Notes under the pieces: generated by a model | Databases searched by the model: none | What the model saw: only the letters and a program-made list of their open reading frames with translations | What the model was told of the DNA's origin: nothing | NCBI RefSeq assembly: GCF_022846255.1 | Contig: NZ_AP025682.1 | Source: Escherichia coli | Lineage (GTDB): Bacteria; Pseudomonadota; Gammaproteobacteria; Enterobacterales; Enterobacteriaceae | Reading direction: 5' to 3' (one strand) | Length of the DNA: 64,000 nt | Position numbers and translations under genes: made by a program | Part shown: one piece after another, positions 1 through 64,000 of the stretch | Layout: every line of letters begins with the position of its first letter | How positions within the stretch are numbered: the first letter of the stretch is position 1

Positions 1-10473: not shown

Positions 10474-11859
10474 ATGCTGACATTCATTGAACTCCTTATT
10501 GGGGTTGTGGTTATTGTGGGTGTAGCTCGCTACATCATTAAAGGGTATTCCGCCACTGGCGTGTTATTTGTCGGTGGCCTGTTATTGCTGATTATCAGTG
10601 CCATTATGGGGCACAAAGTGTTACCGTCCAGCCAGGCTTCAACAGGCTACAGCGCCACGGATATCGTTGAATACGTTAAAATATTGCTAATGAGCCGCGG
10701 CGGCGACCTCGGCATGATGATTATGATGCTGTGTGGCTTTGCCGCTTACATGACCCATATCGGCGCGAATGATATGGTGGTCAAGCTGGCGTCAAAACCA
10801 TTGCAGTATATTAACTCCCCTTACCTGCTGATGATTGCCGCCTATTTTGTTGCCTGTCTGATGTCACTGGCCGTCTCTTCCGCAACCGGTCTGGGTGTTT
10901 TGCTGATGGCAACCCTGTTTCCGGTGATGGTAAACGTTGGTATCAGTCGTGGCGCAGCTGCTGCCATTTGTGCCTCCCCGGCGGCGATTATTCTCGCACC
11001 GACTTCAGGGGATGTGGTGCTGGCGGCGCAGGCTTCCGAAATGTCGCTGATTGACTTCGCCTTCAAAACGACGCTGCCTATCTCAATTGCTGCAATTATC
11101 GGCATGGCGATCGCCCACTTCTTCTGGCAACGTTATCTGGATAAAAAAGAGCACATCTCTCATGAAATGTTAGATGTCAGTGAAATCACCACCACTGCTC
11201 CTGCGTTTTATGCCATTTTGCCGTTCACGCCGATCATCGGAGTGCTGATTTTTGACGGCAAATGGGGTCCGCAATTACACATCATCACTATTCTGGTGAT
11301 TTGTATGCTGATTGCCTCCATTCTGGAGTTCATCCGCAGCTTTAATACCCAGAAAGTTTTCTCTGGTCTGGAAGTGGCTTATCGCGGGATGGCCGATGCG
11401 TTTGCTAACGTGGTGATGCTGCTGGTTGCCGCTGGGGTATTCGCTCAGGGGCTTAGCACCATCGGCTTTATTCAAAGTCTGATTTCTATCGCCACCTCGT
11501 TTGGTTCGGCGAGTATCATCCTGATGCTGGTATTAGTGATCCTGACAATGCTGGCGGCAGTCACGACCGGTTCAGGCAATGCGCCGTTTTATGCGTTTGT
11601 TGAGATGATCCCGAAACTGGCGCACTCTTCCGGCATTAACCCGGCGTATTTGACTATCCCAATGCTGCAGGCGTCAAACCTCGGCCGTACCCTGTCACCC
11701 GTTTCTGGCGTAGTCGTTGCGGTTGCCGGGATGGCGAAGATCTCACCATTTGAAGTCGTAAAACGCACCTCGGTGCCGGTGCTTGTTGGTTTGGTGATTG
11801 TTATCGTTGCTACAGAGCTGATGGTGCCAGGAACGGCAGCAGCGGTCACAGGCAAGTAA
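10474..11859 (+). CDS. dcuC: Anaerobic C4-dicarboxylate transporter DcuC
   Basis: 461 aa polytopic membrane ORF; recognised as DcuC. Confidence 0.9.
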   Translation: MLTFIELLIGVVVIVGVARYIIKGYSATGVLFVGGLLLLIISAIMGHKVLPSSQASTGYSATDIVEYVKILLMSRGGDLGMMIMMLCGFAAYMTHIGANDMVVKLASKPLQYINSPYLLMIAAYFVACLMSLAVSSATGLGVLLMATLFPVMVNVGISRGAAAAICASPAAIILAPTSGDVVLAAQASEMSLIDFAFKTTLPISIAAIIGMAIAHFFWQRYLDKKEHISHEMLDVSEITTTAPAFYAILPFTPIIGVLIFDGKWGPQLHIITILVICMLIASILEFIRSFNTQKVFSGLEVAYRGMADAFANVVMLLVAAGVFAQGLSTIGFIQSLISIATSFGSASIILMLVLVILTMLAAVTTGSGNAPFYAFVEMIPKLAHSSGINPAYLTIPMLQASNLGRTLSPVSGVVVAVAGMAKISPFEVVKRTSVPVLVGLVIVIVATELMVPGTAAAVTGK

Positions 11860-11867
11860 ATAGTCAT

Positions 11868-11890
11868 GCCGGAGGCAAGTTTCCTCCGGC
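11868..11890. terminator. Stem-loop between convergent dcuC and dpiA
   Basis: gccggagg-caagttt-cctccggc followed by ttt. Confidence 0.6.
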
Positions 11891-11899
11891 TTTATCATG

Positions 11900-12580
11900 T
11901 CACCCACTGTGGTATATGCGTTGCGGTCTGCCAACTTTGCCATGAACAATTTCAGCAATAATCAGATGGCGGCTGGCGCAATATTCAAGATAACGCCTGG
12001 CAGTGGTGCGGCTGATGGTCAGTGCCTGCGCCACCGTTTCTGCCGTATGTTGCACACCAGGCTCTTTGAACAGTTTTCGCACCGCGTTTAGCGTCAAGGG
12101 GTCAATGCCGGTCGGCAGTTCGTCTTTGGGTTCACCGCGAGCATAGGCATTAAACATCTCATCAATTTGCTTCTGGCTGGCGCTATCAATACTTTCCAGC
12201 ATATGTTTACGCTGGCGGAAACGGGTTAGCGTTTGCCCCAACCGTTCATAGGCAATGGGCTTAATGAGATAATCAAATACACCACAACGTACGGCTTCAG
12301 ACACCGTTTCCATATCGCTGGCTGCAGTGGTAAACACCACGTCGCCGGGATAATGCGCCTGCACCAGTTCATGCAGTAAATTAATCCCTCTACCGTCAGG
12401 AAGATAGTTATCGAGCAAGATTAGCCCCGGCTTAAAACGCTCGATCATCATTCGGGCCTGCGCCAGGTTTCCCGCCAGTAATATCTGACTGAATCCGGGA
12501 ATGTGACGAATATATTCCGCATGCATCTCTGCCAGCGGCGTTTCGTCCTCAACGATCAATAGGGTTAATGGAGCTGTCAT
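11900..12580 (-). CDS. dpiA: Two-component response regulator DpiA (CitB)
   Basis: 226 aa; receiver domain with acidic pocket (LIVEDE...D) plus C-terminal HTH. Confidence 0.9.
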   Translation of the reverse strand: MTAPLTLLIVEDETPLAEMHAEYIRHIPGFSQILLAGNLAQARMMIERFKPGLILLDNYLPDGRGINLLHELVQAHYPGDVVFTTAASDMETVSEAVRCGVFDYLIKPIAYERLGQTLTRFRQRKHMLESIDSASQKQIDEMFNAYARGEPKDELPTGIDPLTLNAVRKLFKEPGVQHTAETVAQALTISRTTARRYLEYCASRHLIIAEIVHGKVGRPQRIYHSG

Positions 12581-14207
12581 TAGGTTTCACTTTCGGAATA
12601 TAGATTGAAAATAAGGTACCGCAGGGATCATTATCTTCGAGAGTGATAACACCACCGCAGCGCGTTACGTAGCTGGCAATCAAGTACAACCCAATGCCAT
12701 GTTCACCGGGCTCGTCAGCACGCGTACTGACACCCTGCTCAAATATTTTGTCTCGTAGAGACTCTGGAACGCCGCAGCCCTGATCGGCGACTTCAATCAC
12801 CACATCATCGCCTTCATCGCTGAGGAATAATTCAACGCTCTTGTTTCCTTCATCGCTACGCAGGCTTGCTTCGAAGGCGTTATCAAGTAAATTGCCAACA
12901 ATGGCTGCAAACTCGGTGCTGTCCAGTCCTGGCGGCAGTTGCGAAAGCTGGCTACCGGGGACGATGACCATTTTTAGCCCCAGTTCGCGGGCGCGCTGCA
13001 CTTTACCAAAAAGCAGCCCCGCCACCTGGCGATCGGCAAACGCCTCACGCAGGCTGTCAATAAGCTGTTGCTGGGCCTGAGACTCCCCCTGCACCATCAC
13101 CAGCACGCGATCATACTCTTTCATCTGCAACAGACCATTGAGCGTCGACATCCAATTGAGATGCTCGTGTCGCAATGTACGAAGGCTCTCGACGTATTGT
13201 TTAATTTGCGTCAGTTGCGCATTGAGGGTGGAAATTTCGTCTTTACTACGAAAGCTAATAATGGCCCCCAGTAAATCATCGCCAGAACGAATAGCTTCCC
13301 GGTTGGCAATAACACTCAGACCGTTAAAGTTCGCCACCACATCCTGACGTTTTTCATCAATCTGTTCGGTAAAGAAATCGGCGGGCCTGACCACTTCAGC
13401 AATGGGTTTACCCAACCATTGCCGTCCGGGGGAGCTCAGCCCCAGCATCTTTCTTGCGTTACGATTGATGGCGGTAATGTACCCGTGCGGATCCACCGCA
13501 ATCAGCCCTTCATAAACCGAACTAAACAGCGCCTCTTGCTGACGGACCACGCGAGCGATTTGCTTTGGCTCCATGCCCATCATCTGCCGACGGATATGCG
13601 CGGCCAGGAACCACGACAGCAACATCAAAATCCCTAACAGCACGACAAACACGCCTGCCATCGGTAATAAAAACTCAGCCCGCCAGCTATCGATTTTACT
13701 CACCAGATAGCCAATCGACACCACGCCGATGACTTTTCCATCGTCATCAAAGATTGGCGTTTTGGCACGCATCGCCATGCCAATTGACCCTTTCCCGGTG
13801 ATGAAGTAGCTCTCCCCTTTCTCCAGCGCGCCCGGTTTGGTGAACTGCATAGGATAACCAATTTTCTCCGGATTAGGATGGTAAAGACGAATCGAGTGCC
13901 GATCGCCAATCACCACATAATCGAAATCAGTATCTCTTTGTAATTTGTCAGCGATGGTCGCCAGCCTCTTGTAGTCACGCGTTTTCACTGCACTGATGAT
14001 ACTGTCATTAGAAGCAATAATTTTTGCCTGATTCATTGCCATGTCGCGCACATGAAGCGTTAAATAGTCCTCAAAACTGGCTGTAAAATATTGCGCCAGG
14101 GCTGCAATGACAAATATTGAGAACACCAGAATCAGCAAAAAGATACGCAGCGGAAATGCCAGTCTTTGGAAAAATGCAAACTGTTTATTCTCTTTAAGCT
14201 GCAACAT
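12549..14207 (-). CDS. dpiB: Sensor histidine kinase DpiB (CitA), citrate-sensing
   Basis: 552 aa from MLQLKENKQF; two TM segments, periplasmic domain, histidine kinase/ATPase C-terminus; 3' end overlaps dpiA start by 32 nt. Confidence 0.88.
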   Translation of the reverse strand: MLQLKENKQFAFFQRLAFPLRIFLLILVFSIFVIAALAQYFTASFEDYLTLHVRDMAMNQAKIIASNDSIISAVKTRDYKRLATIADKLQRDTDFDYVVIGDRHSIRLYHPNPEKIGYPMQFTKPGALEKGESYFITGKGSIGMAMRAKTPIFDDDGKVIGVVSIGYLVSKIDSWRAEFLLPMAGVFVVLLGILMLLSWFLAAHIRRQMMGMEPKQIARVVRQQEALFSSVYEGLIAVDPHGYITAINRNARKMLGLSSPGRQWLGKPIAEVVRPADFFTEQIDEKRQDVVANFNGLSVIANREAIRSGDDLLGAIISFRSKDEISTLNAQLTQIKQYVESLRTLRHEHLNWMSTLNGLLQMKEYDRVLVMVQGESQAQQQLIDSLREAFADRQVAGLLFGKVQRARELGLKMVIVPGSQLSQLPPGLDSTEFAAIVGNLLDNAFEASLRSDEGNKSVELFLSDEGDDVVIEVADQGCGVPESLRDKIFEQGVSTRADEPGEHGIGLYLIASYVTRCGGVITLEDNDPCGTLFSIYIPKVKPNDSSINPIDR

Positions 14208-14519
14208 TGTTTTCCTTGCGGGTTGTCCCGAGCCTCTTTGACGGATGTAATTAAAATGTTGAATCAAAATACATAGATATTAAATATGATCGTGGCAAAT
14301 TTTATTCATTAAATCAATTAAATCACTTAAACCTGCGGGTTATTTCGTAATTACATTAGTTAAAAAACTTAAAACCATTAAATAAATAAAAAACCACTAA
14401 CTCTATGTGAAATAAATCAAAATTTCACGCCGAAATACTCCTTAGGATGTATAGCGAAAGGAGAAAAAGATATACCTCGATCGCCCCCTTTCTCCCAAGT
14501 GAAAATAAAAGGTTATCAA

Positions 14520-14551
14520 TTTGCAACATTGAACAACATTCGTTGCAAATC
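14520..14551. promoter_or_regulatory. 9-bp inverted repeat (atttgcaac ... gttgcaaat) just upstream of citC
   Basis: Perfect 9-bp arms separated by 14 nt, ending about 35 bp before the citC ATG in the dpiB-citC divergent region. Confidence 0.35.
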
Positions 14552-14585
14552 GATAACAACATGCACCTTCAGGATACTATTTATT

Positions 14586-15644
14586 ATGTTCGGCAATGAT
14601 ATTTTCACCCGCGTAAAACGTTCAGAAAATAAAAAAATGGCGGAAATCGCCCAATTCCTGCATGAAAATGATTTGAGCGTTGACACCACAGTCGAAGTAT
14701 TTATTACCGTAACCCGCGATGAAAAGCTTATCGCGTGCGGTGGAATTGCCGGAAATATTATTAAATGCGTTGCTATCAGTGAATCCGTTCGCGGTGAAGG
14801 ACTGGCGCTGACATTAGCCACTGAACTGATAAACCTCGCCTATGAGCGGCATAGCACGCATCTGTTTATTTATACCAAAACCGAATACGAGGCGCTGTTC
14901 CGCCAGTGCGGTTTTTCCACGCTGACCAGCGTACCCGGCGTGATGGTGCTGATGGAAAACAGCGCCACGCGACTGAAACGCTATGCCGAATCGCTGAAAA
15001 AATTTCGTCATCCAGGGAACAAGATTGGCTGCATTGTGATGAACGCCAATCCCTTTACGAATGGTCACCGTTATCTGATTCAACAGGCTGCGGCACAGTG
15101 CGACTGGTTGCATCTGTTTTTAGTCAAAGAAGATTCTTCACGCTTCCCCTATGAAGACCGGCTGGATCTGGTGTTAAAAGGCACCGCCGATATTCCACGC
15201 CTGACCGTGCATCGCGGCTCCGAATACATCATCTCCCGCGCTACGTTCCCTTGCTACTTCATTAAAGAACAGAGCGTCATTAACCATTGTTACACCGAAA
15301 TTGATCTGAAGATTTTCCGTCAGTACCTCGCTCCCGCGCTGGGTGTAACTCACCGCTTTGTCGGTACTGAACCCTTTTGTCGCGTTACCGCCCAGTACAA
15401 CCAGGATATGCGCTACTGGCTGGAAACGCCGACTATCTCCGCACCGCCCATCGAACTGGTTGAAATTGAGCGGCTGCGTTACCAGGAGATGCCGATATCC
15501 GCTTCCCGGGTACGTCAACTGCTGGCGAAAAACGATCTCACGGCTATCGCGCCGCTGGTCCCTGCAGTCACGCTGCATTATTTGCAGAACCTGCTTGAGC
15601 ACTCCCGCCAGGACGCGGCAGCTCGTCAAAAGACCCCCGCATGA
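14586..15644 (+). CDS. citC: [Citrate (pro-3S)-lyase] ligase CitC
   Basis: 352 aa from MFGNDIFTRVKRSE; first gene of citCDEFXG cluster. Confidence 0.9.
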   Translation: MFGNDIFTRVKRSENKKMAEIAQFLHENDLSVDTTVEVFITVTRDEKLIACGGIAGNIIKCVAISESVRGEGLALTLATELINLAYERHSTHLFIYTKTEYEALFRQCGFSTLTSVPGVMVLMENSATRLKRYAESLKKFRHPGNKIGCIVMNANPFTNGHRYLIQQAAAQCDWLHLFLVKEDSSRFPYEDRLDLVLKGTADIPRLTVHRGSEYIISRATFPCYFIKEQSVINHCYTEIDLKIFRQYLAPALGVTHRFVGTEPFCRVTAQYNQDMRYWLETPTISAPPIELVEIERLRYQEMPISASRVRQLLAKNDLTAIAPLVPAVTLHYLQNLLEHSRQDAAARQKTPA

Positions 15645-15658
15645 GAAACAGGTGAAAA

Positions 15659-15955
15659 ATGAAAATAAACCAGCCCGCCGTTGCAGGCACCCTTGAGTCT
15701 GGGGATGTGATGATACGCATCGCCCCACTCGATACGCAGGATATCGACCTGCAAATCAACAGCAGCGTTGAGAAACAGTTTGGCGATGCAATTCGCACCA
15801 CCATTCTGGACGTTCTCGCCCGCTACAACGTGCGCGGCGTACAGCTGAATGTCGATGACAAAGGCGCACTGGACTGCATTTTACGTGCACGACTGGAAGC
15901 CCTGCTGGCACGCGCCAGCGGTATCCCGGCTCTGCCATGGGAGGATTGCCAATGA
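15659..15955 (+). CDS. citD: Citrate lyase acyl carrier protein (gamma subunit) CitD
   Basis: 98 aa; recognised CitD sequence. Confidence 0.92.
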
Positions 15956-16860
15956 TTTCCGCTTCGCTGCAACAACGTAAAACTCGCACCCGCCGCAGTA
16001 TGTTGTTTGTGCCTGGTGCTAATGCCGCGATGGTCAGCAACTCCTTTATCTACCCGGCTGATGCCCTGATGTTTGACCTCGAAGACTCCGTTGCATTGCG
16101 TGAAAAAGACACCGCCCGCCGCATGGTTTACCACGCGCTGCAACATCCGCTTTATCGCGATATTGAAACCATTGTGCGTGTAAACGCGCTGGATTCCGAA
16201 TGGGGTGTTAACGACCTGGAAGCCGTCGTTCGCGGTGGTGCGGACGTTGTGCGTCTGCCGAAAACCGATACCGCTCAGGATGTTCTGGATATCGAAAAAG
16301 AGATCCTGCGTATCGAAAAAGCCTGTGGTCGTGAACCCGGCAGTACCGGCCTGCTGGCGGCGATTGAATCTCCGCTGGGCATTACCCGCGCGGTAGAAAT
16401 CGCTCACGCTTCCGAGCGTTTGATCGGTATCGCCCTCGGTGCAGAAGACTATGTGCGCAACCTGCGTACAGAACGCTCCCCGGAAGGAACTGAACTGCTG
16501 TTCGCTCGCTGCTCCATTTTGCAGGCCGCGCGCTCTGCAGGTATTCAGGCGTTCGATACCGTCTATTCCGACGCTAACAACGAAGCCGGATTCCTGCAAG
16601 AAGCCGCCCACATCAAACAGCTGGGCTTTGACGGCAAATCGCTGATCAACCCGCGTCAGATTGATCTGCTGCACAACCTCTACGCACCGACCCAGAAAGA
16701 AGTGGATCACGCCCGCCGCGTCGTAGAAGCCGCTGAAGCCGCCGCTCGCGAAGGCCTCGGCGTGGTTTCCCTGAACGGCAAGATGGTGGACGGTCCGGTT
16801 ATCGATCGCGCCCGTCTGGTGCTCTCCCGTGCAGAACTTTCCGGCATCCGCGAAGAATAA
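15952..16860 (+). CDS. citE: Citrate lyase beta subunit (citryl-ACP lyase) CitE
   Basis: 302 aa from [12 protein letters not shown]; start overlaps citD stop (ATGA). Confidence 0.92.
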
Positions 16861-16870
16861 GGCAATCAAA

Positions 16871-18403
16871 ATGACGCAGAAAATTGAACAATCTCAACGA
16901 CAAGAACGGGTAGCGGCCTGGAATCGTCGCGCTGAATGCGATCTTGCCGCTTTCCAGAACTCGCCAAAGCAAACCTACCAGGCTGAAAAAGCGCGCGATC
17001 GCAAACTGTGCGCCAACCTGGAAGAAGCGATTCGTCGCTCTGGTTTACAGGACGGCATGACGGTTTCCTTCCATCACGCTTTCCGTGGCGGTGACCTGAC
17101 CGTCAATATGGTGATGGACGTCATCGCGAAGATGGGCTTTAAAAACCTGACTCTGGCCTCCAGCTCCCTGAGTGATTGCCATGCGCCGCTGGTAGAACAC
17201 ATTCGCCAGGGCGTGGTTACCCGCATTTATACCTCTGGCCTGCGCGGTCCACTGGCGGAAGAAATCTCCCGTGGTCTGCTGGCGGAACCGGTGCAAATCC
17301 ACTCTCACGGCGGACGTGTGCATCTGGTACAGAGCGGCGAACTGAATATCGATGTGGCTTTCCTCGGCGTCCCGTCCTGTGATGAATTCGGTAATGCCAA
17401 CGGCTACTCCGGTAAAGCCTGCTGCGGCTCCCTCGGCTATGCAATGGTTGATGCCGACAACGCAAAACAGGTCGTGATGCTTACCGAAGAACTGCTGCCT
17501 TATCCGCATAATCCGGCAAGCATTGAGCAAGATCAGGTTGATCTGATCGTCAAAGTTGATCGCGTTGGCGATGCTGCAAAAATCGGCGCTGGTGCTACCC
17601 GTATGACCACTAACCCGCGCGAACTGCTTATTGCCCGTAGCGCTGCGGATGTGATTGTTAACTCTGGCTACTTCAAAGAAGGTTTCTCCATGCAGACCGG
17701 CACCGGCGGCGCTTCGCTGGCGGTAACCCGTTTCCTGGAAGACAAAATGCGTAGCCGCGATATTCGCGCCGACTTCGCCCTCGGCGGTATTACCGCAACG
17801 ATGGTTGATCTGCACGAAAAAGGTCTGATCCGCAAACTGCTGGATGTGCAGAGCTTTGACAGCCATGCTGCGCAATCGCTGGCCCGTAACCCCAATCACA
17901 TCGAAATCAGCGCCAACCAGTACGCTAACTGGGGGTCGAAAGGCGCAGCGGTTGATCGTCTCGACGTGGTGGTACTGAGCGCGCTGGAAATTGACACCCA
18001 GTTCAACGTTAACGTGCTGACCGGCTCTGACGGCGTACTGCGTGGTGCTTCCGGTGGTCACTGCGATACCGCGATTGCTTCTGCGCTTTCCATCATCGTC
18101 GCGCCGCTGGTACGCGGTCGTATTCCGACGCTGGTGGATAACGTGCTGACCTGCATCACCCCGGGCTCCAGTGTCGATATTCTGGTCACAGACCACGGCA
18201 TCGCTGTTAACCCGGCACGTCCGGAGCTGGCAGAACGTCTGCAGGAAGCGGGGATCAAAGTGGTTTCTATTGAGTGGCTGCGTGAACGTGCGCGTCTGCT
18301 GACCGGTGAACCACAGCCGATTGAATTCACCGACCGCGTCGTTGCCGTTGTGCGTTACCGCGATGGCTCGGTGATCGATGTTGTGCATCAGGTGAAGGAA
18401 TAA
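16871..18403 (+). CDS. citF: Citrate lyase alpha subunit (citrate CoA-transferase) CitF
   Basis: 510 aa from MTQKIEQSQRQ. Confidence 0.92.
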   Translation: MTQKIEQSQRQERVAAWNRRAECDLAAFQNSPKQTYQAEKARDRKLCANLEEAIRRSGLQDGMTVSFHHAFRGGDLTVNMVMDVIAKMGFKNLTLASSSLSDCHAPLVEHIRQGVVTRIYTSGLRGPLAEEISRGLLAEPVQIHSHGGRVHLVQSGELNIDVAFLGVPSCDEFGNANGYSGKACCGSLGYAMVDADNAKQVVMLTEELLPYPHNPASIEQDQVDLIVKVDRVGDAAKIGAGATRMTTNPRELLIARSAADVIVNSGYFKEGFSMQTGTGGASLAVTRFLEDKMRSRDIRADFALGGITATMVDLHEKGLIRKLLDVQSFDSHAAQSLARNPNHIEISANQYANWGSKGAAVDRLDVVVLSALEIDTQFNVNVLTGSDGVLRGASGGHCDTAIASALSIIVAPLVRGRIPTLVDNVLTCITPGSSVDILVTDHGIAVNPARPELAERLQEAGIKVVSIEWLRERARLLTGEPQPIEFTDRVVAVVRYRDGSVIDVVHQVKE

Positions 18404-18406
18404 GCC

Positions 18407-19811
<1,405 letters not shown>

Positions 19812-19861
19812 TTATTTAAGCACTTGATAAATTTGGAAATATTAATTTTCGGAGAACCCGT

Positions 19862-21325
19862 ATGTCTTTAGCAAAAGATAATATATGGAAATTATTGGCG
19901 CCCCTGGTGGTGATGGGTGTCATGTTTCTTATCCCTGTACCTGACGGTATGCCGCCGCAGGCGTGGCATTACTTTGCAGTGTTTGTGGCAATGATTGTCG
20001 GCATGATCCTCGAGCCAATTCCGGCAACGGCGATCAGTTTTATTGCGGTTACTATTTGCGTTATTGGCAGTAATTACCTGCTCTTTGATGCCAAAGAATT
20101 AGCTGACCCAGCGTTTAATGCGCAAAAACAGGCGCTGAAATGGGGTCTGGCTGGTTTTTCCAGCACCACGGTATGGCTGGTATTTGGCGCATTTATTTTT
20201 GCATTAGGGTATGAAGTTTCCGGGTTAGGCCGTCGTATTGCCCTTTTCCTGGTGAAATTCATGGGCAAACGCACGCTGACGTTGGGTTATGCGATTGTCA
20301 TTATCGACATTCTGCTGGCACCGTTTACACCGTCCAACACCGCGCGTACCGGGGGTACGGTTTTTCCGGTCATTAAAAACCTGCCGCCGCTGTTTAAATC
20401 ATTCCCGAACGATCCGTCCGCGCGTCGTATTGGCGGCTATTTGATGTGGATGATGGTCATTAGTACCAGTCTGAGTTCGTCCATGTTTGTCACCGGTGCG
20501 GCACCAAACGTGCTGGGTCTGGAGTTCGTCAGCAAAATTGCCGGTATCCAGATTAGCTGGTTGCAGTGGTTCCTCTGCTTCCTGCCGGTTGGGGTTATCT
20601 TGCTTATCATTGCGCCGTGGCTTTCCTACGTGCTGTACAAACCGGAAATCACACACAGTGAAGAAGTGGCAACCTGGGCGGGTGATGAACTAAAAACCAT
20701 GGGTGCGCTGACACGCAGAGAGTGGACGCTGATTGGCCTTGTATTGCTCAGCTTAGGCTTGTGGGTATTTGGCAGTGAAGTCATTAATGCTACTGCGGTA
20801 GGTCTGCTGGCAGTTTCGCTGATGCTGGCGCTGCACGTTGTGCCGTGGAAAGACATTACTCGCTATAACAGCGCATGGAACACGCTGGTCAACCTGGCAA
20901 CGCTGGTTGTTATGGCGAATGGCCTGACCCGTTCTGGCTTTATCGACTGGTTCGCCAACACGATGAGTACGCACCTGGAAGGCTTCTCACCAAACGCAAC
21001 GGTGATTGTACTGGTTCTGGTGTTCTACTTTGCCCACTACCTGTTTGCCAGCCTGTCTGCGCACACCGCAACCATGCTGCCGGTTATTCTGGCCGTCGGT
21101 AAAGGGATTCCGGGCGTACCAATGGAACAACTGTGTATCCTGCTGGTGCTGTCTATCGGTATCATGGGCTGTCTGACGCCTTATGCAACCGGTCCTGGGG
21201 TGATTATTTACGGCTGTGGCTATGTGAAATCAAAAGATTACTGGCGTCTTGGCGCAATCTTCGGGGTGATTTACATCTCTATGCTGCTGTTGGTTGGCTG
21301 GCCGATTCTCGCCATGTGGAACTAA
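19862..21325 (+). CDS. citT: Citrate:succinate antiporter CitT (DASS family)
   Basis: 487 aa polytopic membrane protein downstream of citG. Confidence 0.9.
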   Translation: MSLAKDNIWKLLAPLVVMGVMFLIPVPDGMPPQAWHYFAVFVAMIVGMILEPIPATAISFIAVTICVIGSNYLLFDAKELADPAFNAQKQALKWGLAGFSSTTVWLVFGAFIFALGYEVSGLGRRIALFLVKFMGKRTLTLGYAIVIIDILLAPFTPSNTARTGGTVFPVIKNLPPLFKSFPNDPSARRIGGYLMWMMVISTSLSSSMFVTGAAPNVLGLEFVSKIAGIQISWLQWFLCFLPVGVILLIIAPWLSYVLYKPEITHSEEVATWAGDELKTMGALTRREWTLIGLVLLSLGLWVFGSEVINATAVGLLAVSLMLALHVVPWKDITRYNSAWNTLVNLATLVVMANGLTRSGFIDWFANTMSTHLEGFSPNATVIVLVLVFYFAHYLFASLSAHTATMLPVILAVGKGIPGVPMEQLCILLVLSIGIMGCLTPYATGPGVIIYGCGYVKSKDYWRLGAIFGVIYISMLLLVGWPILAMWN

Positions 21326-21354
21326 TACGTTCGCCAAACGCTGAATAAATCATC

Positions 21355-21391
21355 ACGCCCGCCAGGTAAGCCCACCTGGCGGGCTTTTTTA
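21355..21391 (+). terminator. Intrinsic terminator after citT
   Basis: gcccgccagg-taagcccac-cctggcgggc followed by tttttt. Confidence 0.75.
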
Positions 21392-21438
21392 TGATTTAAT
21401 AGATAATATTCAGTGTATGTATGAGTTCCACACCCATT

Positions 21439-22245
21439 ATGAAAGCATTCTGGCGTAACGCCGCGTTGCTCGCGGTTTCTCTGCTTCCCTTCTCTTCTGC
21501 CAACGCCGTGGCGTTGCAGGCAAAACAGTATGGCGATTTTGATCGCTATGTCCTGGCCCTCTCCTGGCAAACCGGATTTTGCCAGAGTCAACATGATCGA
21601 AATCGTAACGAACGAGATGAATGTCGCCTGCAAACCGAAACGACCAACAAAGCTGATTTTTTGACCGTACATGGTCTGTGGCCAGGATTGCCTAAATCGG
21701 TTGCTGCCCGTGGTGTTGATGAACGCCGCTGGATGCGCTTCGGTTGCGCTACTCGCCCAATCCCGAATCTGCCAGAAGCACGCGCCAGCCGGATGTGTTC
21801 ATCGCCGGAAACTGGGTTATCACTGGAAACGGCAGCTAAACTAAGTGAAGTCATGCCAGGAGCTGGCGGACGTTCCTGCCTGGAACGCTACGAATATGCC
21901 AAACACGGTGCCTGCTTTGGTTTTGATCCAGACGCATACTTCGGCACGATGGTACGCCTGAATCAAGAAATTAAAGAGAGCGAAGCCGGAAAATTCCTTG
22001 CGGATAACTACGGTAACACAGTGAGCCGCCGTGACTTTGATGCCGCCTTTGCCAAAAGCTGGGGAAAAGAGAACGTGAAAGCAGTTAAGCTAACGTGCCA
22101 GGGTAACCCTGCGTATTTAACTGAAATTCAGATCTCGATCAAAGCTGACGCCATCAACGCTCCGCTTTCTGCAAACTCATTCTTGCCACAACCACACCCA
22201 GGTAACTGTGGCAAAACCTTTGTGATTGATAAAGCAGGTTATTAA
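21439..22245 (+). CDS. rna: Periplasmic ribonuclease I (RNase T2 family)
   Basis: 268 aa from MKAFWRNAALLAVSLLPFSSANA (signal peptide); RNase T2 motifs with catalytic His (TVHGLWP and KHGACF). Confidence 0.92.
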   Translation: MKAFWRNAALLAVSLLPFSSANAVALQAKQYGDFDRYVLALSWQTGFCQSQHDRNRNERDECRLQTETTNKADFLTVHGLWPGLPKSVAARGVDERRWMRFGCATRPIPNLPEARASRMCSSPETGLSLETAAKLSEVMPGAGGRSCLERYEYAKHGACFGFDPDAYFGTMVRLNQEIKESEAGKFLADNYGNTVSRRDFDAAFAKSWGKENVKAVKLTCQGNPAYLTEIQISIKADAINAPLSANSFLPQPHPGNCGKTFVIDKAGY

Positions 22246-22382
22246 TCCTCTGATTTACAAAACACGCTAATTCGTCTCCCATAAACCATGACGATTAAGA
22301 TTTATACATAATGCGCTACATTGAGGAATTCCCTGAATGTGACGCAAATCACTTCAAAGAGTGAGCAACAGTCAGTATCATC

Positions 22383-22418
22383 ATGTGAGTTAAACCCTCG
22401 CCGCCTGACGGTGAGGGT
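22383..22418 (+). terminator. Stem-loop with T-tract between rna and rnk
   Basis: ccctcgccgcc-tgac-ggtgaggg followed by ttttcttttgg. Confidence 0.5.
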
Positions 22419-22474
22419 TTTCTTTTGGGTATGTTTATCTGCGACACTCGCAGTACCGACGACATGGAGTAAAA

Positions 22475-22885
22475 ATGTCCAGACCAACTATCATCATTAA
22501 CGACCTTGATGCCGAACGCATCGATATTCTGCTGGAGCAACCCGCCTATGCTGGTTTGCCAATCGCCGACGCGTTAAACGCAGAGTTGGATCGCGCCCAA
22601 ATGTGTTCGCCAGAAGAGATGCCACACGACGTGGTGACAATGAACAGCCGGGTTAAATTCCGCAATCTTAGCGATGGCGAAGTGCGTGTGCGCACGCTGG
22701 TGTATCCGGCAAAAATGACCGACAGCAATACTCAGCTTTCCGTTATGGCTCCGGTAGGTGCCGCACTGCTGGGGCTGCGCGTTGGCGATTCCATTCACTG
22801 GGAACTTCCGGGCGGCGTTGCAACCCACCTTGAAGTGCTGGAACTCGAATACCAGCCAGAAGCTGCTGGCGACTACCTGCTTTAA
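22475..22885 (+). CDS. rnk: Regulator of nucleoside diphosphate kinase Rnk (GreA/GreB-like C-terminal fold)
   Basis: 136 aa; recognised Rnk sequence. Confidence 0.9.
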
Positions 22886-23027
22886 TCCCATCTGCACAAG
22901 CGATAACTCGCTTTGCCCAGAGGATGCACTCGCATCCTCTTTCCGCTCAAATATCAACCAGATTTATCATTTTGCGCTTAAGCGCAGCATTCTAATCTGA
23001 ACTGGTTATTCATCTGCGGAACCTCAT

Positions 23028-23117
23028 ATGAGCGAAGCTCTCGGTATCACTGCATTTTATATATTCATAGCCGCAATTATTGTTGCTGCAGTGCTATACC
23101 TTGAACAACGCTGGTAG
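23028..23117 (+). CDS. 29-aa hydrophobic small protein (single predicted TM helix), possibly the small protein YldA
   Basis: ATG ORF MSEALGITAFYIFIAAIIVAAVLYLEQRW in the rnk-uspG gap; mostly hydrophobic core with charged ends; no strong SD; identification as YldA rests on memory of a 29-aa small protein in this neighbourhood. Confidence 0.4.
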   Translation: MSEALGITAFYIFIAAIIVAAVLYLEQRW

Positions 23118-23240
23118 CGCCTGGTTTTATTTATTTTCCAGCTCAATAGCAAATTCAGATCAAATCAGCCTCGCAAATCATAGATTCATAACCAATAATG
23201 TGCTGTTATGTATACATGCAAAAACAAGGAGAGAATGCTT

Positions 23241-23669
23241 ATGTACAAAACAATCATCATGCCAGTGGATGTTTTCGAAATGGAATTGAGCGACAAAGCG
23301 ATTCGCCACGCTGAATTCCTCGCCCAGGATGACGGAGTTATTCATCTACTTCACGTACTACCGGGGTCAGCCAGCCTGAGCCTGCACCGTTTTGCCGCTG
23401 ATGTACGTCGTTTTGAAGAGCATCTGCAACATGAAGCAGAAGAACGTTTGCAAACGATGGTCAGCCACTTTACCATCGATCCTTCCCGCATTAAGCAACA
23501 TGTCCGTTTTGGTAGTGTGCGGGATGAAGTTAACGAGTTAGCGAAAGAACTTGATGCAGATGTAGTAGTGATTGGTTCGCGTAACCCATCAATTTCAACT
23601 CATCTGTTGGGTTCTAACGCCTCGAGCGTAATCCGCCACGCCAATTTGCCGGTGCTGGTTGTGCGTTAA
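23241..23669 (+). CDS. uspG: Universal stress protein G
   Basis: 142 aa from [13 protein letters not shown]; Usp fold with C-terminal G-x-x-S nucleotide-binding motif ([14 protein letters not shown]). Confidence 0.92.
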
Positions 23670-23687
23670 TTGCCAGAATAAGTATCC

Positions 23688-23721
23688 CGCCCTGCCCGGA
23701 GCCATCCCTGCAGGGCTTTTT
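23688..23721 (+). terminator. Intrinsic terminator after uspG
   Basis: ccctgcccggagccatccctgcaggg stem-loop followed by ttttt. Confidence 0.65.
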
Positions 23722-23729
23722 AATGCAAT

Positions 23730-23762
23730 AAAAAAGCCGCCAGGTTTGACCCCGGCGGCTAA
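23730..23762 (-). terminator. Intrinsic terminator after ahpF (minus strand)
   Basis: agccgcc...ggcggct stem with a T-run on the minus strand (aaaaaa on plus). Confidence 0.65.
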
Positions 23763-23789
23763 GCAATTACAGGTGAATCTTACTTCTTC

Positions 23790-25355
23790 TTATGCAGTTT
23801 TGGTGCGAATCAGGTAGTCAAAAGCACTCAGAGAGGCTTTGGCACCTTCGCCAGTGGCGATGATGATCTGCTTGTACGGAACCGTCGTACAGTCACCCGC
23901 TGCGAACACGCCTTTGACGTTGGTTTCGCATTTCGCATCAATGATAATCTCGCCCATGCGATTACGTTCGACTGCGCCTTCCAGCCAGTTGGTGTTCGGC
24001 AGCAGACCAATCTGGACGAAAATACCGGCCAGTTCGATGTTGTGAATATCGCCGCTGACACGATCGCGATATTCCAGACCTACGACTTTGCTACCGTCGC
24101 CTTTCACTTCCGTGGTTTGCGCATTCAGAATAATGTCGACGTTTTTCAGGCTGCGTAGTTTGTCCTGCAGAACCTGGTCGGCTTTCATTTCTGGCGCAAA
24201 TTCCAGCAGCGTTACGTGCTCAACGATACCCGCCAGGTCAATTGCCGCTTCCACGCCGGAGTTACCGCCGCCGATAACCGCTACGCGTTTGCCTTTAAAC
24301 AGCGGGCCGTCGCAGTGCGGGCAATAGGTCACGCCTTTGGTGCGATACTGATCTTCGCCAGGAACGTTCATGTTGCGCCATTTTGCACCAGTCGCCACGA
24401 TAATGCTGCGTGCTTTCAGTACCGCGCCAGAAGCTGTTTCAATCTGATGCAAGCCGCCTTCAACCGCTGCCGGGATCAGTTTGCTCGCGCTCTGGCTGTC
24501 GATCACATCAACGTCGTATTCATCAACATGAACTTTCAGCGCACCTGCCAGTTTCTGGCCTTCGGTCTTCGGTACAGAAATGTAGTTTTCGATATCAACG
24601 GTATCGAGGATCTGACCACCAAAACGTTCGCCCATCAAACCGGTACGGATGCCTTTACGTGCGGAGTAAATTGCTGCCGCTGCACCCGCCGGGCCGGAAC
24701 CAACGATTAATACGTCATAAGCATCACGCTTATTCAGCTCTTCTGCCGCACGTTTTTCCGCACCAGTATCAATTTTGGCAACGATTTCAGTCAACGTCAT
24801 GCGGCCCTGACCAAACTCTTTCCCGTTTACGAACACTGCCGGAACGCCCATCACGTTGCGATCGGTGATTTCGTTCTGGAAGGTGCCGCCGTCAATTGCA
24901 GTGTGCTTGATGCGCGGGTTCAGTACGCTCATCAGGTTCAGCGCCTGCACCACGTCCGGGCAGTTGTGGCAAGAGAGCGAGTAATAGGTTTCGAATTCAA
25001 AATCACCGTCAATATGGCGAATCTGCTCCAGCAGAGACTGCGCTTCTTTCGACGGATGACCACCGGTCCACAGCAACGCCAGTACCAGCGAGGTGAACTC
25101 GTGGCCCAGCGGGGAGCCTGCAAAACGTGGTCCCTGGTTGGAACCTGGGTTGGTGATCAGGAAAGACGGCTTACGCACCGGCAAGCTGTTATCTTCTTTA
25201 AAGGTGACTTTGTCTGACAGTTCTGCGATTTCAGCCAACAGTTCCTTGATTTCTGCCGATTTAGCGCTGTCATCCAGCGTGGCAATTAACTCAACAGGCT
25301 TGGTCAATTTCTCAAGGTAAGCCTTGAGTTGAGTTTTCATATTTGTGTCGAGCAT
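23790..25355 (-). CDS. ahpF: Alkyl hydroperoxide reductase subunit F (NADH-dependent flavoprotein)
   Basis: 521 aa from [13 protein letters not shown]; two CxxC motifs (CHNC and CPHC), FAD/NAD binding GxGxxG/A. Confidence 0.93.
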
Positions 25356-25525
25356 GTTTATCTCCTGGGCTTTAAACATCATCATGCAAGCGGCCTCTGC
25401 GGCTAGCTGGATGCAGCTTGCATCATGGTGCGGGGAAGAAAATCGGGTGCCGCAGCACCCGAAGAATTAGGTGAATTTCCGAAGTATCTCGCGCCGGAGT
25501 TGATAGCGCGAAAGACGAAGGAAAT

Positions 25526-26089
25526 TTAGATTTTACCAACCAGGTCCAGAGACGGAGCCAGAGTTGCTTCACCTTCTTTCCATTTAGCCGGGCAAACTTC
25601 ACCTGGGTGAGAAGCTACGTACTGTGCTGCTTTGATTTTACGCAGCAGGTCTGACGCGTCACGGCCAATGCCTTCAGCGGTAACTTCGATTGCCTGGATG
25701 ATACCCTGCGGGTCAACAACGAAGGTCGCACGGTCAGCCAGACCTTCATCTTCACGCATGTTGTCGAAGTTACGGGTCAGGGCGCCAGTCGGGTCGCCGA
25801 TCATCGCATATTTGATTTTAGCGATGGTTTCAGAGCTGCTGTGCCATGCTTTGTGGGTGAAGTGAGTATCGGTAGATACTGCGTATACGTCTACGCCCAG
25901 TTTCTGCAATTCTTCGTAATGGTCAGCAACGTCACCCAGTTCGGTCGGGCATACGAAAGTAAAGTCAGCCGGGTAGAAGAAGAAGACGCTCCAGCGGCCT
26001 TCGGTATCTTTTTCGGTGATTTCGATGAATTCGCCGTTTTTGAATGCCTGGTTTTTAAAAGGTTTAATTTTGGTGTTAATCAAGGACAT
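25526..26089 (-). CDS. ahpC: Alkyl hydroperoxide reductase subunit C (2-Cys peroxiredoxin)
   Basis: 187 aa; peroxidatic Cys motif FTFVCPTE; resolving Cys near C-terminus. Confidence 0.95.
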
Positions 26090-26460
26090 CTATACTTCCT
26101 CCGTGTTTTCGATGAGATGTAAGGTAACCAATTTTTGCCGATTCGGCTAATGCGTTTCCATTATCAAATCGATAAGTTTTACCTTACAACCTTCGTAAGA
26201 CAACTTTGTGAACTTTGCACCGCCAGCGGCGATAAAAAGTAAAATGGCCCCCTTTCCAGGTGACCGTGTAATCTGAACTACCCTTTGGTATCTTCAGCGC
26301 CTGCCTGCAGGCTGAGGTGTTGCCCTTACAAATGCAACAACGACATGGATTACAACACCCTCATAAACAAAGGGCAATCACCTGATCTAAGCTCTTACCT
26401 ATGACAGTGATAGGTTATGCCTTTTACTCGACTTTTGCACTGACTGAAAAGGACAAATTA

Positions 26461-27207
26461 ATGTTAAAAAAGATACTTTTACTGGCCCTGCTTCCTGCAA
26501 TCGCCTTCGCAGAGGAACTTCCTGCCCCAGTAAAAGCGATTGAAAAACAGGGTATTACAATCATCAAAACGTTCGATGCCCCTGGAGGAATGAAAGGTTA
26601 TCTCGGTAAGTATCAGGATATGGGCGTCACCATCTACCTGACTCCAGATGGTAAGCACGCTATCTCTGGTTACATGTACAACGAAAAAGGTGAAAACCTG
26701 AGTAACACGCTTATCGAAAAAGAAATTTACGCACCCGCCGGACGTGAAATGTGGCAACGGATGGAACAATCCCACTGGCTCCTCGACGGTAAAAAAGACG
26801 CGCCGGTCATTGTCTACATCTTCGCCGATCCGTTCTGCCCATATTGTAAACAGTTCTGGCAGCAGGCTCGTCCGTGGGTAGATTCTGGCAAAGTGCAATT
26901 GAGAACATTGTTGGTTGGGGTTATCAAGCCAGAAAGCCCGGCGACAGCAGCGGCAATTCTTGCCTCCAAAGATCCCGCAAAAACCTGGCAACAATATGAA
27001 GCCTCTGGTGGCAAGCTTAAGCTAAGCGTGCCTGCAAACGTAAGTACAGAGCAAATGAAAGTGTTAAGCGACAACGAGAAACTCATGGACGATCTGGGGG
27101 CAAATGTCACACCAGCTATCTATTACATGAGTAAGGGAAATACCCTGCAACAGGCCGTCGGATTACCCGATCAGAAAACACTTAATATCATTATGGGGAA
27201 TAAATAG
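26461..27207 (+). CDS. dsbG: Periplasmic thiol:disulfide interchange protein DsbG
   Basis: 248 aa from [17 protein letters not shown]; thioredoxin CPYC motif. Confidence 0.92.
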
Positions 27208-27414
27208 AATATAATTCATGGGTGGTTGAAATACATCCTTGCTTTTCAACCATCCTAAAAACTCATGAATTGCTCGTAACCCACCTGACAGCTATGCTAT
27301 TTTAGATAAACTTAATCCAAAGTTAAGCAGAAAAACATAATACATATAAATACAACAGCAACACTATTGATCAAGTGAATGATTTCTGGAAGAGACAATA
27401 CAGCGGAGTATGTT

Positions 27415-28317
27415 ATGGCTAATCTTTATGATCTAAAAAAATTTGACCTCAATTTACTGGTCATATTTGAATGTATTTATCAACATCTCAGCATTAGTAA
27501 AGCGGCAGAATCATTATATATAACGCCCTCTGCTGTTAGTCAGTCGTTACAACGTTTACGTGCGCAATTTAATGACCCGTTATTCATTCGCTCTGGGAAA
27601 GGTATCGCGCCGACTACAACAGGGTTAAACCTGCATCACCATCTTGAGAAAAATCTCAGAGGCCTTGAACAAACGATCAATATCGTAAATAAGTCTGAAC
27701 TAAAGAAAAATTTTATTATCTACGGTCCTCAGCTTATTTCTTGTACTAATAACAACATGCTAATCCGCTGTCTTAGACAAGATACTTCAATCGATATAGA
27801 ATGCCATGACATCCTGCTTTCAGCTGAAAATGCCGAAGAACTGTTGGTTCAACGCAAAACTGACCTGGCAATTACGCTGCAACCAGTAATTAGTCGCTCT
27901 GTCATCTGCATGCCGTTACACACTATTCGCAATTCCCTTATATGTAGCAACAAACATCCTCGTATTACTGATACCAGTAACTATGAACAAATTATCGCCG
28001 AAGAATTCACCCTGTTGATATCTAAATCAGCAGGGATTGACGAAATTCAAATGGACATAGATGAACGTTTTATAAACCGTAAAGTTTCATTTCGCAGTTC
28101 TTCTTTGTTGACTATAATTAATAGCATTTCTGTTACTGACTTATTAGGCATTGTGCCCACCGAACTGTACGATTTACATCGTGATTTTTTGAAGTTAAAA
28201 GAAATAAAACTAGAACAACCTCTTCCTGCGGTTAAACTTTATATTTCCTATAACAAGGCTTCGTTGAACAACCTTGTCTTCTCCCGATTCATAGATCGTT
28301 TAAATGATAGCTTCTGA
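27415..28317 (+). CDS. ybdO: LysR-family transcriptional regulator YbdO
   Basis: 300 aa from MANLYDLKKFDLNLLVIFE; canonical LysR N-terminal HTH. Confidence 0.88.
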   Translation: MANLYDLKKFDLNLLVIFECIYQHLSISKAAESLYITPSAVSQSLQRLRAQFNDPLFIRSGKGIAPTTTGLNLHHHLEKNLRGLEQTINIVNKSELKKNFIIYGPQLISCTNNNMLIRCLRQDTSIDIECHDILLSAENAEELLVQRKTDLAITLQPVISRSVICMPLHTIRNSLICSNKHPRITDTSNYEQIIAEEFTLLISKSAGIDEIQMDIDERFINRKVSFRSSSLLTIINSISVTDLLGIVPTELYDLHRDFLKLKEIKLEQPLPAVKLYISYNKASLNNLVFSRFIDRLNDSF

Positions 28318-28463
28318 TTCATTACCACTGACAAATAATATATTACGCATCAATTAATTCATTGTGTGAATATAAAATAATGTGCTCTATCTTGCTTCGT
28401 TTATCCTATAATTAGCGGATTCATCTCACGAGTCACCCCGTAACGTTCAGAGAGCGTTTTTAG

Positions 28464-29684
28464 ATGTCTATTTATAAAATCCCGCTTCCACTGAATATTC
28501 TGGAAGCTGCAAAAGAACGTATTACCTGGACACTTAATACCCTACCCCGTATCTGTGTTTCTTTTTCGGGTGGTAAAGATTCCGGATTAATGCTGCATCT
28601 GACAGCCGAAATTGCCCGACAAATGGGCAAAAAAATCTGCGTTTTGTTTATCGACTGGGAAGCGCAGTTCTCATGCACTATTAACTATGTTCAGTCATTA
28701 CGTGAGTTTTACGCCGATGTCATCGAAGAGTTTTACTGGGTTGCGCTCCCGCTTACGACGCAAAATTCCCTTTCTCAATACCAACCCGAATGGCAGTGCT
28801 GGGAACCTGATGTCGAATGGGTACGTCAGCCCCCGCAAGATGCGATAACCGATCCTGACTTTTTCTCCTTTTACCAGCCTGGCATGACCTTCGAACAATT
28901 TGTGCGTGAGTTTGCTGAATGGTTTTCACAAAAACGTCCGGCGGCGATGATGATCGGCATCCGTGCAGATGAGTCCTACAACCGTTTTGTCGCCATCGCC
29001 AGTTTAAATAAACAACGTTTTGCCGATGATAAGCCCTGGACCACCGCCGCACCAGGCGGTCATAGTTGGTACATTTACCCCATCTACGACTGGAAAGTGG
29101 CTGATATCTGGACCTGGTATGCTAACCATCAACAGCTCTGTAACCCACTGTATAATATAATGTATCAGGCAGGCGTTCCTCTGCGTCATATGCGAATTTG
29201 CGAACCTTTTGGCCCGGAGCAACGGCAAGGATTATGGCTCTATCACGTTATCGAACCGGATCGCTGGGCTGCTATGTGCGCACGAGTCAGCGGGGTAAAA
29301 AGTGGCGGCATTTACGCCGGACATGATAATCATTTTTATGGTCATCGGAAAATCCTCAAGCCAGAACATTTAGACTGGCAAGAATATGCATTATTGCTGC
29401 TCAATAGCATGCCGGAAAAAACAGCTGAGCATTACCGCAATAAAATCGCCATTTATTTGCACTGGTATCAGAAAAAAGGCATCGAAGTTCCACAAACCCA
29501 GCAAGGGGACATTGGCGCGAAAGATATCCCCTCCTGGCGGCGAATATGCAAAGTTTTACTCAATAACGATTACTGGTGCCGGGCATTATCATTTAGTCCT
29601 ACGAAAGCGAAGAACTATCAGCGTTATAACGAACGGATAAAAGGAAAACGTCAGGAATGGGGGATACTATGCAACAACGATTAA
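28464..29684 (+). CDS. ybdN: PAPS-reductase-like (adenine nucleotide alpha-hydrolase fold) protein YbdN, IbrA-like
   Basis: 406 aa; N-terminal SGGKDS P-loop-like motif typical of PAPS reductase / ATP-PPase fold. Confidence 0.85.
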   Translation: MSIYKIPLPLNILEAAKERITWTLNTLPRICVSFSGGKDSGLMLHLTAEIARQMGKKICVLFIDWEAQFSCTINYVQSLREFYADVIEEFYWVALPLTTQNSLSQYQPEWQCWEPDVEWVRQPPQDAITDPDFFSFYQPGMTFEQFVREFAEWFSQKRPAAMMIGIRADESYNRFVAIASLNKQRFADDKPWTTAAPGGHSWYIYPIYDWKVADIWTWYANHQQLCNPLYNIMYQAGVPLRHMRICEPFGPEQRQGLWLYHVIEPDRWAAMCARVSGVKSGGIYAGHDNHFYGHRKILKPEHLDWQEYALLLLNSMPEKTAEHYRNKIAIYLHWYQKKGIEVPQTQQGDIGAKDIPSWRRICKVLLNNDYWCRALSFSPTKAKNYQRYNERIKGKRQEWGILCNND

Positions 29685-30286
29685 CGCAGGATTTAACCCA
29701 ATTTCTCGCCAGCTTGCCGGAAGATGATCGCATCAAAGCGATTAATGAAATCCGCATGGCGATCCATCAGGTTAGCCCCTTTCGTGAAGAGCCAGTGGAT
29801 TGCGTTCTGTGGGTTAAAAACAGCCAACTTATGCCTAATGATTACAACCCAAACAACGTGGCACCACCCGAAAAAAAACTGCTGAAAAAATCCATTGAAA
29901 TAGATGGTTTTACCCAACCCATTGTGGTCACGCATACGGATAAAAATGCCCTGGAAATCGTGGATGGTTTTCACCGCCATGAAATTGGTAAAGGCTCATC
30001 ATCGTTAAAATTACGCTTAAAAGGTTATTTGCCGGTGACCTGTCTGGAAGGTACGCGTAATCAACGCATCGCCGCGACTATTCGTCATAATCGCGCTCGT
30101 GGACGTCACCAAATCACTGCCATGTCAGAAATCGTCCGTGAACTCAGCCAGTTGGGATGGGACGATAATAAAATTGGCAAAGAGCTGGGAATGGACAGCG
30201 ACGAAGTGTTGCGCCTGAAGCAAATTAACGGCCTGCAAGAGTTGTTTGCCGACCGTCAATTTTCCCGCGCCTGGACGGTTAAATAA
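29657..30286 (+). CDS. ybdM: ParB/sulfiredoxin-like nuclease-domain protein YbdM, IbrB-like
   Basis: 209 aa; overlaps ybdN 3' end by 28 nt; ParB-like motifs (IVDGFHR). Confidence 0.85.
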   Translation: MGDTMQQRLTQDLTQFLASLPEDDRIKAINEIRMAIHQVSPFREEPVDCVLWVKNSQLMPNDYNPNNVAPPEKKLLKKSIEIDGFTQPIVVTHTDKNALEIVDGFHRHEIGKGSSSLKLRLKGYLPVTCLEGTRNQRIAATIRHNRARGRHQITAMSEIVRELSQLGWDDNKIGKELGMDSDEVLRLKQINGLQELFADRQFSRAWTVK

Positions 30287-31447
30287 CTACAGCTGGCGCA
30301 GGCGTTCTGCTGCTGCCAGCAACGTCGATTCCTTTTTGGCAAAACAGAGACGAATCAGTTTATGTGGGAAGGGATCGGCGCAAAACACCGACAGCGGAAT
30401 CGCCGCTACGCCGTGCTCCCGCGTCAGCCACTGGCAAAACTCAACATCATCCATCGTAGATACGGCACTGTAATCCACCAGCAAAAAGTATGTACCTTCG
30501 CACGGTAAAATCTCCAGCCGACTTTCATTTAAGGCATTCACCAGAATATCGCGCTTCTGGCGATAAAAGTCCGGTAACGCAAGATAATGCTCAGGTTCTG
30601 CACGTAGCATATCGGCAAGCGCCAACTGTGCCGGGGTATTCACCGAAAAGGTCAGATACTGATGCACTTTGCGGATCTCGGCGCTGATGGGCGCAGGTGC
30701 AACGCAATACCCCACTTTCCAGCCGGTCATATGATAGGTCTTGCCAAACGATGACACCGCCACCGCTCGCTCACACAATTGCGGATGCGCCAGCACGCTG
30801 GCATGGCCCTGTTGTGAAAAATTGATGTGCTCGTAGACTTCATCGCTAATGACAAAAATCTCGTGCCCGGCAATCGCCTGCCACAGAGCGGAGAAATCAG
30901 CCTGCTGCCAGACAGTTGCACTGGGGTTATGCGGGGTGTTGAGGATCACCAGTCGGGTGCGCTCGCTTAACAATGCGGCAAATTCCTGCCAGTCCACGCG
31001 AAAATGCGGTGGTTGCAGTGCCATACGCTTCACTATTCCCCCAGAAAGCGCGATGGCGGGGGCGTAACTGTCATAGCTGGGATCAAAGCAGATCACTTCA
31101 TCACCATTGCGCACCAATGCGGTAATCGCTGCATATAACGCTTCCGTCGCCCCTGCCGTTACGGTGATATCACTATCGGCATCCGGTTGATAGCCATACA
31201 GACGTTCCGTTTTCTGAGCAATCGCCTCGCGCAAGGCCTGCACGCCAGTCATAGGCGCGTATTGGTTTGCCCCCTGGGCAACGTGGTACGCCAGCCGCTC
31301 TTGTAAATAGCGCGGACCATCAAAATCAGGAAAGCCTTGCGAAAGGTTAATGGCCTGGTGTTGCTGCGCCAGCGCGCTCATCTGGGTGAAAATAGTGGTG
31401 CCAAGTTGTGGAAGTTTGCTTTGTGGAATCAGAGGGTTATTTGTCAT
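30287..31447 (-). CDS. ybdL: PLP-dependent methionine aminotransferase
   Basis: 386 aa; class I/II aminotransferase features with PLP-lysine region (SFGKTYHMTGWKVGY). Confidence 0.9.
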   Translation of the reverse strand: MTNNPLIPQSKLPQLGTTIFTQMSALAQQHQAINLSQGFPDFDGPRYLQERLAYHVAQGANQYAPMTGVQALREAIAQKTERLYGYQPDADSDITVTAGATEALYAAITALVRNGDEVICFDPSYDSYAPAIALSGGIVKRMALQPPHFRVDWQEFAALLSERTRLVILNTPHNPSATVWQQADFSALWQAIAGHEIFVISDEVYEHINFSQQGHASVLAHPQLCERAVAVSSFGKTYHMTGWKVGYCVAPAPISAEIRKVHQYLTFSVNTPAQLALADMLRAEPEHYLALPDFYRQKRDILVNALNESRLEILPCEGTYFLLVDYSAVSTMDDVEFCQWLTREHGVAAIPLSVFCADPFPHKLIRLCFAKKESTLLAAAERLRQL

Positions 31448-31555
31448 TTTTATTGTACCTGACGAAGTTGCGTGTTGAAGGCACTATAACACGATGCTAG
31501 TATTTGGCAATCAAGACGTTTAGATGTCTAAATAAAACAATAAGGACAACACAAC

Positions 31556-32644
31556 ATGCCTCACAATCCTATCCGCGTGGTCGTCGGCCCGGCTAACTAC
31601 TTTTCACATCCCGGAAGTTTCAATCACCTGCACGATTTTTTCACTGATGAACAACTTTCTCGCGCAGTGTGGATCTACGGCGAACGCGCCATTGCTGCGG
31701 CACAAACCAAACTGCCGCCTGCGTTTGAACTGCCAGGGGTAAAGCATATTTTGTTTCGTGGTCATTGCAGCGAAAGCGATGTACAACAACTGGCGGCTGA
31801 GTCCGGTGACGATCGCAGCGTGGTGATTGGCGTCGGCGGCGGCGCACTGCTCGACACCGCAAAAGCCCTCGCCCGCCGTCTCGGTCTGCCGTTTGTTGCC
31901 GTTCCGACGATCGCCGCCACCTGCGCCGCCTGGACACCGCTCTCCGTCTGGTATAACGATGCCGGACAGGCGCTGCATTATGAGATTTTCGACGACGCCA
32001 ATTTTATGGTGCTGCTGGAGCCAGAGATTATCCTCAATGCGCCGCAAGAATATCTGCTGGCGGGGATCGGTGACACGCTGGCGAAATGGTATGAAGCGGT
32101 GGTGCTGGCTCCGCAACCAGAAACGTTGCCACTAACCGTGCGGCTGGGAATCAATAATGCGCAGGCCATTCGCGACGTCTTGTTAAACAGTAGCGAACAG
32201 GCGCTTGCCGATCAGCAAAATCAGCAATTAACGCAATCATTTTGCGATGTGGTGGATGCCATTATTGCTGGTGGTGGAATGGTCGGTGGTCTGGGCGATC
32301 GTTTTACGCGTGTGGCGGCGGCTCATGCCGTGCATAACGGTCTGACCGTGCTGCCGCAAACCGAGAAGTTTCTCCACGGCACCAAAGTCGCCTACGGCAT
32401 TCTGGTGCAAAGCGCCTTGCTGGGTCAGGATGATGTGCTGGCGCAATTAACTGGAGCGTATCAGCGTTTTCATCTGCCGACTACGCTGGCGGAGCTGGAA
32501 GTGGATATCAATAATCAGGCGGAGATCGACAAAGTGATTGCCCACACCTTGCGCCCGGTGGAGTCCATTCATTACCTGCCAGTCACGCTGACACCAGATA
32601 CGTTGCGTGCAGCGTTCGAAAAAGTGGAATCGTTTAAAGCCTGA
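31556..32644 (+). CDS. ybdH: Iron-containing alcohol dehydrogenase family protein (glycerol dehydrogenase-like; hydroxycarboxylate dehydrogenase)
   Basis: 362 aa; GGGxxxD NAD-binding motif (GVGGGALLDTAK); metal-binding His residues. Confidence 0.88.
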   Translation: MPHNPIRVVVGPANYFSHPGSFNHLHDFFTDEQLSRAVWIYGERAIAAAQTKLPPAFELPGVKHILFRGHCSESDVQQLAAESGDDRSVVIGVGGGALLDTAKALARRLGLPFVAVPTIAATCAAWTPLSVWYNDAGQALHYEIFDDANFMVLLEPEIILNAPQEYLLAGIGDTLAKWYEAVVLAPQPETLPLTVRLGINNAQAIRDVLLNSSEQALADQQNQQLTQSFCDVVDAIIAGGGMVGGLGDRFTRVAAAHAVHNGLTVLPQTEKFLHGTKVAYGILVQSALLGQDDVLAQLTGAYQRFHLPTTLAELEVDINNQAEIDKVIAHTLRPVESIHYLPVTLTPDTLRAAFEKVESFKA

Positions 32645-32653
32645 CGTGCAAAT

Positions 32654-32851
32654 TTAGCAGCAGCGCGCGCCGCCTTTTCCACCGTAGCGCGCGTCCTGCC
32701 GCTCACGGAAAAACTCTTCGTAGGTCATCGGCGTTTGATCGGGATGATTAACCCGCATATGTTCGACATAGTTGTCGTAATCAGGCATACCAATCATCAG
32801 CTTCGCCGCCTGACCTAAATATTTTCCGGCTTTTGCCAGTGAATCAAACAT
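32654..32851 (-). CDS. ybdD: Small protein YbdD (DUF466), co-transcribed with cstA
   Basis: 65 aa from [14 protein letters not shown]; lies downstream of cstA on the same strand. Confidence 0.85.
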
Positions 32852-32884
32852 CAATACCTCCGGTAAACAGGTTGCTGAGAGAGT

Positions 32885-32919
32885 GCCGGATGCGGCGTGA
32901 GCGCTTTATCCAGCCTACA
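32885..32919. repeat. REP (repetitive extragenic palindrome) element
   Basis: gccggatgcggcgtgagcgctttatccagcctaca matches the canonical E. coli REP sequence family. Confidence 0.8.
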
Positions 32920-32944
32920 AATGCTATCAACGCGCTCGGTCAGT

Positions 32945-32989
32945 CCCCTCGCCCCACCGGGGAGAGGGTTAGGGTGAGGGGGAACCCTC
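32945..32989. repeat. GC-rich boxC-like intergenic repeat
   Basis: cccctcgccccaccggggagagggttagggtgagggggaaccctc resembles boxC-type enterobacterial intergenic repeats. Confidence 0.55.
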
Positions 32990-33032
32990 GGCACTATGCC
33001 AACATTCGCCAACATCCCCCCTCACTCTGACT

Positions 33033-35138
33033 TTAGTGTGCGCCTTTTGCCTGCGCCACGATCTCCTCGACATTTTCCGGCATTGGCTCATACGGCGTTT
33101 CTTTCGCCGTTGGCTTCGGATCTTTCAATGCCGCCAGTGCCGTCTTAATCGAGAACAGCGCCAGAACCACCACGACCACCATAAAGAAGATGGTTAACCC
33201 GGCATCCAGACGGTTGTTGAACACCAGTTGCGCCAGCTGTGACTCAGTATACTGCGACGGAATATTGCCGCTGTCGATCATTGCCTGGAACTTATTAGCA
33301 ATGGCCAGGAAGCCGACTTTCGCATCCGGGCTAAACGCTTTCTGCCAGCCTGCAGTCAGGGTACAAATCAGCAGCCAGGCCGTTGGTACCAGCGCCACCC
33401 AGGCGTAACGTTGACGTTTCATTTTGAACAGCACCACGGCACAGAGCATCAGCGCCATCCCTGCCAGCATCTGGTTGGCAATACCAAACAGCGGCCACAA
33501 GGTATTAATACCGCCCAGCGGATCGACCACGCCCTGATGCAGGAAGTAGCCCCACGCCAGCACACACAGCGCCGTTGCCAGCAGGTTCGCTGGCAGTGAA
33601 TCGGTCCGCTTCAGGCCAGGAGAAACCACGCCCAGCAGATCCTGCAACATAAAGCGTGCAGCACGCGTACCTGCATCCACCGCTGTCAGAATAAACAGTG
33701 CTTCAAACAGAATAGCGAAGTGATACCAGAACGCCACATCCATCATGCCGCCCAGCGCGCCGTGCAGAATGTAGGCCATCCCCACCGCCAGCGTCGGCGC
33801 ACCGCCCGCACGGGAAATGATCGACTGTTCACCCACTTCGCTGGCAATCTGGTTGAGCGTATCTGGTGTAATGCTAAAGCCCCAGCTACTCACCACCTGC
33901 GCGGCAGAAGCGACCACATCCGCCGTCCCTGCCGGAGCCAGCACCGCCATTGGGCTGTTCATGGCAAAATACACGCCCGGATCGATGATACAGGCAGAAA
34001 CCAGCGCCATAATCGCCACGAAGGATTCCATCAACATCCCACCGTAGCCGATAAAGCACGCCTGCCCTTCGTTCGCCAGCATCTTCGGCGTGGTGCCGGA
34101 AGAGATCAGCGCATGGAAGCCAGACACCGCACCACAGGCGATGGTGATAAACAGGAACGGGAACAGGTTACCGGTCCATACCGGTCCAGTGCCATCGACA
34201 AATTTGGTCAGCGCAGGCATGGTCAGCGTCGGGCGCATAATCAAAATGCCTACCGCCAGACCGACGATAGTCCCGATTTTCAGGAAGGTAGAGAGGTAGT
34301 CACGCGGGGCCAGCAGCAACCACACCGGCAGCACCGCCGCCACAAAACCGTAGCCCACCAGCATCCAGGTCAGCTGCACGCCGGTAAAGTCAAAGTACGG
34401 TGCCCAGGTCGGACTTTCTGCCACCCAGCCGCCAGAAATAATGGCGAAAATCAGGAATACCAGACCGATGACCGACACTTCACCAATACGCCCCGGACGC
34501 AGATAACGCAGGTAGATCCCCATGAACAGCGCCAGCGGAATGGTGAAAGCAACGGTATACGTTCCCCACGGGCTATGAGTCAGGGCTTTCACCACGATCA
34601 TCGCCAGCACGGCAAGGATAATGACCATGATCATAAAGCAGGCCACCAGCGCAATCACCCCGGCGGTTGGCCCCATCTCTTCTTTGACCAGCTCACCCAG
34701 CGAGCGACCGTCACGACGCGTAGAAACAAACAGCACCATGAAATCCTGCACCGCACCGGCGAGAACCACCCCGGCGAGCAGCCAGATCATCCCCGGCAGG
34801 TAGCCCATTTGCGCCGCCAGCACCGGCCCCACCAGCGGCCCTGCTCCGGCAATGGCCGCAAAATGGTGACCGAACAGCACTTTCTTGTCCGTCGGCACAT
34901 AGTCCAGCCCGTCGTTATGGCGCACCGCTGGCGTCATACGCGTCGGGTCAACCGCCAGCACATTTTTGGCGATATACAGACCATAAAAACGGTAAGCGAT
35001 CAGATAGATACAGACCGACGCCACCACAATCCACAGCGCGTTGATCTGTTCCCCACGATTTAAAGCAATGTATCCCAGAGCAAATGCTCCCATTACAGAG
35101 AGCACTGTCCAGACGAGGTATTTCCCTGATTTGTTCAT
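33033..35138 (-). CDS. cstA: Carbon starvation protein A (peptide/pyruvate transporter)
   Basis: 701 aa polytopic membrane protein; recognised CstA. Confidence 0.93.
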   Translation of the reverse strand: MNKSGKYLVWTVLSVMGAFALGYIALNRGEQINALWIVVASVCIYLIAYRFYGLYIAKNVLAVDPTRMTPAVRHNDGLDYVPTDKKVLFGHHFAAIAGAGPLVGPVLAAQMGYLPGMIWLLAGVVLAGAVQDFMVLFVSTRRDGRSLGELVKEEMGPTAGVIALVACFMIMVIILAVLAMIVVKALTHSPWGTYTVAFTIPLALFMGIYLRYLRPGRIGEVSVIGLVFLIFAIISGGWVAESPTWAPYFDFTGVQLTWMLVGYGFVAAVLPVWLLLAPRDYLSTFLKIGTIVGLAVGILIMRPTLTMPALTKFVDGTGPVWTGNLFPFLFITIACGAVSGFHALISSGTTPKMLANEGQACFIGYGGMLMESFVAIMALVSACIIDPGVYFAMNSPMAVLAPAGTADVVASAAQVVSSWGFSITPDTLNQIASEVGEQSIISRAGGAPTLAVGMAYILHGALGGMMDVAFWYHFAILFEALFILTAVDAGTRAARFMLQDLLGVVSPGLKRTDSLPANLLATALCVLAWGYFLHQGVVDPLGGINTLWPLFGIANQMLAGMALMLCAVVLFKMKRQRYAWVALVPTAWLLICTLTAGWQKAFSPDAKVGFLAIANKFQAMIDSGNIPSQYTESQLAQLVFNNRLDAGLTIFFMVVVVVLALFSIKTALAALKDPKPTAKETPYEPMPENVEEIVAQAKGAH

Positions 35139-35258
35139 AGTTGTTATCCGTGTGCGTGTCCATAGAGATGTTACATTTTGTTTCTATAACATCTTTGTAC
35201 GATTTAACAACACGGCAACCATGTAAATCGGAGTTGAAACCAATATTTAACTTAACAA

Positions 35259-35274
35259 TGTTAACTCGATCACT
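35259..35274. promoter_or_regulatory. CRP-like site (TGTTA-N6-TCACT) upstream of cstA
   Basis: tgttaactcgatcact, about 120 bp upstream of the cstA start; cstA is known to be cAMP-CRP dependent. Confidence 0.35.
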
Positions 35275-35318
35275 CCGTTAACCGAGTTTTCCTGCAATCT
35301 CATATAATTCTGTCGGGT

Positions 35319-36480
<1,162 letters not shown>

Positions 36481-36481
<1 letters not shown>

Positions 36482-37338
36482 TATTTCACCTCGCGGGAGA
36501 GTAGCTTCCACCAGGCGTCGATGGTCGGGTTTTTCGCCAGCATGACAAAGTCGATATCGCCATGCACTTTGCGCCAGCGCGCCGCCAGCGCCATCATGCG
36601 CACCGAATCCAGACCGTAGTCGATCAGGTTGTCGTCATCGAAGGGTTCATCGGACTCGTCCAGCAACGGCAGGATCACCTCACGCAGCGCCGCTTTGCTG
36701 GCGGGGATAGGTGCTGGCAGCAATTCTTCGGTCATCACCACCCGACCAGAACGTCCGGCCACATATTTCAGCGACATCAAATGCTCGTCACGGCTGAAAT
36801 CGGCCAGCGCATCCGCCACCATAAACGGTTTAATATCGCGCATAAACGCGTCCGTTGCGGTGGTCATACAGCCAATGTGGGCATATACCCCGGTAATAAT
36901 CAGCTGGTTACGTCCACTCTCTTTGAGCATTTGCTCCAGCGGGGAACGATGAAACGCGCTATAGCGCCACTTCACCAGCACCGTGTCGTCGGCATCTGGC
37001 GTCAGGCGATCCACCACCTTTTGCTGTTCCGGCGAACGGGTCAGGCCAGGCCCCCACATATCATTCAACAGCGCCCGATCTTCATCGCTCTGCTCTTTCG
37101 GCTGGGCGGTGTAATAAACCGGGATATTGTGCTGTTTGCAGTAGTCGCGTAGTGCCGCAATATTCGCGATCACCTGCTCCATCATCGGGCAGTTCTCACC
37201 CCAGAAGCTGACAAAATAGTCCTGCATATCATGGATTAACAACGCGGCACGTTGCGGTTCAAAGGCCCAGTCGACTTTATTCTGCGGAATATCGTGAGAC
37301 TCCGGCAGTGCGTAAGCCTGTAATTTTGGAATAGCCAT
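36481..37338 (-). CDS. entB: Isochorismatase / aryl carrier protein EntB
   Basis: 285 aa; isochorismatase domain plus C-terminal carrier domain with the LGLDSV phosphopantetheinylation-site serine. Confidence 0.93.
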
Positions 37339-37351
37339 CGTGTTCTCTCCT

Positions 37352-38962
37352 TCAGGCTGATGTGCGTGACGCCAGCCACTGACGTAATTGTTTTTTATCG
37401 ACTTTCCCGACCGCCGTCAGCGGAAGTGAATCCACACACTCCACGCGATCCGGTAATTTAAATTCGGCAATACCCTGTTCACGCAGGAAACGACGCACCT
37501 GCACCGCGCGCAGCGGCTCTTTTACCACCAGATAAGCACAGCTTTTTTCGCCCATCAGCTCATCTTCCATGCTCACCAGTGCGGCGTAGATCACCGCCGG
37601 ATGGCGCAGCAGCAGGTTTTCGATCTCTTCGGCAGCGATCTTCTCGCCGCCACGGTTGATCTGATCTTTCTCGCGTCCCTGCACAGTGATGTAACCCTCT
37701 GGATCAATAGAGATCAGATCGCCGGAACAGTAAAAACCGTTGGCATCAAAGGCGCTGGCATTGTGCTGCGGGCTTTTGTAATAGCCACGGAAGGTGTACG
37801 GCCCGCGCGTCATCAGGCGTCCAACTTCCCCTTGCGGCAGTGGATTTCCTTCGGCATCGGCAACCCATACTTCATCGTCCGGGCACATTGGGTAACCCTG
37901 GGTATGGATAATTTTCTCCGCACTATCATCAAGACGGGTGTAGTTCACCAGCCCTTCCGCCATGCCAAACACCTGCTGCAACTGACAGCCAATCTCAGCG
38001 GGAATACGCGCCGCAAGCGTGGCAGAAAGACGGGCGCCGCCGACCTGTAACAGTTTCAGCGAGGCAAGCTGCGCCCGGCTTTCGCCTTCAGCCAGTGCCT
38101 GCAACCACAGGCTGACTGCTGGCGGCACCAGCGCGGTGACGTTCACCTGATGTTTTTCAATCAATGGGAAGCAAAGCGTAGCGCTGGGGTCGGCAGCCAG
38201 AACGACAGTGCCGCCAGCGAGAAATACCCCCAACGATCCCGGTGAACTCATGGCGTAGTTATGAGCCGCCGGGATCGCGCACAGGTAGCGCGTCTGTTGT
38301 GTGAACTGACAAATCTCGACGCTACGACGCACGCTGTAGTAGTAGTCGTTATGAGTGCGCGGGATCAGTTTCGGAGTGCCGGTGGTGCCGCCGGAAAGCT
38401 GGAAATAGGCCACTTCATCAGCAGGAGATGGCGTGGCAGTAAAATCCTCAGCCGGATGGTTAATCGCATCCTGCAAGTTATGCTCACCGCTGTCGTTGAG
38501 CAGCTGCACCACGCGAATCGAAGAATGCTCTGCAACAAATGTGTTGAGGAAATCATCCCCGCTAAATAGCGCATGTTGGCGATCGGCAATCAGTAACGCC
38601 GGTTCAATCTGGCTGGCATAGGCGTTCAGTTCACTACGCTGATGGCTGAACAGCGCCAGCACCGGCGCAACGCCCAGTTTCAGCAGCGCGAAAAAGGTAA
38701 TGTAAAGTTCAGCGACGTTACCCAGTTGTACCAGCGCGGTTTCACCAGGTTTAATGCCCTGACGGCGCAAACTACAGGCGAGGTTATCCGCCGCCTGATT
38801 CAGCTCCCGGTAACTCAACTGCCGCTCGCCGTCGATAACCGCGATGCTGTCACTCGTAGCGTGGCGAGTCAGAATGTCGGTCAGTGGCAAATCCTGCCAG
38901 TAGCCTTTTTCCCGATAGCGACGGGCAAACTCTTCCGGCCAGCGGGTGAATGGAATGCTCAT
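37352..38962 (-). CDS. entE: 2,3-dihydroxybenzoate-AMP ligase EntE
   Basis: 536 aa adenylate-forming enzyme. Confidence 0.93.
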
Positions 38963-38971
38963 CCTCGCTCC

Positions 38972-40147
38972 TTAATGCAATCCAAAAACGTTCAACATGG
39001 TAGAAAGTTTGACGCCCGTTTCGCGCCACTCACCCAACGGTGAGGACGCAGGCACAATCCCCGCTCCGGCAAACAGACGCACCTGATTTTCCCGCAGCTT
39101 CGCGCAGCGGATGGTCACCACCCATTCACCGTTACCTTCGCTGTCACACCAACCCACAATGCCGCCAAACAGTTCGCGGTCGAACGGCTCCAGTTCAGCA
39201 ATAACCTGAGTCGCGGCCTGATGCGGGAAACCGCTCAGCGCGGGGGTCGGATGCAGCAGACAAGCCAAAGTCAGTGCGTTTTCTTGCGAATTCGCTTTAC
39301 CTTCAAAGGGAGTTGCGAGATGCCACAGCGTCGGCGTGGTAATCAATTGTGGAGAGGAGGGAACGTGTAACTCACTACTGCGTTTGCGCAGTACCTCTTT
39401 CATCGCCTGAGTCACCAGTTCATGTTCATGGCGATCTTTTTCTGACGCCAGCAGACGATTACCCGCTTCGCGATCGAGCACTTCATCCGGCTGACGACGC
39501 GCGGAACCGGCTAACGGAATGGAGCTAAAACGCTCGCCGTCTTTACGTAGCAGCAGTTCCGGGCTGGCCCCCAGCAGAACGCCACCATCAGCCAGCGGGA
39601 CATGGAAGTTGTAACTAACCGGGTTTTGCGCAATCAACCGTTCCAGCAATACGCCACTATCAATGGCGGCGTCAGTGGTGATATCAATCAACCGTGACAA
39701 CACCACTTTGTCGACCTGCGGCGTGGCGGTAAGTGCGGCGGCGCGAGCAACCATCTGTTCAAACGTGGTTTGTTCCGGAATTGCCTGGCGTTCCACCACG
39801 TTCAGCGACTGGCTGCGGGTAAAACGGCGGGCTGAAGATTGTTTTTCCTGGCGGGAGAACGACTGCCAGGACTCGGGAATATACAGCGATGAAGGCTGAC
39901 GTGGATCGAAGGGAATCGCCCCGACCATCACCGGATTTTTGATGCCCTGCGCTTTGGCATCGGCAAACAACGCGGCGAGTTTTTGCTGGAAGGGACTGTC
40001 GGGCGAATCCCCGTTCACAGCCGGTTCATCGAAGCGGGCGAAACATCCTGACGTCGTAAAACTGCGGTACGGCGACATAAAGAAAAAGCGATTGGGCGCA
40101 AGTGTTGCCATGGTCTGCTGTACTTCCTCAGCCAGTGACGTATCCAT
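38972..40147 (-). CDS. entC: Isochorismate synthase EntC
   Basis: 391 aa from [16 protein letters not shown]. Confidence 0.93.
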
Positions 40148-40162
40148 ATCATCCTCCACAAA

Positions 40163-40195
40163 ATGATAAAGGCTTTAATAATGATTATCATTTAT
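40163..40195. promoter_or_regulatory. Fur box(es) in the divergent entC / fepB promoter region
   Basis: aatgataaaggctttaataatgattatcatttat contains close matches to GATAATGATAATCATTATC. Confidence 0.8.
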
Positions 40196-40335
40196 ATTTT
40201 CGGTCGCTAACCTAAAAGCAAACGCGCACTATGTCAACTCTTGAGGTAACGCAATCTGCAACTCGGGGTTGCATCTGGTTGTGGTTACAATGAAAATGAG
40301 AAGCATTAACTTCATTAATAACAGGAAGCTGATTT

Positions 40336-41292
40336 GTGAGACTCGTCCCGCTCTACCGCAACGCCCTTCTATTAACAGGACTTTTGCTTTCAGGAATAGC
40401 CGTAGTTCAGGCCGCCGACTGGCCGCGTCAGATTACTGACAGCCGGGGCACTCATACCCTGGAAAGCCAGCCGCAGCGTATTGTTTCCACCAGCGTCACC
40501 CTGACTGGCTCACTGCTGGCGATTGATGCTCCGGTGATCGCCAGCGGCGCGACCACGCCGAATAACCGCGTCGCGGATGACCAGGGCTTTTTACGCCAGT
40601 GGAGCAAGGTGGCGAAAGAACGCAAACTGCAACGGCTCTATATCGGCGAACCGAGCGCCGAAGCCGTTGCCGCGCAAATGCCGGATTTGATTTTAATTAG
40701 CGCAACCGGCGGGGATTCGGCGCTGGCGCTGTATGATCAGCTTTCCACCATCGCCCCGACATTAATCATCAATTACGACGACAAAAGCTGGCAGGCGCTG
40801 TTAACGCAACTTGGCGAAATTACCGGGCATGAGAAACAAGCGGCAGAGCGGATTGCACAGTTTGATAAGCAACTGGCGGCGGCGAAAGAGCAAATCAAAT
40901 TACCGCCGCAGCCGGTCACTGCCATTGTCTATACCGCCGCTGCACACAGTGCCAATCTCTGGACGCCGGAATCAGCACAAGGGCAGATGCTGGAACAACT
41001 CGGCTTTACGTTGGCGAAATTGCCCGCAGGGTTAAACGCCAGCCAAAGCCAGGGCAAACGCCATGACATCATTCAGCTTGGTGGAGAAAATCTGGCTGCA
41101 GGGTTAAATGGCGAGTCACTATTCCTGTTCGCCGGTGATCAGAAAGACGCCGATGCTATTTATGCTAATCCGCTGCTCGCGCACCTGCCTGCAGTACAAA
41201 ACAAGCAGGTTTATGCGCTGGGAACCGAGACGTTCCGTCTGGATTACTACAGCGCCATGCAAGTGCTGGATAGACTTAAGGCGCTGTTTTAA
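40336..41292 (+). CDS. fepB: Periplasmic ferric enterobactin-binding protein FepB
   Basis: 318 aa, GTG start; signal peptide. Confidence 0.92.
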
Positions 41293-41295
41293 GCA

Positions 41296-42546
41296 TTAAC
41301 TGTCGGACGCTGTCACCTGCGGCGGCGTCTGGCGAAAACGTCGCAACTCCACCAGCACCAGCAACAACAACACGCCGATAATCAACAAACCAAAACCGCT
41401 CGCGCTTGCGGAAGCAACCGGTGTCATCATCGCGCCCAAACCGCCCAGCAGCGCCGCGCCTATGGCATCGCCCGTCACGTTTTGTGCCGTCCACAAACCG
41501 TTAATCCGCCCTAACATCGCTTCCGGGGTTTGCGTTTGCAGCATTGTATATTGCAGCAACGAACTAACCGCGCTCAGCCAGCCGAACAGCGCCAGACAAA
41601 CCACGCCTAAAATCCACATCGGCATCAGGCCAAACAAACCAATGGCGAGGAACGATCCCAGCGTGGAAAGCAGCATCAATAACCCTGGTCGCGCGCTATG
41701 TGCCAGCTTACCGCTGGTTAACGCGCCAATAGCCGCGCCGAGCGGGATCGCCGCATAGAGAAAACCAATCTGTGCCGCCGACATCTGCCAGTTGTCAGCC
41801 AGCGCCGGATACAGGACCCGCACCGCGCTCGCCATCGTCAATAAACCACCCAGCAACGCAATCCCTCCCACCAGCGGGCTGGCGAGTAGAAAACGAAATC
41901 CTGCCAGTAATGATTTCAACGGATGCTCACGCGGCTGCGGCGGTGGTGGCAACGCCGGAAGGCTTAACAACGGTAGCAAGGTAATAAACGTGCCCGCCGC
42001 CGCCAGCCCGTAGTTCCAGGCTACGCCGCCGGTCGCCAGCAGTAAACCGCCAATCATGGGCGAAATCACCGATCCCAGACGCACAGTCAACATGGTGATC
42101 GCCCCGGCCTGCATTAGGTTTTCACGCCCTACCAGTGCAGGTGTCGCCGCCAGTAGCGCCGTAACGCCAAGTGATGCGAAAAAACCATCCCATAAACCAA
42201 GTAAATAGATTGCCAGCAAAGACGGCTCCGGCAGCAGCGCATTCAGGCACAGTCCAATGAAGCCAATGCCACAGGTGCCACGCGCCAGCAAAATCACTTT
42301 TTTACGCTCATAGCGATCCGCCAGCACACCGCCGACCATCAGGCCAACAAACATCGCGCCGCCGGTCAGCGTCACCGAAAGCCCCACCTGCCAGGTAGAA
42401 TGCGTCATCATCTGGATCTGCACCGGCACCGCGACGCCGAGCAAACCCAGAGAAACAATTGAGATAAAACGAGCGAGGAATACTGCGCGAAACGCCGGGT
42501 GCGTTTTCAACAGGCTGAGGTTAAGCAGCCAGGATTGTTTATTCAT
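41296..42546 (-). CDS. entS: Enterobactin exporter EntS (MFS)
   Basis: 416 aa, 12-TM MFS-like. Confidence 0.92.
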
Positions 42547-42618
42547 TACAATGCCTTGCCATCAAATATTTTAAATACCTATTCTTAGGCTGCACATGCT
42601 AACATATCCAAATAAGAT

Positions 42619-42646
42619 CGATAACGATAATTAATTTCATTATCAT
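42619..42646. promoter_or_regulatory. Fur box in the divergent entS / fepD promoter region
   Basis: gataacgataattaatttcattatcat. Confidence 0.8.
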
Positions 42647-42656
42647 GGAAGTTCGT

Positions 42657-43661
42657 ATGTCTGGTTCTGTTGCCGTGACACGCGCCATTGCCGTGCCCGG
42701 ATTGCTGTTATTACTGATTATCGCGACGGCATTAAGCCTACTCATTGGGGCAAAATCACTCCCCGCTTCCGTAGTGCTGGAGGCGCTCTCCGGCACCTGC
42801 CAGAGCGCCGACTGCACCATCGTGCTCGACGCACGACTGCCGCGCACCCTTGCCGGTTTACTGGCAGGCGGTGCGCTTGGCCTTGCCGGGGCGTTAATGC
42901 AAACCCTCACCCGAAACCCGCTTGCCGATCCTGGTTTGCTTGGCGTGAACGCCGGTGCCAGTTTTGCCATTGTGCTGGGCGCGGCGCTGTTTGGTTACTC
43001 TTCCGCGCAGGAACAACTGGCGATGGCCTTCGCCGGGGCGCTGGTGGCCTCGTTGATTGTTGCCTTTACCGGCAGCCAGGGCGGCGGGCAGTTAAGTCCG
43101 GTGCGTTTAACCCTGGCAGGCGTGGCGCTGGCGGCGGTGCTGGAAGGGCTGACCAGCGGCATCGCCCTGCTTAATCCCGACGTCTACGATCAACTGCGTT
43201 TCTGGCAAGCCGGTTCGCTGGATATTCGCAATCTACATACCTTAAAAGTGGTGCTGATCCCGGTGCTTACCGCTGGAGCAACTGCGCTATTACTGAGCCG
43301 CGCGCTGAACAGTTTAAGCCTTGGCAGTGACACCGCGACGGCACTGGGCAGTCGCGTAGCGCGCACACAGTTGATTGGTCTGCTGGCAATTACCGTGCTT
43401 TGTGGTAGTGCGACGGCGGTAGTTGGCCCGATTGCCTTTATTGGCCTGATGATGCCGCACATGGCGCGCTGGCTGGTAGGTGCCGATCATCGCTGGTCGC
43501 TGCCCGTCACGCTACTCGCTACCCCTGCCCTGCTGCTGTTTGCCGATATCATTGGGCGGGTGATTGTTCCCGGCGAACTGCGCGTTTCTGTAGTCAGTGC
43601 CTTTATTGGCGCACCAGTGCTGATCTTCCTCGTACGACGTAAAACGCGAGGTGGCGCATGA
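42657..43661 (+). CDS. fepD: Ferric enterobactin ABC transporter permease FepD
   Basis: 334 aa from MSGSVAVTRAIAV (the ORF track starts 4 codons upstream at 42645). Confidence 0.9.
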   Translation: MSGSVAVTRAIAVPGLLLLLIIATALSLLIGAKSLPASVVLEALSGTCQSADCTIVLDARLPRTLAGLLAGGALGLAGALMQTLTRNPLADPGLLGVNAGASFAIVLGAALFGYSSAQEQLAMAFAGALVASLIVAFTGSQGGGQLSPVRLTLAGVALAAVLEGLTSGIALLNPDVYDQLRFWQAGSLDIRNLHTLKVVLIPVLTAGATALLLSRALNSLSLGSDTATALGSRVARTQLIGLLAITVLCGSATAVVGPIAFIGLMMPHMARWLVGADHRWSLPVTLLATPALLLFADIIGRVIVPGELRVSVVSAFIGAPVLIFLVRRKTRGGA

Positions 43662-44650
43662 TTTACGTCTCTCGCCGATTAATTATCACCTGTCTGCTGT
43701 TGCTAATAGCTTGTGTGATGGCAGGCGTGTGGGGATTACGTAGCGGTGCCGTCACGCTGGAAACTTCGCAGGTATTCGCCGCGTTGATGGGCGACACGCC
43801 GCGCAGTATGACGATGGTGGTCACCGAATGGCGTTTACCACGCGTGCTGATGGCGCTGTTGATTGGCGCGGCGCTGGGCGTCAGCGGCGCGATTTTTCAG
43901 TCGCTGATGCGTAACCCGCTCGGCAGCCCTGACGTAATGGGCTTTAACACCGGGGCGTGGAGCGGCGTGCTGGTGGCGATGGTGCTGTTTGGTCAGGACC
44001 TGACGGCTATCGCGCTGGCAGCAATGGTGGGCGGCATTGTCACTTCGCTGTTGGTCTGGCTGCTCGCCTGGCGTAACGGTATCGACACCTTTCGGTTGAT
44101 TATTATCGGTATCGGTGTTCGCGCCATGCTGGTGGCCTTTAATACCTGGCTGTTGCTGAAAGCGTCTTTAGAAACGGCGCTAACAGCGGGTTTGTGGAAT
44201 GCCGGATCGCTCAATGGCCTGACGTGGGCAAAAACCTCGCCTTCCGCACCCATCATTATATTAATGTTAATTGCCGCCGCCTTGCTGGTGCGGCGAATGC
44301 GCTTGCTGGAAATGGGCGATGATACCGCATGTGCGCTGGGCGTCAGCGTCGAACGTTCGCGACTGTTAATGATGCTGGTCGCCGTAGTGCTTACCGCAGC
44401 TGCCACTGCCCTGGCGGGGCCAATTTCCTTTATTGCTTTAGTCGCGCCACACATTGCCCGCCGCATCAGTGGCACCGCTCGCTGGGGGCTGACCCAGGCG
44501 GCGCTGTGCGGGGCGTTGTTACTGCTGGTGGCCGATCTCTGCGCCCAACAACTGTTTATGCCGTATCAACTTCCGGTTGGCGTCGTTACCGTCAGCCTCG
44601 GCGGTATTTACCTTATCGTCTTGTTAATTCAGGAGTCTCGCAAAAAATGA
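43658..44650 (+). CDS. fepG: Ferric enterobactin ABC transporter permease FepG
   Basis: 330 aa; start overlaps fepD stop. Confidence 0.92.
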   Translation: MIYVSRRLIITCLLLLIACVMAGVWGLRSGAVTLETSQVFAALMGDTPRSMTMVVTEWRLPRVLMALLIGAALGVSGAIFQSLMRNPLGSPDVMGFNTGAWSGVLVAMVLFGQDLTAIALAAMVGGIVTSLLVWLLAWRNGIDTFRLIIIGIGVRAMLVAFNTWLLLKASLETALTAGLWNAGSLNGLTWAKTSPSAPIIILMLIAAALLVRRMRLLEMGDDTACALGVSVERSRLLMMLVAVVLTAAATALAGPISFIALVAPHIARRISGTARWGLTQAALCGALLLLVADLCAQQLFMPYQLPVGVVTVSLGGIYLIVLLIQESRKK

Positions 44651-45462
44651 CCGAATCAGTAGCCCGTTTGCGCGGCGAACAGTTAACCCTCGGATATGGC
44701 AAATATACCGTTGCGGAAAATCTGACTGTAGAAATACCTGATGGTCACTTCACGGCAATTATCGGGCCAAATGGCTGCGGTAAATCCACGTTACTGCGTA
44801 CCTTAAGCCGCCTGATGACGCCTGCTCACGGGCATGTCTGGCTGGATGGCGAGCACATTCAACATTACGCCAGTAAAGAGGTTGCACGCCGGATTGGTCT
44901 GTTGGCGCAAAATGCTACCACACCGGGCGATATCACTGTGCAGGAGCTGGTGGCGCGTGGGCGTTACCCGCATCAACCGCTGTTTACCCGCTGGCGCAAA
45001 GAAGATGAAGACGCGGTAACAAAAGCGATGCAGGCCACGGGAATAACTCATCTGGCGGATCAAAGCGTGGACACCCTTTCTGGCGGACAACGCCAGCGAG
45101 CGTGGATCGCGATGGTGCTGGCCCAGGAAACGGCAATTATGCTGCTCGATGAACCCACGACCTGGCTGGATATCAGTCATCAGATTGATTTGCTGGAACT
45201 GTTAAGCGAACTGAACCGCGAGAAAGGCTATACCCTGGCGGCGGTGCTGCACGATCTTAATCAGGCCTGTCGTTACGCCAGCCATTTGATTGCATTGCGG
45301 GAAGGGAAAATTGTTGCTCAGGGAGCACCGAAGGAGATTGTCACTGCTGAACTGATCGAGCGCATTTATGGTCTGCGCTGCATGATTATTGACGATCCGG
45401 TTGCCGGAACGCCGCTCGTGGTGCCGCTCGGACGAACGGCACCTTCAACCGCAAAGATTTAA
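44647..45462 (+). CDS. fepC: Ferric enterobactin ABC transporter ATPase FepC
   Basis: 271 aa from MTESVARLRGEQ; Walker A GPNGCGKST; start overlaps fepG stop. Confidence 0.93.
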   Translation: MTESVARLRGEQLTLGYGKYTVAENLTVEIPDGHFTAIIGPNGCGKSTLLRTLSRLMTPAHGHVWLDGEHIQHYASKEVARRIGLLAQNATTPGDITVQELVARGRYPHQPLFTRWRKEDEDAVTKAMQATGITHLADQSVDTLSGGQRQRAWIAMVLAQETAIMLLDEPTTWLDISHQIDLLELLSELNREKGYTLAAVLHDLNQACRYASHLIALREGKIVAQGAPKEIVTAELIERIYGLRCMIIDDPVAGTPLVVPLGRTAPSTAKI

Positions 45463-46592
45463 ACTAAGTGGTCTGCCATCATGGCATCCTGTTTTCTGGA
45501 TGCCATCGCATGACGCAACAGCACACCACCACAAGCCACCATCCCGCCGATCAACGCGGAAAGGATCACAATAATAGCCTTACCCGGACCATCTTTTTTC
45601 ACTGGCAATGACGGTCTTAACTGATATTTAAACGGCGTAAAATTCACATCGTTGATATTTGCTTTTGTTAACTGCTCAACAAGATACTGGCGATTACGTA
45701 ATTCGCCGTTCAGTTCCGCAACGTCAGTAACCGCTTTTTCAATTTCCAGTTTGCGTTCAATACCGTCTGCGCCGAGAGAAATAGAGAAATCGGGGTCATC
45801 TTTAACGGCCTGACCATTACTGTATACGGGCTTTTTAATTCCTGCCGCGTTGGCAATGTCGAGTGAATAATTGAGGCGCTGAATGTTTGCATCAAGTTGA
45901 TTTTTCATTTTAATGCGGTCCTGAGCCAGTTTTGCTTTTTCAAACTGGGTTTTGATCTCCAGTTTATTACGGACGTTTTCTATCGACTCTTTCACCACCA
46001 ACACAGAGATATAATCGATATACCCGCTCAAAACGGTCTGCGCCTCTTCACTGGTTGGCGCGGTAAAACTTAGCGTCCAGGAGGTATACAGTGACGGTTC
46101 ATCTTTTTTCTTACTGGCATTGTCATCAACCGCTTTCATTTTTTCGCTCAATGCGACAATTGCGCGATGCAAATCCAGTTCGTCGATTTTCGCCTCTTTT
46201 AATTGGTCCATTACATAAGGTGATGAGCGCAGGTACTCTTCTAGTAAGCTAACAGACTGAAACTTCTTGATAAACAGGTTAAATGCACCGCCACGGTCGA
46301 TATTAACATCGAGATCAAGAACGCGGAGTTTGGTAAAGGTTTTCTCCAGGTCCTGCCACTGAATGGCTTCGGCGGGAGTAATGACGGCTGAGCTGGTCCA
46401 TTTTTGCGGCAGGATGAAAGAGATCAGCAAGCCTGCGCAGGCAAACGCAAAAACGACCGCCATGATCGTTTTTTTGGCCCGCCATAAAACTTCAATTAGA
46501 CTAAGTAAATCAATTTCATTATTACTGGGCGACGCCAGAGGATACTCGGGAAAATGAGCTTCACTTCCCTGTTTAATATTCAGTGATGACAT
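45459..46592 (-). CDS. fepE: Polysaccharide co-polymerase (Wzz-like) FepE
   Basis: 377 aa from MSSLNIKQGSEAHFPEY; N- and C-terminal TM segments. Confidence 0.9.
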   Translation of the reverse strand: MSSLNIKQGSEAHFPEYPLASPSNNEIDLLSLIEVLWRAKKTIMAVVFAFACAGLLISFILPQKWTSSAVITPAEAIQWQDLEKTFTKLRVLDLDVNIDRGGAFNLFIKKFQSVSLLEEYLRSSPYVMDQLKEAKIDELDLHRAIVALSEKMKAVDDNASKKKDEPSLYTSWTLSFTAPTSEEAQTVLSGYIDYISVLVVKESIENVRNKLEIKTQFEKAKLAQDRIKMKNQLDANIQRLNYSLDIANAAGIKKPVYSNGQAVKDDPDFSISLGADGIERKLEIEKAVTDVAELNGELRNRQYLVEQLTKANINDVNFTPFKYQLRPSLPVKKDGPGKAIIVILSALIGGMVACGGVLLRHAMASRKQDAMMADHLV

Positions 46593-46760
46593 GGGGTATA
46601 ACCTGAAAATGAGTCCAATAAGAGTAAATCTCCACGGCCCCCACTCTACCAGTTGGTGAGATTTATCCGAAGCTGAAGTTTGTAAATTACTCCCACTGAA
46701 TGCAACATTCACTCTATTTCAGAGAAATACCCACCAAATTTATAAATTAAACAAATGATA

Positions 46761-46792
46761 AACCCATAATTATTTTCTGTAATTATGGGTTT
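46761..46792 (-). terminator. Stem-loop between entF and fepE (minus strand)
   Basis: Perfect 12-bp inverted repeat aacccataatta / taattatgggtt. Confidence 0.5.
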
Positions 46793-46807
46793 ATAGATAA
46801 TATAAAT

Positions 46808-49800
46808 TTACTTATTTAGCGTCGCACGAATAATCGGCCCAATTTTTTCAAACGCCACCGGAGAGATAATATCCACATGCGCACAATCCTGACGATAGAT
46901 ATCCAGCCCAGCAATCCACGGTGCCCAGGCCTGTTCAGGAGTCATACCTTCCTGAAGCGTGCGTTCGGCAACAAATAGCGTCGCTTTACCATCAAACGGT
47001 ACGCTATGAGCTGTCGTCAGCAGGCGCACAGCATCAGCGTAGTTGCCTTCAATGGTGGTAAACAACTCCGTTGAAGTACTTCCCTGCTGTGCCGCCAGGA
47101 AGGCTTCGCGCTCGCGGTTAATCTCCGCCAGCACTTCCGGGTCCAGACCATTGGCTTCTTTTTCCTGCCAGTTTTGCGTTTCTGGCGGCCAGGTATCCAG
47201 CAAGCCAAGAAATGCCACCTGTTCGCCACGGGCACGCAGTCGCGCCGCAATGCCCTGCGCCAGCGTACCGCCCAGCGAATAACCCAGCAGGTAATATGGG
47301 CCGTGCGGTTGTTGTTCAAGTAACGTTGCCAGATGCGCTTCGCAGACTTCATCCAGATTTGCTGACGTCTGCATGGGGCCATGAGGGCGCGGCGACTGAA
47401 TGCCGATAATCGACCATTGTGGATCGAGATAACGCGAGAGCACGCTGAACTGCCAGGCAAAACCGGATGCCGGATGGAAACAAAACAGCGTCGGACCATT
47501 ACCTTCACGCAACGGCAGAATGGTTTCGAATCCCATGCGCTGGGTGCTGTCTTCTTCACCATCAATAATCGTTGCCAGTTTGGCGACAGTTGACGCGACC
47601 ATCACCTGCCCCGGCGTCACCTGACGAGCAAACTGTCGACTTAACTGCGCTGCCAGTTTCATTGCCAGTAGCGAATGACCGCCAAGCGCAAAGAAATCAG
47701 CATCGGCATCCTGCACGTCACAACCCAGCAACGACGAGAATGCCGCGGCGATAATCGTTTCACTGCCCGCTTTCGGCGCACGCCCCGGCGCTTGTGCCTT
47801 CAGTTCAGGCAACGGTAAGGCTTTGCGATCCAGCTTGCCGTTGGCGCTAAGTGGTAACTGTGGAAGTTGCAGCAGAACCACCGGTACCATATGTGGTGGC
47901 AATGTTTCACGAAGCTGCGCCTGTAATGCGCTGGTATCCAACGGCAGACCTGATTGCGACACCAGATAGCCCACCAACTGACGCGCATCACCACCAGTGG
48001 CTGCCGCCTGGTTAATCACACAGGCGTGGGTAACGGCTTGTTCGACATCCGGCAGCGCCTGCATCACGCGATCAATTTCGCCCAGTTCGATACGCTGCCC
48101 GCGAATTTTTAGCTGATCGTCACTGCGCCCGAGGTACTCCACCGCGCCGTTATCCAGCCAGCGGGCCACATCGCCGGTACGGTACATCCGTTCACCTGGG
48201 GCAAAAGGATCGGCAATAAAGCGGCTGGCGGTCAGATCGGGTCGTCCAAGATACCCCTGCGCCAGTTGAATACCGGTGAGATAGAGATCTCCCGCCACAC
48301 CCGGCGGCACCGGATGCATCATCGCATCGAGAATGCGCAGGCCCGTATTCCACACCGGATAACCGATCGGCACACTGCTGCCGCGCACCTCTGCCAGTTC
48401 CTCGCCAAAAGCCGGATACCAACTGACATCTACCGCCGCTTCCGTCGGGCCATATAGATTATGCAACGGCGCGCCGGTTAACTGTTGCCATTCGCGGCAT
48501 AAATCAGCCGGTAAGGCTTCACCACTACAGAAAACCTGTTTCAACGTCGCGCAACTCTGGCGAGCGGTTTGCGGCGTCAGCGATGCAACAAATGCCGCCA
48601 GCATCGACGGCACAAAGTGCGTGGTCGTTACGCCATAATCAGCAAAAAAATGCTGCATAGCGAGCGGGTCGCGGTGCGCTTCCGGTTCAGCCATCACCAG
48701 TTTCGCCCCGGCAATAAACGGCCAGAAAAACTCCCACACCGAGACATCAAAACTGCACGGCGTTTTTTGGGCAACGACATCTTCGCCTGTAAGCGGGTAA
48801 TGGTTTTGCATCCAAAGCAGGCGATTAACGATAGCCGTCTGCCCGACCATTACCCCTTTTGGTCTGCCGGTGGAACCGGAGGTGAAGATGATATAAGCCG
48901 TGTGGTGCGGTTGTGAAAGCTGCAGCGGCGCACTGCCCTGTGGGGTAAGCGGGGCGTTATAGCAAAGGCTGGTTAAATTAGGGATATCGCTAAAGCGCGG
49001 CAGTTGATCGTCAGTGGTGATTAACAGCGACGGACGCGCATCTTCCAGCATCATTTTCAGGCGATCGTCCGGATAGCCGGTATCCAACGGTAGCCAGGCC
49101 GCACCAGCTTCAACTATCGCATGTAGCGCCAGGGTCAAAAAGACCGAGCGCGGTAGAGCCACCGCCACGCTGTCGCCCGGTTTAACGCCGCGCTCACGCA
49201 GCAGATTCGCCAGCGCCACCACCTGCTCGCGCATTTCCCGATAGCTGAACTGGTAACGCGCATCTGCCAGCGCCGGAGCATCCGGTGTTTTTGCCGCTTG
49301 TTCTGCCACCAGCGCGCTCAGCGTGGTTTCTGGAATCTCAACCTGAGTGGCGTTGATCTGCGCCAGCTGCGCATACTCGCCTGGCAGCATAATATCGACA
49401 TCGCCGCACAACAGCGACGGATCCGCGGCGAACTGCGCAATCAGCATTTTCAGGCGTTCAGCGTGTTGAATTAACGTTGGCTCATCGTAACGCTGTTTAT
49501 TGGCGAGGATCTCAATACTCAAATCACCGTGTTCATCCGGGAACAGGGCCAGTTCAAGGTCATTAACCGGACCGGTTGCCAGGGTATGGGTTTGCGCCTG
49601 AACACCAGGAATATCCAGTTGGTAATCAAATACCTTGATATTGAGTACCGGACCGAACAGCGGTTCCTCTCCCGCCGCGCGCCCGCTGTCACGGACAATT
49701 TGTTCGGCATCGTAACGTTGATGGCGACGCATTTTTTTCAGTTGAGCCGCCAGTCGGGTTGCCAGTTCTGGTAGCGTTTCTTGCGCCGCAATGTGAATAC

Positions 49801-50689
49801 CCAACGGCAAAACGTTGAGCACGGGTCCGGTAGCCGTCAGCGCCGCCGAGCCCAGTCGACGCATAAAGATAAATCCGGCAGCGTAGTCCATGCGGTTGCA
49901 CAATCGCCCCAGCCACAAGGCTGCCAACGCAAGTGCTAAATCGGTACGCTGCACACCTGAAAGTTGCGTAGCCAGCTGGCGGAATTCCCCGTTGGTAAAT
50001 TCCAGTTTCAGGCGCAAAATATCTGCCGAAGCGCTGCGCCCCGGTAAAGGTGCCGGAGAAAGTGACGCGGGCGGTGGTAGTTGACGACGCTGTTCCGCCC
50101 AGAATGCCGCATCACGCTGCCAGGCTTCACTTTCGCGGTACTGCTGATACTCTTCCACTACATCAGCGAAAGGCGTAAACGGCGAAGCAGGCGTTGGTTC
50201 GCCACGCAGCAATGCGCAGTAAATGTTGGCGATCTGGCGTGTAATGGCCGGGAAACTGAAGCCATCGACCAGCAAATGGTGATAACGCTGATACCAGTAC
50301 CAGCGGTTATCCGCCACCTGTATCAGTTGATGAAAGACCAGTGGTTTACCACTATCGACGCGCAGATCTTGTTGCAAATCCGCCTGCATTAATGCCCGCG
50401 CAGTACCGTGCGGATCAATGTTGGTTCGCAGGTCGATAATTTCTGGCAGTTCGAACGTCTGCGCATCATCGACCCACTGCCAGACTTCGCCGTTATCTTC
50501 CGTAAAACGCATCCGCAACGTATCTGCTTGCGCTAGTCCGGCAACCACCGCGCGGGCCAGTAGTGGCGCATCAACCTCTCCGGTTAACTCAACGTAATGC
50601 GCCACGCTCCAGGCGGAGGGTAAATCCGACAGTTTTTCTGCCATCCAGATGCCGGGCTGTGCGGCGACCAAAGGTAAATGCTGGCTCAT
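46808..50689 (-). CDS. entF: Enterobactin synthase NRPS component F (C-A-PCP-TE, serine-activating)
   Basis: 1293 aa from MSQHLPLVAAQPGIWMAEKL; NRPS motifs (HHxxxDG, adenylation core, LGGHSL carrier site, thioesterase GxSxG). Confidence 0.95.
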   Translation of the reverse strand: MSQHLPLVAAQPGIWMAEKLSDLPSAWSVAHYVELTGEVDAPLLARAVVAGLAQADTLRMRFTEDNGEVWQWVDDAQTFELPEIIDLRTNIDPHGTARALMQADLQQDLRVDSGKPLVFHQLIQVADNRWYWYQRYHHLLVDGFSFPAITRQIANIYCALLRGEPTPASPFTPFADVVEEYQQYRESEAWQRDAAFWAEQRRQLPPPASLSPAPLPGRSASADILRLKLEFTNGEFRQLATQLSGVQRTDLALALAALWLGRLCNRMDYAAGFIFMRRLGSAALTATGPVLNVLPLGIHIAAQETLPELATRLAAQLKKMRRHQRYDAEQIVRDSGRAAGEEPLFGPVLNIKVFDYQLDIPGVQAQTHTLATGPVNDLELALFPDEHGDLSIEILANKQRYDEPTLIQHAERLKMLIAQFAADPSLLCGDVDIMLPGEYAQLAQINATQVEIPETTLSALVAEQAAKTPDAPALADARYQFSYREMREQVVALANLLRERGVKPGDSVAVALPRSVFLTLALHAIVEAGAAWLPLDTGYPDDRLKMMLEDARPSLLITTDDQLPRFSDIPNLTSLCYNAPLTPQGSAPLQLSQPHHTAYIIFTSGSTGRPKGVMVGQTAIVNRLLWMQNHYPLTGEDVVAQKTPCSFDVSVWEFFWPFIAGAKLVMAEPEAHRDPLAMQHFFADYGVTTTHFVPSMLAAFVASLTPQTARQSCATLKQVFCSGEALPADLCREWQQLTGAPLHNLYGPTEAAVDVSWYPAFGEELAEVRGSSVPIGYPVWNTGLRILDAMMHPVPPGVAGDLYLTGIQLAQGYLGRPDLTASRFIADPFAPGERMYRTGDVARWLDNGAVEYLGRSDDQLKIRGQRIELGEIDRVMQALPDVEQAVTHACVINQAAATGGDARQLVGYLVSQSGLPLDTSALQAQLRETLPPHMVPVVLLQLPQLPLSANGKLDRKALPLPELKAQAPGRAPKAGSETIIAAAFSSLLGCDVQDADADFFALGGHSLLAMKLAAQLSRQFARQVTPGQVMVASTVAKLATIIDGEEDSTQRMGFETILPLREGNGPTLFCFHPASGFAWQFSVLSRYLDPQWSIIGIQSPRPHGPMQTSANLDEVCEAHLATLLEQQPHGPYYLLGYSLGGTLAQGIAARLRARGEQVAFLGLLDTWPPETQNWQEKEANGLDPEVLAEINREREAFLAAQQGSTSTELFTTIEGNYADAVRLLTTAHSVPFDGKATLFVAERTLQEGMTPEQAWAPWIAGLDIYRQDCAHVDIISPVAFEKIGPIIRATLNK

Positions 50690-50904
50690 TGTGCCTCCTG
50701 CAACTGGGTGAAATTCGCCGGTGTCAGAGTACGCCAGTGGGCTTCCAGCCACTGCAGGCAGGACGCCTGTGACTGCGGCTGACACACAACGTCCCAGCCT
50801 GCCGGTAAGGCGCATTGTTGCGGCCACAGACTGAATTGCCCCTGCGCATTGCGCAAAATGTAAAACGCTCCCTGTGGATCATCGAAGGGATTACTGAATG
50901 CCAT
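50686..50904 (-). CDS. ybdZ: MbtH-like protein YbdZ
   Basis: 72 aa from MAFSNPFDDPQGAFYILRNAQGQFSLWP (MbtH signature); stop overlaps entF start. Confidence 0.9.
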   Translation of the reverse strand: MAFSNPFDDPQGAFYILRNAQGQFSLWPQQCALPAGWDVVCQPQSQASCLQWLEAHWRTLTPANFTQLQEAQ

Positions 50905-50906
50905 AT

Positions 50907-52109
50907 TCAACTCCTGTCATGGAAAAGTGGTTGCCAGAGGTCGATTAGCCCCTGCATCAAGCCACCGCGCCAACAAAGCGCATCATGTCCGCCGTCAACC
51001 TGACGCCAGAAAATGGATTCTTTTAGGGGGTGTAATTGCGCATACAGCGCCTGATTGGCCTGCATGATCATCGGCTCGCGAACACCCGCTTCCAGCACAA
51101 TGCGCAGACCTTCGGCGCTAACTTCACCAGTTTTTAGCTGTTCAAGTAACACGCCCTCTTGGTGCCCGCCCCGATGCGGCCACCAGTACGAACCTGACTG
51201 GCTTAATACACAGCCAAAGCGTTCAGGCCAGTGCAGTCCGGCATACAGCGCGGAAAGCCCACCAAAACTCTGTCCGGCAACCACGGTGCGATCGGCGCGA
51301 TCGCTAAAAGGGGCAATAGTTTTCACCAGGGGTAATAACTCTTGCTGTACTGCCAGCCAGAAATCCGCATTACACGGCAGTTCGTGGGCGCGGTGCGCGG
51401 TGTCGATAGCGTCGATCAACACATACACGGCGGGCGGAAGTTGCCGACGATGGGTCAGCGAAGTCAGCGCAGGCCAGACGGGCATACTCTGCGCCCAAAA
51501 TTCGCCATCAAGCAAAACTGCCAGCGGGCGTTCTTCTGCTGTTGCATCGCCGGTGGTAAAAATCCATACACGGCGTGAATTTTTCAACCGTTCACTTTTC
51601 CAGATAATTTCTTTGGCAGGCGTTTCTGGCGCTTGCGGACAATCCCATCCCGGTTGCAGAGACGCTTGCGGCATTTCGAGTGCAGAAACAGCGTGCCCGC
51701 GCCCGCCTTTCCAGCTTTGTGGATTCAGCGGATCGGCTATCGCCTGGGGTAATAGTTTTCGCCAGCCTTCGCGTAATTCGAGGCGATCGGGGGATGGTGC
51801 AGAAAAAATGTCATCGCGTTCAGTAGGAATAAAGCAGTAGCTGCCGCGCCAGTTGGCATTGAGTTGTGTCGTCCACTGCCAAACATCGGTTCCTGCAATT
51901 CGCTGCATCGACCGGGGCTGGCTGTTCTGATGGTGATCGGTCACGCCAGTGATATAGACCCATACGCGCTTTATCGTCGAGTATTCTTCAGAACCCTGGG
52001 GATCACGCCACCAGAAAGTGACCTCAAACATTTCGTCATTCAGACGTTGCCATTCCGGGCCATGTTTCGACTGCCACCAGCTCTCACTTCCTACTTTTAA
52101 CGCCGTCAC
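50907..52109 (-). CDS. fes: Ferric enterobactin esterase Fes
   Basis: 400 aa ORF from the most upstream in-frame start; esterase fold; upstream of ybdZ-entF. Confidence 0.88.
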   Translation of the reverse strand: MTALKVGSESWWQSKHGPEWQRLNDEMFEVTFWWRDPQGSEEYSTIKRVWVYITGVTDHHQNSQPRSMQRIAGTDVWQWTTQLNANWRGSYCFIPTERDDIFSAPSPDRLELREGWRKLLPQAIADPLNPQSWKGGRGHAVSALEMPQASLQPGWDCPQAPETPAKEIIWKSERLKNSRRVWIFTTGDATAEERPLAVLLDGEFWAQSMPVWPALTSLTHRRQLPPAVYVLIDAIDTAHRAHELPCNADFWLAVQQELLPLVKTIAPFSDRADRTVVAGQSFGGLSALYAGLHWPERFGCVLSQSGSYWWPHRGGHQEGVLLEQLKTGEVSAEGLRIVLEAGVREPMIMQANQALYAQLHPLKESIFWRQVDGGHDALCWRGGLMQGLIDLWQPLFHDRS

Positions 52110-52134
52110 ACCATAACCCCATGTTTACTGTGCA

Positions 52135-52185
52135 ATTTTTTATTGATTGCAGAAATATATTGATAATATTATTGATAACTATTTG
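52135..52185. promoter_or_regulatory. Overlapping Fur boxes in the divergent fes / fepA promoter region
   Basis: tattgattgcagaaatatattgataatattattgataactatt contains tandem GATAAT-type repeats. Confidence 0.8.
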
Positions 52186-52351
52186 CATTTGCAATAGCGT
52201 AATGGCGCGCCGTGGGAAGCGCGGACATTAATTAATCAGCTGCACTGCGTGTCTTTCAGGATCAAAGGTTTTCGCGGTAGCGGGATGCGTCGTGTTGATG
52301 ACGACCATGCCCGACAGTTGCAATTCGTGGCAAAAATGCAGGAATAAAACA

Positions 52352-54592
52352 ATGAACAAGAAGATTCATTCCCTGGCCTTGTTGGTCAATCTGGGGATTT
52401 ATGGGGTAGCACAGGCACAAGAGCCGACCGATACTCCTGTTTCACATGACGATACTATTGTTGTTACCGCCGCCGAGCAGAACTTGCAGGCGCCCGGCGT
52501 TTCGACCATCACCGCAGATGAAATCCGCAAAAACCCGGTTGCCCGCGATGTATCGGAGATTATCCGTACCATGCCTGGCGTTAACCTGACCGGTAACTCC
52601 ACCAGTGGTCAGCGTGGTAATAACCGACAGATTGATATTCGCGGCATGGGTCCGGAAAACACGCTGATTTTGATTGACGGCAAGCCGGTCAGCAGCCGTA
52701 ACTCTGTGCGTCAGGGCTGGCGTGGCGAGCGCGATACCCGTGGTGATACCTCCTGGGTGCCGCCTGAAATGATTGAACGTATTGAAGTTCTACGTGGTCC
52801 GGCAGCTGCGCGTTATGGCAACGGCGCGGCGGGCGGCGTGGTTAACATCATTACCAAAAAAGGCAGCGGTGAGTGGCACGGCTCCTGGGATGCTTATTTC
52901 AATGCGCCAGAACATAAAGAGGAAGGTGCCACCAAACGCACCAACTTCAGCCTGACCGGTCCGCTGGGCGACGAATTCAGCTTCCGCTTGTATGGCAACC
53001 TCGACAAAACCCAGGCTGACGCGTGGGATATCAACCAGGGCCATCAGTCCGCGCGTGCCGGAACGTATGCCACGACGTTACCAGCCGGGCGCGAAGGGGT
53101 GATCAACAAAGATATTAATGGCGTGGTGCGCTGGGACTTCGCGCCTCTGCAGTCACTCGAACTGGAAGCGGGCTACAGCCGCCAGGGTAACCTGTATGCG
53201 GGTGATACGCAGAACACCAACTCTGACGCTTACACTCGATCGAAATATGGCGATGAAACCAACCGCCTGTATCGCCAGAACTACTCGCTGACCTGGAACG
53301 GTGGCTGGGATAACGGCGTGACCACCAGCAACTGGGTGCAGTACGAACACACCCGTAACTCGCGTATTCCGGAAGGTCTGGCGGGCGGTACCGAAGGGAA
53401 ATTTAACGAAAAAGCGACGCAGGATTTTGTAGATATCGATCTTGATGACGTGATGCTGCACAGCGAAGTTAACCTGCCGATTGATTTCCTCGTAAACCAA
53501 ACGCTGACGCTGGGTACAGAGTGGAATCAGCAACGGATGAAGGACTTAAGTTCCAACACCCAGGCGCTGACCGGAACGAATACCGGCGGTGCTATTGATG
53601 GTGTGAGTGCCACCGACCGTAGCCCGTATTCAAAAGCAGAAATTTTCTCGCTATTTGCCGAAAACAATATGGAGCTGACTGACAGCACCATCGTAACGCC
53701 GGGGCTGCGTTTCGATCATCACAGTATTGTCGGCAATAACTGGAGTCCGGCTCTAAACATATCGCAAGGTTTAGGCGATGACTTCACGCTGAAAATGGGC
53801 ATTGCCCGTGCTTATAAAGCGCCGAGTCTGTACCAGACTAACCCAAACTACATTCTCTACAGTAAAGGTCAGGGCTGCTATGCCAGCGCGGGCGGCTGCT
53901 ATCTGCAAGGTAATGATGACCTGAAAGCGGAAACCAGCATCAACAAGGAGATTGGTCTGGAGTTCAAACGCGACGGCTGGCTGGCGGGCGTGACCTGGTT
54001 CCGTAACGATTATCGCAATAAGATTGAAGCGGGCTATGTGGCTGTAGGGCAAAACGCAGTCGGCACCGATCTCTATCAGTGGGATAACGTACCGAAAGCG
54101 GTGGTTGAAGGTCTGGAAGGATCGTTAAACGTACCGGTTAGCGAAACGGTGATGTGGACCAATAACATCACTTATATGCTGAAGAGTGAAAACAAAACCA
54201 CGGGCGACCGTTTGTCGATCATCCCGGAATATACGTTGAACTCAACGCTGAGCTGGCAGGCACGGGAAGATTTGTCGATGCAAACGACCTTCACCTGGTA
54301 CGGCAAGCAGCAGCCGAAGAAGTACAACTACAAAGGTCAGCCAGCGGTTGGACCGGAAACCAAAGAAATCAGTCCGTACAGCATTGTTGGCCTGAGCGCG
54401 ACCTGGGATGTGACCAAGAATGTCAGTCTGACCGGCGGCGTGGACAACCTGTTCGACAAACGTTTGTGGCGTGCGGGTAATGCCCAGACCACGGGCGATC
54501 TGGCAGGAGCCAACTATATCGCAGGTGCCGGGGCGTATACCTATAACGAGCCGGGACGTACGTGGTATATGAGCATTAATACTCACTTCTGA
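52352..54592 (+). CDS. fepA: TonB-dependent ferric enterobactin outer membrane receptor FepA
   Basis: 746 aa from MNKKIHSLALLVNLGIYGVAQA; TonB box DTIVVTA; C-terminal aromatic residue. Confidence 0.95.
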   Translation: MNKKIHSLALLVNLGIYGVAQAQEPTDTPVSHDDTIVVTAAEQNLQAPGVSTITADEIRKNPVARDVSEIIRTMPGVNLTGNSTSGQRGNNRQIDIRGMGPENTLILIDGKPVSSRNSVRQGWRGERDTRGDTSWVPPEMIERIEVLRGPAAARYGNGAAGGVVNIITKKGSGEWHGSWDAYFNAPEHKEEGATKRTNFSLTGPLGDEFSFRLYGNLDKTQADAWDINQGHQSARAGTYATTLPAGREGVINKDINGVVRWDFAPLQSLELEAGYSRQGNLYAGDTQNTNSDAYTRSKYGDETNRLYRQNYSLTWNGGWDNGVTTSNWVQYEHTRNSRIPEGLAGGTEGKFNEKATQDFVDIDLDDVMLHSEVNLPIDFLVNQTLTLGTEWNQQRMKDLSSNTQALTGTNTGGAIDGVSATDRSPYSKAEIFSLFAENNMELTDSTIVTPGLRFDHHSIVGNNWSPALNISQGLGDDFTLKMGIARAYKAPSLYQTNPNYILYSKGQGCYASAGGCYLQGNDDLKAETSINKEIGLEFKRDGWLAGVTWFRNDYRNKIEAGYVAVGQNAVGTDLYQWDNVPKAVVEGLEGSLNVPVSETVMWTNNITYMLKSENKTTGDRLSIIPEYTLNSTLSWQAREDLSMQTTFTWYGKQQPKKYNYKGQPAVGPETKEISPYSIVGLSATWDVTKNVSLTGGVDNLFDKRLWRAGNAQTTGDLAGANYIAGAGAYTYNEPGRTWYMSINTHF

Positions 54593-54631
54593 AGCTAACG
54601 TCAGATTGTTGACAAAGTGCGCGTAGTTCAT

Positions 54632-54666
54632 GCCGGATGCGGCGTGAACGCCTTATCCGGCCTACA
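54632..54666. repeat. REP element (first arm of a BIME) between fepA and entD
   Basis: gccggatgcggcgtgaacgccttatccggcctaca. Confidence 0.85.
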
Positions 54667-54701
54667 AAAAATCTTGCCAATTCAATATATTGCAGGACCA
54701 C

Positions 54702-54731
54702 GTAGGCCTGATAAGCGTAGCGCATCAGGCA
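54702..54731. repeat. Inverted REP element (second arm of the BIME)
   Basis: gtaggcctgataagcgtagcgcatcaggca, a REP in opposite orientation to 54632-54666. Confidence 0.8.
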
Positions 54732-54767
54732 GTTTTGCGTTTGTCATCATTCTCTAATATGGTTGAC

Positions 54768-55427
54768 ATGAAAACTACGCATACCTCCCTCCCCTTTGCA
54801 GGACATACGCTGCATTTTGTTGAGTTTGATCCGGCGAGTTTTCGCGAGCAGGATTTACTCTGGCTGCCGCACTACGCACAACTTCAACACGCTGGACGTA
54901 AACGTAAAACAGAGCATTTAGCCGGGCGGATCGCTGCAGTTTATGCGCTGCGGGAATATGGCTATAAATGTGTGCCCGCAATCGGCGAGCTACGCCAACC
55001 TGTGTGGCCTGCGGAGGTATACGGCAGCATTAGTCACTGTGGGACTACGGCATTAGCCGTGGTTTCCCGTCAACCGATTGGCATTGATATTGAAGAGATT
55101 TTCTCTGCACAAACCGCAAGAGAATTGACAGACAACATTATTACACCAGCAGAACACGAGCGACTCGCAGAATGCGGTTTAACCTTTTCTCTGGCGCTGA
55201 CACTGGCATTTTCCGCCAAAGAGAGCGCATTTAAGGCAAGTGAAATCCAAACTGATGCAGGTTTTCTGGACTATCAAATTGGAAATTGTCAGCATCAACA
55301 GATGAATATAAGCGGGCCGAATGGCGACCATATCGTGCAGTGGTTAGTAAGGGGTAATAATGTTATTACCTTGTGCCTGGTAGATAAACACCCGCACACT
55401 GCAGCATGCGGGTTATCTGGCGGGTAA
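54768..55427 (+). CDS. entD: Phosphopantetheinyl transferase EntD
   Basis: 219 aa from MKTTHTSLPFAGHTL (ORF open from 54690; MVDMKTT alternative start); PPTase motifs (GIDIEE; ESAFKA). Confidence 0.88.
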   Translation: MKTTHTSLPFAGHTLHFVEFDPASFREQDLLWLPHYAQLQHAGRKRKTEHLAGRIAAVYALREYGYKCVPAIGELRQPVWPAEVYGSISHCGTTALAVVSRQPIGIDIEEIFSAQTARELTDNIITPAEHERLAECGLTFSLALTLAFSAKESAFKASEIQTDAGFLDYQIGNCQHQQMNISGPNGDHIVQWLVRGNNVITLCLVDKHPHTAACGLSGG

Positions 55428-55428
55428 T

Positions 55429-56364
55429 TCAAAGCATTTCCCGTGCCTGAGCTGCAATTCCGGCAGCATCAAATCCATGATGCTGACGCAACCACCCACG
55501 ATCCGCCGCTGCGGCATATTCTCCATCCATAATGCCTGCGCGTTTTAATTTGATCCCCGTTCCGGCCTCTGCCAACACTTCCGCGACCAGGCTACCAAGG
55601 CCGCCATTGACGTTATGCTCTTCAACCGTCATCACTGCTTTGCATCCTTTTAACGCTGCCAGCAATGCTTTGGTGTCGCATGGGCGAATCGACGGTACGC
55701 TGACAACTGTAGCCGCGATACCAGACTGCGCTAAAAGTTCTGCGGCATCGACCACTTCATGAACGGTAGAGCCTGTGGCTACCAGCGCCAGTTCGCTGCC
55801 CTCGCGCAAAGTCACCACGGCACCTGGTACAAATCGGTAGTCCTCATCGTGGATTTCCGGCAGGGCTTTACCGTCCATACGGATATAAACAGGCCCCTGA
55901 TAGCGAAGAGCATAATCAATCACCTGACGGCACTCCCGAGGTGAAGACGGGGCAAAGATTTGAATATTGCCGAAACCACGCATAACCGCAATGTCATCAA
56001 TCGCATGATGCGTGCTCGCCAGCGGTCCATAACTCGCCCCGGCATTCAGACCAAACAATTTTACGTTGGTAAAGTTGTAGCAGACATCAACCTTGATTTG
56101 CTCGTTAGCGCGAGCGATAAGAAATGGCGCGGCATTGCAGGTAACAGCCACCTTGCCGCCCAGCGCCAGCCCGGCAGCGGCACCAACCATGCTCTGTTCG
56201 GCAATACCCACATTCACCAGTCGGTCAGGAAATTGCTTAATAAAGGGAGCAATTTTTGCCGTAGACGTTGAATCAGCCACTACAGGCACCAAATCGATCC
56301 CCTCATTTACGGCATCGATAAATGCCTGAACCATCACATTTGCCAGATGTTCACTGTTACGCAT
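55429..56364 (-). CDS. Transketolase C-terminal subunit (pyrimidine-binding and C-terminal domains) of a split transketolase
   Basis: 311 aa with transketolase Pyr/C-domain character; start overlaps the upstream N-subunit gene by 8 nt. Confidence 0.8.
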   Translation of the reverse strand: MRNSEHLANVMVQAFIDAVNEGIDLVPVVADSTSTAKIAPFIKQFPDRLVNVGIAEQSMVGAAAGLALGGKVAVTCNAAPFLIARANEQIKVDVCYNFTNVKLFGLNAGASYGPLASTHHAIDDIAVMRGFGNIQIFAPSSPRECRQVIDYALRYQGPVYIRMDGKALPEIHDEDYRFVPGAVVTLREGSELALVATGSTVHEVVDAAELLAQSGIAATVVSVPSIRPCDTKALLAALKGCKAVMTVEEHNVNGGLGSLVAEVLAEAGTGIKLKRAGIMDGEYAAAADRGWLRQHHGFDAAGIAAQAREML

Positions 56365-57187
56365 CTTTGAGTTCCTTCAGTGCCTGTTCAATTTCATCGC
56401 CTTTCGGCACCCGGTGATGCCATTCCGCACGCCCTTGTATAAAGGAAATGCCTGCCCCTTTAGTGGTGTGGGCAATCACCACATTCGGTTTGCCTTCCTG
56501 TTTAAGCCCTTCAAGCGTCGCGACAACCGAAGCCATATCATTGCCCTGACATTCGGTAACCTGCATACCGAATGCCAGCCATTTCTCTGCCAGAGGATCG
56601 GTGTTCATGATTTCGCGCGTTGGCCCGGCTAATTGCAGATTATTTTTGTCATTAATAATGACCAGGTTATCAAGCCCGTAATGCGCCGCCGCCAGTGCAG
56701 CTTCCCAGTTACTGCCCTCAGCCAGCTCACCATCGCCAGTAATTAAGAAGATACGACGACGGCTTTGACTTTTTTTCGCCGCCAGCGCAAGTCCTACAGC
56801 CACAGGGAAACCATGTCCCAGTGCTCCGGTATTCAGTTCAATACCTGGCGTTTTTTGCCGAACCGGATGGCCGGGTAAGTGTGAATTTGGCTGCTGATAA
56901 GTGGAAAGCCATTCCAGTGGGAAGAATCCTGCTTCCGCCAGCACGCAGTAGTAACATCCAACAGCATGGCCTTTTGACTGAATGTATATATCCCGGTCAT
57001 CGTCGTGAAGGCGATCCGGGGCGACATTGAGAATACGAAAATAGAGTGCGGTCAGTAATTCAACCTGAGAGAGATCGGCCCCAGTGTGTCCACCTGCCGG
57101 GCTATTGGCATTTAAGCGCACGATATGGCAGCGTACCGCCCGCGCTTTACGCTCAAGGGTCTGGATATCATAGCTATAGGGATTCAT
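56357..57187 (-). CDS. Transketolase N-terminal subunit (thiamine diphosphate-binding) of a split transketolase
   Basis: 276 aa; TPP-binding region (GHTGADLS... GDGELAEGSNWEA); SD agagg before ATG. Confidence 0.8.
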   Translation of the reverse strand: MNPYSYDIQTLERKARAVRCHIVRLNANSPAGGHTGADLSQVELLTALYFRILNVAPDRLHDDDRDIYIQSKGHAVGCYYCVLAEAGFFPLEWLSTYQQPNSHLPGHPVRQKTPGIELNTGALGHGFPVAVGLALAAKKSQSRRRIFLITGDGELAEGSNWEAALAAAHYGLDNLVIINDKNNLQLAGPTREIMNTDPLAEKWLAFGMQVTECQGNDMASVVATLEGLKQEGKPNVVIAHTTKGAGISFIQGRAEWHHRVPKGDEIEQALKELKDA

Positions 57188-57216
57188 TTAATACCTCTGA
57201 ATTTATTTTCAACATG

Positions 57217-57228
57217 GAATATTTATTC
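57217..57228. promoter_or_regulatory. Imperfect copy (GAATATTTATTC) of the island palindrome, 30 bp upstream of the transketolase start
   Basis: Near-palindromic 12-mer related to GAATATATATTC. Confidence 0.35.
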
Positions 57229-57366
57229 CACCGGGGACTAAAAAAACCAGAAATCCCAGGGCGTTGCGCGGCAAGACTTACGCTGCTGCATCATACTCAG
57301 GAACATTCTGCCTCCTTACACCGTCAGTTACGTGTCCGGGTAATCATCAGTTGACCTGATATCATC

Positions 57367-57382
57367 TTGAATATATATTCAA
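57367..57382. promoter_or_regulatory. Perfect 16-bp palindrome TTGAATATATATTCAA in the divergent transketolase / regulator promoter region; candidate operator
   Basis: Self-complementary 16-mer; core GAATATATATTC recurs at 58729-58740. Confidence 0.5.
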
Positions 57383-57549
57383 TAATGATTCTTTATTCAA
57401 TTATGCCGCCTGTTTTTTATTTTTGTCCATCGCTGATTTTAAGGATTGGTTAAAGTTAGAACTCCATCACACTTAACTGTCTTCTTTTTTCGCGTATGAT
57501 AAAAGCCTCTAAGATAAGGGCGGTACGTTAATGATTTACGGGGAAATAT

Positions 57550-58500
57550 ATGGCTAAGCAGGATGAACAGCGGCTACTGGTGAAGATCGCCACTCTTTAC
57601 TATCTTGAGGGGCGAAAACAGTCTGACATCGCCCAACTTCTCTCGCTTTCTCAGTCATTTATCTCCAGAGCGCTAACCCGTTGCCAGAAAGAAGGCGTGG
57701 TTAAAATCAGCGTTGTCCAGCCGTCAAATATCTTTCTCAATCTGGAAAAAGGCATTGAAGAGCGTTACGGCATTAAACAAGCGATTGTTGTCGATACCGA
57801 AGATGATGCCACTGACCATACCATTAAACGTGCTATCGGCTCTGCCGCCGCGCACTATCTGGAAACGCGTTTAAGACCAAAAGATTTCATTGGCGTCTCT
57901 TCCTGGAGTTCTACGATTCGCGCGATGGTCGATGAAGTTCACGCCCAAAACTTAAAAGCCAGCGGCGTTATTCAGCTGCTGGGCGGCGTGGGGCCAAACG
58001 GCAATGTGCAGGCAACTATTTTGACACAGACCCTGGCCCAGCATCTGAATTGCGAAGCCTGGTTGCTTCCTTCTCAAAGCATTGAAGGTTCGGTAGAAGA
58101 GAAAAAACGCCTGGTGGCAAGCCAGGATGTGGCTGACGTTATCGCCAGATTTGACGACGTCGATATCGCCATTGTCGGCATCGGTATCCTTGAACCCTCG
58201 CAGTTGCTAAAAACCTCGGGCAACTATTATCACGAGGATATGTTACAGGTACTGGCGGATCGCGGTGCTGTGGGCGATATCTGCCTGCACTACTACGATA
58301 AACATGGTCAGCCCGTGTTGCAGGACGATGAAGATCCAGTGATTGGTATGGCACTGGATAAAATCAAAAAATGCCCGAATGTGGTGGCACTGGCGGGCGG
58401 CAAAGACAAAGTTGCCGCCATCAAAGGCGCCATGCAGGGTGGTTATATTGATGTTTTGATCACTGATTTCCCCACCGCCAGAATGCTGATTGCGGATTAA
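57550..58500 (+). CDS. SorC/DeoR-family sugar-phosphate-responsive transcriptional regulator
   Basis: 316 aa; N-terminal HTH (QSDIAQLLSLSQSFISRAL) plus C-terminal sugar-phosphate-binding domain typical of SorC/LsrR-type regulators. Confidence 0.8.
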   Translation: MAKQDEQRLLVKIATLYYLEGRKQSDIAQLLSLSQSFISRALTRCQKEGVVKISVVQPSNIFLNLEKGIEERYGIKQAIVVDTEDDATDHTIKRAIGSAAAHYLETRLRPKDFIGVSSWSSTIRAMVDEVHAQNLKASGVIQLLGGVGPNGNVQATILTQTLAQHLNCEAWLLPSQSIEGSVEEKKRLVASQDVADVIARFDDVDIAIVGIGILEPSQLLKTSGNYYHEDMLQVLADRGAVGDICLHYYDKHGQPVLQDDEDPVIGMALDKIKKCPNVVALAGGKDKVAAIKGAMQGGYIDVLITDFPTARMLIAD

Positions 58501-58525
58501 TCCTCTCCTCCCTTTCTTCTGCCCG

Positions 58526-58553
58526 CCTTTGCGAAAAAATCTTCTCGCAAAGG
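58526..58553 (+). terminator. Stem-loop after the regulator gene (cctttgcga / tcgcaaagg)
   Basis: 9-bp inverted repeat with 10-nt loop; no clear T-tract. Confidence 0.35.
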
Positions 58554-58646
58554 CGCTTGCTTAAAAATCCTTTAATATCAATAAACTGAAATGATTCAAC
58601 AATCCTGTTTCTCGAGGCTTTCTCACCCTGTCACCACGCTTCTAAG

Positions 58647-58662
58647 TGTGATAGCCAGCACA
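58647..58662. promoter_or_regulatory. CRP-like site TGTGA-N6-GCACA upstream of the kinase/transporter operon
   Basis: tgtgatagccagcaca matches 9/10 of the consensus half-site positions; about 190 bp upstream of the kinase ATG. Confidence 0.45.
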
Positions 58663-58728
58663 TTTGATGATTTTTTCTCTAGCTCAGGAAGAATAATCTG
58701 GCTAAGGTATAAATAAATAATCAGCATC

Positions 58729-58740
58729 GAATATATATTC
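58729..58740. promoter_or_regulatory. Second copy of palindromic core GAATATATATTC, about 110 bp upstream of the kinase gene; candidate operator
   Basis: Exact repeat of the 12-bp palindromic core found at 57369-57380. Confidence 0.5.
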
Positions 58741-58850
58741 ACGCCTTAACACAAAATGTCACAGCAGGGCCTGATGAAGTAATAACGTGACCATGAGGAA
58801 CGCCTCATCTCCTTCCACGCCAGGATGCAATGTGACTCAGGAGACTACCT

Positions 58851-60371
58851 ATGTTTGCAGGAAATAAAGAGTTCGTTGTTGCGTTGGATGAGGGTACCAC
58901 CAATGTAAAAGCCATCGCACTTGATGGTTTCGGTAACGTGGTGGCGAAGTTTTCTCAACCACTGGCTATTCAGACGCCACGTGAAGGCTGGGTTGAGCAA
59001 TCCGGGGAAGCGTTAATCTCTGCCTCGCTTGATGTTATTGCCCAGGCCATCAACCACGTGGGGGCAGAAAATGTAGCGGCTCTGGCTATCAGTAATCAGC
59101 GTGAAACGGCTATCGGCTGGTATCGTCAGAGTGGAAAACCACTCAATGCGGCGATTACCTGGCAATGCACGCGCAGTGCAGAGTTTTGTGAAACACTTCG
59201 TCGCGAGGGCAAAGAGCAGCAAATTAAAACGACTACAGGCCTGCCTATCGCCCCGCTATTTTCCGCGTCCAAGATGCGTTGGCTACTGGAATCTACACCT
59301 GAGGGTGTGCAACTTGCCGACCAGGGTGAAATTTGTCTCGGCACCATTGATGCCTGGTTGCTATGGAACTTGACTGCTGGCGATTCATTTTGCTGCGACT
59401 ACTCTAACGCCGCGCGAACTCAATTACTTAACCTGAAAACAGGCGAGTGGGATGAGGAAATGCTGGCGTTGTTTCACATCCCACGCGCTGCATTGCCAGA
59501 AATTAAACCTTCCAGTGGCCTGTTCGGTTATACCCGAGGACTTAAAACAATTCCGGATGGTATTCCCGTCATGGCGATGGTGGGCGATTCTCACGCCGCT
59601 CTTTTTGGTCATGCGTTGGGAGAAGCGGGATGTGTGAAGGCGACCTATGGGACCGGTTCTTCCGTCATGGCCCCCGTCAACTCTGCTCAGTGTGATATCG
59701 CCACACTTGCCACAACCATTGCCTGGCATGATGGCGAAAATATTATTTACGGTCTGGAAGGAAATATCCCCCACACCGGCGATGCCGTGGCATGGATGGC
59801 TGACAGCACCGGTTTAAGTGAACTGACAGACGCGGAGCTGGCCCACGAACTGAATACCCTGCCAGCCTCAGTGGATTCGACTATGGGTGTTTATTTTGTT
59901 CCTGCTCTCACTGGCCTGGGCGCGCCATGGTGGGATGACAGCGCTCGCGGCGTGGTGTGTGGCTTAAGCCGTGGCGTAAAGCGCGCGCATTTGATTCGTG
60001 CCGCAATGGAATCAATCACTTATCAAATTGCAGATGTAGTGGAGGCAATGCAACAGCATGATGATTTTCACTTATCGGCGTTAATGGTGGATGGCGGCCC
60101 GACCAAAAATGACTGGTTGATGCAATATCAGGCGGATCTGCTGGGTTGCCCGGTGATGCGCAGTGATGTGCCAGAGCTTTCAGCCATTGGTGCGGGCCTG
60201 CTCGCCCGCAAAGCGCTTATCCCCGGTACCGTTGCAGATTTAAAAGCGTTATTAACTGAACACAGTGAATTTAAACCGGACATGGCGCGTCATCAGCGAC
60301 TGCAAAAGAGATGGCAGGAGTGGCGTCATGCGGTAAACAGAACATTATGGAAACCGGCATCGTCAATTTGA
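58851..60371 (+). CDS. FGGY-family carbohydrate kinase (xylulokinase / AI-2 kinase-like)
   Basis: 506 aa; FGGY N- and C-domain character; SD aggag before ATG. Confidence 0.8.
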   Translation: MFAGNKEFVVALDEGTTNVKAIALDGFGNVVAKFSQPLAIQTPREGWVEQSGEALISASLDVIAQAINHVGAENVAALAISNQRETAIGWYRQSGKPLNAAITWQCTRSAEFCETLRREGKEQQIKTTTGLPIAPLFSASKMRWLLESTPEGVQLADQGEICLGTIDAWLLWNLTAGDSFCCDYSNAARTQLLNLKTGEWDEEMLALFHIPRAALPEIKPSSGLFGYTRGLKTIPDGIPVMAMVGDSHAALFGHALGEAGCVKATYGTGSSVMAPVNSAQCDIATLATTIAWHDGENIIYGLEGNIPHTGDAVAWMADSTGLSELTDAELAHELNTLPASVDSTMGVYFVPALTGLGAPWWDDSARGVVCGLSRGVKRAHLIRAAMESITYQIADVVEAMQQHDDFHLSALMVDGGPTKNDWLMQYQADLLGCPVMRSDVPELSAIGAGLLARKALIPGTVADLKALLTEHSEFKPDMARHQRLQKRWQEWRHAVNRTLWKPASSI

Positions 60372-60474
60372 CGAACAAGACTAACCAACGGAAGGAGAAT
60401 ACCGGCCCATAAATAATTCAGGCTTTACGTTGTTTCACCGTACCCGACAATAACAACACAGAGAGAACATTGTC

Positions 60475-61410
60475 ATGAAATTACGTTTAACACTGTTAAC
60501 CGCTGCGACCCTGACTGCTCTTTCTTTTTCTGCTCATGCGGTAGAAAAAGGAACCATTATGATTATGGTCAATTCACTGGATAATCCTTATTACGCCTCG
60601 GAAGCGAAAGGTGCCAGTGAAAAAGCCCAGCAACTGGGATATAAAACGACCATTCTTTCTCATGGTGAAGATGTCAAAAAACAGAATGAACTGATCGATA
60701 CTGCAATTGGTAAAAAAGTTCAGGGCATTATTTTAGATAATGCCGACTCCACTGCCAGTGTTGCAGCCATTGAAAAAGCAAAAAAAGCAGGTATTCCCGT
60801 TATATTAATTAATCGCGAAATACCTGTGGATGATGTTGCACTGGTGCAAATTACCCATAATAACTTCCAGGCTGGCTCGGAAGTTGCCAACGTATTTGTC
60901 GAGAAAATGGGAGAGAAAGGAAAATATGCCGAACTCACCTGTAATCTTGCTGATAATAATTGCGTAACTCGCTCGAAATCTTTCCATCAGGTCATTGACC
61001 AGTTCCCTGAAATGGTCAGCGTGGCGAAGCAAGATGCCAAAGGCACGTTAATTGATGGCAAACGGATAATGGACAGTATTCTGCAAGCCCATCCCGATGT
61101 AAAAGGGGTGATTTGTGGTAATGGTCCGGTTGCACTGGGAGCTATCGCAGCACTGAAAGCAGCCAATCGCAATGACGTTATTGTTGTCGGCATTGATGGC
61201 AGTAACGATGAGCGCGATGCCGTGAAAGCCGAATCATTGCAGGCTACCGTGATGTTACAAGCGCAAGCCATTGCCGCGCAGGGGGTTACCGATTTGGATA
61301 ATTACCTGCAAAAAGGAGTTAAACCAGCCAAACAGCGGGTGATGTTCCGCGGCATTCTGATAACCAAAGATAACGCAGATAAAGTCCAGGATTTCAATAT
61401 CAAATCCTGA
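60475..61410 (+). CDS. Periplasmic sugar-binding protein of an ABC transporter (RbsB/LsrB-like)
   Basis: 311 aa; signal peptide ending SAHA; periplasmic binding protein type I fold features. Confidence 0.8.
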   Translation: MKLRLTLLTAATLTALSFSAHAVEKGTIMIMVNSLDNPYYASEAKGASEKAQQLGYKTTILSHGEDVKKQNELIDTAIGKKVQGIILDNADSTASVAAIEKAKKAGIPVILINREIPVDDVALVQITHNNFQAGSEVANVFVEKMGEKGKYAELTCNLADNNCVTRSKSFHQVIDQFPEMVSVAKQDAKGTLIDGKRIMDSILQAHPDVKGVICGNGPVALGAIAALKAANRNDVIVVGIDGSNDERDAVKAESLQATVMLQAQAIAAQGVTDLDNYLQKGVKPAKQRVMFRGILITKDNADKVQDFNIKS

Positions 61411-61456
61411 TCCCAGGTCGTTGCGCCCTCACAATGAGGGCGCAGAGGAGAATATT

Positions 61457-62077
61457 ATGGATAAAAAAGTCTGGCTGGCGCTGGCAATTCTGAGCCTGGG
61501 TGGATGTCGCATCGTCTCGCAGCAGGAACTTGCCGATCTCAAATCCCCGCCTAATCCTCATATGGCAAATATCGATCAGACCTGGCAGAAAAATATCGTG
61601 CCGCAGGTGGTAGAAAATGCACGTCCGGTTGCGGAGTTAATGGCGGCGCTACAGGCAGAAAAAGATGTCGATGCTGCCTGTAAAACGCTGGGCTATCGTT
61701 CTCAGGAAGAAAACCCGTGTATTTTCTACGTTAAGGTCGAAGGTGGCATCACCAATATTGATGCGAAATCCCGTAGCGGAAAAATGACCATCACAGATAT
61801 CAGCGGCACAAATATTGTCGTGCAGACGGGGCCAACTCTTCGCGGCACGCTTCTGCGAGATGCATATAAAGGTGCAAGCTATGAGCATTTTAACGATCAG
61901 GTTTTATTTGGTGAATATGGTCGTGCTATCAATGAGCAAGCCATCAATATGATTCAGTCGGCAAAGCTTAAAACCGGGGAAACGGTTCAGGTTTATGGCG
62001 TATTTTCTGCATGGGATATTCCGCAAACTATCCCGGATATAACGCCTGCGAAAATAGCCAGGGCGGGAGGCGAGTAA
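61457..62077 (+). CDS. Putative lipoprotein of unknown function embedded in the ABC transporter operon
   Basis: 206 aa from MDKKVWLALAILSLGGC (lipobox LGGC); AGGAG SD before this ATG; the ORF track entry starts 12 codons upstream. Confidence 0.55.
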   Translation: MDKKVWLALAILSLGGCRIVSQQELADLKSPPNPHMANIDQTWQKNIVPQVVENARPVAELMAALQAEKDVDAACKTLGYRSQEENPCIFYVKVEGGITNIDAKSRSGKMTITDISGTNIVVQTGPTLRGTLLRDAYKGASYEHFNDQVLFGEYGRAINEQAINMIQSAKLKTGETVQVYGVFSAWDIPQTIPDITPAKIARAGGE

Positions 62078-62078
62078 T

Positions 62079-63623
62079 ATGTTGCCGCAAGAAATTGACA
62101 CCCCCCAGACTGATGAATCACCTGTAATCATAGAAACGCATGACTTATCGCGTATTTATCCGGGTGTGGTGGCGTTAGATAACGTGAATTACCGTGTCTA
62201 TCGCAATAGAGTGAATGTGCTTATTGGTGAAAACGGTGCGGGTAAATCCACAATGATGAAAATGCTGGCGGGGGTTGAAACACCTTCCTCAGGCAAGATC
62301 ATTCTTGATGGTAAAGAAGTTACCCTAAATTCTACCCATCAGGCCGAAAAACATGGAATTAGTATCATTTTTCAGGAACTGAATTTATTCCCGAATATGA
62401 ATGTCATAGATAACATTTTCATGGCGAATGAATTTTTTCAGAAAGGGAAGATTAACGAAAAATATCAGTATGAATTAGCCAAATCTTTATTAGAGAGACT
62501 GGAGTTGGACGTTGATCCCTATACCCAACTGGGAGAACTTGGTATTGGTCATCAGCAACTGGTGGAGATTGCCCGTGCCCTTTCTAAAGATACCCGGGTA
62601 CTGATTATGGATGAACCGACCTCGGCCCTCAGCCAGTCGGAAGTCAAAGTACTTTTCAATGTGATCGCACAACTGAAGCGCCGTGGTGTCACCATCATTT
62701 ATATCTCCCACCGTCTGGAAGAGTTGATGGAGATTGGCGATTTCATCACCATTTTCCGTGATGGTCGCTTTATTAGTGAACGCGCAGTGAGCGATGCCAG
62801 TATTCCGTGGATCATCGCACAAATGGTCGGTGATAAGAAAAAACATTTTGATTATCAACCAGCTACACAAGGTGACACTGTACTGGCGGTACTGGGGTTA
62901 ACGGCGCTGCATCCCAGCGGTGGTTACAAACTCAATGATGTGACATTCAACCTGCGTAAAGGCGAAGTTATCGGCATTTACGGCTTGCTGGGCGCAGGAC
63001 GTACTGAGCTATTTAAAGGACTGGTGGGCCTGATGCCCTGTCAGAGTGGGAAGATCCTGCTTAATGGTGAAACCATCGACAAATGCCATTTCCAGGCGCG
63101 GCTCAAAAAGGGGCTGGCGTTGGTGCCAGAAGATCGCCAGGGCGAAGGCGTCGTTCAGATGATGTCGATTCAGTCCAATATGACGCTATCCGATTTCAGC
63201 CTGCAAGGTTTTCGCCGTGCCTGGAAATGGCTGAATCCGCAAAAAGAGAGCGCCAGTGTGAAAGAGATGATCCAGCAACTGGCGATCAAAGTCAGTGATG
63301 CCGAACTCCCTATTACCTCACTCAGCGGCGGTAACCAGCAAAAAGTGGTACTTGGCAAAGCGTTGATGACCCAGCCACAGGTGGTGTTTCTTGATGAACC
63401 CACACGCGGCATTGATGTTGGCGCAAAAACCGACGTCTATCAGCTGGTGGGAAAAATGGCACAACAGGGGCTGGCAGTCATGTTCTCTTCTTCAGAACTC
63501 GATGAAGTCATGGCACTGGCAGATCGCATTCTGGTGATGGCTGATGGCCGTATTACCGCTGATCTACCCCGGGGCGAAGTCACCCGAGAGAAACTGATCG
63601 CGGCTTCAACACCTCAAGATTAA
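62079..63623 (+). CDS. Sugar ABC transporter ATP-binding protein with duplicated ABC domains (RbsA-like)
   Basis: 514 aa; Walker A GENGAGKST in first domain, signature LSGGNQQK in second domain. Confidence 0.85.
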   Translation: MLPQEIDTPQTDESPVIIETHDLSRIYPGVVALDNVNYRVYRNRVNVLIGENGAGKSTMMKMLAGVETPSSGKIILDGKEVTLNSTHQAEKHGISIIFQELNLFPNMNVIDNIFMANEFFQKGKINEKYQYELAKSLLERLELDVDPYTQLGELGIGHQQLVEIARALSKDTRVLIMDEPTSALSQSEVKVLFNVIAQLKRRGVTIIYISHRLEELMEIGDFITIFRDGRFISERAVSDASIPWIIAQMVGDKKKHFDYQPATQGDTVLAVLGLTALHPSGGYKLNDVTFNLRKGEVIGIYGLLGAGRTELFKGLVGLMPCQSGKILLNGETIDKCHFQARLKKGLALVPEDRQGEGVVQMMSIQSNMTLSDFSLQGFRRAWKWLNPQKESASVKEMIQQLAIKVSDAELPITSLSGGNQQKVVLGKALMTQPQVVFLDEPTRGIDVGAKTDVYQLVGKMAQQGLAVMFSSSELDEVMALADRILVMADGRITADLPRGEVTREKLIAASTPQD

Positions 63624-63640
63624 TCAGGCTGGAATTTCTT

Positions 63641-64000
63641 ATGAATCAGAAATATATGATCTATATGTACCTGTTGAAAGCCAGAACGTTTATCGCTCTG
63701 CTGTTAGTGATCGCCTTCTTTAGCGTGATGGTGCCTAACTTCCTGACGGCCTCTAACCTGCTGATTATGACTCAACACGTTGCGATTACCGGGCTGCTGG
63801 CAATCGGAATGACGCTGGTGATCCTGACAGGCGGCATCGATCTTTCCGTCGGCGCGGTAGCGGGGATCTGCGGAATGGTTGCCGGGGCTCTGCTAACAAA
63901 CGGCCTGCCATTGTGGAGCGGCGATATTATTTTCTTCAACGTACCGGAAGTGATCCTCTGCGTGGCGGTATTTGGCATTTTAGTGGGACTGGTGAATGGT
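63641..64000 (+). CDS. Sugar ABC transporter permease (RbsC/AraH-like), N-terminal part; 3' end outside the window
   Basis: Open frame from ATG 63641 to the window end (120 codons, no stop); hydrophobic helices and a GGIDLSVG motif; absent from the ORF track because no stop is reached. Confidence 0.75.
   Translation, partial: MNQKYMIYMYLLKARTFIALLLVIAFFSVMVPNFLTASNLLIMTQHVAITGLLAIGMTLVILTGGIDLSVGAVAGICGMVAGALLTNGLPLWSGDIIFFNVPEVILCVAVFGILVGLVNG

Follow-up and report, generated by a model that had tools for sequence, protein, structure and literature searches.

In E. coli K-12 MG1655, the order of genes in the b0607-b0610 region is rnk, yldA, ybdR (on the opposite strand), and uspG. The small gene yldA (643330-643419, 29 amino acids, between ybdR and rnk) is tabulated among newly named small proteins by VanOrsdel et al. 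2018 (PMC6001520), who detected 36 of 80 SPA-tagged sORFs by immunoblot. YbdR has the ADH_N and ADH_zinc_N domains of Pfam and is a putative Zn-dependent dehydrogenase. In K-12, yldA and ybdR are convergent, with stop codons that are 3 nucleotides apart, and the pair appears in PMC12288877 as a convergent excludon. In the literature that we searched on ybdR, either together with phylogroups or together with uspG and rnk, we found no paper on the ybdR polymorphism that is described here.

We studied this locus in a stretch of 64,000 nucleotides from another E. coli genome (the window; contig NZ_AP025682.1). In the window, the interval from the stop codon of rnk to the ATG of uspG is exactly 355 bp (22886-23240), and ybdR is absent: with K-12 YbdR as the query and a word size of 2, the best tblastn hit in the interval had E = 0.68, and there was no remnant. 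A sequence-only reading of the window had given the same spacing (rnk stops at 22885 and uspG starts at 23241) and had noticed that ybdR was missing. Its K-12 gene order, in which an oppositely oriented ybdR separates uspG from rnk, matches the MG1655 record. It was also right that the strain is distinct from K-12 at this locus: the closest 25-kb matches to the window are from UPEC strain 536 and from F11 (99.2-99.3% identity), so by these matches the strain appears to be B2-like. The features of the locus are:

19862-21325, + strand: citT, in the upstream part of the gene order
21421-22245, + strand: rna, between citT and rnk
22475-22885, + strand: rnk (nucleoside diphosphate kinase regulator), the left anchor; an open reading frame whose stop codon ends at 22885
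22894-22916 and 22919-22940, + strand: two hairpins in the 3' UTR of rnk (from RNAfold)
22947-23222, no strand: haplotype-specific core of 276 bp, "W type" (from blastn against K-12)
23028-23117, + strand: yldA, W-type allele, 29 amino acids (from RefSeq annotation and NCBIfam NF041476)
23118-23240, + strand: spacer of 123 bp between yldA and uspG (from an alignment of Escherichia and a cross-genus comparison of spacers)
23241-23669, + strand: uspG, the right anchor (from NCBIfam NF012000)
3' of uspG, - strand: ahpF and then ahpC (from the gene order of the window)

We propose that two deeply diverged haplotypes of the rnk-uspG interval coexist in E. coli, that the window has the W haplotype, whose arrangement is ancestral within Escherichia, and that there was no recent deletion of ybdR. 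We consider this explanation to be quite probable. The W haplotype comprises rnk, its 3' hairpins, yldA(W), the 123-bp spacer, and uspG; the other haplotype (K, as in K-12) comprises rnk, the 3' hairpins, yldA(K), the convergent ybdR, a divergent promoter region of 220 bp, and uspG. The lineage of the window would never have carried the K-12 version of the locus. The K haplotype may have come into the lineage that gave rise to Shigella and to phylogroups A, B1, and E, or may have persisted there alone, and there it would have taken the place of W via homologous recombination that was anchored in the conserved flanks. If so, the strain would lack the YbdR zinc-type dehydrogenase and would make a different YldA; the antisense partner of yldA (the convergent ybdR) would be gone; and uspG would lie under a different upstream region.

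The coding sequence of rnk is nearly the same as in K-12 (99.5% nucleotide identity), and its product matches NCBIfam NF004396 with 201.6 bits (the cut-off is 109). The alignment to K-12 continues at 99.3% identity up to 22946, just past the rnk 3' hairpins, and then ends abruptly. Homology restarts, at 92% identity, at 23223, which is the ribosome-binding site of uspG, 18 nucleotides 5' of the ATG. Between these points, blastn with a word size of 7 found no alignment of the 276-bp core (22947-23222) to the corresponding 1,611 bp of K-12 (L001 3548-5158), which contain the K-type yldA, ybdR, and the divergent promoter region between ybdR and uspG. In sliding windows against K-12, most of the flanks have 0-3 mismatches per 100 bp; parts of uspG have as many as 13-17, and the count is at the baseline again past the uspG stop codon. 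Judging from these alignments, the window and K-12 differ by a block of alternative sequence, not by a gap in otherwise identical sequence. We also note a local peak of divergence from K-12 within citT (20750-21000, where mismatches rise from a background of 0-3 to as many as 12 per 100 bp), which suggests a small recombination tract within that gene.

The two hairpins after rnk (-24.2 kcal/mol from RNAfold of 22886-22950) are kept in the Salmonella and Enterobacter loci. A simple terminator scan did not call them because their T-run is too short, and scans of the rnk-uspG interval with Rfam and for promoters and terminators gave nothing usable. A 23-codon open reading frame (22924-22995; MHSHPLSAQISTRFIILLLSAAF) starts within the second hairpin and is present in all of the Escherichia W-type loci. 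It is probably not a gene, and its conservation probably just mirrors that of the hairpin and of the region upstream of yldA.

The sequence-only reading stated that the interval contained only a 29-codon open reading frame. This is indeed the sole sizeable hydrophobic open reading frame, but it went unrecognized as the conserved and annotated gene yldA. Its product (MSEALGITAFYIFIAAIIVAAVLYLEQRW) is predicted to be a single-pass small membrane protein: there is one hydrophobic stretch, with a best 19-residue Kyte-Doolittle mean of 2.67, which corresponds to a single predicted transmembrane helix. The identical protein is annotated in RefSeq as "small membrane protein YldA" (WP_001287361.1; strains A25 and 042). 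The protein from the window matches the equivalog model NF041476 from NCBIfam over its full length (residues 1-29 of 29, 59 bits, E = 3.2e-16; the cut-off is 45 bits), and K-12 YldA has a similar score (57.9 bits). The corresponding Pfam model (PF23689) gives 73.6 bits for K-12 YldA and 22.9 bits (E = 9e-05) for the protein from the window, which is below the gathering threshold of 27. That model is strongly biased to K-12-type sequence, and the match of the W allele is real though sub-threshold.

In the window, K-12, A25, and 042, yldA is directly 3' of rnk and on the same strand. An orthologue of 29 amino acids follows rnk, ahead of the next gene, in 35 of 83 related Enterobacteriaceae loci, where the C-terminal motif is AIIV.AVLYLE(R/Q)(H/R)W. 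The W and K alleles have 15 of 29 residues in common and 55% nucleotide identity. If we compare yldA from the window to that of E. albertii, all 7 of the codon differences are synonymous (0 are nonsynonymous), and for the cryptic Escherichia lineages, the synonymous and nonsynonymous counts are 3 and 0 or 4 and 1. Because all of the differences from E. albertii are synonymous, the 29-codon reading frame is a conserved gene, yldA, that is under purifying selection. Synthesis of the W-type protein is a prediction from the sequence. Both YldA alleles also have sub-threshold matches to the NCBIfam model for YoaI (30 and 22.5 bits, with a cut-off of 45), which hints at a distant paralogous relationship. 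A recent preprint (PMC11429745) describes YoaI as a small membrane protein through which signalling systems cross-talk.

From the ATG at 23241, UspG has 142 amino acids and matches NCBIfam NF012000 over residues 1-142 of 142 (313.1 bits; the cut-off is 189). The reading frame is open to an upstream ATG at 23208, and the RefSeq start is 23241. The gene is much more polymorphic than those next to it: at the nucleotide level, uspG from the window is 92% identical to K-12, against 99.5% for rnk. The divergence is concentrated in codons 1-20 and ~77-130, and the gene is a mosaic among Escherichia lineages. The coding sequence of uspG from K-12 is always closest to Escherichia alleles, not foreign; its segment from 231-390 is 93% identical to a cryptic lineage and 87% identical to the window. 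Among W-type loci, the 65 bp just upstream of uspG (~23176-23240) are nearly invariant across Escherichia, and we presume that they are the uspG promoter and leader. This block is homologous to that of the ybdR-free Citrobacter loci of the R56 type, and the K-12 uspG leader resembles the Salmonella / C. sedlakii type. In the W haplotype, yldA is co-directional with uspG, and neither RNAfold nor the terminator scan found a strong hairpin terminator between them, so it is possible that yldA is read through into uspG.

We considered one short match as a relic of ybdR. The sequence at 23179-23199 (CATAGATTCATAACCAATAAT) matches codons ~57-63 of ybdR at 18 of 21 positions (L001 4767-4787), and 0 of 100 shuffles reached this score. 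We dropped this candidate because the similarity does not extend to either side and because it sits in the uspG-proximal block that is shared with the ybdR-free Citrobacter loci. We judge the match to be coincidental.

Among 5,426 complete E. coli genomes, 1,816 have the W form across the whole rnk-uspG query, and the same 1,816 have the 276-bp W core at 80% coverage or above. The K form, with ybdR, is in 3,600 genomes, and about 10 have neither form. Among the sampled matches, the identity of the W core is at least 98.2%, with three records in a band of 90-95%, and the K block shows 98.4% or more. Variation within either form is of the degree that is usual in E. coli. Strain D8 has exactly the core of the window (100%), and most of the others are at 98-99.6%. 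The sequence-only reading had asked if reference genomes share the 355-bp spacing: K-12 does not, but 042, IAI39, and E2348/69 do, as does a third of the complete E. coli genomes overall. The W form was also found in both of the close relatives of the window, 536 and F11, and in E2348/69 and IAI39 only the 61-bp tail of rnk matches the K query. The K form was found in K-12, O103:H2, and O157:H7. We take the W reference strains to be from phylogroups B2, D, and F and the K reference strains to be from A, B1, and E, a pattern that rests on a handful of reference strains and not on all 5,426 genomes.

One genome, HH97 (NZ_CP116409.1; L003 3325-3995), is otherwise K-12-like but has a hybrid interval. 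It has the K-type yldA as far as the codons for LYLEN, and then ~75-100 bp of W-like sequence from after yldA (77.6%, with many indels). From there on, it has ybdR codons 67-2 and then a G-rich and error-like intergenic region between ybdR and uspG. Both of the junctions are at the best micro-homologies between W and K, and the haplotype switches exactly at the 23179-23199 match. We considered HH97 as an intermediate between W and K and set it aside: it is most likely a noisy or chimeric assembly, though it could be a real recombinant of W into K.

To find outgroups, we used Rnk as the query, with one genome per species, and 80 loci were returned (L004-L083). All three of the non-coli Escherichia loci in this sample, which is incomplete in that it did not include E. 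fergusonii, named E. ruysiae, or E. whittamii, are without ybdR. These are from E. albertii, from Escherichia sp. MOD1-EC7003, and from a cryptic lineage that is labelled as E. coli (95.6% identity for rnk). In all three, the gap is collinear with the window and spans 353-355 bp, and the YldA protein is identical or differs at 1 residue. Similarly, the cluster of W-type YldA at 90% identity includes entries from E. marmotae and E. albertii, and the K-type cluster has only E. coli and Shigella among its listed members. By parsimony over the outgroup loci and the YldA clusters, W would be ancestral within Escherichia and K would be derived in part of E. coli. The sequence-only reading had offered ancestral absence of ybdR as its second option, and within Escherichia this is the better one, as E. 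albertii and two cryptic species share the 353-355 bp interval and the same YldA.

Across the Enterobacteriaceae, the interval has four states:

Neither gene: a gap of 146-205 bp; Kluyvera, most Kosakonia, and the C. freundii group
yldA only: mostly 351-366 bp; Escherichia W, Citrobacter of the R56 type, Lelliottia, and Phytobacter
yldA and ybdR: ybdR is convergent with yldA; K-12, C. sedlakii, and many Enterobacter
ybdR only: yldA is absent; Salmonella, Silvania, and E. cloacae

These states are patchy across the 80 species, even within Enterobacter, Lelliottia, and Citrobacter. Losses of yldA are seen in Salmonella and in E. cloacae DSM 26481. Four loci have apparent independent deletions of ybdR (L057, L058, L019, and L020): in E. 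asburiae TN152 and Lelliottia nimipressuralis 51, the ybdR-uspG intergenic region is kept and ybdR is gone, and in C. amalonaticus AUH and Citrobacter HRGM66, which also lack ybdR, both yldA and the uspG leader are still K-like. The Escherichia W form has no trace of a ybdR deletion of that kind. Within Citrobacter, yldA is W-like in R56, NCU1, and S646 and K-like in AUH, HRGM66, and sedlakii.

K-12 ybdR is 79.5% identical (at the nucleotide level) to the genes from Salmonella and C. sedlakii, and the corresponding values are 82-83% for rnk and 77-79% for uspG. Because ybdR is about as diverged as rnk and uspG are, it is not a recent import from either of these. A search for a donor of the K haplotype gave C. 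sedlakii (93%) and Salmonella (91-92%) as the nearest YbdR proteins from outside of E. coli, which are no closer than the flanking genes are. The divergence of ybdR is as readily explained by long vertical residence somewhere in the Escherichia lineage as by import, and it is compatible with K having once been resident in an unsampled Escherichia lineage. One candidate donor, a 395-amino-acid YbdR at "94% identical", turned out to be from an ordinary K-type E. coli with a locus that is ~51 nucleotides shorter than in K-12. This 395-amino-acid form (versus 412 amino acids) is present in some K-type E. coli, on at least 24 contigs (for example, L086, GCA_012871855.1 contig DABEWN010000026.1). 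There are also dehydrogenases of 397 amino acids that are 79-82% identical to YbdR, from Klebsiella, Kluyvera, Kosakonia, Yokenella, Phytobacter, and C. amalonaticus. The loci that we sampled from the latter five have no ybdR between rnk and uspG, and this group may represent a paralogue, or ybdR itself at a different place in the genome.

The other option that the sequence-only reading had offered was a clean deletion, in which the strain or its immediate B2 lineage recently lost ~1.3 kb with ybdR from a K-12-like locus. This would account for the absence of ybdR and for an interval that is ~1.3 kb shorter than in K-12, and true deletions of ybdR are known elsewhere (TN152, L. nimipressuralis 51, AUH, and HRGM66). 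However, the sequence that is left is not that of K-12: no K-12-like sequence abuts the junction, the 276-bp core cannot be aligned, and yldA differs at 14 of 29 residues. As signs of a deletion, we looked for collinear flanks on both sides, for a remnant of the gene, and for repeats at the junction, and we found none of these. In particular, there is no remnant of ybdR at the protein level, and the check for direct repeats that had been suggested came up empty, as none are shared between the windows at the boundaries of the haplotype block. Also, the W form is present in 1,816 genomes of several phylogroups and in three other Escherichia species. We reject a recent deletion as very improbable. 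An artefact of assembly or annotation, with ybdR missing because of a collapse or a mis-join, is more improbable still. The noisy hybrid in HH97 illustrates that such artefacts can occur at this locus, but the core in the window is 100% identical to that of D8, and the large majority of the ~1,800 independent complete genomes with this core match it at 98% or more.

A more serious alternative, although we consider it to be unlikely, is that the polarity is reversed. The K form with ybdR would be ancestral (from the common ancestor with Salmonella and C. sedlakii), and W would have spread by recombination to E. albertii, the cryptic clades, and E. coli of phylogroups B2, D, and F; or else both forms would be a very old polymorphism. 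This would explain why Salmonella, C. sedlakii, and many Enterobacter also have ybdR in this position, at a divergence like that of the flanking genes, and why the leader in front of uspG in K-12 resembles the Salmonella / C. sedlakii type. W-like and K-like lineages of yldA are both present in Citrobacter, and the mosaic uspG implies that recombination does happen at this locus. But a reversed polarity requires independent replacements of K by W in several species, or a polymorphism that outlived several speciations. It also has to contend with the three out of three non-coli Escherichia loci that are W, and with a K-type YldA cluster whose listed members all come from E. coli or Shigella. 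We therefore prefer W as the ancestral arrangement within Escherichia. At a deeper time depth, ybdR is patchy in the Enterobacteriaceae, and the W form could descend from an ancestor that contained ybdR.

It is also conceivable, if rather doubtful, that the interval is an old multi-state recombination hotspot in the Enterobacteriaceae, with the W and K lineages in both Escherichia and Citrobacter arising from repeated allelic replacement between species or genera or from long-term balancing selection. If so, the module concerned would couple the promoter of a stress-protein gene to a gene for a small membrane protein and to the convergent gene for a dehydrogenase. The split between W and K (B2, D, and F versus A, B1, and E among the reference strains) would then be a functional difference in the regulation of uspG and yldA rather than neutral gene content.

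More broadly, this is an ordinary polymorphism in gene content, and all of its components are already annotated in public genomes. It illustrates that a gene that is missing relative to K-12 has not necessarily been deleted, and that the leftover reading frame can be a real and conserved small-protein gene. ybdR belongs to the accessory genes, and its distribution appears to track a deep split among the phylogroups of E. coli. The two forms have entirely different regions upstream of uspG, and their YldA proteins differ at half of their residues. This could matter for studies of UspG regulation or of YldA's function in which K-12 serves as a proxy for extraintestinal pathogenic strains.

Compared to K-12 MG1655, the window has the same flanking genes in the same order and orientation (citT, rna, and rnk, and then uspG, ahpF, and ahpC), and it has a 29-codon yldA after the rnk 3' hairpins, on the rnk strand. 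It differs in that it lacks ybdR and in that the region upstream of uspG is wholly different beyond position -18. Compared to E. coli 042, IAI39, E2348/69, 536, and A25 and to E. albertii, the architecture, the size (353-355 bp), and YldA (WP_001287361.1) are the same, and the only differences are point substitutions. The protein from the window has the features of the YldA family (NF041476; PF23689), namely 29 amino acids, one hydrophobic helix, the C-terminal AIIV.AVLYLE, and a position after rnk, and it differs from K-12 YldA in its N-terminal half.

Follow-up and report, generated by a model that had tools for sequence, protein, structure and literature searches.

The 29-codon open reading frame (ORF) between rnk and uspG in the window, the 64-kb stretch of Escherichia coli DNA that was analysed here, is almost certainly the yldA gene, which is already known and annotated. 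It very probably yields a translated membrane peptide, and it belongs to an allele other than the one found in K-12. Profile comparisons indicate that YldA is a shortened paralogue of YoaI, and a YoaI/YldA superfamily is proposed here. The account as a whole, in which a real yldA gene makes a membrane peptide that would bind a larger inner-membrane protein in the manner of YoaI, is reasonably likely. The features used in the argument are listed below.

22475-22885, plus strand: rnk, the same-strand 5' neighbour in every yldA-bearing genome.
22919-22940, plus strand: rnk 3' hairpin, AGAGGATGC-ACTC-GCATCCTCT followed only by TTCC; a perfect 9-bp inverted repeat, 87 nt 5' of yldA.
22943-23222, no strand assigned: haplotype-specific segment, 280 bp in place of 1,615 bp that hold K-12-type yldA and ybdR; bounded by the blastn blocks against O157 (locus L002, 2564-4178).
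23018-23021, plus strand: weak Shine-Dalgarno-like GGAA, 7 nt before the ATG, with an anti-SD duplex of -3.5 kcal/mol.
23028-23117, plus strand: yldA coding sequence, 29 codons and TAG, non-K-12 allele; from the ORF listing, RefSeq, NCBIfam and pN/pS.
23037-23102, plus strand: predicted single transmembrane helix, codons 4-25, ALGITAFYIFIAAIIVAAVLYL; from hydropathy, and aligned with the YoaI transmembrane segment.
23073-23114, plus strand: conserved C-terminal block, codons 16-29, with A16, V19, A21, V22, L23, L25, E26 and the tail QRW; from conserved columns.
23241-23669, plus strand: uspG, the 3' neighbour in the window haplotype, with its ATG at 23241 and a 123-nt spacer after yldA.

An earlier note on this DNA had described the ORF, and its coordinates, translation and rnk/uspG flanks all match the ORF listing exactly. 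The product is MSEALGITAFYIFIAAIIVAAVLYLEQRW, with an ATG start and a TAG stop. An in-frame TGA lies 30 nt 5' of the ATG and no start codon falls between the two, so the ATG at 23028 is the earliest possible start. In the wider gene order, rna lies 5' of rnk and ahpF lies 3' of uspG.

The rnk-uspG spacer was compared by megablast with 5,426 complete E. coli genomes. Strain D8 carries a 100%-identical copy of it, in which RefSeq names the ORF yldA and its product "small membrane protein YldA" (WP_001287361.1). The NCBIfam YldA equivalog model, NF041476, matches residues 1-29 of the peptide over model positions 1-29 with 59 bits against a cutoff of 45 (E 3.2e-16). The Pfam family PF23689, 'YldA-like', scores the window peptide at 22.9 bits (E 9e-5), short of its gathering score of 27, and scores the K-12 allele at 73.6 and an Enterobacter allele at 33.1. 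This family appears to be centred on K-12-type sequences; the low score is a matter of sensitivity and does not contradict membership. The identical peptide is named YldA in records from E. coli, E. albertii and E. marmotae, and near-identical peptides occur in unclassified Escherichia. The earlier note had compared the ORF with a 29-aa YldA near rnk in K-12, and RefSeq, NF041476 and the literature (PMC6001520) bear it out, with the addition that the sequence here is a divergent, non-K-12 allele. A full-text literature search with the window peptide returned zero papers, and no published function of YldA was found in the literature search.

A 29-codon ORF is by itself not beyond chance, since 56 ORFs of at least 20 aa overlap this 3.3-kb region, and the case for a gene therefore rests on comparative evidence. 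For this comparison, 80 loci were gathered around the Rnk protein from one-genome-per-species collections. A YldA-like ORF is found in 34 of them, spread over about eight genera: Escherichia, part of Citrobacter, most Enterobacter, Lelliottia, Leclercia, Pseudenterobacter, Phytobacter and one Kosakonia. Adding the window and O157 Sakai (L002) brings the set to 36 coding sequences, and every one of the 36 has 29 codons, an ATG start and the strand of rnk. The start lies 132-150 nt past rnk in 33 of the 36, and in the window it lies 146 nt past the last rnk codon. The flanking spacers are rich in indels, unlike the ORF with its invariant length.

The substitutions follow the reading frame. Over the 36 distinct coding sequences, the mean pN/pS is 0.385 in the yldA frame and 1.25 and 1.43 in the shifted frames, and the entropies at codon positions 1, 2 and 3 are 0.68, 0.50 and 1.23. 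The window and E. albertii copies differ by 7 synonymous and 0 nonsynonymous changes, a pattern with a chance of about 5e-5 when 20 of the 84 sites are taken as synonymous. The ORF is 92% identical to that of E. albertii, and the adjoining spacers are 86% and 83% identical. These comparisons point to clear purifying selection on yldA at the protein level. The check on codon-level and nucleotide conservation that the earlier note had suggested gave a strong and frame-specific signal.

There is next to no chance that the ORF is an accident of an A+T-rich spacer, or that a conserved RNA element rather than a coding sequence is being kept here. Short ORFs are indeed as plentiful as the count above shows, and the spacer folds somewhat better than its shuffles (z = -2.7). 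Set against this are the three-base periodicity of the substitutions with the frame-specific pN/pS, the length fixed at 29 codons amid indel-filled flanks, and the K-12 orthologue, which is a detected protein. An inverted repeat within the ORF (23045-23054 / 23087-23096) also has no evident counterpart in the K-12-type gene, as judged by eye in the codon alignment.

The ORF could also be read as a regulatory uORF that couples read-through from rnk to uspG and makes a peptide with no function of its own. It does lie on the same strand, 123 nt 5' of uspG, with no recognisable terminator between. This reading is hardly credible: the amino acids themselves are under purifying selection (pN/pS 0.39) and six residues are invariant, and the ORF is conserved equally where a convergent ybdR parts yldA from uspG, an arrangement seen in many Enterobacter species and two thirds of E. 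coli.

The gene is missing at the other 46 of the 80 rnk loci, and its absence there was confirmed by running the family HMM on six-frame translations. The lineages that lack it include Salmonella, the C. freundii complex, E. hormaechei and Kluyvera. This distribution implies repeated loss of yldA in other genera, as against near-universal retention in E. coli, and yldA, absent from so many rnk loci, is dispensable in many lineages. Among the rnk loci that lack yldA are L021, L022, L033, L034, L040 and L046. Several Enterobacter species without yldA do have ybdR, and the rnk-ybdR spacer there is about 90-115 nt.

Expression is best documented for the K-12 allele. VanOrsdel et al. (2018), in the first report of YldA, saw a chromosomal YldA-SPA fusion in K-12 by immunoblot (PMC6001520). 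The K-12 protein has 29 aa, MAEAFYILIGFLIMAAIIVMAVLYLENHS, is encoded between ybdR and rnk, and accumulates from its own chromosomal locus in cells growing in rich medium (PMC6001520). Translation in the window would most likely start at the ATG at 23028, aided by the weak but positionally conserved GGAA. The anti-SD duplex energy of K-12 yldA is -4.2 kcal/mol, and those of rnk and uspG are -5.9 and -8.5. An SD-like site ending at -4 to -9 is present in all 36 yldA sequences, averaging -5.0 where control positions average -1.0 +/- 2.5, and at least 90% of the orthologues share the G at -9 (23019). The earlier note was right that the Shine-Dalgarno sequence is weak, but its use of this weakness to doubt expression does not stand, because the K-12 allele is similarly weak and its protein is nevertheless detected, and because the SD-like patch is kept in place.

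The transcription unit can only be deduced, because scans for a consensus sigma-70 promoter or an intrinsic terminator came up empty on both strands over 22800-23300. The upstream alignment, inspected by eye, held no convincing -35/-10 pair or Pho box. The rnk 3' hairpin is terminator-like but has a poor U-tract, and its short run of T fails the terminator consensus. Most likely, RNA polymerase would read through this U-poor hairpin into yldA or would start at a non-consensus promoter within the 87-nt spacer, and the transcript may run on into uspG. In K-12, RNA-seq data place ybdR-yldA among the convergent overlapping transcript pairs of the ExcludonFinder list (PMC12288877); this overlap is impossible in the window haplotype because ybdR is absent.

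Three further elements were seen around the upstream region. The stem of the rnk hairpin is invariant from Escherichia to Phytobacter in its sequence and not merely in its pairing, while the loop varies. The known cis-regulatory element rnk_leader (RF01771) gives a full-length Rfam match at 22321-22429, scoring 124.9 bits where the gathering score is 50. The spacer 5' of yldA contains a perfect 12-bp palindrome, GCGCTTAAGCGC, at 22974-22985; even the nearest Escherichia loci (L003, L004) do not keep it, so it is probably incidental.

YldA would be a 29-residue peptide that crosses the inner membrane with one helix. The mean Kyte-Doolittle hydropathy over residues 4-25 is 2.5, and this value and the RefSeq product name both agree with the single-helix small membrane protein that the earlier note had proposed. 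The short acidic N-terminus (M-S-E) is predicted to be periplasmic and the four-residue tail, E-Q-R-W, to be cytoplasmic; this topology prediction is the weaker because the K-12 tail has no Lys or Arg. The residues M1, E3, A21, V22, L25 and E26 are invariant in the family, and the window peptide has all six. The codon of E26 is at 23103-23105. I7, A16, V19 and L23 are near-invariant, and the family consensus is MxExLxITLxFLIxxAIIVxAVLYLERHW. The conserved residues do not gather significantly on one face of the helix (100-degree moment, P = 0.41), so the argument for a single interaction face was dropped.

The same architecture was what led the earlier note to think of type I toxins, membrane-damaging hydrophobic peptides that are silenced by an antisense RNA. 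YldA shares with IbsC, ShoB, LdrD and TisB a short, hydrophobic, single-helix product encoded between genes, and its size and helix are like those of the IbsC, ShoB and Ldr-type toxins (reviewed in PMC12648545). The weak Shine-Dalgarno sequence could mean restrained translation, and overexpression of the homologue YoaI delays growth (PMC11429745). Even so, a toxin is highly unlikely, and the signals of an antisense RNA that it calls for did not appear. At E up to 1, neither strand of the ORF or its immediate surroundings matches an Rfam family, and this covers the known type I antitoxin RNAs but would miss a novel RNA that has no model; the Rfam scan around yldA returned only the rnk leader and sub-threshold noise. 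The minus strand has no promoter-like or terminator-like sites. Unlike the toxin genes, yldA has no cognate antisense or adjacent sRNA match and no repeat copies, being single-copy within the window; its inheritance is vertical and syntenic, with a place after rnk that is stable in about eight genera and is neither patchy nor mobile. The K-12 protein accumulates at its native locus and is tolerated at its native level (PMC6001520), and the invariant charged residues E3 and E26 with the conserved tail speak for a specific interaction and not for generic membrane insertion.

The relation to YoaI gives YldA a characterised relative. YoaI is a 34-aa inner-membrane protein under PhoB regulation; it binds the sensor kinase EnvZ and activates it (Vellappan et al., PMC11429745). 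Its Glu31 is invariant, lies in the four-residue cytoplasmic tail, and is needed for both binding and activation of EnvZ (PMC11429745). The NCBIfam YoaI model, NF041475, is matched by all 34 of 34 YldA sequences, with a best E of 1.2e-8, and it is the only other family matched in this way. In these matches, YldA residue p always pairs with YoaI residue p+5, and the NCBIfam, MAFFT and hhalign alignments share this register. The pairs are E3/E8, I7/I12, V22/V27 and E26/E31, and all three alignments set the invariant E26 of YldA opposite E31 of YoaI.

Further comparisons agree with this result. A YldA alignment compared by hhalign with 15 YoaI orthologues gave a probability of 97.2% (E 4.3e-11) over 28 columns. 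An HMM made from YoaI alone scored the real YldA sequences at 23.1 bits (range 14.5-31.9), composition-preserving shuffles at 0.2 +/- 2.0 (max 12.4), shuffles of the TM core only at 2.0 +/- 3.1, and eight unrelated small hydrophobic E. coli proteins at no more than 5.2 bits; the YoaI alignment was built from matches to a mixed YldA and YoaI profile and may favour YldA-like YoaI, a bias that the NCBIfam result does not have. An exhaustive profile search of 1.84 billion representatives found only 64 relatives, and among these are bridging forms such as MNDPAFFDTLCITAVFLVIASALVMSVLYLERRW, which sit at the yoaI position (yeaL/yeaK) and have a YldA-type tail. Two NCBI assemblies supply such cases at loci L084 (4001-4138) and L085 (4001-4183): the positional yoaI orthologue, flanked by yeaL/DUF441 and yeaK/tRNA_edit, has the MND N-terminus of YoaI but ends in a YLERRW tail of the YldA type, and it bears the precomputed tag PF23689:YldA.

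The two proteins each have a single TM helix and a four-residue tail. They differ in that YldA is missing the first five residues of YoaI (MNDQM) and has Ala where YoaI (E. coli b1788) has its invariant Ser26, and in their loci, which are yeaL/yeaK for yoaI and rnk for yldA. The window peptide scores 30 bits against the YoaI equivalog cutoff of 45 (NF041475), which makes it a relative and not YoaI itself, and YoaI in turn matches the YldA model only weakly (E 0.035). In K-12, each of the two genes abuts a convergent gene. The stops of yoaI (L083, 6079-6183) and yeaK, and those of yldA (L002, 2644-2733) and ybdR, are 0-3 nt apart in K-12-type genomes, and both pairs are in the ExcludonFinder convergent-overlap list (PMC12288877). 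The link between YldA and YoaI does not appear in Pfam or NCBIfam naming, and none was found in the literature search.

By analogy with YoaI, and because Glu26 aligns with the EnvZ-binding Glu31, YldA is modelled here as a binding peptide. Its cytoplasm-proximal block, A16...V19.AVL.LE26, would bind a larger inner-membrane protein, possibly a histidine kinase, and the juxtamembrane Glu26 would make an electrostatic contact as Glu31 of YoaI does with EnvZ. The chances that YldA would act through binding a larger membrane protein are about even. That the partner would be a sensor kinase is a tentative suggestion, and that it would be EnvZ itself is improbable. Four observations weaken the YoaI-like model: the change of Ser26 to Ala, the weak reciprocal match, the conservation that keeps to no single helical face, and the repeated loss of the gene.

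A serious alternative to the kinase idea, and a possible one if still rather doubtful, is that YldA, as an accessory subunit, assists or stabilises a membrane transporter or a respiratory complex, as AcrZ, KdpF, CydX and MgtS do. Such subunits have a similar architecture, with one helix and very short tails, and conservation all round the cytoplasmic half of the helix fits a peptide buried in a complex. No kinase gene lies nearby either, the neighbours being rnk, uspG and, in K-12, ybdR. On the other side, none of the 36 loci has a gene for a transporter or an oxidase linked to yldA, and YoaI, the one homologue that has been characterised, targets a sensor kinase by way of a residue that is invariant in YldA. 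If the kinase model is carried further, YldA as a truncated YoaI paralogue may be a second small-protein input to two-component signalling, through contact of Glu26 with EnvZ or another histidine kinase, and the alleles might differ in affinity or specificity for the partner; this extension is unlikely as a whole. The window and K-12 alleles, ...ITAFYIFIAAIIVAAVLYLEQRW and ...ILIGFLIMAAIIVMAVLYLENHS respectively, are unlike both in the tail and in the half of the helix nearer the periplasm.

The comparison of genomes also showed that E. coli has two types of yldA, each with its own surroundings. Identity between the window and O157 Sakai is 98% as far as 22942, a little beyond the rnk hairpin, and 93% from 23223 onwards. 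The segment of K-12 and O157 that is replaced here holds K-12-type yldA and the convergent ybdR, a gene for a Zn-dependent alcohol dehydrogenase. In the window, yldA lies directly between rnk and uspG because this haplotype is without ybdR. The window arrangement is present in 1,816 complete E. coli genomes and the K-12 arrangement in 3,605, and one or the other yldA allele is found in 5,421 of the 5,422 complete genomes that have rnk.

K-12 YldA, a b4734-class small protein, and its window counterpart both have 29 aa and are encoded on the same strand about 145 nt after rnk. They share the invariant residues and the core AAIIV-AVLYLE, and RefSeq names both of them YldA. They differ in the tail, which is NHS in K-12 and QRW in the window, and the window haplotype, being without ybdR, has no convergent overlap partner. 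Synthesis has been demonstrated for the K-12 allele, whereas for the window allele we infer it from purifying selection. The two peptides are identical at 15 of 29 residues (about 52%). The coding sequences have 55-57% nucleotide identity, and their synonymous sites are saturated (pS 0.80).

Window-type yldA forms a group, at 71-77% nucleotide identity, with the alleles of E. albertii, of other Escherichia and of one Citrobacter set, and K-12-type yldA is nearer to the alleles of C. amalonaticus and C. koseri (68-70%). On these distances the two types are old allelic lineages and not the result of recent divergence. The grouping of each allele with different Citrobacter alleles suggests an old polymorphism or an exchange between genera. 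The window allele is the usual one in E. albertii, in E. marmotae and in roughly a third of E. coli.

Two observations concern the DNA around these alleles. UspG is identical to that of O157 at 140 of 143 residues, and the DNA at 23223-23722 is 91.6% identical and mosaic, with patches of 81-87% at 23223-23322 and 23523-23722 between stretches of 97-99%. This mosaic around uspG looks like recombination tracts that reach past the ybdR indel. At locus L086 (2703-2906), a 67-aa protein, P0031, has codons 1-19 of window-type yldA joined to K-12-type yldA, both its ORF and the sequence upstream of it. It was rejected as a true recombinant of both alleles; it occurs on one 4-kb metagenome scaffold, in which two E. 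coli strains from the same sample were probably assembled into a chimera.

The identification of this ORF matters little in itself, because yldA is already in RefSeq and in the small-protein literature. A by-product of the analysis is that E. coli has two deeply divergent yldA alleles that are tied to the presence or absence of ybdR. Results obtained with K-12 YldA are therefore not automatically valid for about a third of E. coli, for E. albertii or for E. marmotae; they do not transfer directly because the allele differs by about 50%, the locus is without ybdR, and there is no convergent transcript overlap. The homology to YoaI, which includes the glutamate that binds EnvZ, makes the uncharacterised YldA open to a concrete and cheap experiment.

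Follow-up and report, generated by a model that had tools for sequence, protein, structure and literature searches.

REP sequences, also called PU sequences, are said to go back to Higgins 1982 and to Gilson and Hofnung, and the literature on BoxC, an element that also appears as PIT, TMECO and HPG1, reportedly includes Bergler and Bachellier in the 1990s and Hoyne and Maher in 2000. Catalogues of REP, BIME and BoxC repeats in E. coli date back to the 1980s-1990s. REP sequences are reviewed in PMC3333891 and PMC12306157, and in these two sources their stem-loops are described as exonuclease barriers and attenuators, with the further statement that a REP near a stop codon can stall ribosomes (PMC12306157). 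PMC3333891 also states that the L linkers of BIME-1 elements often carry IHF sites and bind IHF, and its reference list ties gyrase binding to BIME-2, the arrangement of tandem Y-Z2 units with short linkers.

For BoxC, 23 TMECO copies are listed in E. coli K-12, and TMECO loci are described as hypervariable (Holder 2015, PMC4666352). Reportedly, BoxC/PIT elements act neither as promoters nor as terminators and leave RNA polymerase unaffected (PMC4666352). Oligonucleotides of type A-mm BoxC form a stable intrastrand purine-motif triplex (or a G4/hairpin switch) in vitro, and in vivo footprinting lent no support to a stable triplex (Holder 2015, PMC4666352). Two of the gene pairs that flank such repeats have been described functionally: CstA and YbdD act jointly in pyruvate uptake (PMC5847655), and fepA-entD is a Fur-regulated operon (PMC10763504).

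Here we analyse a 64,000-nt stretch of E. coli DNA, called the window below, in which an initial annotation had reported a canonical REP and a boxC-like element inside a cstA-ybdD operon and a BIME between fepA and entD, and had proposed that these repeats may set differential expression within the two operons. By their sequence, the flagged repeats are ordinary copies of three known families, and they had already been catalogued. The K-12 orthologue of the BoxC element is HPG1 no. 19, at 632058, 51 bp past cstA and 108 bp short of ybdD (Kaplan 2016, PMC5100583), and the identical 36-mer is listed for E. coli LF82 (604,718-604,683) and NRG857C (Holder 2015, PMC4666352, Table S8); we confirmed that the LF82 coordinates lie inside the cstA-ybdD spacer. 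Finding such copies again matters little in itself. Their best explanation is, with high probability, that they are known-family repeats with a probable generic RNA stem-loop effect, which at cstA-ybdD are dispensable passengers.

Results

Gene context of the two spacers

The region is of the E. coli enterobactin/cstA type and lies in the orientation opposite to that of K-12, as read from the open reading frames and the K-12 annotation (Table 1). Both sources agree with the placement of the elements between same-strand genes, cstA and ybdD in one case and fepA and entD in the other. The YbdD protein is 100% identical to K-12 YbdD (tblastn), and cstA is 98.0% identical to an annotated E. coli cstA. 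Identity to E. coli is mosaic along the window: in any of 5,426 complete genomes it reaches at most 98.0% over cstA and at most 96.8% over the cstA-ybdD spacer region, and the fepA-entD spacer (region 54560-54800) is 100% identical to that of E. coli strain MS20657. The DNA may thus come from a lineage that this collection lacks, such as Shigella or a cryptic clade, or from a recombinant. Directly 3' of entD, K-12 carries IS186B, and the window has opposite-strand ORFs at 55429-57187. The RefSeq K-12 annotation has no repeat features at cstA-ybdD or fepA-entD.

The initial annotation took both gene pairs to be co-transcribed. For fepA-entD this agrees with the description as an operon (PMC10763504). 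For cstA and ybdD we infer it from the common strand, from a spacer with no promoter consensus and from the length of this spacer in other genera, as little as 53 nt, whereas one published table gives each gene as a single-gene unit (PMC5100583).

Two mechanically called ORFs, 32833-33030 (+, 65 codons) and 32851-33015 (-, 54 codons), cross the REP and the BoxC. Being composed of repeat sequence, they were rejected as small proteins and should not be annotated as genes, and annotation pipelines should avoid calling mechanical ORFs through these repeats. A small RNA gene was also considered as the identity of the repeats and rejected.

Table 1. Positions in the window of the two spacers, their repeats and the genes around them
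Feature	Position	Strand	Basis or remark
ybdL	30287-31447	-	ORF list and K-12 annotation
hcxA	31556-32644	+	ORF list and K-12 annotation
ybdD, 65-aa YbdD/YjiX family protein, downstream of spacer	32654-32851	-	ORF; K-12 annotation
cstA-ybdD spacer	32852-33032		181 nt
ybdD Shine-Dalgarno, GGAGG	32857-32861	-	
Solitary Y-type REP, degenerate, GCCGGATGCGGCGTGAGCGCTTTATCCAGCCTAC	32885-32918	+	31/34 bases as in Y unit
BoxC/PIT/TMECO element, type A-mm, CCCTCGCCCCACCGGGGAGAGGGTTAGGGTGAGGGG	32946-32981	+	exact consensus fit; G-rich strand is +, the cstA template
Hairpin H1	32966-33031	-	arms 33017-33031 and 32968-32982; inverted repeat of 15 nt, 87% complementary
10-nt tandem duplication in H1 loop, GCCAACATTC / GCCAACATCC	32998-33017		
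cstA, pyruvate/proton symporter, upstream of spacer	33033-35138	-	ORF; K-12 annotation
entC	ends 40147	-	ORF list and K-12 annotation
fepB	starts 40336	+	ORF list and K-12 annotation
fepA	ends 54592, stop codon 54590-54592	+	ORF list and K-12 annotation
fepA-entD spacer	54593-54768		176 nt
Y-type REP, left BIME-1 unit	54632-54665	+	exact, 34/34; starts 40 nt past fepA stop
L-type linker, 36 nt, AAAAAATCTTGCCAATTCAATATATTGCAGGACCAC	54666-54701	+	aligns with K-12 mtlA-mtlD BIME linker
IHF-consensus-like site, ATTCAATATATTG	54680-54692		linker centre; one mismatch to WATCAANNNNTTR
Short Z (Z1) REP, inverted right unit	54702-54730	-	exact, 29/29; ends 38 nt before entD ATG
entD	starts 54769 (ATG)	+	ORF list and K-12 annotation

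REP, BoxC and hairpin H1 downstream of cstA

A scan of the 64 kb with the 34-nt Y-type REP consensus returned exactly two sites, the Y units of Table 1, both extragenic and inside the spacers, and the same scan gave 0 matches in 100 shuffled sequences. This consensus is borne out by the exact copy in the window and by K-12 copies. In 4,535 records, a query that contains the Y unit of fepA-entD matches 40 or more sites per E. coli genome. In Rfam the best match is naRNA4, a REP-derived RNA, at the REP of the cstA-ybdD spacer, with 26.5 bits (below the threshold of 59.5); no family reaches its gathering threshold, and the remaining matches (mir-423, antizyme FSE) are noise.

Alignment to the consensus thus upholds the reading of both sites as Y-type REPs, including the one first placed at 32885-32919, although the epithet canonical does not suit the latter. 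It departs from the Y unit at three positions, two of them in the stem, and its predicted RNA hairpin is weaker by 7.4 kcal/mol than that of the K-12 version. Both Y copies are predicted to be able to form a stem-loop, the cstA-ybdD copy a weaker one. This REP, which is in the GTAG-first reading on the mRNA, is degenerate and decaying, solitary, and outside any BIME.

The BoxC element fits the published consensus CCCTCNCCC-N3-6-GGGNGAGGG-N3-GGGNGAGGG (PMC4666352) exactly over 32946-32980, followed by a final G, and about 3e-9 chance matches to this consensus are expected in the window from base composition. It belongs to type A, with TTA as the second loop, and has one stem mismatch; a single loop base separates it from K-12 TMECO no. 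23. Alignment with five K-12 BoxC copies shows similarity from about 32942 to 32983, some 42 nt, with variable flanks, so that the GC-rich boxC-like element first drawn at 32945-32989 is a genuine consensus copy whose right limit was slightly generous. The sole support for the opposite reading, in which the repeats are a chance resemblance or an annotation artefact, comes from the three mismatches in the REP at 32885, and the shuffled controls, the expected number of TMECO matches and the orthologous copies in thousands of genomes make it vanishingly improbable.

Hairpin H1 begins 2 nt past the cstA stop codon, folds as RNA with -32.3 kcal/mol, and has the third block of BoxC as its 3' arm. 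It is kept in all Escherichia alleles examined. The 10-nt duplication in its loop, which the window shares with K-12 and PapRG-06-5, is missing in KKo009, PSUO2 and the short alleles. Read along the mRNA, the order is cstA stop, H1, BoxC inner hairpin, a 25-nt unique stretch, REP, ybdD Shine-Dalgarno and ATG, where the cstA mRNA carries the C-rich complement of BoxC and the inner hairpin reads CCCUCUCCCC-GGU-GGGGCGAGGG. The RNA of the whole spacer folds with -77.7 kcal/mol (z = -2.1). A scan of 32500-33300 turned up neither a sigma-70 promoter consensus nor a terminator of the stem-plus-U-tract kind, a result compatible with read-through. An intrinsic (Rho-independent) terminator was rejected, as a U-tract follows none of the stems.

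The REP pair between fepA and entD

The inverted REP pair reported at 54632-54731 stands: it consists of an exact Y unit on the plus strand and an exact short Z unit on the minus strand, 36 nt apart. For the typing of REP units, 100 kb of K-12 was sampled. In this sample, long Z and Y units occur in tandem arrays with 13-17-nt linkers (yjdN-yjdM, 25802-26384 of the sampled piece), which is the BIME-2 pattern, and a short Z and a Y unit occur together once, with a linker of about 36 nt (mtlA-mtlD). Because in K-12 the short Z goes with the long linker, and the long Z with the tandem short-linker arrays, the short Z of the window was typed as Z1. Alignment of the linker with that of the K-12 mtlA-mtlD BIME, the one comparator, leaves ..TGC.AATTCAA.A.ATTG.. 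in common. By the definitions quoted in PMC3333891, the fepA-entD element is a BIME-1 of structure Y-L-Z1.

The Y unit is predicted to form a hairpin of -21.3 kcal/mol, and the spacer RNA to fold with -68.4 kcal/mol (z = -4.3). A promoter and terminator scan of this spacer found none inside; a single terminator match lies at 54797, within entD. The IHF-consensus-like site at the centre of the linker is suggestive only, since 0.19 such matches are expected by chance per 176-nt spacer. BLAST with the linker alone (E <= 1e-3) matched once per genome and returned no other family copies. In the literature collection searched, no paper links fepA and entD with a REP, searching full texts for the linker sequence gave unrelated papers only, and the RepRanger supplement text makes no mention of these genes.

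The initial annotation had also suggested binding of gyrase or IHF. The fepA-entD spacer has one pair of units, 36 nt apart, and the cstA-ybdD spacer a lone REP, and a BIME-2/gyrase reading was rejected; neither locus has the BIME-2 architecture, and gyrase binding is therefore not expected. The IHF half of the suggestion fares better, as the fepA-entD BIME-1 linker appears to be of the IHF-binding kind.

Variation of the spacers within E. coli

Alignment of representatives from 5,426 complete E. coli genomes reveals at least six structural alleles of the cstA-ybdD spacer, from 112 to 182 nt. The longest form (181/182 nt), in the window and K-12, has H1 with the 10-nt duplication, BoxC and REP; a 172-nt form (KKo009) has the same elements with H1 lacking the duplication. 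Spacers of 142/143 nt carry BoxC and no REP, either through a clean 38-nt deletion (EC476) or with the REP replaced by ATTAATAG (PSUO2, LF82), and those of 125/127 nt (SCPM, GON1437) carry H1 and REP and no BoxC. Finally, the 112-nt form (ST95-32, B2) has H1 and, at the REP position, an unrelated small hairpin, with neither REP nor BoxC. This last form is found in 1,189 of the 5,426 genomes, including ST95 and the type strain, and a BoxC-bearing form in 4,065 (~75%), 46 of which match the window at every base of a 71-nt stretch. The 38-nt deletion in EC476 is flanked by GCA microhomology. The two different REP-less BoxC spacers suggest that the REP was lost independently twice or more, or that an empty-site allele exists, and the spacer alleles look recombinant.

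The third G-block of BoxC (32972-32981 in the window) shows G-to-A changes that differ between lineages, GGGTGAGGAGG versus GGGTGAGAGGG (O111:H8 8B; strain 98197; K-12 type), which on alignment read as independent mutations. In these mutants the Watson-Crick hairpin blocks are intact, and the block affected is the one needed for a triplex or G4. The K-12 copy has the third block GGGTGAGAGGG, and its G-to-A change leaves it outside the 23 canonical K-12 TMECOs.

The fepA-entD BIME is far more uniform in its distribution, with presence at no less than 80% coverage in 5,346 of the 5,426 complete genomes (98.5%). At a further spacer of the region, fepB-entC (40148-40335, 188 nt in the window; 374 nt in K-12), K-12 has a ~186-bp insertion with an inverted BoxC/TMECO pair, nos. 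7 and 8 of Holder 2015, and the window has the empty site (...TTATTAATGAAGTTAATGCTTC...) without this pair. The window thereby has its BoxC intact at cstA-ybdD, where K-12 has a mutated copy, and no BoxC at fepB-entC, where K-12 has a pair.

The variability of these loci has a bearing on whether the repeats act on the DNA itself, with IHF at the BIME-1 linker as a topological or nucleoid anchor and a triplex or G-quadruplex in BoxC promoting local rearrangement. The cstA-ybdD locus is hypervariable, with its six or more alleles, as TMECO loci are generally, BoxC oligonucleotides form triplexes in vitro (PMC4666352), and the window is without the fepB-entC TMECO pair of K-12; an IHF-consensus-like site sits at the linker centre, and BIME-1 linkers frequently have IHF sites (PMC3333891). 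However, the variability is explained equally well if selfish or neutral repeats simply come and go, in vivo footprinting lent no support to a stable triplex (PMC4666352), and the IHF match has one mismatch and the chance expectation given above. A role at the DNA level therefore seems improbable to us.

The cstA-ybdD spacer in other species

The outgroup set was obtained by a ybdD-specific pattern scan of species-representative genomes, which gave 30 loci. H1 and a Y REP, but no BoxC, are found in E. albertii, E. whittamii and Escherichia sp. MOD1-EC7003, so that the REP is old in the genus and BoxC was added within E. coli. In other genera the spacer measures 53-146 nt and may hold a genus-type REP (Enterobacter, Lelliottia, Leclercia, Trabulsiella), a half, single or inverted-pair TMECO (Enterobacter, Leclercia, Yokenella, Lelliottia) or a unique hairpin (Shimwellia, Pluralibacter, Franconibacter). 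Two outgroup loci pair a genus-type REP with a TMECO, parallel to the E. coli arrangement. Complete inverted TMECO pairs occur in Enterobacter asburiae, Leclercia sp. and E. hormaechei, where they make perfect, very long hairpins with folding energies from -76 to -90 kcal/mol (z from -8 to -10.6).

In all 32 loci and alleles a strong hairpin starts 1-15 nt past the cstA stop codon, built from unrelated sequence classes, and in 30 of the 32 z is below -2; some GC-rich hairpin lies just past the stop in 29/29 other taxa or alleles. The same threshold is passed by 14 of 22 same-strand K-12 spacers of 41-229 nt, taken from two arbitrary 50-kb pieces, and the 32 loci are related by descent. Because of this high baseline and this kinship, the conservation of a hairpin is a weak hint that some structure after the cstA stop may matter, and is not evidence that the REP or BoxC do.

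These figures have to be weighed for an alternative in which the stem-loops are maintained as a selected regulatory device that sets the CstA:YbdD and FepA:EntD ratios, whether by protection of the upstream mRNA, by partial termination, or, where a hairpin adjoins the stop codon, by holding up ribosomes that terminate there. The regular post-stop hairpin is what such a device would leave, and the REP at the orthologous site across Escherichia species, including most E. coli, and the near-universal BIME-1 point the same way; furthermore, the ratio of two proteins that act jointly (PMC5847655) could matter, and REPs are documented to influence both the stability of an mRNA and its translation close to a stop codon (PMC12306157). 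The high baseline and the kinship of the loci weaken this argument, however, and REP or BoxC is missing or decayed in many healthy lineages, with H1 alone constant; BoxC, moreover, is reported to be without terminator or promoter activity (PMC4666352). We consider such a device rather unlikely.

Less likely still is a variant in which the position after the cstA stop is a selected "structured spacer", filled repeatedly and independently in different Enterobacteriaceae lineages by whichever palindromic repeat is active there and fixing the CstA:YbdD stoichiometry of the two-component pyruvate importer. With similarly little confidence, its instances would be the H1, Y REP and BoxC of Escherichia, the genus REPs of Enterobacter, Lelliottia and Trabulsiella, the single or paired TMECOs, and the unique hairpins. 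As a corollary of this variant, BoxC would seem to have joined a hairpin arm of the GGGTGAGGGG type that was already in place, a hint of homology-anchored spread of the repeat.

Discussion

The population data favour a reading of the REP and BoxC at cstA-ybdD as dispensable passengers at an insertion-tolerant site, and not as a required device. Both are dispensable in nature at this spacer, because 1,189 of 5,426 genomes do without both, others do without one of them, and the REP of the window is decaying. Retention of the REP across Escherichia species and of the BIME in nearly all E. coli genomes could nevertheless reflect selection and not mere tolerance.

On the reading of the repeats as passengers with a generic stem-loop effect, REP and BoxC would have been added downstream of an older H1 adjoining the cstA stop codon. 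Transcribed within the spacers, the repeats would add stable stem-loops to the RNA, and these may impede 3'-to-5' exonucleases and modestly attenuate read-through, leaving the upstream cistron (cstA or fepA) more abundant than the downstream one (ybdD or entD). On the DNA, the BIME-1 linker may bind IHF. The suggestion in the initial annotation that such repeats can stabilise upstream mRNA agrees with the exonuclease-barrier and attenuator roles documented for REPs in PMC12306157 and PMC3333891; that they would tune expression within these operons is the textbook REP model, and plausible. The natural alleles of the cstA-ybdD spacer form a clean series in which REP and BoxC each occur or are missing and BoxC is either whole or mutated; they could be used as a ready-made test of whether such repeats affect the expression of a two-gene transporter unit.

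Compared with known systems, the stems downstream of cstA resemble Rho-independent terminators in being GC-rich stem-loops 3' of a stop codon, and differ from them in that no U-tract follows. The two Y copies are alike with the Y-type REP/PU family, whose members are imperfect palindromes some 34 nt long with a CTAC foot, extragenic, placed between same-strand genes and present in high copy; the cstA-ybdD copy departs from the family in being solitary and degenerate, with a predicted hairpin of -13.7 instead of -21.1 kcal/mol. With the BIME-2 of K-12 yjdN-yjdM, both loci have in common REP units of the same superfamily, whereas tandem repetition, long Z2 units and short S/s/l/r linkers are found at neither. 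The fepA-entD element is much closer to BIME-1 (RIB/RIP), as it has an exact Y, an inverted exact short Z and a single 36-nt linker, in a single copy and not in a tandem array; it differs in that its IHF site is predicted from sequence, and of the linker just the core is common to the mtlA-mtlD BIME. The BoxC copy of the window is like other members of its family, intergenic, with an exact consensus, of type A and with one stem mismatch; it is intact where the K-12 orthologue has a G-to-A change in the third block, and this third block is common to the older H1 arm.

Follow-up and report, generated by a model that had tools for sequence, protein, structure and literature searches.

How are the genes for making and transporting enterobactin controlled in this E. 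coli genome, and do their control regions match those defined in K-12? We analysed a single 64-kb stretch of DNA (hereafter, the window), of which positions 35.3-55.4 kb are the E. coli ent-fep locus. Note that the Fur architecture of ent-fep is already known, and is textbook material. Three Fur-controlled bidirectional regions give rise to six operons (PMC4911079), and the ent and fep genes are part of the core regulon controlled by Fur in nine strains (PMC10164565). Iron- and Fur-dependent transcription of ent-fep has been described in nine E. coli strains, one of them K-12 (PMC10164565, PMC4676285). We conclude, with very little doubt, that the window carries the canonical E. coli enterobactin synthesis and transport locus, under four Fur operators in three divergent regions. 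Here, this is based on gene content, intactness, identity to footprinted K-12 operators, the significance of position weight matrix (PWM) matches, and conservation across genera. Fur binding and iron-dependent repression are carried over from the literature on identical K-12 sequence.

At least 80% of the segment between positions 33000 and 55500 is present in 5411 of 5426 complete E. coli genomes. Using BLAST and annotation, we found the gene set to be complete and in canonical order. As originally predicted, identities and orientations agree with RefSeq annotation of E. coli and the cluster is fully intact. Each of the 16 genes (entHABEC, fepB, entS, fepDGC, fepE, entF, ybdZ, fes, fepA, and entD) is full length and free of internal stops, and the Pfam domains of their products are as expected. 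Fifteen do not differ in length from their K-12 counterparts. The exception is EntD, which has 219 amino acids here, and is likewise annotated in strains PAR and AF16, compared with 206 in K-12.

The entC-entE-entB-entA-entH operon (35319..40147, minus strand; RefSeq annotation of PAR and K-12) is intact and encodes products with 99.2-100% amino-acid identity to K-12. It is adjacent to fepB (40336..41292, plus strand), which has a GTG start and encodes the periplasmic ferric-enterobactin binding protein (Pfam Peripla_BP_2). The gene for the MFS enterobactin exporter, entS (41296..42546, minus strand; annotation and Pfam), is divergent from the fepD-fepG-fepC ABC importer operon (42657..45462, plus strand), in which neighbouring genes overlap by 4 bp. 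Similarly, the fes-ybdZ-entF operon (46808..52109, minus strand; annotation, Pfam MbtH and Enterochelin_N) is divergent from the fepA-entD unit (52352..55427). The latter consists of fepA (52352-54592, plus strand; annotation and Pfam), a REP/BIME pair (54632-54730), and entD (54768-55427, plus strand). An Rfam match to ES036/CssrF in the fepA-entD spacer sits between the two REP/BIME elements and overlaps them, and so was not counted as a separate gene. Two nucleotides separate the fes TGA from the ybdZ ATG. As had been claimed, YbdZ belongs to the MbtH family (Pfam PF03621, 79.4 bits; cutoff 27). Its gene is immediately upstream of the NRPS gene entF, and the ybdZ TGA overlaps the entF ATG (ATGA, 50686-50689), which suggests translational coupling. 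The fur gene is absent from the 64-kb window.

Since the published Fur model was trained on ent sites, its use here would be circular. Hence, we rebuilt the PWM, which is symmetric and 19 bp long, from 14 non-ent K-12 Fur sites alone. In the 64-kb window there are four matches of at least 16 bits, all in entC/fepB or entS/fepD, compared with 0.135 expected from dinucleotide shuffles. For matches of at least 12 bits, chance expectation is 1.5 per 64 kb. The top three PWM cluster scores in the window correspond to entC/fepB, entS/fepD, and fes/fepA, the three regions named in the original prediction. Fur-box-like sequence is present in each named interval, well above chance according to both PWM and shuffles. 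However, the description of all three as close consensus matches fits only entC/fepB and entS/fepD (15-16 of 19 positions) and not fes/fepA (12-13 of 19, 11.9 bits). Counting 19-mer consensus matches picks out the first two regions and misses fes/fepA, so the PWM and cluster score were used instead.

K-12 DNase footprints (PMC2189734 Table 3) were transferred to the window by aligning the divergent regions. Throughout the footprinted operators the window sequence is identical to K-12, except for the final ~7-10 bp of the fepB footprint. For comparison across genera, we used 80 related ent-fep loci from ~30 genera of Enterobacteriaceae, in which gene order is kept. Of 288 matches with at least 16 bits in these loci, 274 are inside the three spacers, equivalent to 2.5% of the DNA. 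Every related locus has a Fur site in each of the three spacers, with constant spacing from the genes, and within each divergent spacer conservation peaks at the operators. Plausible sigma-70 hexamers were identified near the operators by eye, and by a consensus scan requiring at least four of six matches per hexamer and nine of 12 overall; none were resolved for entS, and start sites are inferred. Owing to this match rule, the strongest candidates for entC, fepB, and fes escaped the scan. The placement of the putative hexamers with respect to operators is consistent with statements in PMC5020551 and PMC2189734.

The region between entC and fepB had been assigned a single Fur site. Instead, there are two separate operators, ~115 bp apart. 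The entC operator (40152..40200) corresponds to the K-12 DNase footprint at NC_000913.2 624054-624102 (PMC2189734) and is identical to K-12 in sequence. Here, three overlapping Fur boxes, at 40171, 40177, and 40183, score 13.4, 17.0, and 11.8 bits respectively. The best, spanning 40177-40195 (AATAATGATTATCATTTAT), matches the consensus at 15 of 19 positions. The cluster score of 53.3 is the window maximum and conservation is 0.84 among 67 non-Escherichia sequences. The predicted interval, 40163-40195, contains the boxes at 40171 and 40177; the box at 40183 runs 6 bp past its end. The operator is downstream of the likely entC transcription start, at ~40202. The corresponding putative promoter (40209..40237, minus strand) has a -35 element, TTGACA (40237-40232), and a -10 element, TAGGTT (40214-40209), separated by 17 nt. 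Both hexamers are within conserved blocks. This agrees with PMC5020551, where Fur box 2 is downstream of its +1, -10, and -35.

The fepB operator (40285..40315; K-12 footprint 623939-623969, PMC2189734) was missed by the original prediction, and brings the number of operators to four rather than three. Its Fur box (40292-40310, GAAAATGAGAAGCATTAAC) scores 18.4 bits, matches the consensus at 15 of 19 positions, and is 'Fur box 1' of PMC5020551. The operator overlaps the -10 element and start site of a putative fepB promoter (40269..40297, plus strand), proposed from sequence and conservation pattern. This has a -35 element, TTGCAT (40269-40274), a 17-nt spacer, a -10 element, GAAAAT (40292-40297), and a start at ~40304. 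In PMC5020551, Fur box 1 overlaps its -10 and -35, and two functional Fur boxes drive iron-controlled bidirectional expression of fepB and entC. Among 72 related loci, 68 have a second site that lies over 100 nt away from entC and scores at least 10 bits.

By comparison, entS and fepD have one common operator (42606..42674), equivalent to the K-12 fepD-entS footprint at 621394-621462 (PMC2189734). The overlapping core boxes, 42620-42638 and 42626-42644, score 19.2 and 17.3 bits and match the consensus at 15 and 16 of 19 positions. Both are inside the predicted interval of 42619-42646. The core is 12-18 bp upstream of the fepD ATG, and a secondary K-12 footprint extends into fepD. A site with at least 16.8 bits occurs at the same position in 75 of 75 related loci.

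The operator at fes/fepA matches the consensus least well but is conserved most strongly. This common operator (52153..52200; K-12 fepA-fes footprint 611868-611915, PMC2189734) has weak boxes with 6-bp phasing at 52156, 52162, 52168, and 52174, scoring 6.7, 7.2, 11.9, and 9.0 bits. The best two are 52168-52186 and 52174-52192, and the region matches the consensus at 12-13 of 19 positions. By sequence match alone, a single-site score of 11.9 bits would not stand out from chance. The summed score for the array, 34.7, is third in the window behind entC/fepB and entS/fepD. Conservation is 0.95 in the operator versus 0.47 in the remaining spacer (~60 non-Escherichia species). The predicted interval, 52135-52185, starts ~18 bp early, and ends ~15 bp before the end of the footprint. 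A putative fes promoter (52166..52194, minus strand; -35 TTGCAA 52194-52189, 17-nt spacer, -10 TAATAT 52171-52166) is wholly within the operator, in a fully conserved block, and predicts a fes start at ~52159. A candidate fepA promoter from the consensus scan (52143..52172, plus strand; TTGATT, 18-nt spacer, TATTAT) has its -10 element inside the operator.

These arrangements suggest a simple scheme. Genes are read outward from the three divergent regions: entCEBAH/fepB, entS/fepDGC, and fes-ybdZ-entF/fepA-entD. The regions contain four Fur operators, with entC and fepB each having their own, one common to entS and fepD, and one common to fes and fepA. When iron is sufficient, Fe2+-Fur dimers would bind the arrays of overlapping 19-bp boxes. 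Bound Fur would cover, or sit just downstream of, sigma-70 elements, so that transcription is blocked both ways. When iron is scarce, Fur would lose its metal and leave the DNA, and all six transcripts would be derepressed together.

Could the Fur-like matches instead have arisen by chance in AT-rich intergenic DNA, with no operator function? Among 100 dinucleotide shuffles of each divergent spacer, none reached the observed score for entC/fepB or entS/fepD, and two did so for fes/fepA. Moreover, the sites are at fixed positions, in the best-conserved blocks, across ~60-75 species, and Fur gives DNase footprints on the identical K-12 sequences (PMC2189734). Set against this, the spacers are indeed AT-rich (31-42% G+C), consensus matches of 12 or 13 out of 19 are common (95 window positions), and the PWM score at fes/fepA is modest. 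On balance, we regard chance as an explanation with next to no credibility.

Only slightly more credible, and still very improbable, is that the extreme conservation of 52153-52203 stems mainly from the overlap of two promoters, or from some other regulator, and that Fur binds only weakly there. The independent PWM gives only 6.7-11.9 bits, the putative fes and fepA -35 and -10 hexamers are within the conserved block, and conservation (0.95) exceeds that of stronger Fur boxes elsewhere. However, the K-12 footprint covers exactly the conserved block, and four phased boxes are the pattern reported at all footprinted Fur sites (PMC2189734). Furthermore, Fur strongly represses fepA and fes, both of which belong to its core regulon (PMC10164565, PMC4676285). 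Note that promoter and operator constraint are not exclusive. Hence, a contribution from overlapping promoters refines, rather than replaces, our explanation of a canonical locus under four Fur operators.

The original prediction had three divergent Fur-box promoters organising the enterobactin locus. This is borne out for the three divergent regions, which are identical or nearly identical to footprinted K-12 DNA, but probably does not extend to fepE (45459..46592, minus strand), encoding a Wzz-family regulator of O-antigen chain length (Pfam Wzz). We place fepE probably outside Fur-controlled units because none of the three regions obviously covers it, a terminator-like hairpin comes before it, and Fur iModulon gene lists do not include it (PMC10164565). 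The hairpin (46758..46794, minus strand), with 15 pairs and then a T-rich tail, is just past the entF stop codon; 0.1 such structures are expected from shuffles. PWM matches of 9.9-11.9 bits around the entF-fepE spacer (46505-46777) were considered as a Fur operator for fepE and rejected. The best match is an arm of the AT-rich terminator hairpin, and the lack of fepE in Fur gene lists also disfavours such an operator. The gene is missing from most related genera.

The fepB-entC spacer is 188 bp in the window compared with 374 bp in K-12. The difference is a GC-rich hairpin repeat of 186 bp in the K-12 fepB leader, inserted from window position 40306-40309 and absent here. The long leader occurs in 2755 of 5426 E. 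coli genomes (~half), and the short form is found also in other Escherichia species and other genera. The 222-nt leader of K-12 folds at -94 kcal/mol; searching its insertion against Rfam gave just spurious miRNA-hairpin matches, below threshold. We tentatively suggest, as a rather unlikely possibility, that the short leader is ancestral, that the K-12 repeat, at ~+5, clips the 3' edge of the fepB Fur footprint, and that a regulatory difference between alleles might follow. If so, alleles may differ in fepB mRNA stability, translation, or tightness of Fur repression, and the K-12-based view of fepB regulation would be inapplicable to strains like that of the window.

Judged from its DNA, the strain's enterobactin system is complete and presumably under iron control, and its operators match those defined experimentally in K-12. 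The value of our analysis is mainly in annotation quality: a corrected map, having four operators with exact coordinates, caution concerning fepE, and the fepB-leader polymorphism.

The closest known systems are the three divergent regions of K-12. Like the window, the fepB-entC bidirectional promoter-operator region (Brickman et al. 1990, as cited in PMC2189734 and PMC5020551) has two Fur boxes, one for each of the back-to-back promoters. The sequence is the same from the entC start codon to ~+5 of the putative fepB transcript. The final two bases of the fepB Fur box are AC in the window and TT in K-12, giving PWM scores of 18.4 and 17.7 respectively. For the fepDGC-entS (ybdA) region (Christoffersen et al. 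2001; Lavrrar et al. 2002, as cited in PMC2189734), with its single common Fur cluster, the full 110-bp spacer is 100% identical to the window; spacer alignment detected no differences. The fepA-fes region (Hunt et al. 1994; Escolar et al. 1998, as cited in PMC2189734 and PMC3788343) has a 242-bp spacer in both cases and an identical footprinted operator. Three SNPs, at 52141, 52236, and 52239, are all outside the operator. Beyond E. coli, Salmonella, Citrobacter, Klebsiella, Enterobacter, Kosakonia, Buttiauxella, and others have the same gene order, three divergent spacers, and Fur-box positions as the window. They differ in that most genera outside Escherichia, Citrobacter, and Salmonella are without fepE, and some have extra genes between fepC and entF.

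Consensus matches were counted at all window positions, using GATAATGATAATCATTATC. The highest counts of the whole window were at 42626 (16/19) and at 42620, 40177, and 40292 (15/19 each). We also built a symmetric Fur position weight matrix (PWM), leaving out the ent sites. The matrix derives from 14 non-ent K-12 sites with experimental support (fhuA, fur, gpmA, tonB, yoeA, cir, exbB, ryhB, sodA, fecA, fecI, fhuF, sufA, and bfd; coordinates from PMC2189734). Its consensus is the classical Fur box, information content is 16.3 bits, and leave-one-out scores are 10-23 bits. Only four window positions scored at least 16 bits: 42620 (19.2), 40292 (18.4), 42626 (17.3), and 40177 (17.0). Dinucleotide shuffles predict 0.135 such matches per window, so the PWM scan suggested alongside the original prediction gave a clear excess. 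Positive PWM scores were then summed over 19 consecutive start positions. The top three clusters of the whole window were entC/fepB (40165-40201, score 53.3), entS/fepD (42614-42650, 42.7), and fes/fepA (52156-52192, 34.7); 0.26 clusters of at least 30 are expected from block shuffles. Hence, Fur-box matches are present in all three divergent regions named originally. The description "close matches to the consensus" suits entC/fepB and entS/fepD but not fes/fepA, where counts peak at 12-13/19. Note that 95 window positions score 12 or 13/19. PWM scores at fes/fepA, in 6-bp steps, were 6.7 (52156), 7.2 (52162), 11.9 (52168), and 9.0 (52174) bits.

K-12 DNase-I footprints, given in NC_000913.2 coordinates (PMC2189734 Table 3), were carried over to the window. 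The offset to NC_000913.3 is +778, verified against the fepA start. Between K-12 and the window, the entS-fepD spacer is 100% identical, the fes-fepA spacer has three differences (52141, 52236, and 52239), and the entC-fepB spacer has none until 40305-40308. The mapped footprints are 40152-40200 (entC), 40285-40315 (fepB), 42606-42674 (fepD-entS), and 52153-52200 (fepA-fes). There are therefore four operators within three regions. Consistent with this, two Fur boxes without overlap are described at fepB/entC, and the fragment drives iron-controlled expression both ways (PMC5020551). Of the intervals first proposed, 40163-40195 and 42619-42646 lie inside footprints, but 52135-52185 is displaced ~18 bp to the left and the fepB operator was overlooked.

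A FepG scan of species-representative genomes yielded 80 loci representing ~30 genera of Enterobacteriaceae, across which the three divergent spacers and gene order are kept. Best PWM scores were at least 16.8 bits in all 75 entS/fepD loci, at least 11.7 bits in all 62 fes/fepA loci, and at least 11 bits in all 73 entC/fepB loci (at least 16 bits in 65). Sites occupy fixed positions, ~17 bp before fepD and ~59 bp from fes. Within 1.5 Mb of related loci, 274/288 matches of at least 16 bits fall in the three spacers, which are 2.5% of the DNA. Both entC-proximal and fepB-side sites reach at least 10 bits in 65/72 loci. Alignments made without Escherichia had a mean identity to the window of 0.95 inside the fepA-fes footprint versus 0.47 in the rest of the spacer. 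Equivalent values were 0.84 (entC) and 0.73 (fepB) versus 0.56, and 0.76 (fepD-entS) versus 0.63. Hence, fes/fepA is the poorest consensus match yet the most constrained block. Such constraint fits an operator laid over two overlapping promoters.

Promoter positions were inferred from sequence and conservation. The putative minus-strand entC promoter has a -35 element, TTGACA, at 40237-40232, a -10 element, TAGGTT, at 40214-40209, and a start at ~40202; the entC Fur boxes would therefore be downstream of the start. The putative plus-strand fepB promoter has TTGCAT at 40269-40274, GAAAAT at 40292-40297, and a start at ~40304, with the Fur box spanning the -10 element and start. The spacing of the two starts, ~102 bp, reportedly matches that of Brickman et al. 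in 1990. Both layouts are consistent with the description in PMC5020551. The predicted minus-strand fes promoter (TTGCAA, 52194-52189; TAATAT, 52171-52166) is within the operator, and a candidate fepA promoter is at 52143-52172. A candidate fepD promoter at 42556-42585 would place the Fur cluster between promoter and start codon, as remarked in PMC2189734. No entS promoter was resolved in this reading of the entS/fepD spacer.

The cluster had been called fully intact, with an MbtH-like ybdZ coupled to entF. Translations, Pfam domains, and an ATGA overlap between the ybdZ stop and entF start bear out the intactness and the MbtH-like, overlapping ybdZ. None of the 16 ent and fep genes has an internal stop; 15/16 products match K-12 in length (amino-acid identity 93.6-100%). 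EntD has 219 aa, a length also annotated for strains PAR and AF16, versus 206 aa in K-12. Domains are as expected for YbdZ (MbtH), Fes (Enterochelin_N and esterase), FepA (Plug and barrel), EntS (MFS), FepE (Wzz), and EntD (PPTase). Judging from the overlap, ybdZ and entF may be translationally coupled; there are 2 nt between the fes stop and the ybdZ start. In RefSeq annotation of PAR and K-12 MG1655, the genes follow the canonical order cstA, entH-A-B-E-C, fepB, entS, fepD-G-C, fepE, entF, ybdZ, fes, fepA, entD. At least 80% of window 33000-55500 is matched in 5411/5426 complete E. coli genomes, with a top identity of 98.5% (PAR).

The claim that three promoters organise the locus holds with confidence for 15/16 genes. 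The exception is fepE (45459-46592, minus strand), downstream of entF, which is probably a separate unit outside Fur control, because a terminator-like hairpin (46794-46758, minus strand; 15 bp and a T-rich tail) directly follows the entF stop. Furthermore, fepE encodes a Wzz-family product (Pfam), is missing from most genera otherwise retaining the locus, and is not listed among Fur iModulon genes (PMC10164565). A fepE operator in the entF-fepE spacer was considered and rejected, the modest PWM matches there coinciding with an AT-rich hairpin arm. The stop codons of convergent fepC (plus) and fepE (minus) overlap by 4 bp at 45459-45462, leaving no space for a terminator between them.

Other features of the window were recorded. 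The fourth-best cluster is two overlapping Fur-like boxes (29319-29343; 15.0 and 12.4 bits) in the ybdN coding sequence (28464-29684). Binding in vitro is known for Fur sites within genes. Matches of 10.6 and 13.6 bits occur in the lipB-ybeF spacer (5611-5688); the ybeF ORF is just 113 aa, in keeping with its annotation as a pseudogene in strain A3. The fepA-entD spacer has a REP/BIME pair (54632-54730; GCCGGATGCGGCGTGAACGCCTTATCCGGCCTAC and inverted partner), hence ~35 BLAST places per genome. An Rfam ES036/CssrF match (54668-54709) lies in the gap between the REPs and overlaps the second. Rfam matches at gathering score are a cspA-type thermoregulator 5'UTR at cspE (8895-9343, minus), the rnk leader (22321-22429, plus), and STnc70 upstream of ahpC (26234-26327, minus). 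Compared with sequenced E. coli, the window is a mosaic. Identity over the left 25 kb is 99.3% with A3 and A26 and 99.2% with UPEC 536; the ent region reaches at most 98.5% (PAR), and the right end shares 99.0% identity with AF16. Fes, YbdZ, and FepE are the most divergent ent-region proteins (94-96% to K-12). An accessory sugar-utilisation island (55429-64000; split transketolase, sugar-binding regulator, FGGY kinase, and ribose-type ABC transporter) is complete in only 629/5426 E. coli genomes; in K-12, IS186 adjoins entD instead. AF16, the closest match, has a frameshift in the ABC ATPase ORF, which is intact in the window (62079-63623).

Footprint mapping, PWM scores, conservation, and published regulon data support the predicted iron-repressed architecture. 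Across nine E. coli strains, the core Fur regulon includes the ent and fep genes (PMC10164565), which are among the strongest-repressed Fur targets in K-12 (PMC4676285). Fe2+-Fur dimers would occupy overlapping boxes, described with 6-bp spacing (PMC2189734), occluding the promoters; iron loss would release Fur and derepress all six transcripts. We conclude that the established Fur repression model very probably applies to this ent-fep locus, whose control regions are already known in detail. One difference from K-12 is in the fepB leader. K-12 has a 186-bp GC-rich inverted-repeat (hairpin) element that the window lacks, so the entC/fepB spacer is 374 bp in K-12 versus 188 bp here. The insertion point, 40306-40309, is ambiguous, since TTA is repeated at both ends; it is ~+5 of the predicted fepB transcript, within the fepB footprint at its 3' edge. 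Folding energies (MFE) are -94 kcal/mol in K-12 versus -2.5 kcal/mol for the short form. The long leader occurs in 2755/5426 complete E. coli genomes, and the median number of places matching the element is 6 per genome. The short leader (40305-40336) is also found in PAR, other Escherichia species, and most genera; given the latter two, the window probably retains the ancestral form. The fepB Fur-box score is hardly changed, at 18.4 in the window versus 17.7 in K-12.

Follow-up and report, generated by a model that had tools for sequence, protein, structure and literature searches.

A mosaic entD allele at the left edge of the D-apiose cluster of Escherichia coli

A gene cluster for the degradation of D-apiose has been described in E. 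coli STc131/STc14 and in E. fergusonii (PMC13001218; J Bacteriol 2026). The relevant passages of that paper report that ST131, ST1193, and E. fergusonii strains carrying this cluster grow on D-apiose, place the cluster downstream of the enterobactin genes, and, on the basis of an entD tree, count entD within the region that recombination has spread; the apulose-4-phosphate transketolase route of D-apiose is cited there from Carter et al. (2018, Nat Chem Biol 14:696). For ST131 and the ST14/ST1193 complex, these passages already cover the island, growth on the sugar, the site by the enterobactin genes, and entD as a co-transferred gene; the details added here are incremental to them.

The same paper recognizes the cluster by a split transketolase (aptA/aptB) and an FGGY kinase within 10 consecutive genes. 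Our window, a 64,000-nt stretch of one strand of an E. coli contig (NZ_AP025682.1), holds this combination within 10 consecutive genes, with aptA/aptB in the ORFs at 55429-57187 and the FGGY kinase at 58851-60371. The gene for the C-terminal transketolase subunit (55429..56364, minus strand), an ORF with Pfam Transket_pyr and Transketolase_C domains, is presumably aptB, judging from the locus-tag order in PMC13001218. The gene for the N-terminal subunit, aptA (56357..57187, minus strand; ORF with a profile match), overlaps it by 8 nt and is preceded by a promoter-like site found by pattern scan (57429-57400, minus strand). The ORFs in the rest of the window (57550..64000, plus strand) encode a SorC/DeoR-type regulator, the FGGY kinase (aplK), a sugar-binding protein, a DUF2291 protein, and an ABC ATPase; the cluster extends beyond the window end. 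The full 10-gene cluster is present in a near-identical locus (L001, 99.5% identical), where its right boundary lies 7 nt after the last SDR gene.

In our opinion, the junction between entD and aptB is probably the left end of a D-apiose cassette exchanged by homologous recombination, with a convergent abutment that is old and an entD frame that reads through the aptAB hairpin. In a minority of E. coli (ST131, the ST14/ST1193 complex, and relatives), entD and hokE are separated by a cluster of roughly 11 kb, which would move by homologous recombination, using the conserved 5′ two-thirds of entD as its left arm and the hokE locus as its right arm; with such a left arm, the cassette would carry its own, very divergent last 49 entD codons. 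The left crossover in this strain would fall at codons 170-171, at about 55275-55280. The convergent entD/aptB abutment would have been inherited with the cassette, as an old compact arrangement common to Citrobacter, Raoultella, Intestinirhabdus, and Trabulsiella, and the Escherichia entD frame would pass codon 207 and continue for 13 more codons through a palindrome.

Geometry and conservation of the entD-aptB junction

The stop codon of entD (TAA, 55425-55427) and that of the transketolase C-subunit gene (TCA, i.e., TGA on the minus strand, 55429-55431) are separated by the single base 55428, so that the sequence across the junction reads ...ggcggg TAA t TCA aagc.... The second of these stops closes an ORF of 311 aa (55429..56364, minus strand). 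The initial annotation had reported both the 1-nt spacing and a 6-bp stem formed by cccgca (55391-55396) and tgcggg (55407-55412). Both are present, and the stem is actually 7 bp long (55390-55396 / 55407-55413). An assembly artefact is ruled out for the junction, which is found in 630 complete E. coli genomes. The one-base gap and the hairpin are real, yet ordinary: they mark the edge of the published D-apiose cluster of ST131-type lineages.

In four other genera, 12 loci have the same order: fepA-entD, convergent aptB-aptA, and then the remaining genes through SDR2. In Citrobacter, Raoultella, Intestinirhabdus, and Trabulsiella, the gap between entD and the transketolase gene ranges from -23 to +56 nt, with stop-to-stop distances of 3, -4, 22, 52-56, and -23 nt. 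Conservation reaches the right end as well, where C. amalonaticus has the same SDR2/hairpin/hok sequence. Abutment of this kind had been regarded as typical of an acquisition or deletion scar, a view that is not borne out, given that tight or overlapping entD/transketolase convergence is kept in these four genera. The island proteins share 84-96% aa identity with those of Citrobacter and FepA shares 80-83%, a similar divergence that would also fit vertical descent.

The mosaic entD allele and the origin of the exchanged segment

The entD gene (54768..55427, plus strand), an ORF also annotated by PGAP in near-identical genomes, encodes an Sfp/EntD-type phosphopantetheinyl transferase of 219 aa that, in the PGAP annotation of those genomes, ends in LVDKHPHTAACGLSGG; the allele is mosaic. 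The protein scores 397 bits against the NCBIfam EntD equivalog NF007604 (cut-off 169), which matches residues 1-205 only, and Pfam PF17837 and PF01648 match EntD homologs. Residues G105, D107, E109, F148-S153, and K156, which comprise the GxD...E metal ligands and the FSxKES motif, are invariant in 27 sequences; the invariant D107, E109, K151, and E152 all lie within codons 1-170. A sequence search of solved structures gave the EntD PPTase 7bcz as the nearest solved relative (E = 4.5e-20). The matches to solved structures end at about residue 157-159 and are therefore uninformative on the C-terminal segment; for this reason, an AF2 model was used instead (mean pLDDT 88.8, pTM 0.84), in which the two-lobed PPTase fold is complete and its terminal strands reach residue 204.

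The 5′ part of the gene, codons 1-170 (54768..55276, plus strand), is of the resident Escherichia type: it shares 94-98% nt identity with island-free E. coli, and residues 1-170 are 97.1% identical to those of K-12. It contains all catalytic motifs and would act as the left homology arm. At its end, identity in the alignment to K-12 drops from about 96% to about 50%. Site-by-site bracketing places the crossover at 55274-55277, since 55274 is the last base in common with the K-12 type as against other island-type alleles and 55277 is the first island-specific base; dense divergence follows from 55280 on. In about 4,800 island-free genomes, the megablast match ends at query 677-680, i.e., at 55276-55279, and in the near-isogenic pair 21AR0173 (island-plus) and A37 (island-free) entD is identical up to 55276. 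Bracketing and megablast together define a recombination boundary at 55275..55280 (plus strand; codons Q170-I171), where the variable segment of this strain begins on its left side.

The position of this boundary separates two claims made in the initial annotation. That the abutment itself is the breakpoint does not hold, as homology between island-plus and island-free strains ends some 150 bp upstream of it, inside entD. That a variable segment, exchanged horizontally, has its edge in this region is, on the other hand, supported by the comparison with island-free strains; both the EntD C-terminus and the downstream sequence differ there, so that the comparison does not turn against the earlier proposal.

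Codons 171-206 (55278..55385, plus strand) represent a true entD 3′ end, though a very divergent one, not junction-derived sequence. They align with the K-12 type free of gaps, at about 50% nt identity and 36% aa identity (residues 171-203), and tblastn alignments to Citrobacter EntD extend through residues 202-205. The AF2 model places strands at residues 170-175, 178-183, 186-195, and 198-204, with block-mean pLDDT values of 76-95. Thus, the earlier suggestion that the EntD tail is partly derived from junction sequence fails for these codons, which model as normal terminal β-strands, but agrees with codons 207-219, which are without counterpart in any other EntD.

The island-type 3′ end occurs in 630 of 5,426 complete E. 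coli genomes, in one copy each and always annotated beside a transketolase gene. The K-12-type end occurs in 4,783, and the two types together account for 5,413 of the 5,426. Within E. coli, identity among K-12-type ends is 80-100%, as against 95-100% among island-type ends. Compared with Escherichia sp. MOD1-EC7003, the island of our window is 97-100% identical and the ent flank about 93%. Left crossover points differ among island-plus lineages, and at the right arm homology restarts at the boundary 7 nt past the last SDR gene, at the hokE-proximal hairpin.

Features of a classical integrative genomic island were not found. The annotated cluster contains no mobility genes, integrase and transposase included, there is no tRNA gene within 50000-64000, and base composition is not atypical, with a GC content of 45-54% in the island vs. 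51-57% in the flank. Inspection of the alignments by eye revealed no direct repeat at the two island boundaries.

With respect to a donor, when the transketolase C subunit was compared with species-representative genomes, no relative outside Escherichia exceeded 90% aa identity. None of the non-Escherichia proteins in the EntD search carries an island-type C-terminus, and the best match to the entD 3′ end has 42% aa identity over 33 residues. We infer that the transfer was probably into Escherichia. The cluster could instead be ancestral in Escherichia, inherited from an ancestor shared with Citrobacter and Raoultella and lost in most Escherichia; the K-12-type entD 3′ end would then have come with the replacing DNA, and the junction would be an ancestral gene boundary. 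This history accounts for the full synteny kept in other genera, which includes both flanks (fepA-entD and hok), for island proteins that diverge from Citrobacter about as much as FepA does, and for an EntD C-segment that is nearer to Citrobacter in the island type (33-42% identity) than in the K-12 type (15-30%). We nevertheless consider it unlikely. A K-12-type C-terminus is found in every island-free Escherichia species sampled, with a divergence that tracks the N-terminal part, and this type of end is far more diverse within E. coli than the island type. Moreover, the relevant passages of PMC13001218 give the island as absent from E. albertii, E. marmotae, E. ruysiae, and E. whittamii. A simple deletion as the origin of the island-free state is rejected, since it cannot make a second homologous entD 3′ end and there is no spare copy at the right end of the island.

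The palindrome and the 13-codon EntD extension

Codons 207-219 (55386..55424, plus strand) form a 13-codon extension, KHPHTAACGLSGG. In the alignment, GAT TAA of K-12 stands opposite GAT AAA of the island-type gene; codon 207 is GAA in one allele and AAA otherwise, at the position of the TAA stop of the K-12 type. All other Escherichia EntD proteins have 206 aa and end in ...ITLCQHD at residue 206, and those of Citrobacter have 207-208 aa. Neither the EntD cluster search nor the family profile, which ends at residue 205, yielded a counterpart of codons 207-219, and the tail is covered in only 3 of 934 EntD clusters. In the AF2 model, the strands up to residue 204 are confident and residues 208-219 have pLDDT below 50, a value that may partly reflect the few alignment rows containing the tail.

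These codons are best read as former non-coding hairpin sequence. The entD frame would have lost its stop at codon 207 and would now run to the first in-frame stop, 1 nt from that of aptB. None of the island-type alleles compared stops at codon 207; stop loss is therefore deduced from the alignment with an allele of paralogous-level divergence. The 13-residue tail, predicted to be disordered, probably makes no functional difference to an EntD that is normal in other respects.

The extension coincides with much of a 49-nt imperfect palindrome (55376-55424, both strands), which folds into 17 pairs and has an inner stem of 7-9 bp (55390-55396 / 55407-55413). Its folding energy is -23.0 kcal/mol on the plus strand (z -3.49) and -19.8 kcal/mol on the minus strand (z -3.35); none of 200 dinucleotide shuffles folds as stably on either strand. 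In Escherichia sp. MOD1-EC7003, the stem is a perfect 21 bp (-46.2 kcal/mol, z -8.3). The inner stem is invariant in 7 alleles, which says little, since the sampled tails all come from closely related Escherichia. The outer stem has two compensatory pairs in one lineage; an intermediate among two further alleles breaks one of them, and covariation support is therefore treated as weak. A dispersed palindromic repeat (REP/BIME, ERIC) is ruled out, because a 154-nt query that includes the palindrome has one place in each of the 630 genomes and none elsewhere. A scan of 54500-57700 against Rfam gave no match at the junction at E <= 1. The matches obtained at this threshold are REP-associated sRNA models only, and they lie in the fepA-entD spacer.

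On the minus strand, pattern scanning finds a terminator-like site for the aptA-aptB (split transketolase) operon at 55382..55413, in which a hairpin (55413->55390; 10 pairs, 6 of them G-C, with a loop of 4) is followed by the T-rich GTTTATCT, 16 nt after the aptB stop. It should be noted that the scan returned 7 sites in 3.2 kb, compared with 3.0 +/- 1.8 expected, so that chance pattern matches are common and the short hairpin alone is weak evidence. The T-rich tail (5/8 T) is GTTTATCT in most E. coli alleles and is weakened to GTTCATCT (TTCAT) in one allele, L065; the 21-bp stem of Escherichia sp. MOD1-EC7003 has no T-run after it. Raoultella has a hairpin and U-tract (UUCUUCCUUUAUU) at the equivalent place, in the 52-56-nt spacer after aptB. 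From these sequence features, the palindrome is most likely a putative 3′-end element of the aptAB operon, with an intrinsic-terminator-like stem and T-rich tail on the minus strand; being palindromic, the hairpin can also form at the 3′ end of the entD mRNA. The remark in the initial annotation that there is no intergenic terminator is literally true, since the intergenic region is 1 nt, but it passes over this minus-strand site.

Could the palindrome be an element selected for its effect on entD rather than a terminator? It might act as a 3′ stabilizing hairpin for the entD mRNA, as a coupling of iron starvation and apiose through convergent interference, or by encoding a functional C-terminal peptide. 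The fold on the entD strand is indeed equally good, all tail-bearing alleles share an unchanged peptide core, HPHTAACGL, and the frame stays open through a 3-nt deletion in the tail of Escherichia sp. MOD1-EC7003. However, a 16-codon stretch has a probability of about 46%, (61/64)^16, of containing no stop codon by chance, and the unchanged part of the peptide is exactly the part encoded by the invariant DNA stem, whereas the flanking residues vary (LVDK, LIDK, LADK, LADE, LPGN and SGG, PGR). The tail is predicted to be disordered, the EntD proteins of other genera work without it, and the tail of C. amalonaticus S646 is unrelated, coming from a 237-nt insertion at the same junction. Selection of this kind is, in our opinion, improbable. 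It would also be a long shot to propose that the hairpin couples the enterobactin PPTase, and with it iron starvation, to apiose catabolism in pandemic ST131/ST1193, with convergent transcription across the hairpin making the two disturb or stabilize one another, or that the 13-residue tail alters EntD stability or carrier-protein choice; through either effect, if true, iron and sugar regulation would be linked in a way peculiar to these lineages, apiose being a plant-fibre sugar in the gut.

A scar of site-specific insertion or illegitimate deletion exactly at the two stop codons, which the unusually tight 1-nt spacing and the variability of the region among strains might suggest, can be dismissed as wholly improbable, given the boundary with island-free strains 150 bp upstream, the same tight junction in four other genera, the lack of an integrase, transposase, or tRNA gene, and the unremarkable base composition.

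Significance and comparison with known systems

The significance of these findings is small, and nothing here would surprise a specialist. Under the cassette-exchange reading, the exact crossover in entD may serve as a marker for tracing the movement of the cluster between lineages. The old entD-apiose-hok neighbourhood in several enterobacterial genera bears on the source of the Escherichia cluster, posed as an open question in the relevant passages of PMC13001218. The gene itself is a tidy example of a reading frame extended through the putative 3′ hairpin of its neighbour.

The closest described system is the D-apiose cluster of PMC13001218, the relevant passages of which give the identical gene order (aptA/aptB, regulator, aplK, ABC transporter, DUF2291, and two SDR oxidoreductases) and the same site and lineages, ST131 being among our matches. 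The nucleotide position of the breakpoint in entD, the 13-codon extension, the palindrome, and the entD-aptB adjacency in Citrobacter, Raoultella, Trabulsiella, and Intestinirhabdus do not appear in those passages.

The extension resembles other stop-codon-loss extensions in that codon 207 is AAA or GAA in place of TAA and in that the added stretch reaches the next in-frame stop and is predicted to be disordered. It differs from them in that an ancestral island-type entD stopping at codon 207 is absent from the alleles compared. Analogously, the putative terminator shares with intrinsic (Rho-independent) terminators at convergent genes a G+C-rich stem-loop 16 nt past the last gene of the operon and a T-rich stretch on that strand, and Raoultella carries the canonical intergenic version. 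Unlike those terminators, the hairpin here lies within the coding tail of the opposing entD, and its U-tract is short, is not conserved among Escherichia alleles, and has no equivalent on the entD strand.

Finally, the exchange itself is comparable to the spread of the high-pathogenicity island in E. coli, a comparison made in the relevant passages of PMC13001218, which leaves mosaic core genes at the edges of the exchanged segments. Here, too, mobility genes are lacking, the core flanks would act as recombination arms, and crossover points vary between lineages. The difference is that the left arm of the D-apiose cassette ends inside entD; the cassette therefore swaps the last 36 codons of the resident gene for 49 codons of intergeneric-level divergence.

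Boundary of the exchanged segment inside entD

The entD/aptB junction of the window reads ...ctggcggg TAA t TCA aagcatttcccg... Here entD (54768..55427, plus strand; start as used by PGAP in near-identical genomes) encodes 219 residues ending LVDKHPHTAACGLSGG. As the initial annotation stated, its TAA stop (55425-55427) is separated by a single base, 55428, from the TGA (55429-55431) of aptB, the converging minus-strand gene of the C-terminal transketolase subunit (55429..56364, 311 aa). The 8-nt overlap of aptB with aptA, the N-terminal subunit gene (56357-56364), is typical of translationally coupled subunits, and divergent promoter-like sites occupy the aptA-regulator spacer (57351-57500).

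The breakpoint, placed initially at the abutting stops, lies within entD. When 5,426 complete E. coli genomes were searched by megablast with 54600-55700, 630 matched over the full length, whereas matches in the remaining ones ended at query positions 677-680, i.e., window 55276-55279. The alignment agrees, with entD identity to K-12 of ~96% to 55276 and ~50% beyond. Site-by-site comparison of eleven alleles brackets the crossover in the window strain at 55274-55277, with dense divergence beginning at 55280 and boundary codons Q170-G172; entD of the island-plus strain 21AR0173 is identical to that of the island-free A37 up to 55276. Island-type SNPs start further 5', from 55239, in ST131, in a further island-type Escherichia allele (L065) and in Escherichia sp. 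MOD1-EC7003; therefore, the left crossover differs between lineages. The proposal that this site is an edge of a horizontally exchanged segment holds. Both the C-terminus and the downstream sequence differ from those of island-free strains, yet the divergence starts ~150 bp before the stop.

The island-type end (55278-55431) is present as one copy per genome in exactly 630 genomes, with a transketolase gene annotated beside it in all matches listed, and the K-12-type end in 4,783. Together they account for 5,413 of the 5,426 genomes, and the two ends behave as alternative alleles. The right boundary lies beyond the window: at the 99.5%-identical locus of strain AF16 (L001), island-free homology resumes 7 nt past the last SDR gene, coinciding with a hairpin upstream of hokE. 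Thus, the polymorphism is one of ~11.1 kb (the divergent 150-bp entD end plus ten genes) versus ~130 bp (the 111-bp K-12-type entD end plus 18 bp). A classical integrative island is rejected, as the annotated cluster contains no integrase or transposase genes, has no tRNA gene nearby and is not atypical in base composition.

Several local features accompany this segment. The 5' part of entD (54768-55276) is strongly mosaic in E. coli, with dense-SNP blocks (e.g., around 54930-54990 in strain M1/5) alternating with identical stretches, and island-plus and island-free strains have blocks in common. REP/BIME-type palindromes in the fepA-entD spacer (54600-54745) explain the ~200,000 places reported by megablast; Rfam ES036 (CssrF) scores above gathering at 54668-54709 (+), with a partial naRNA4 match at 54626-54662. 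Both island-plus AF16 (L001:27888-28544) and island-free C4 (L004:4910-5565) carry a tandem duplication of the hokE toxin locus (~504-bp period), so this duplication does not depend on the island. K-12 carries an insertion sequence annotated as IS421 family between entD and hokE (L002 9070-10182). In AF16 the annotation marks the cluster's ABC transporter ATPase gene as frameshifted (L001:23479-25024); its counterpart in the window (62079-63623) is an uninterrupted ORF of 514 aa.

The EntD C-terminus and its hairpin

Residues 1-170 of EntD are 97.1% identical to K-12 EntD, and residues 171-203 are 36.4% identical, without gaps. In this C-terminal segment, Citrobacter EntD shares 33-42% identity with the window (island-type) and 15-30% with the K-12-type protein. 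All recovered island-free Escherichia EntD proteins, including those of E. fergusonii and several unnamed species, have 206 residues and end ...VITLCQHD, and Citrobacter EntD has 207-208; the full 219 residues are covered by only three clusters among the matches listed (120 of 934 proteins, E <= 1e-20). The AlphaFold2 model (mean pLDDT 88.8, pTM 0.84) predicts four high-confidence strands for the swapped segment (170-175, 178-183, 186-195 and 198-204), with pLDDT below 50 for residues 208-219, and the NCBIfam EntD equivalog match is limited to residues 1-205. Taken together, the lengths, identities, predicted strands and equivalog span mean that codons 171-206 form a true entD 3' end, albeit a highly divergent one, whereas codons 207-219 are an appendage. 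The suggestion of a junction-derived tail is accordingly retained for 207-219, which is not ancestral coding sequence, but not for 171-206. The catalytic motifs all precede residue 157, in the resident part. In the alignment, codon 207 (AAA; GAA in one allele) takes the position where the K-12-type gene has its TAA stop (GAT AAA vs GAT TAA), suggesting that stop-codon loss may have let the frame run on to the next stop; no ancestral island-type allele with a codon-207 stop was found.

The stem cccgca/tgcggg noticed initially in the last entD codons is present but has 7 bp (55390-55396 with 55407-55413), and is the core of a larger hairpin, an imperfect 49-nt palindrome (55376-55424) spanning the whole 16-codon end of entD. 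It folds with -23.0 kcal/mol on the plus and -19.8 on the minus strand (z about -3.4; 0 of 200 shuffles as stable). A minus-strand pattern scan found ACCCGCATGCTGCAGTGTGCGGGT followed by GTTTATCT, 16 nt past the aptB stop. With a promoter-like site upstream (57429-57400) and a terminator-like hairpin downstream, aptAB is thus a two-gene operon reading towards entD. In Raoultella, a hairpin followed by UUCUUCCUUUAUU occupies the equivalent place in the spacer, and EntD stops ahead of it; where aptB does not adjoin entD, e.g., in Mixta and Cedecea, a terminator-like hairpin often follows aptB. For this reason, we consider the palindrome, with moderate confidence, a putative 3'-end element of aptAB now crossed by the entD frame. 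Confidence is limited because terminator-like patterns often arise by chance (7 in the scanned 3.2 kb versus 3.0 expected), and because the T-rich tail is weakened in L065 and missing in MOD1-EC7003 after a perfect 21-bp stem (-46.2 kcal/mol). Two compensatory pairs observed in MOD1-EC7003 are balanced by an intermediate allele in which a pair is broken. The pattern scan gave no terminator-like site downstream on the entD strand; entD transcripts may be terminated by Rho inside antisense aptB, and the hairpin could act as a 3' barrier. A dispersed repeat is rejected, the palindrome being single-copy in each genome, and no Rfam family matches it.

Conserved neighbourhood and direction of exchange

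A synteny survey (scan of species-representative genomes with the transketolase C subunit, then tblastn) recovered the order fepA-entD, convergent aptB-aptA, regulator, kinase, ABC transporter, SDR1 and SDR2 (both SDR oxidoreductases) in six Citrobacter species, Intestinirhabdus alba, three Raoultella and two Trabulsiella. The entD and aptB stops are separated by 3 nt in five Citrobacter, 22 nt in Intestinirhabdus and 52-56 nt in Raoultella, and the genes overlap by 4 nt in C. sedlakii (L011 10939-10942) and by 23 nt in Trabulsiella (L017 and L020 10926-10948). In these tail-to-tail overlaps, the stop codon of either gene falls within the coding sequence of its partner. Tight entD/aptB convergence is therefore a long-standing feature of the neighbourhood rather than the acquisition or deletion scar initially supposed. 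C. amalonaticus shares the far end as well, with SDR2 followed by the same hairpin and a hok gene, and both cluster flanks offer homology for recombination. C. amalonaticus S646 carries a 237-nt insertion exactly between the aptB stop and entD (L010:10937-11173), presumably akin to an ERIC/IRU element, which gives EntD another ending (221 aa, ...RYTQNHSGCIEATSE), the tail having been remodelled independently at this same junction.

We favour a scenario in which Escherichia received the cassette from an enterobacterial lineage sharing this synteny and the cassette then spread through the genus, because the K-12-type end is present in all island-free Escherichia species sampled and is diverse in E. 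coli (80-100% identity), the island-type end is narrowly distributed and uniform (95-100%), and E. coli and MOD1-EC7003 are 97-100% identical in the island and about 93% in the ent flank. The last comparison suggests that the island was exchanged between them more recently than the flank. Along 45429-61037 aligned with MOD1-EC7003 (L005), ent genes are ~87-98% identical per 300-bp block, and identity in the cluster climbs with increasing distance from entD, starting at 97% and reaching 100%. That the cluster was ancestral and then lost in most Escherichia lineages is, in our opinion, unlikely, even though island proteins diverge from Citrobacter about as much as FepA does, and neither the species-representative scan nor the EntD search found a close donor.

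Relation to the published cluster

The D-apiose pathway of the cluster was reportedly described by Carter et al. in 2018. The island itself is the D-apiose degradation cluster (aptA, aptB, aplK and others) of a recent report (J Bacteriol 2026, PMC13001218), the available portion of which states that it is carried by essentially all STc131 and STc14, some E. fergusonii and one unnamed Escherichia species, always downstream of the enterobactin genes, that carriers grow on D-apiose, and that the entD tree suggests entD lies within the recombination-spread region. The junction is ordinary and the island already described. Our results agree with that portion of the report, and add to it the position of the breakpoint at nucleotide level, a dissection of the tail and hairpin, the arm on the hok side and the conservation of the whole neighbourhood across genera.

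Follow-up and report, generated by a model that had tools for sequence, protein, structure and literature searches.

The Gene Island Downstream of entD in an Escherichia coli Genome Probably Corresponds to the Published D-Apiose Utilisation Cluster

Gene Content and Boundaries of the Island

The window (the whole 64,000-nucleotide stretch of E. coli DNA that was analysed) ends inside an island with the order aptB-aptA, SorC regulator gene, aplK, and genes for a periplasmic solute-binding protein (SBP), a DUF2291 lipoprotein, an ABC ATPase, a permease and two SDR oxidoreductases (SDR1 and SDR2). The genes form two divergent operons, a layout proposed in a sequence-only reading of this DNA and borne out by the ORF strands; all the ORFs listed in that reading were found where it had placed them, intact and correctly typed. 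In the closest genomes the window end is followed by the remainder of one permease gene, the two SDR genes and then hokE. Of the further genes that had been expected there, the dehydrogenases were found, as the two SDRs; a second permease and an isomerase were not, the only permease sequence being the rest of the gene cut by the window end.

With the gene order fes-fepA-entD-aptB, the cluster follows the enterobactin genes, and entD is of the apiose-type allele. By BLAST, homology to K-12 stopped at window position 55276; identity was 26–30 of 30 nt per bin up to about this position and about 50% beyond it, and the EntD protein alignment with K-12 diverged past ...GFLDYQI. The acquired DNA (11.1 kb) starts at about 55277 inside entD, about 150 nt to the left of the boundary originally set at 55429, and stands at the entD-hokE junction in place of 131 bp. 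Its first part, as delimited by the K-12 comparison, is the divergent 3′ end of entD (55277..55427, plus strand), which is one residue off that of strain SE15 and owing to which EntD is 13 residues longer than its K-12 counterpart. The segment had been taken for accessory DNA, and this held: at least 80% of it was present in only 629 of the 5426 complete E. coli genomes, and K-12 carries IS186/hokE downstream of entD in its place. The best island match among these 5426 genomes was only 99.0%, which places the window in a lineage of E. coli that is not closely represented there.

Split Transketolase, SorC Regulator and Control Regions

The two genes nearest entD lie on the minus strand, overlap by 8 nt and encode the halves of a split transketolase. 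The C-terminal subunit AptB (55429..56364, 311 aa; pyrimidine-binding and C-domain) matched the NCBIfam transketolase model with E 2.3e-54 at profile positions 338–623, and the thiamine-diphosphate-binding N-terminal subunit AptA (56357..57187, 276 aa) with E 1.7e-71, in agreement with the original gene calls. AptB was 99.7% identical to SE15 ECSF_RS02715 and 72% to the protein of the Pectobacterium carotovorum cluster, and AptA 98.9% to ECSF_RS02710 and 78.5% to its P. carotovorum counterpart; AptA also matched PDB 6yak, described as the N-terminal component of the split chain transketolase, with E 5e-74. Positions aligned to TktA H26, H66, H100, D155, N185, H261, E411 and H473 were conserved, and those aligned to the sugar-phosphate-binding residues R358, S385, H461 and R520 were not, in what is a low-identity alignment. 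All the split transketolases compared had a single active-site pattern in common, in which the cofactor and catalytic residues are retained, and AptA/AptB agreed with the P. carotovorum subunits at 16 aligned active-site positions.

The SorC-family regulator (57550..58500, plus strand, 316 aa), with a PF04198 sugar-binding domain, was assigned from NCBIfam and from its identity to SE15 ECSF_RS02705 (99.7%) and to the P. carotovorum regulator (70%). The NCBIfam models that it matched, of DeoR-Bacillus type (E 2.4e-59) and LsrR (E 1.5e-39), were both under cut-off. A motif search of the divergent control region between aptA and the regulator gene (57188..57549) gave three TGAAT-N4-ATTCA palindromes, at 57198–57211, 57368–57381 and 57386–57399, and these blocks were conserved in an E. 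coli/Citrobacter/Salmonella alignment of the region. In P. carotovorum the same motif precedes both aptA and the SBP gene, each time as a pair with an 18-nt spacing. Among 14 loci compared, exact copies were confined to SorC-type clusters and were present in promoter regions of every one of these; the palindromes are candidate operators of the SorC regulator.

Past the regulator gene, an inverted repeat with 14-nt arms (93% complementary) and a 4-nt loop (58524..58555, plus strand) forms a hairpin, uncalled by a simple terminator scan, that may act as a weak terminator-like element. The upstream region of the kinase/transporter operon (58647..58741, plus strand), examined by reading the sequence and by motif matching, contains a CRP-like site, TGTGATAGCCAGCACA, at 58647–58662, called by consensus resemblance alone, and an operator-like palindrome, CGAATATATATTCA, found at 58728–58741 by motif search.

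Kinase and ABC Importer

The FGGY kinase, a putative apulose kinase of the aplK type (58851..60371, plus strand, 506 aa), matched a GlpK-like model with E 8.6e-149, as expected from its earlier FGGY assignment. It was 99.2% identical to SE15 ECSF_RS02700, for which the name aplK has been given (PMC13001218), and only 44–45% to the P. carotovorum kinase. Glycerol kinase GlpK itself was rejected as its identity on the basis of the score (496 bits, the cut-off being 590) and of the pocket changes Y135L and Q246S. Both changes occur in all the Enterobacterales kinase variants compared, with the GlpK catalytic residues kept, and Y135 is kept in the Paraburkholderia kinase. The glycerol-pocket residues R83, E84, W103 and D245 were retained; a further change, F270S, appeared in a five-sequence alignment only, there being a gap at this position in an earlier alignment.

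The SBP of the CUT2-type importer (60475..61410, plus strand, 311 aa) is RbsB-like (E 2e-43; 149 bits, the cut-off being 337) and 99.7% identical to ECSF_RS02695. Its nearest structures were those of Rhizobium etli RHE_PF00037 (5ibq/4ry0; E 2e-79, 48–49% identity), of which 5ibq presumably holds apiose. Of the 11 RbsB ribose-pocket positions, six were common with the 5ibq type and five differed from the 5ibq/Pectobacterium type (F15Y, F16Y, D89N, W164G and Q235L); the Pectobacterium and Yersinia SBPs agreed with that type at 11/11, and the variant pattern was conserved in Dickeya and Paraburkholderia.

The next gene encodes a lipoprotein (61457..62077, plus strand, 206 aa; lipobox LSLGGC) 100% identical to ECSF_RS02690, annotated as a DUF2291 family protein, the PF10054 domain being found on the identical cluster representative. 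In all the cluster variants seen, its gene is flanked by those for the SBP and the ATPase, and its AF2 model (pLDDT 87) had Thermotoga maritima TM0957 (2f4i) as best fold match. The ABC ATPase (62079..63623, plus strand, 514 aa), with two nucleotide-binding domains, matched xylose/ribose-type models (E 1.5e-162, under cut-offs) and was 97.9% identical to ECSF_RS02685. For the permease (63641..64000, plus strand) the first 120 of 355 codons lie in the window; these 120 aa were 99.2% identical to ECSF_RS02680, and the full-length homologue matches RbsC-type permease models. The ribose transporter RbsABC was rejected from the scores on the RbsB (149/337 bits), RbsA (505/745) and RbsC (273/398) models.

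No island protein reached an equivalog cut-off in the NCBIfam profile search. The family matches themselves are well outside what chance would produce. NCBIfam is without models for the D-apiose pathway, which explains why the locus bears only generic PGAP labels ("D-ribose ABC transporter SBP", "transketolase", "FGGY kinase") and why it had looked unfamiliar. These labels, and GlpK as the best model of the kinase, would be expected of a spare general transketolase combined with a ribose/glycerol uptake and kinase set that boosts the pentose-phosphate pathway. We consider such a set highly unlikely, given that every equivalog cut-off was missed, that the glycerol pocket of the kinase is altered, that the equivalents of TktA R358, S385, H461 and R520 are not conserved (in the low-identity alignment) and that the locus has its own dedicated regulator.

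Divergent units that combine a SorC regulator with an FGGY kinase and a CUT2 ABC importer also recall the lsr locus, and could serve to import, phosphorylate and degrade a signal molecule such as AI-2. This is exceedingly improbable: the scores were 136/486 bits for LsrR, 64/528 for LsrK, 35/384 for LsrB and 403/586 for LsrA, LsrF and LsrG were absent, and AI-2 processing calls for neither a dedicated transketolase nor a pair of SDRs. The likeness to lsr pointed out in the sequence-only reading is thus one of architecture and does not extend to kinship of the proteins.

Identity of the Locus

The reference D-apiose degradation cluster, SE15 ECSF_RS02670–02715, lies downstream of entD, and in all cases the enterobactin genes are upstream of the cluster (J Bacteriol 2026, PMC13001218). 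The cluster is recognised by near-identity over 10 consecutive CDS, including aplK, aptA and aptB, and the window proteins were found to agree with it; the eight that are comparable were 97.9–100% identical to the products of ECSF_RS02680–02715, equal in length and in the same order, with entD adjoining. Carriers from ST131 (clades C1 and C2), ST1193 and E. fergusonii were shown to grow on D-apiose as sole carbon source, which K-12 does not, evidence that is correlative, comparing carriers with K-12 without deletion or complementation; the proposal of the pathway in E. coli is credited there to Carter et al. 2018 (PMC13001218). We therefore identify the locus, with a probability of about 0.85, as the Escherichia D-apiose utilisation island of the ST131 and ST14/ST1193 lineages.

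The locus is real, is already published and hence is not new. It had been put forward as novel unless found with an established substrate, and a published D-apiose cluster with growth of its carriers (PMC13001218) is what was found. The accompanying statement that the substrate could not be deduced from sequence is likewise superseded, a D-apiose cluster with demonstrated carrier growth being known at the same entD junction (PMC13001218). The suggestion of an imported, phosphorylated ketose cleaved by the dedicated split transketolase coincides with the published apulose-4-phosphate transketolase route.

Alternatively, the Escherichia/Citrobacter version might serve primarily for another related substrate, such as apiitol or some other polyol that is small or branched. 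An SDR would turn this substrate into a ketose, which after phosphorylation would be split by the transketolase; the ability to grow on D-apiose would be a side capacity. The transporter, kinase and SDR1 are 67–87% identical to those of a Dickeya-type cluster with another split transketolase (45–49%) and a DeoR regulator, the SBP pocket departs from the apiose-linked type at 5/11 positions in a pattern kept in Dickeya and Paraburkholderia, and the Salmonella variant, with only one SDR and an MFS transporter, would fit a polyol. Moreover, no knockout ties the apiose phenotype to the genes, and JGI names the SBP homologues "erythritol transport system substrate-binding protein". Such names are, however, automatic orthology labels, and eryB/C/H/I-type genes are not present; an erythritol locus of the EryABCD/EryEFG type was rejected, the island having no genes for EryB (FAD dehydrogenase), EryC (TIM barrel) or the isomerases. 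Since growth on D-apiose is seen in three carriers that are unrelated, E. fergusonii among them, but not in K-12, and since the transketolase, regulator and operator are common to the Pectobacterium apiose cluster, a different primary substrate is in our judgement unlikely.

For the pandemic ExPEC clones ST131 and STc14 the island marks the lineage and is probably a niche-defining trait, enabling them to use D-apiose, a pectin sugar of plant cell walls, in the gut; this importance has been published already.

Proposed Pathway

On the D-apiose reading, and given the reported growth of carriers, D-apiose would be taken up by the binding-protein-dependent ABC importer. The two SDRs, predicted to act in the cytoplasm, would turn apiose into the ketose apulose, substituting for the Pectobacterium isomerase ApsI, most likely by an NADPH-linked reduction that gives apiitol and a subsequent NAD-linked oxidation at C2. 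Homology and pocket residues suggest that the GlpK-like FGGY kinase converts apulose to apulose-4-phosphate. AptA/AptB would then move the C1–C2 ketol unit to glyceraldehyde-3-phosphate to give xylulose-5-phosphate and DHAP, a reaction assigned because of orthology to the cluster in which the pathway is stated to have been described (PMC13001218). The SorC-family protein may repress both divergent units through the TGAAT-N4-ATTCA palindromes and be released by a pathway intermediate, probably apulose-4-phosphate, with catabolite control possibly added by the CRP-like site.

Two SDR genes are present in the complete islands of AF16, SE15 and C. amalonaticus, from which ApsI (D-apiose isomerase, a xylose-isomerase-like TIM barrel) is absent; the P. 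carotovorum cluster contains an AP_endonuc_2-fold isomerase. By the classical SDR coenzyme rules, SDR1, carrying TGACRGIG, is of NADP type and SDR2, with Asp at the end of strand β2, of NAD type. The nearer solved relatives of SDR2 include galactitol and polyol dehydrogenases, though these are not the nearest.

Some observations speak against the D-apiose reading: ApsI, the missing isomerase, is a defining enzyme of the characterised pathway; the kinase (44–45%), SBP (45%), DUF2291 protein (29%) and ATPase (49%) are distant from those of Pectobacterium; and to these may be added the five differing SBP pocket positions, the JGI erythritol label and the correlative nature of the growth evidence.

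In its sequences the island is a mosaic: its transketolase and SorC regulator are like those of the Pectobacterium/Salmonella type, and its kinase, transporter and one of its SDRs like those of the uncharacterised Dickeya type. There is a little less than an even chance that it is a chimera of two cluster types running a biochemically undescribed apiitol route, in which an NADP-SDR and an NAD-SDR replace the apiose isomerase, with a binding protein, kinase lineage and DUF2291 protein unlike the characterised ones and a ligand range (e.g., apiitol and other branched polyols) that could exceed apiose.

Comparison with Known Systems

The lsr (autoinducer-2) operon is like the island in its SorC-family repressor, FGGY kinase, CUT2 ABC importer and divergent units; unlike it, the island misses all the Lsr equivalog models, lacks LsrF/LsrG and has a transketolase and SDRs.

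Uncharacterised Dickeya/Paraburkholderia clusters consist of DeoR, split transketolase, SDR, SBP, DUF2291, ATPase, permease, FGGY and SDR genes. The Dickeya proteins are close to those of the island (SBP 87%, permease 86%, SDR1 85%, ATPase 82%, kinase 67%, DUF2291 66%) and the SBP pocket pattern is identical, whereas in the Dickeya/Paraburkholderia type the split transketolase is only 45–52% identical, the regulator is of DeoR type, the operator motif is absent and the second SDR is unrelated to SDR2 (34%).

The Salmonella enterica variant, made up of FGGY, MFS_2 transporter, one SDR, SorC and split transketolase genes, shares the operator motif and has a transketolase 82%, regulator 87%, kinase 71% and SDR2 86% identical to those of the island, but has an MFS transporter for the ABC system, is without SDR1 and occupies another chromosomal site.

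The P. carotovorum cluster (MetaCyc PWY-8089, D-apiose degradation I; Carter et al. 2018 as cited in PMC13001218) has AptA/AptB subunits 72–79% and a SorC regulator 70% identical to the island's. Its FGGY kinase is likewise GlpK-like and carries the same changes in the pocket, its importer is again of the SBP-DUF2291-ATPase-permease kind, and the TGAAT-N4-ATTCA motif is present. The cluster differs in gene order and in having the AP_endonuc_2-fold isomerase (ApsI) in place of the two SDRs; its kinase and transporter proteins are only 29–54% identical to those of the island, and 5/11 SBP pocket positions differ.

The closest system is the published Escherichia D-apiose cluster of SE15, with which the window shares gene order, position at entD, the divergent entD 3′ end and 97.9–100% protein identity, at about 1.4% nucleotide divergence.

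Identification of the Island

The list of open reading frames (ORFs) at positions 52000–64000 showed fes on the minus strand, fepA and entD on the plus strand, and then an accessory set of genes whose content, layout and NCBIfam families agreed with those described in the sequence-only reading. The minus strand carries the C-half (aptB, 55429–56364; NCBIfam transketolase, E 2.3e-54) and the N-half (aptA, 56357–57187; NCBIfam transketolase, E 1.7e-71) of a split transketolase, with overlapping ORFs. On the plus strand were found genes for a SorC/DeoR-Bacillus-type regulator (57550–58500; NCBIfam, E 2.4e-59), a GlpK-like FGGY kinase (58851–60371; NCBIfam, E 8.6e-149), an RbsB-like periplasmic binding protein (SBP, 60475–61410; NCBIfam, E 2e-43), a DUF2291 ORF of 206 amino acids (61421/61457–62077; assigned by RefSeq identity, without an NCBIfam match), a two-domain sugar ABC ATPase (62079–63623; NCBIfam, E 1.5e-162) and a permease (from 63641, truncated by the window end; ORF list). 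Since the NCBIfam scores of all the matched island ORFs were below the curated equivalog cut-off, family assignment of these ORFs is certain and their specific function is not supplied by the models.

A published gene cluster for D-apiose degradation lies on the downstream side of the enterobactin genes (J Bacteriol 2026, PMC13001218), with E. coli SE15 ECSF_RS02670-02715 as the reference and aplK, aptA and aptB as RS02700, RS02710 and RS02715, respectively. Because eight window proteins were 97.9–100% identical to those of the SE15 region, with equal lengths, the locus is this published cluster. The proposed mechanism, an imported and phosphorylated ketose processed by transketolase, was judged correct, and the claim of novelty falls, the locus having already been published as a D-apiose utilisation island. 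According to the same work, every ST131 and STc14 genome (100%) carries the cluster, as do a few other B2 sequence types and about one quarter of E. fergusonii; with D-apiose as the only carbon source, ST131 (clades C1, C2), ST1193 and E. fergusonii carriers grew, unlike K-12, a comparison of carriers with K-12 made without mutants (PMC13001218). The pathway in E. coli had been proposed earlier from sequence similarity by Carter et al. 2018 (per PMC13001218).

Models for AptA, AptB, AplK and the apiose SBP are absent from NCBIfam release 20, and therefore the RefSeq gene names in window 55429–63623 are generic only, despite the published pathway. Readings of the locus as an lsr, ribose, glycerol-kinase or erythritol locus were tested and discarded. 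The part most diverged from SE15 was the ATPase gene (window 62000–63000), with 11 amino-acid changes; 20 nucleotide differences were counted in 62500–62999, against 2–9 in most other 500-nt bins. Local recombination could account for this, as could a relaxation of constraint. An Rfam search gave no match within the island. Outside it, the fepA–entD spacer (54626–54709) matched REP-type repeat/sRNA families, ES036 with 42 bits, above the gathering score, and naRNA4 below the gathering score.

Extent of the Island and the entD Junction

By megablast, only 629 of 5426 complete E. coli genomes carry at least 80% of window positions 55000–64000. A core segment of the window was present in 5418 genomes with identity up to 99.7%, and therefore the DNA is E. 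coli; E. fergusonii was discarded as its source, the core DNA being 99.7% identical to E. coli. The best identity of the island copy to any complete genome was 99.0%.

In the alignment to K-12, homology ended at window position 55276, inside entD, and was next found 11,109 bp further on, within the 92 bp ahead of the K-12 IS186 insertion. The island stands in for 131 bp of K-12, including the final ~37 codons of entD, and the final ~50 entD codons of the window (55277–55427) lie within acquired DNA. The resulting EntD C-terminus, ...GNCQHQQMNISGPNGDHIVQWLVRGNNVITLCLVDKHPHTAACGLSGG, is 13 residues longer than that of K-12 EntD, and its divergent tail differs from SE15 by one residue; the entD stop codon is 1 nt away from the aptB stop on the opposite strand. 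The published account also notes that entD is apparently included in the acquired region (PMC13001218). The feature thus really begins at about 55277, and the left boundary initially placed at 55429 was too far right.

Past the window end, the AF16 and SE15 islands continue with the remainder of one permease and two SDR oxidoreductases (SDR1 and SDR2), followed by hokE and ybdK. The prediction of further genes held for the oxidoreductases; of the second permease also expected there was no trace in these two islands, which have one permease only. The hokE/sokE segment adjoining the right end is tandemly duplicated in AF16 and SE15, giving two hokE copies (25387–26145 of the AF16 locus). Some strains carry a decaying island: in AF16, the genome closest to the window, a frameshift disrupts the ATPase gene (21080–22625 of the same locus), and an ISApl1-family element breaks the island region in DETEC-P793 (NZ_CP116115.1). 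The copy in the window is intact.

Control Regions

The intergenic region between aptA and the regulator gene was 83% conserved among E. coli, Citrobacter and Salmonella, with invariant blocks including TGAATATATATTCA. A search for TGAAT-N4-ATTCA with one mismatch allowed gave six matches in the 64-kb window, four of them in the two control regions of the island (57198, 57368, 57386 and 58728). In the Pectobacterium locus, all four matches immediately precede aptA and the SBP gene, paired 18 nt apart, and four matches were reached in none of 100 shuffles. Among 14 loci, exact copies were restricted to SorC-type clusters, in or immediately beside promoter regions, with none in DeoR-type clusters or K-12 control loci. 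We infer that this palindrome is the operator of the SorC regulator. In addition, a CRP-like site, TGTGATAGCCAGCACA, was found at 58647–58662. A sigma-70 promoter scan showed 5 sites versus 6.5 expected from shuffled sequence; with no excess, no promoter is claimed.

The Binding Protein and the DUF2291 Lipoprotein

The nearest solved structures to the SBP were 5ibq and 4ry0, both of the Rhizobium etli protein RHE_PF00037, which was a target of the Enzyme Function Initiative. We take 5ibq to be a D-apiose complex; its ligand was not named in the molecule names of the sequence search, in a paper citing 5IBQ or in the 4ry0 title. Eleven ribose-contacting positions of RbsB were compared, and the SBPs of Pectobacterium and Yersinia matched 5ibq at all of them. 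The window SBP differed from 5ibq at five of them (F15Y, F16Y, D89N, W164G and Q235L), and the same variant pattern was present in the SBPs of Dickeya and Paraburkholderia.

The product of the 206-residue ORF (61457–62077) has a lipobox and shares 100% identity with a protein that RefSeq names "DUF2291 family protein". Its AlphaFold model (pLDDT 87) starts with a helical portion at the N-terminus and continues into an OB-like barrel, with Thermotoga maritima TM0957 (2f4i), a structural-genomics "OB-fold protein", as the best fold match (TM-score 0.62/0.70). Among structural relatives of the window SBP, the T. maritima ribose-binding protein 2fn8 ranked second; it is presumably TM0958, encoded by the gene adjoining TM0957. 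A literature search on DUF2291 returned nothing relevant. In all variants seen, the gene is flanked by those for the SBP and the ATPase, and DUF2291 probably serves this CUT2 importer branch as a conserved accessory.

The Two Oxidoreductases

The ApsI isomerase is missing from the E. coli cluster, and two putative oxidoreductases were hypothesised as its substitute (PMC13001218). SDR1 contains TGACRGIG and ends strand beta-2 without an acidic residue; SDR2 contains TGAGSGIG and ...VVCFD. Classical SDR coenzyme rules link these motifs to NADP(H) versus NAD(H) preference, and by these rules SDR1 is predicted to prefer NADP(H) and SDR2 NAD(H). The two could form a reductase/dehydrogenase pair converting apiose to apiitol and apiitol to apulose, which would parallel the xylose reductase and xylitol dehydrogenase of fungi, where bacteria use xylose isomerase. 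PDB searches gave generic SDR relatives only and no close characterised relative for either protein; for SDR2, the nearer (but not the nearest) solved relatives included galactitol and polyol dehydrogenases. Literature searches on "apiitol" returned nothing relevant.

Relatives and Mosaic Origin

Clusters in Dickeya solani (L013, 6231–16612) and Paraburkholderia (L014, 6318–16650) were located through homologues of the window SBP. Their genes are arranged as DeoR regulator, split transketolase, SDR, SBP, DUF2291, ATPase, permease, FGGY kinase and SDR. These clusters are uncharacterised, and their split transketolase is distinct from the E. coli type; JGI labels their SBPs "erythritol transport system". 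The Dickeya proteins were 87% (SBP), 86% (permease), 85% (SDR1), 82% (ATPase), 67% (kinase) and 66% (DUF2291) identical to those of the E. coli island, whereas the transketolase subunits shared 45–47%. A Salmonella variant has an AptAB-type transketolase (82%), SorC regulator (87%), kinase (71%) and SDR2 (86%), but an MFS transporter and no SDR1. The Escherichia island is therefore built from two modules, transketolase–SorC–SDR2 of the Salmonella/Pectobacterium kind and kinase–transporter–SDR1 of the Dickeya kind.

In Citrobacter amalonaticus (L004, 776–12386), all ten genes recur at this entD junction with 76–84% nucleotide identity, in agreement with the published statement that nucleotide identity stays at or below 90% in every genome from outside Escherichia (PMC13001218). 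The shared junction is either old or due to an island moving by flank recombination. Transketolase, SBP and DUF2291 homologues were found in Klebsiella, Raoultella and other Enterobacterales.

Comparison with the P. carotovorum Cluster

The pathway was described in the P. carotovorum cluster (per PMC13001218), which contains genes for SBP, DUF2291, ATPase, permease, AptA, AptB, FGGY kinase, an AP_endonuc_2-fold protein (isomerase) and a SorC regulator. Identity to the window proteins was 78.5% for AptA, 72% for AptB and 70% for the regulator, in contrast with 44–45% for the kinase, 45% for the SBP, 49% for the ATPase, 54% for the full-length permease and 29% for DUF2291. The TktA-aligned residues H26, H66, H100, D155, N185, H261, E411 and H473 were kept in all split transketolases compared. 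One common pattern at the positions aligned with sugar-phosphate binding is tentatively assigned to all of them, since the TktA alignment has only 26% identity. In the kinases of the Enterobacterales variants, GlpK R83, E84, W103 and D245 were kept and Y135L and Q246S were common; Y135 is retained by the Paraburkholderia kinase, and of the two alignments, one placed Ser and the other a gap at F270. These residues would suit a substrate that resembles glycerol but is larger, for example apulose.
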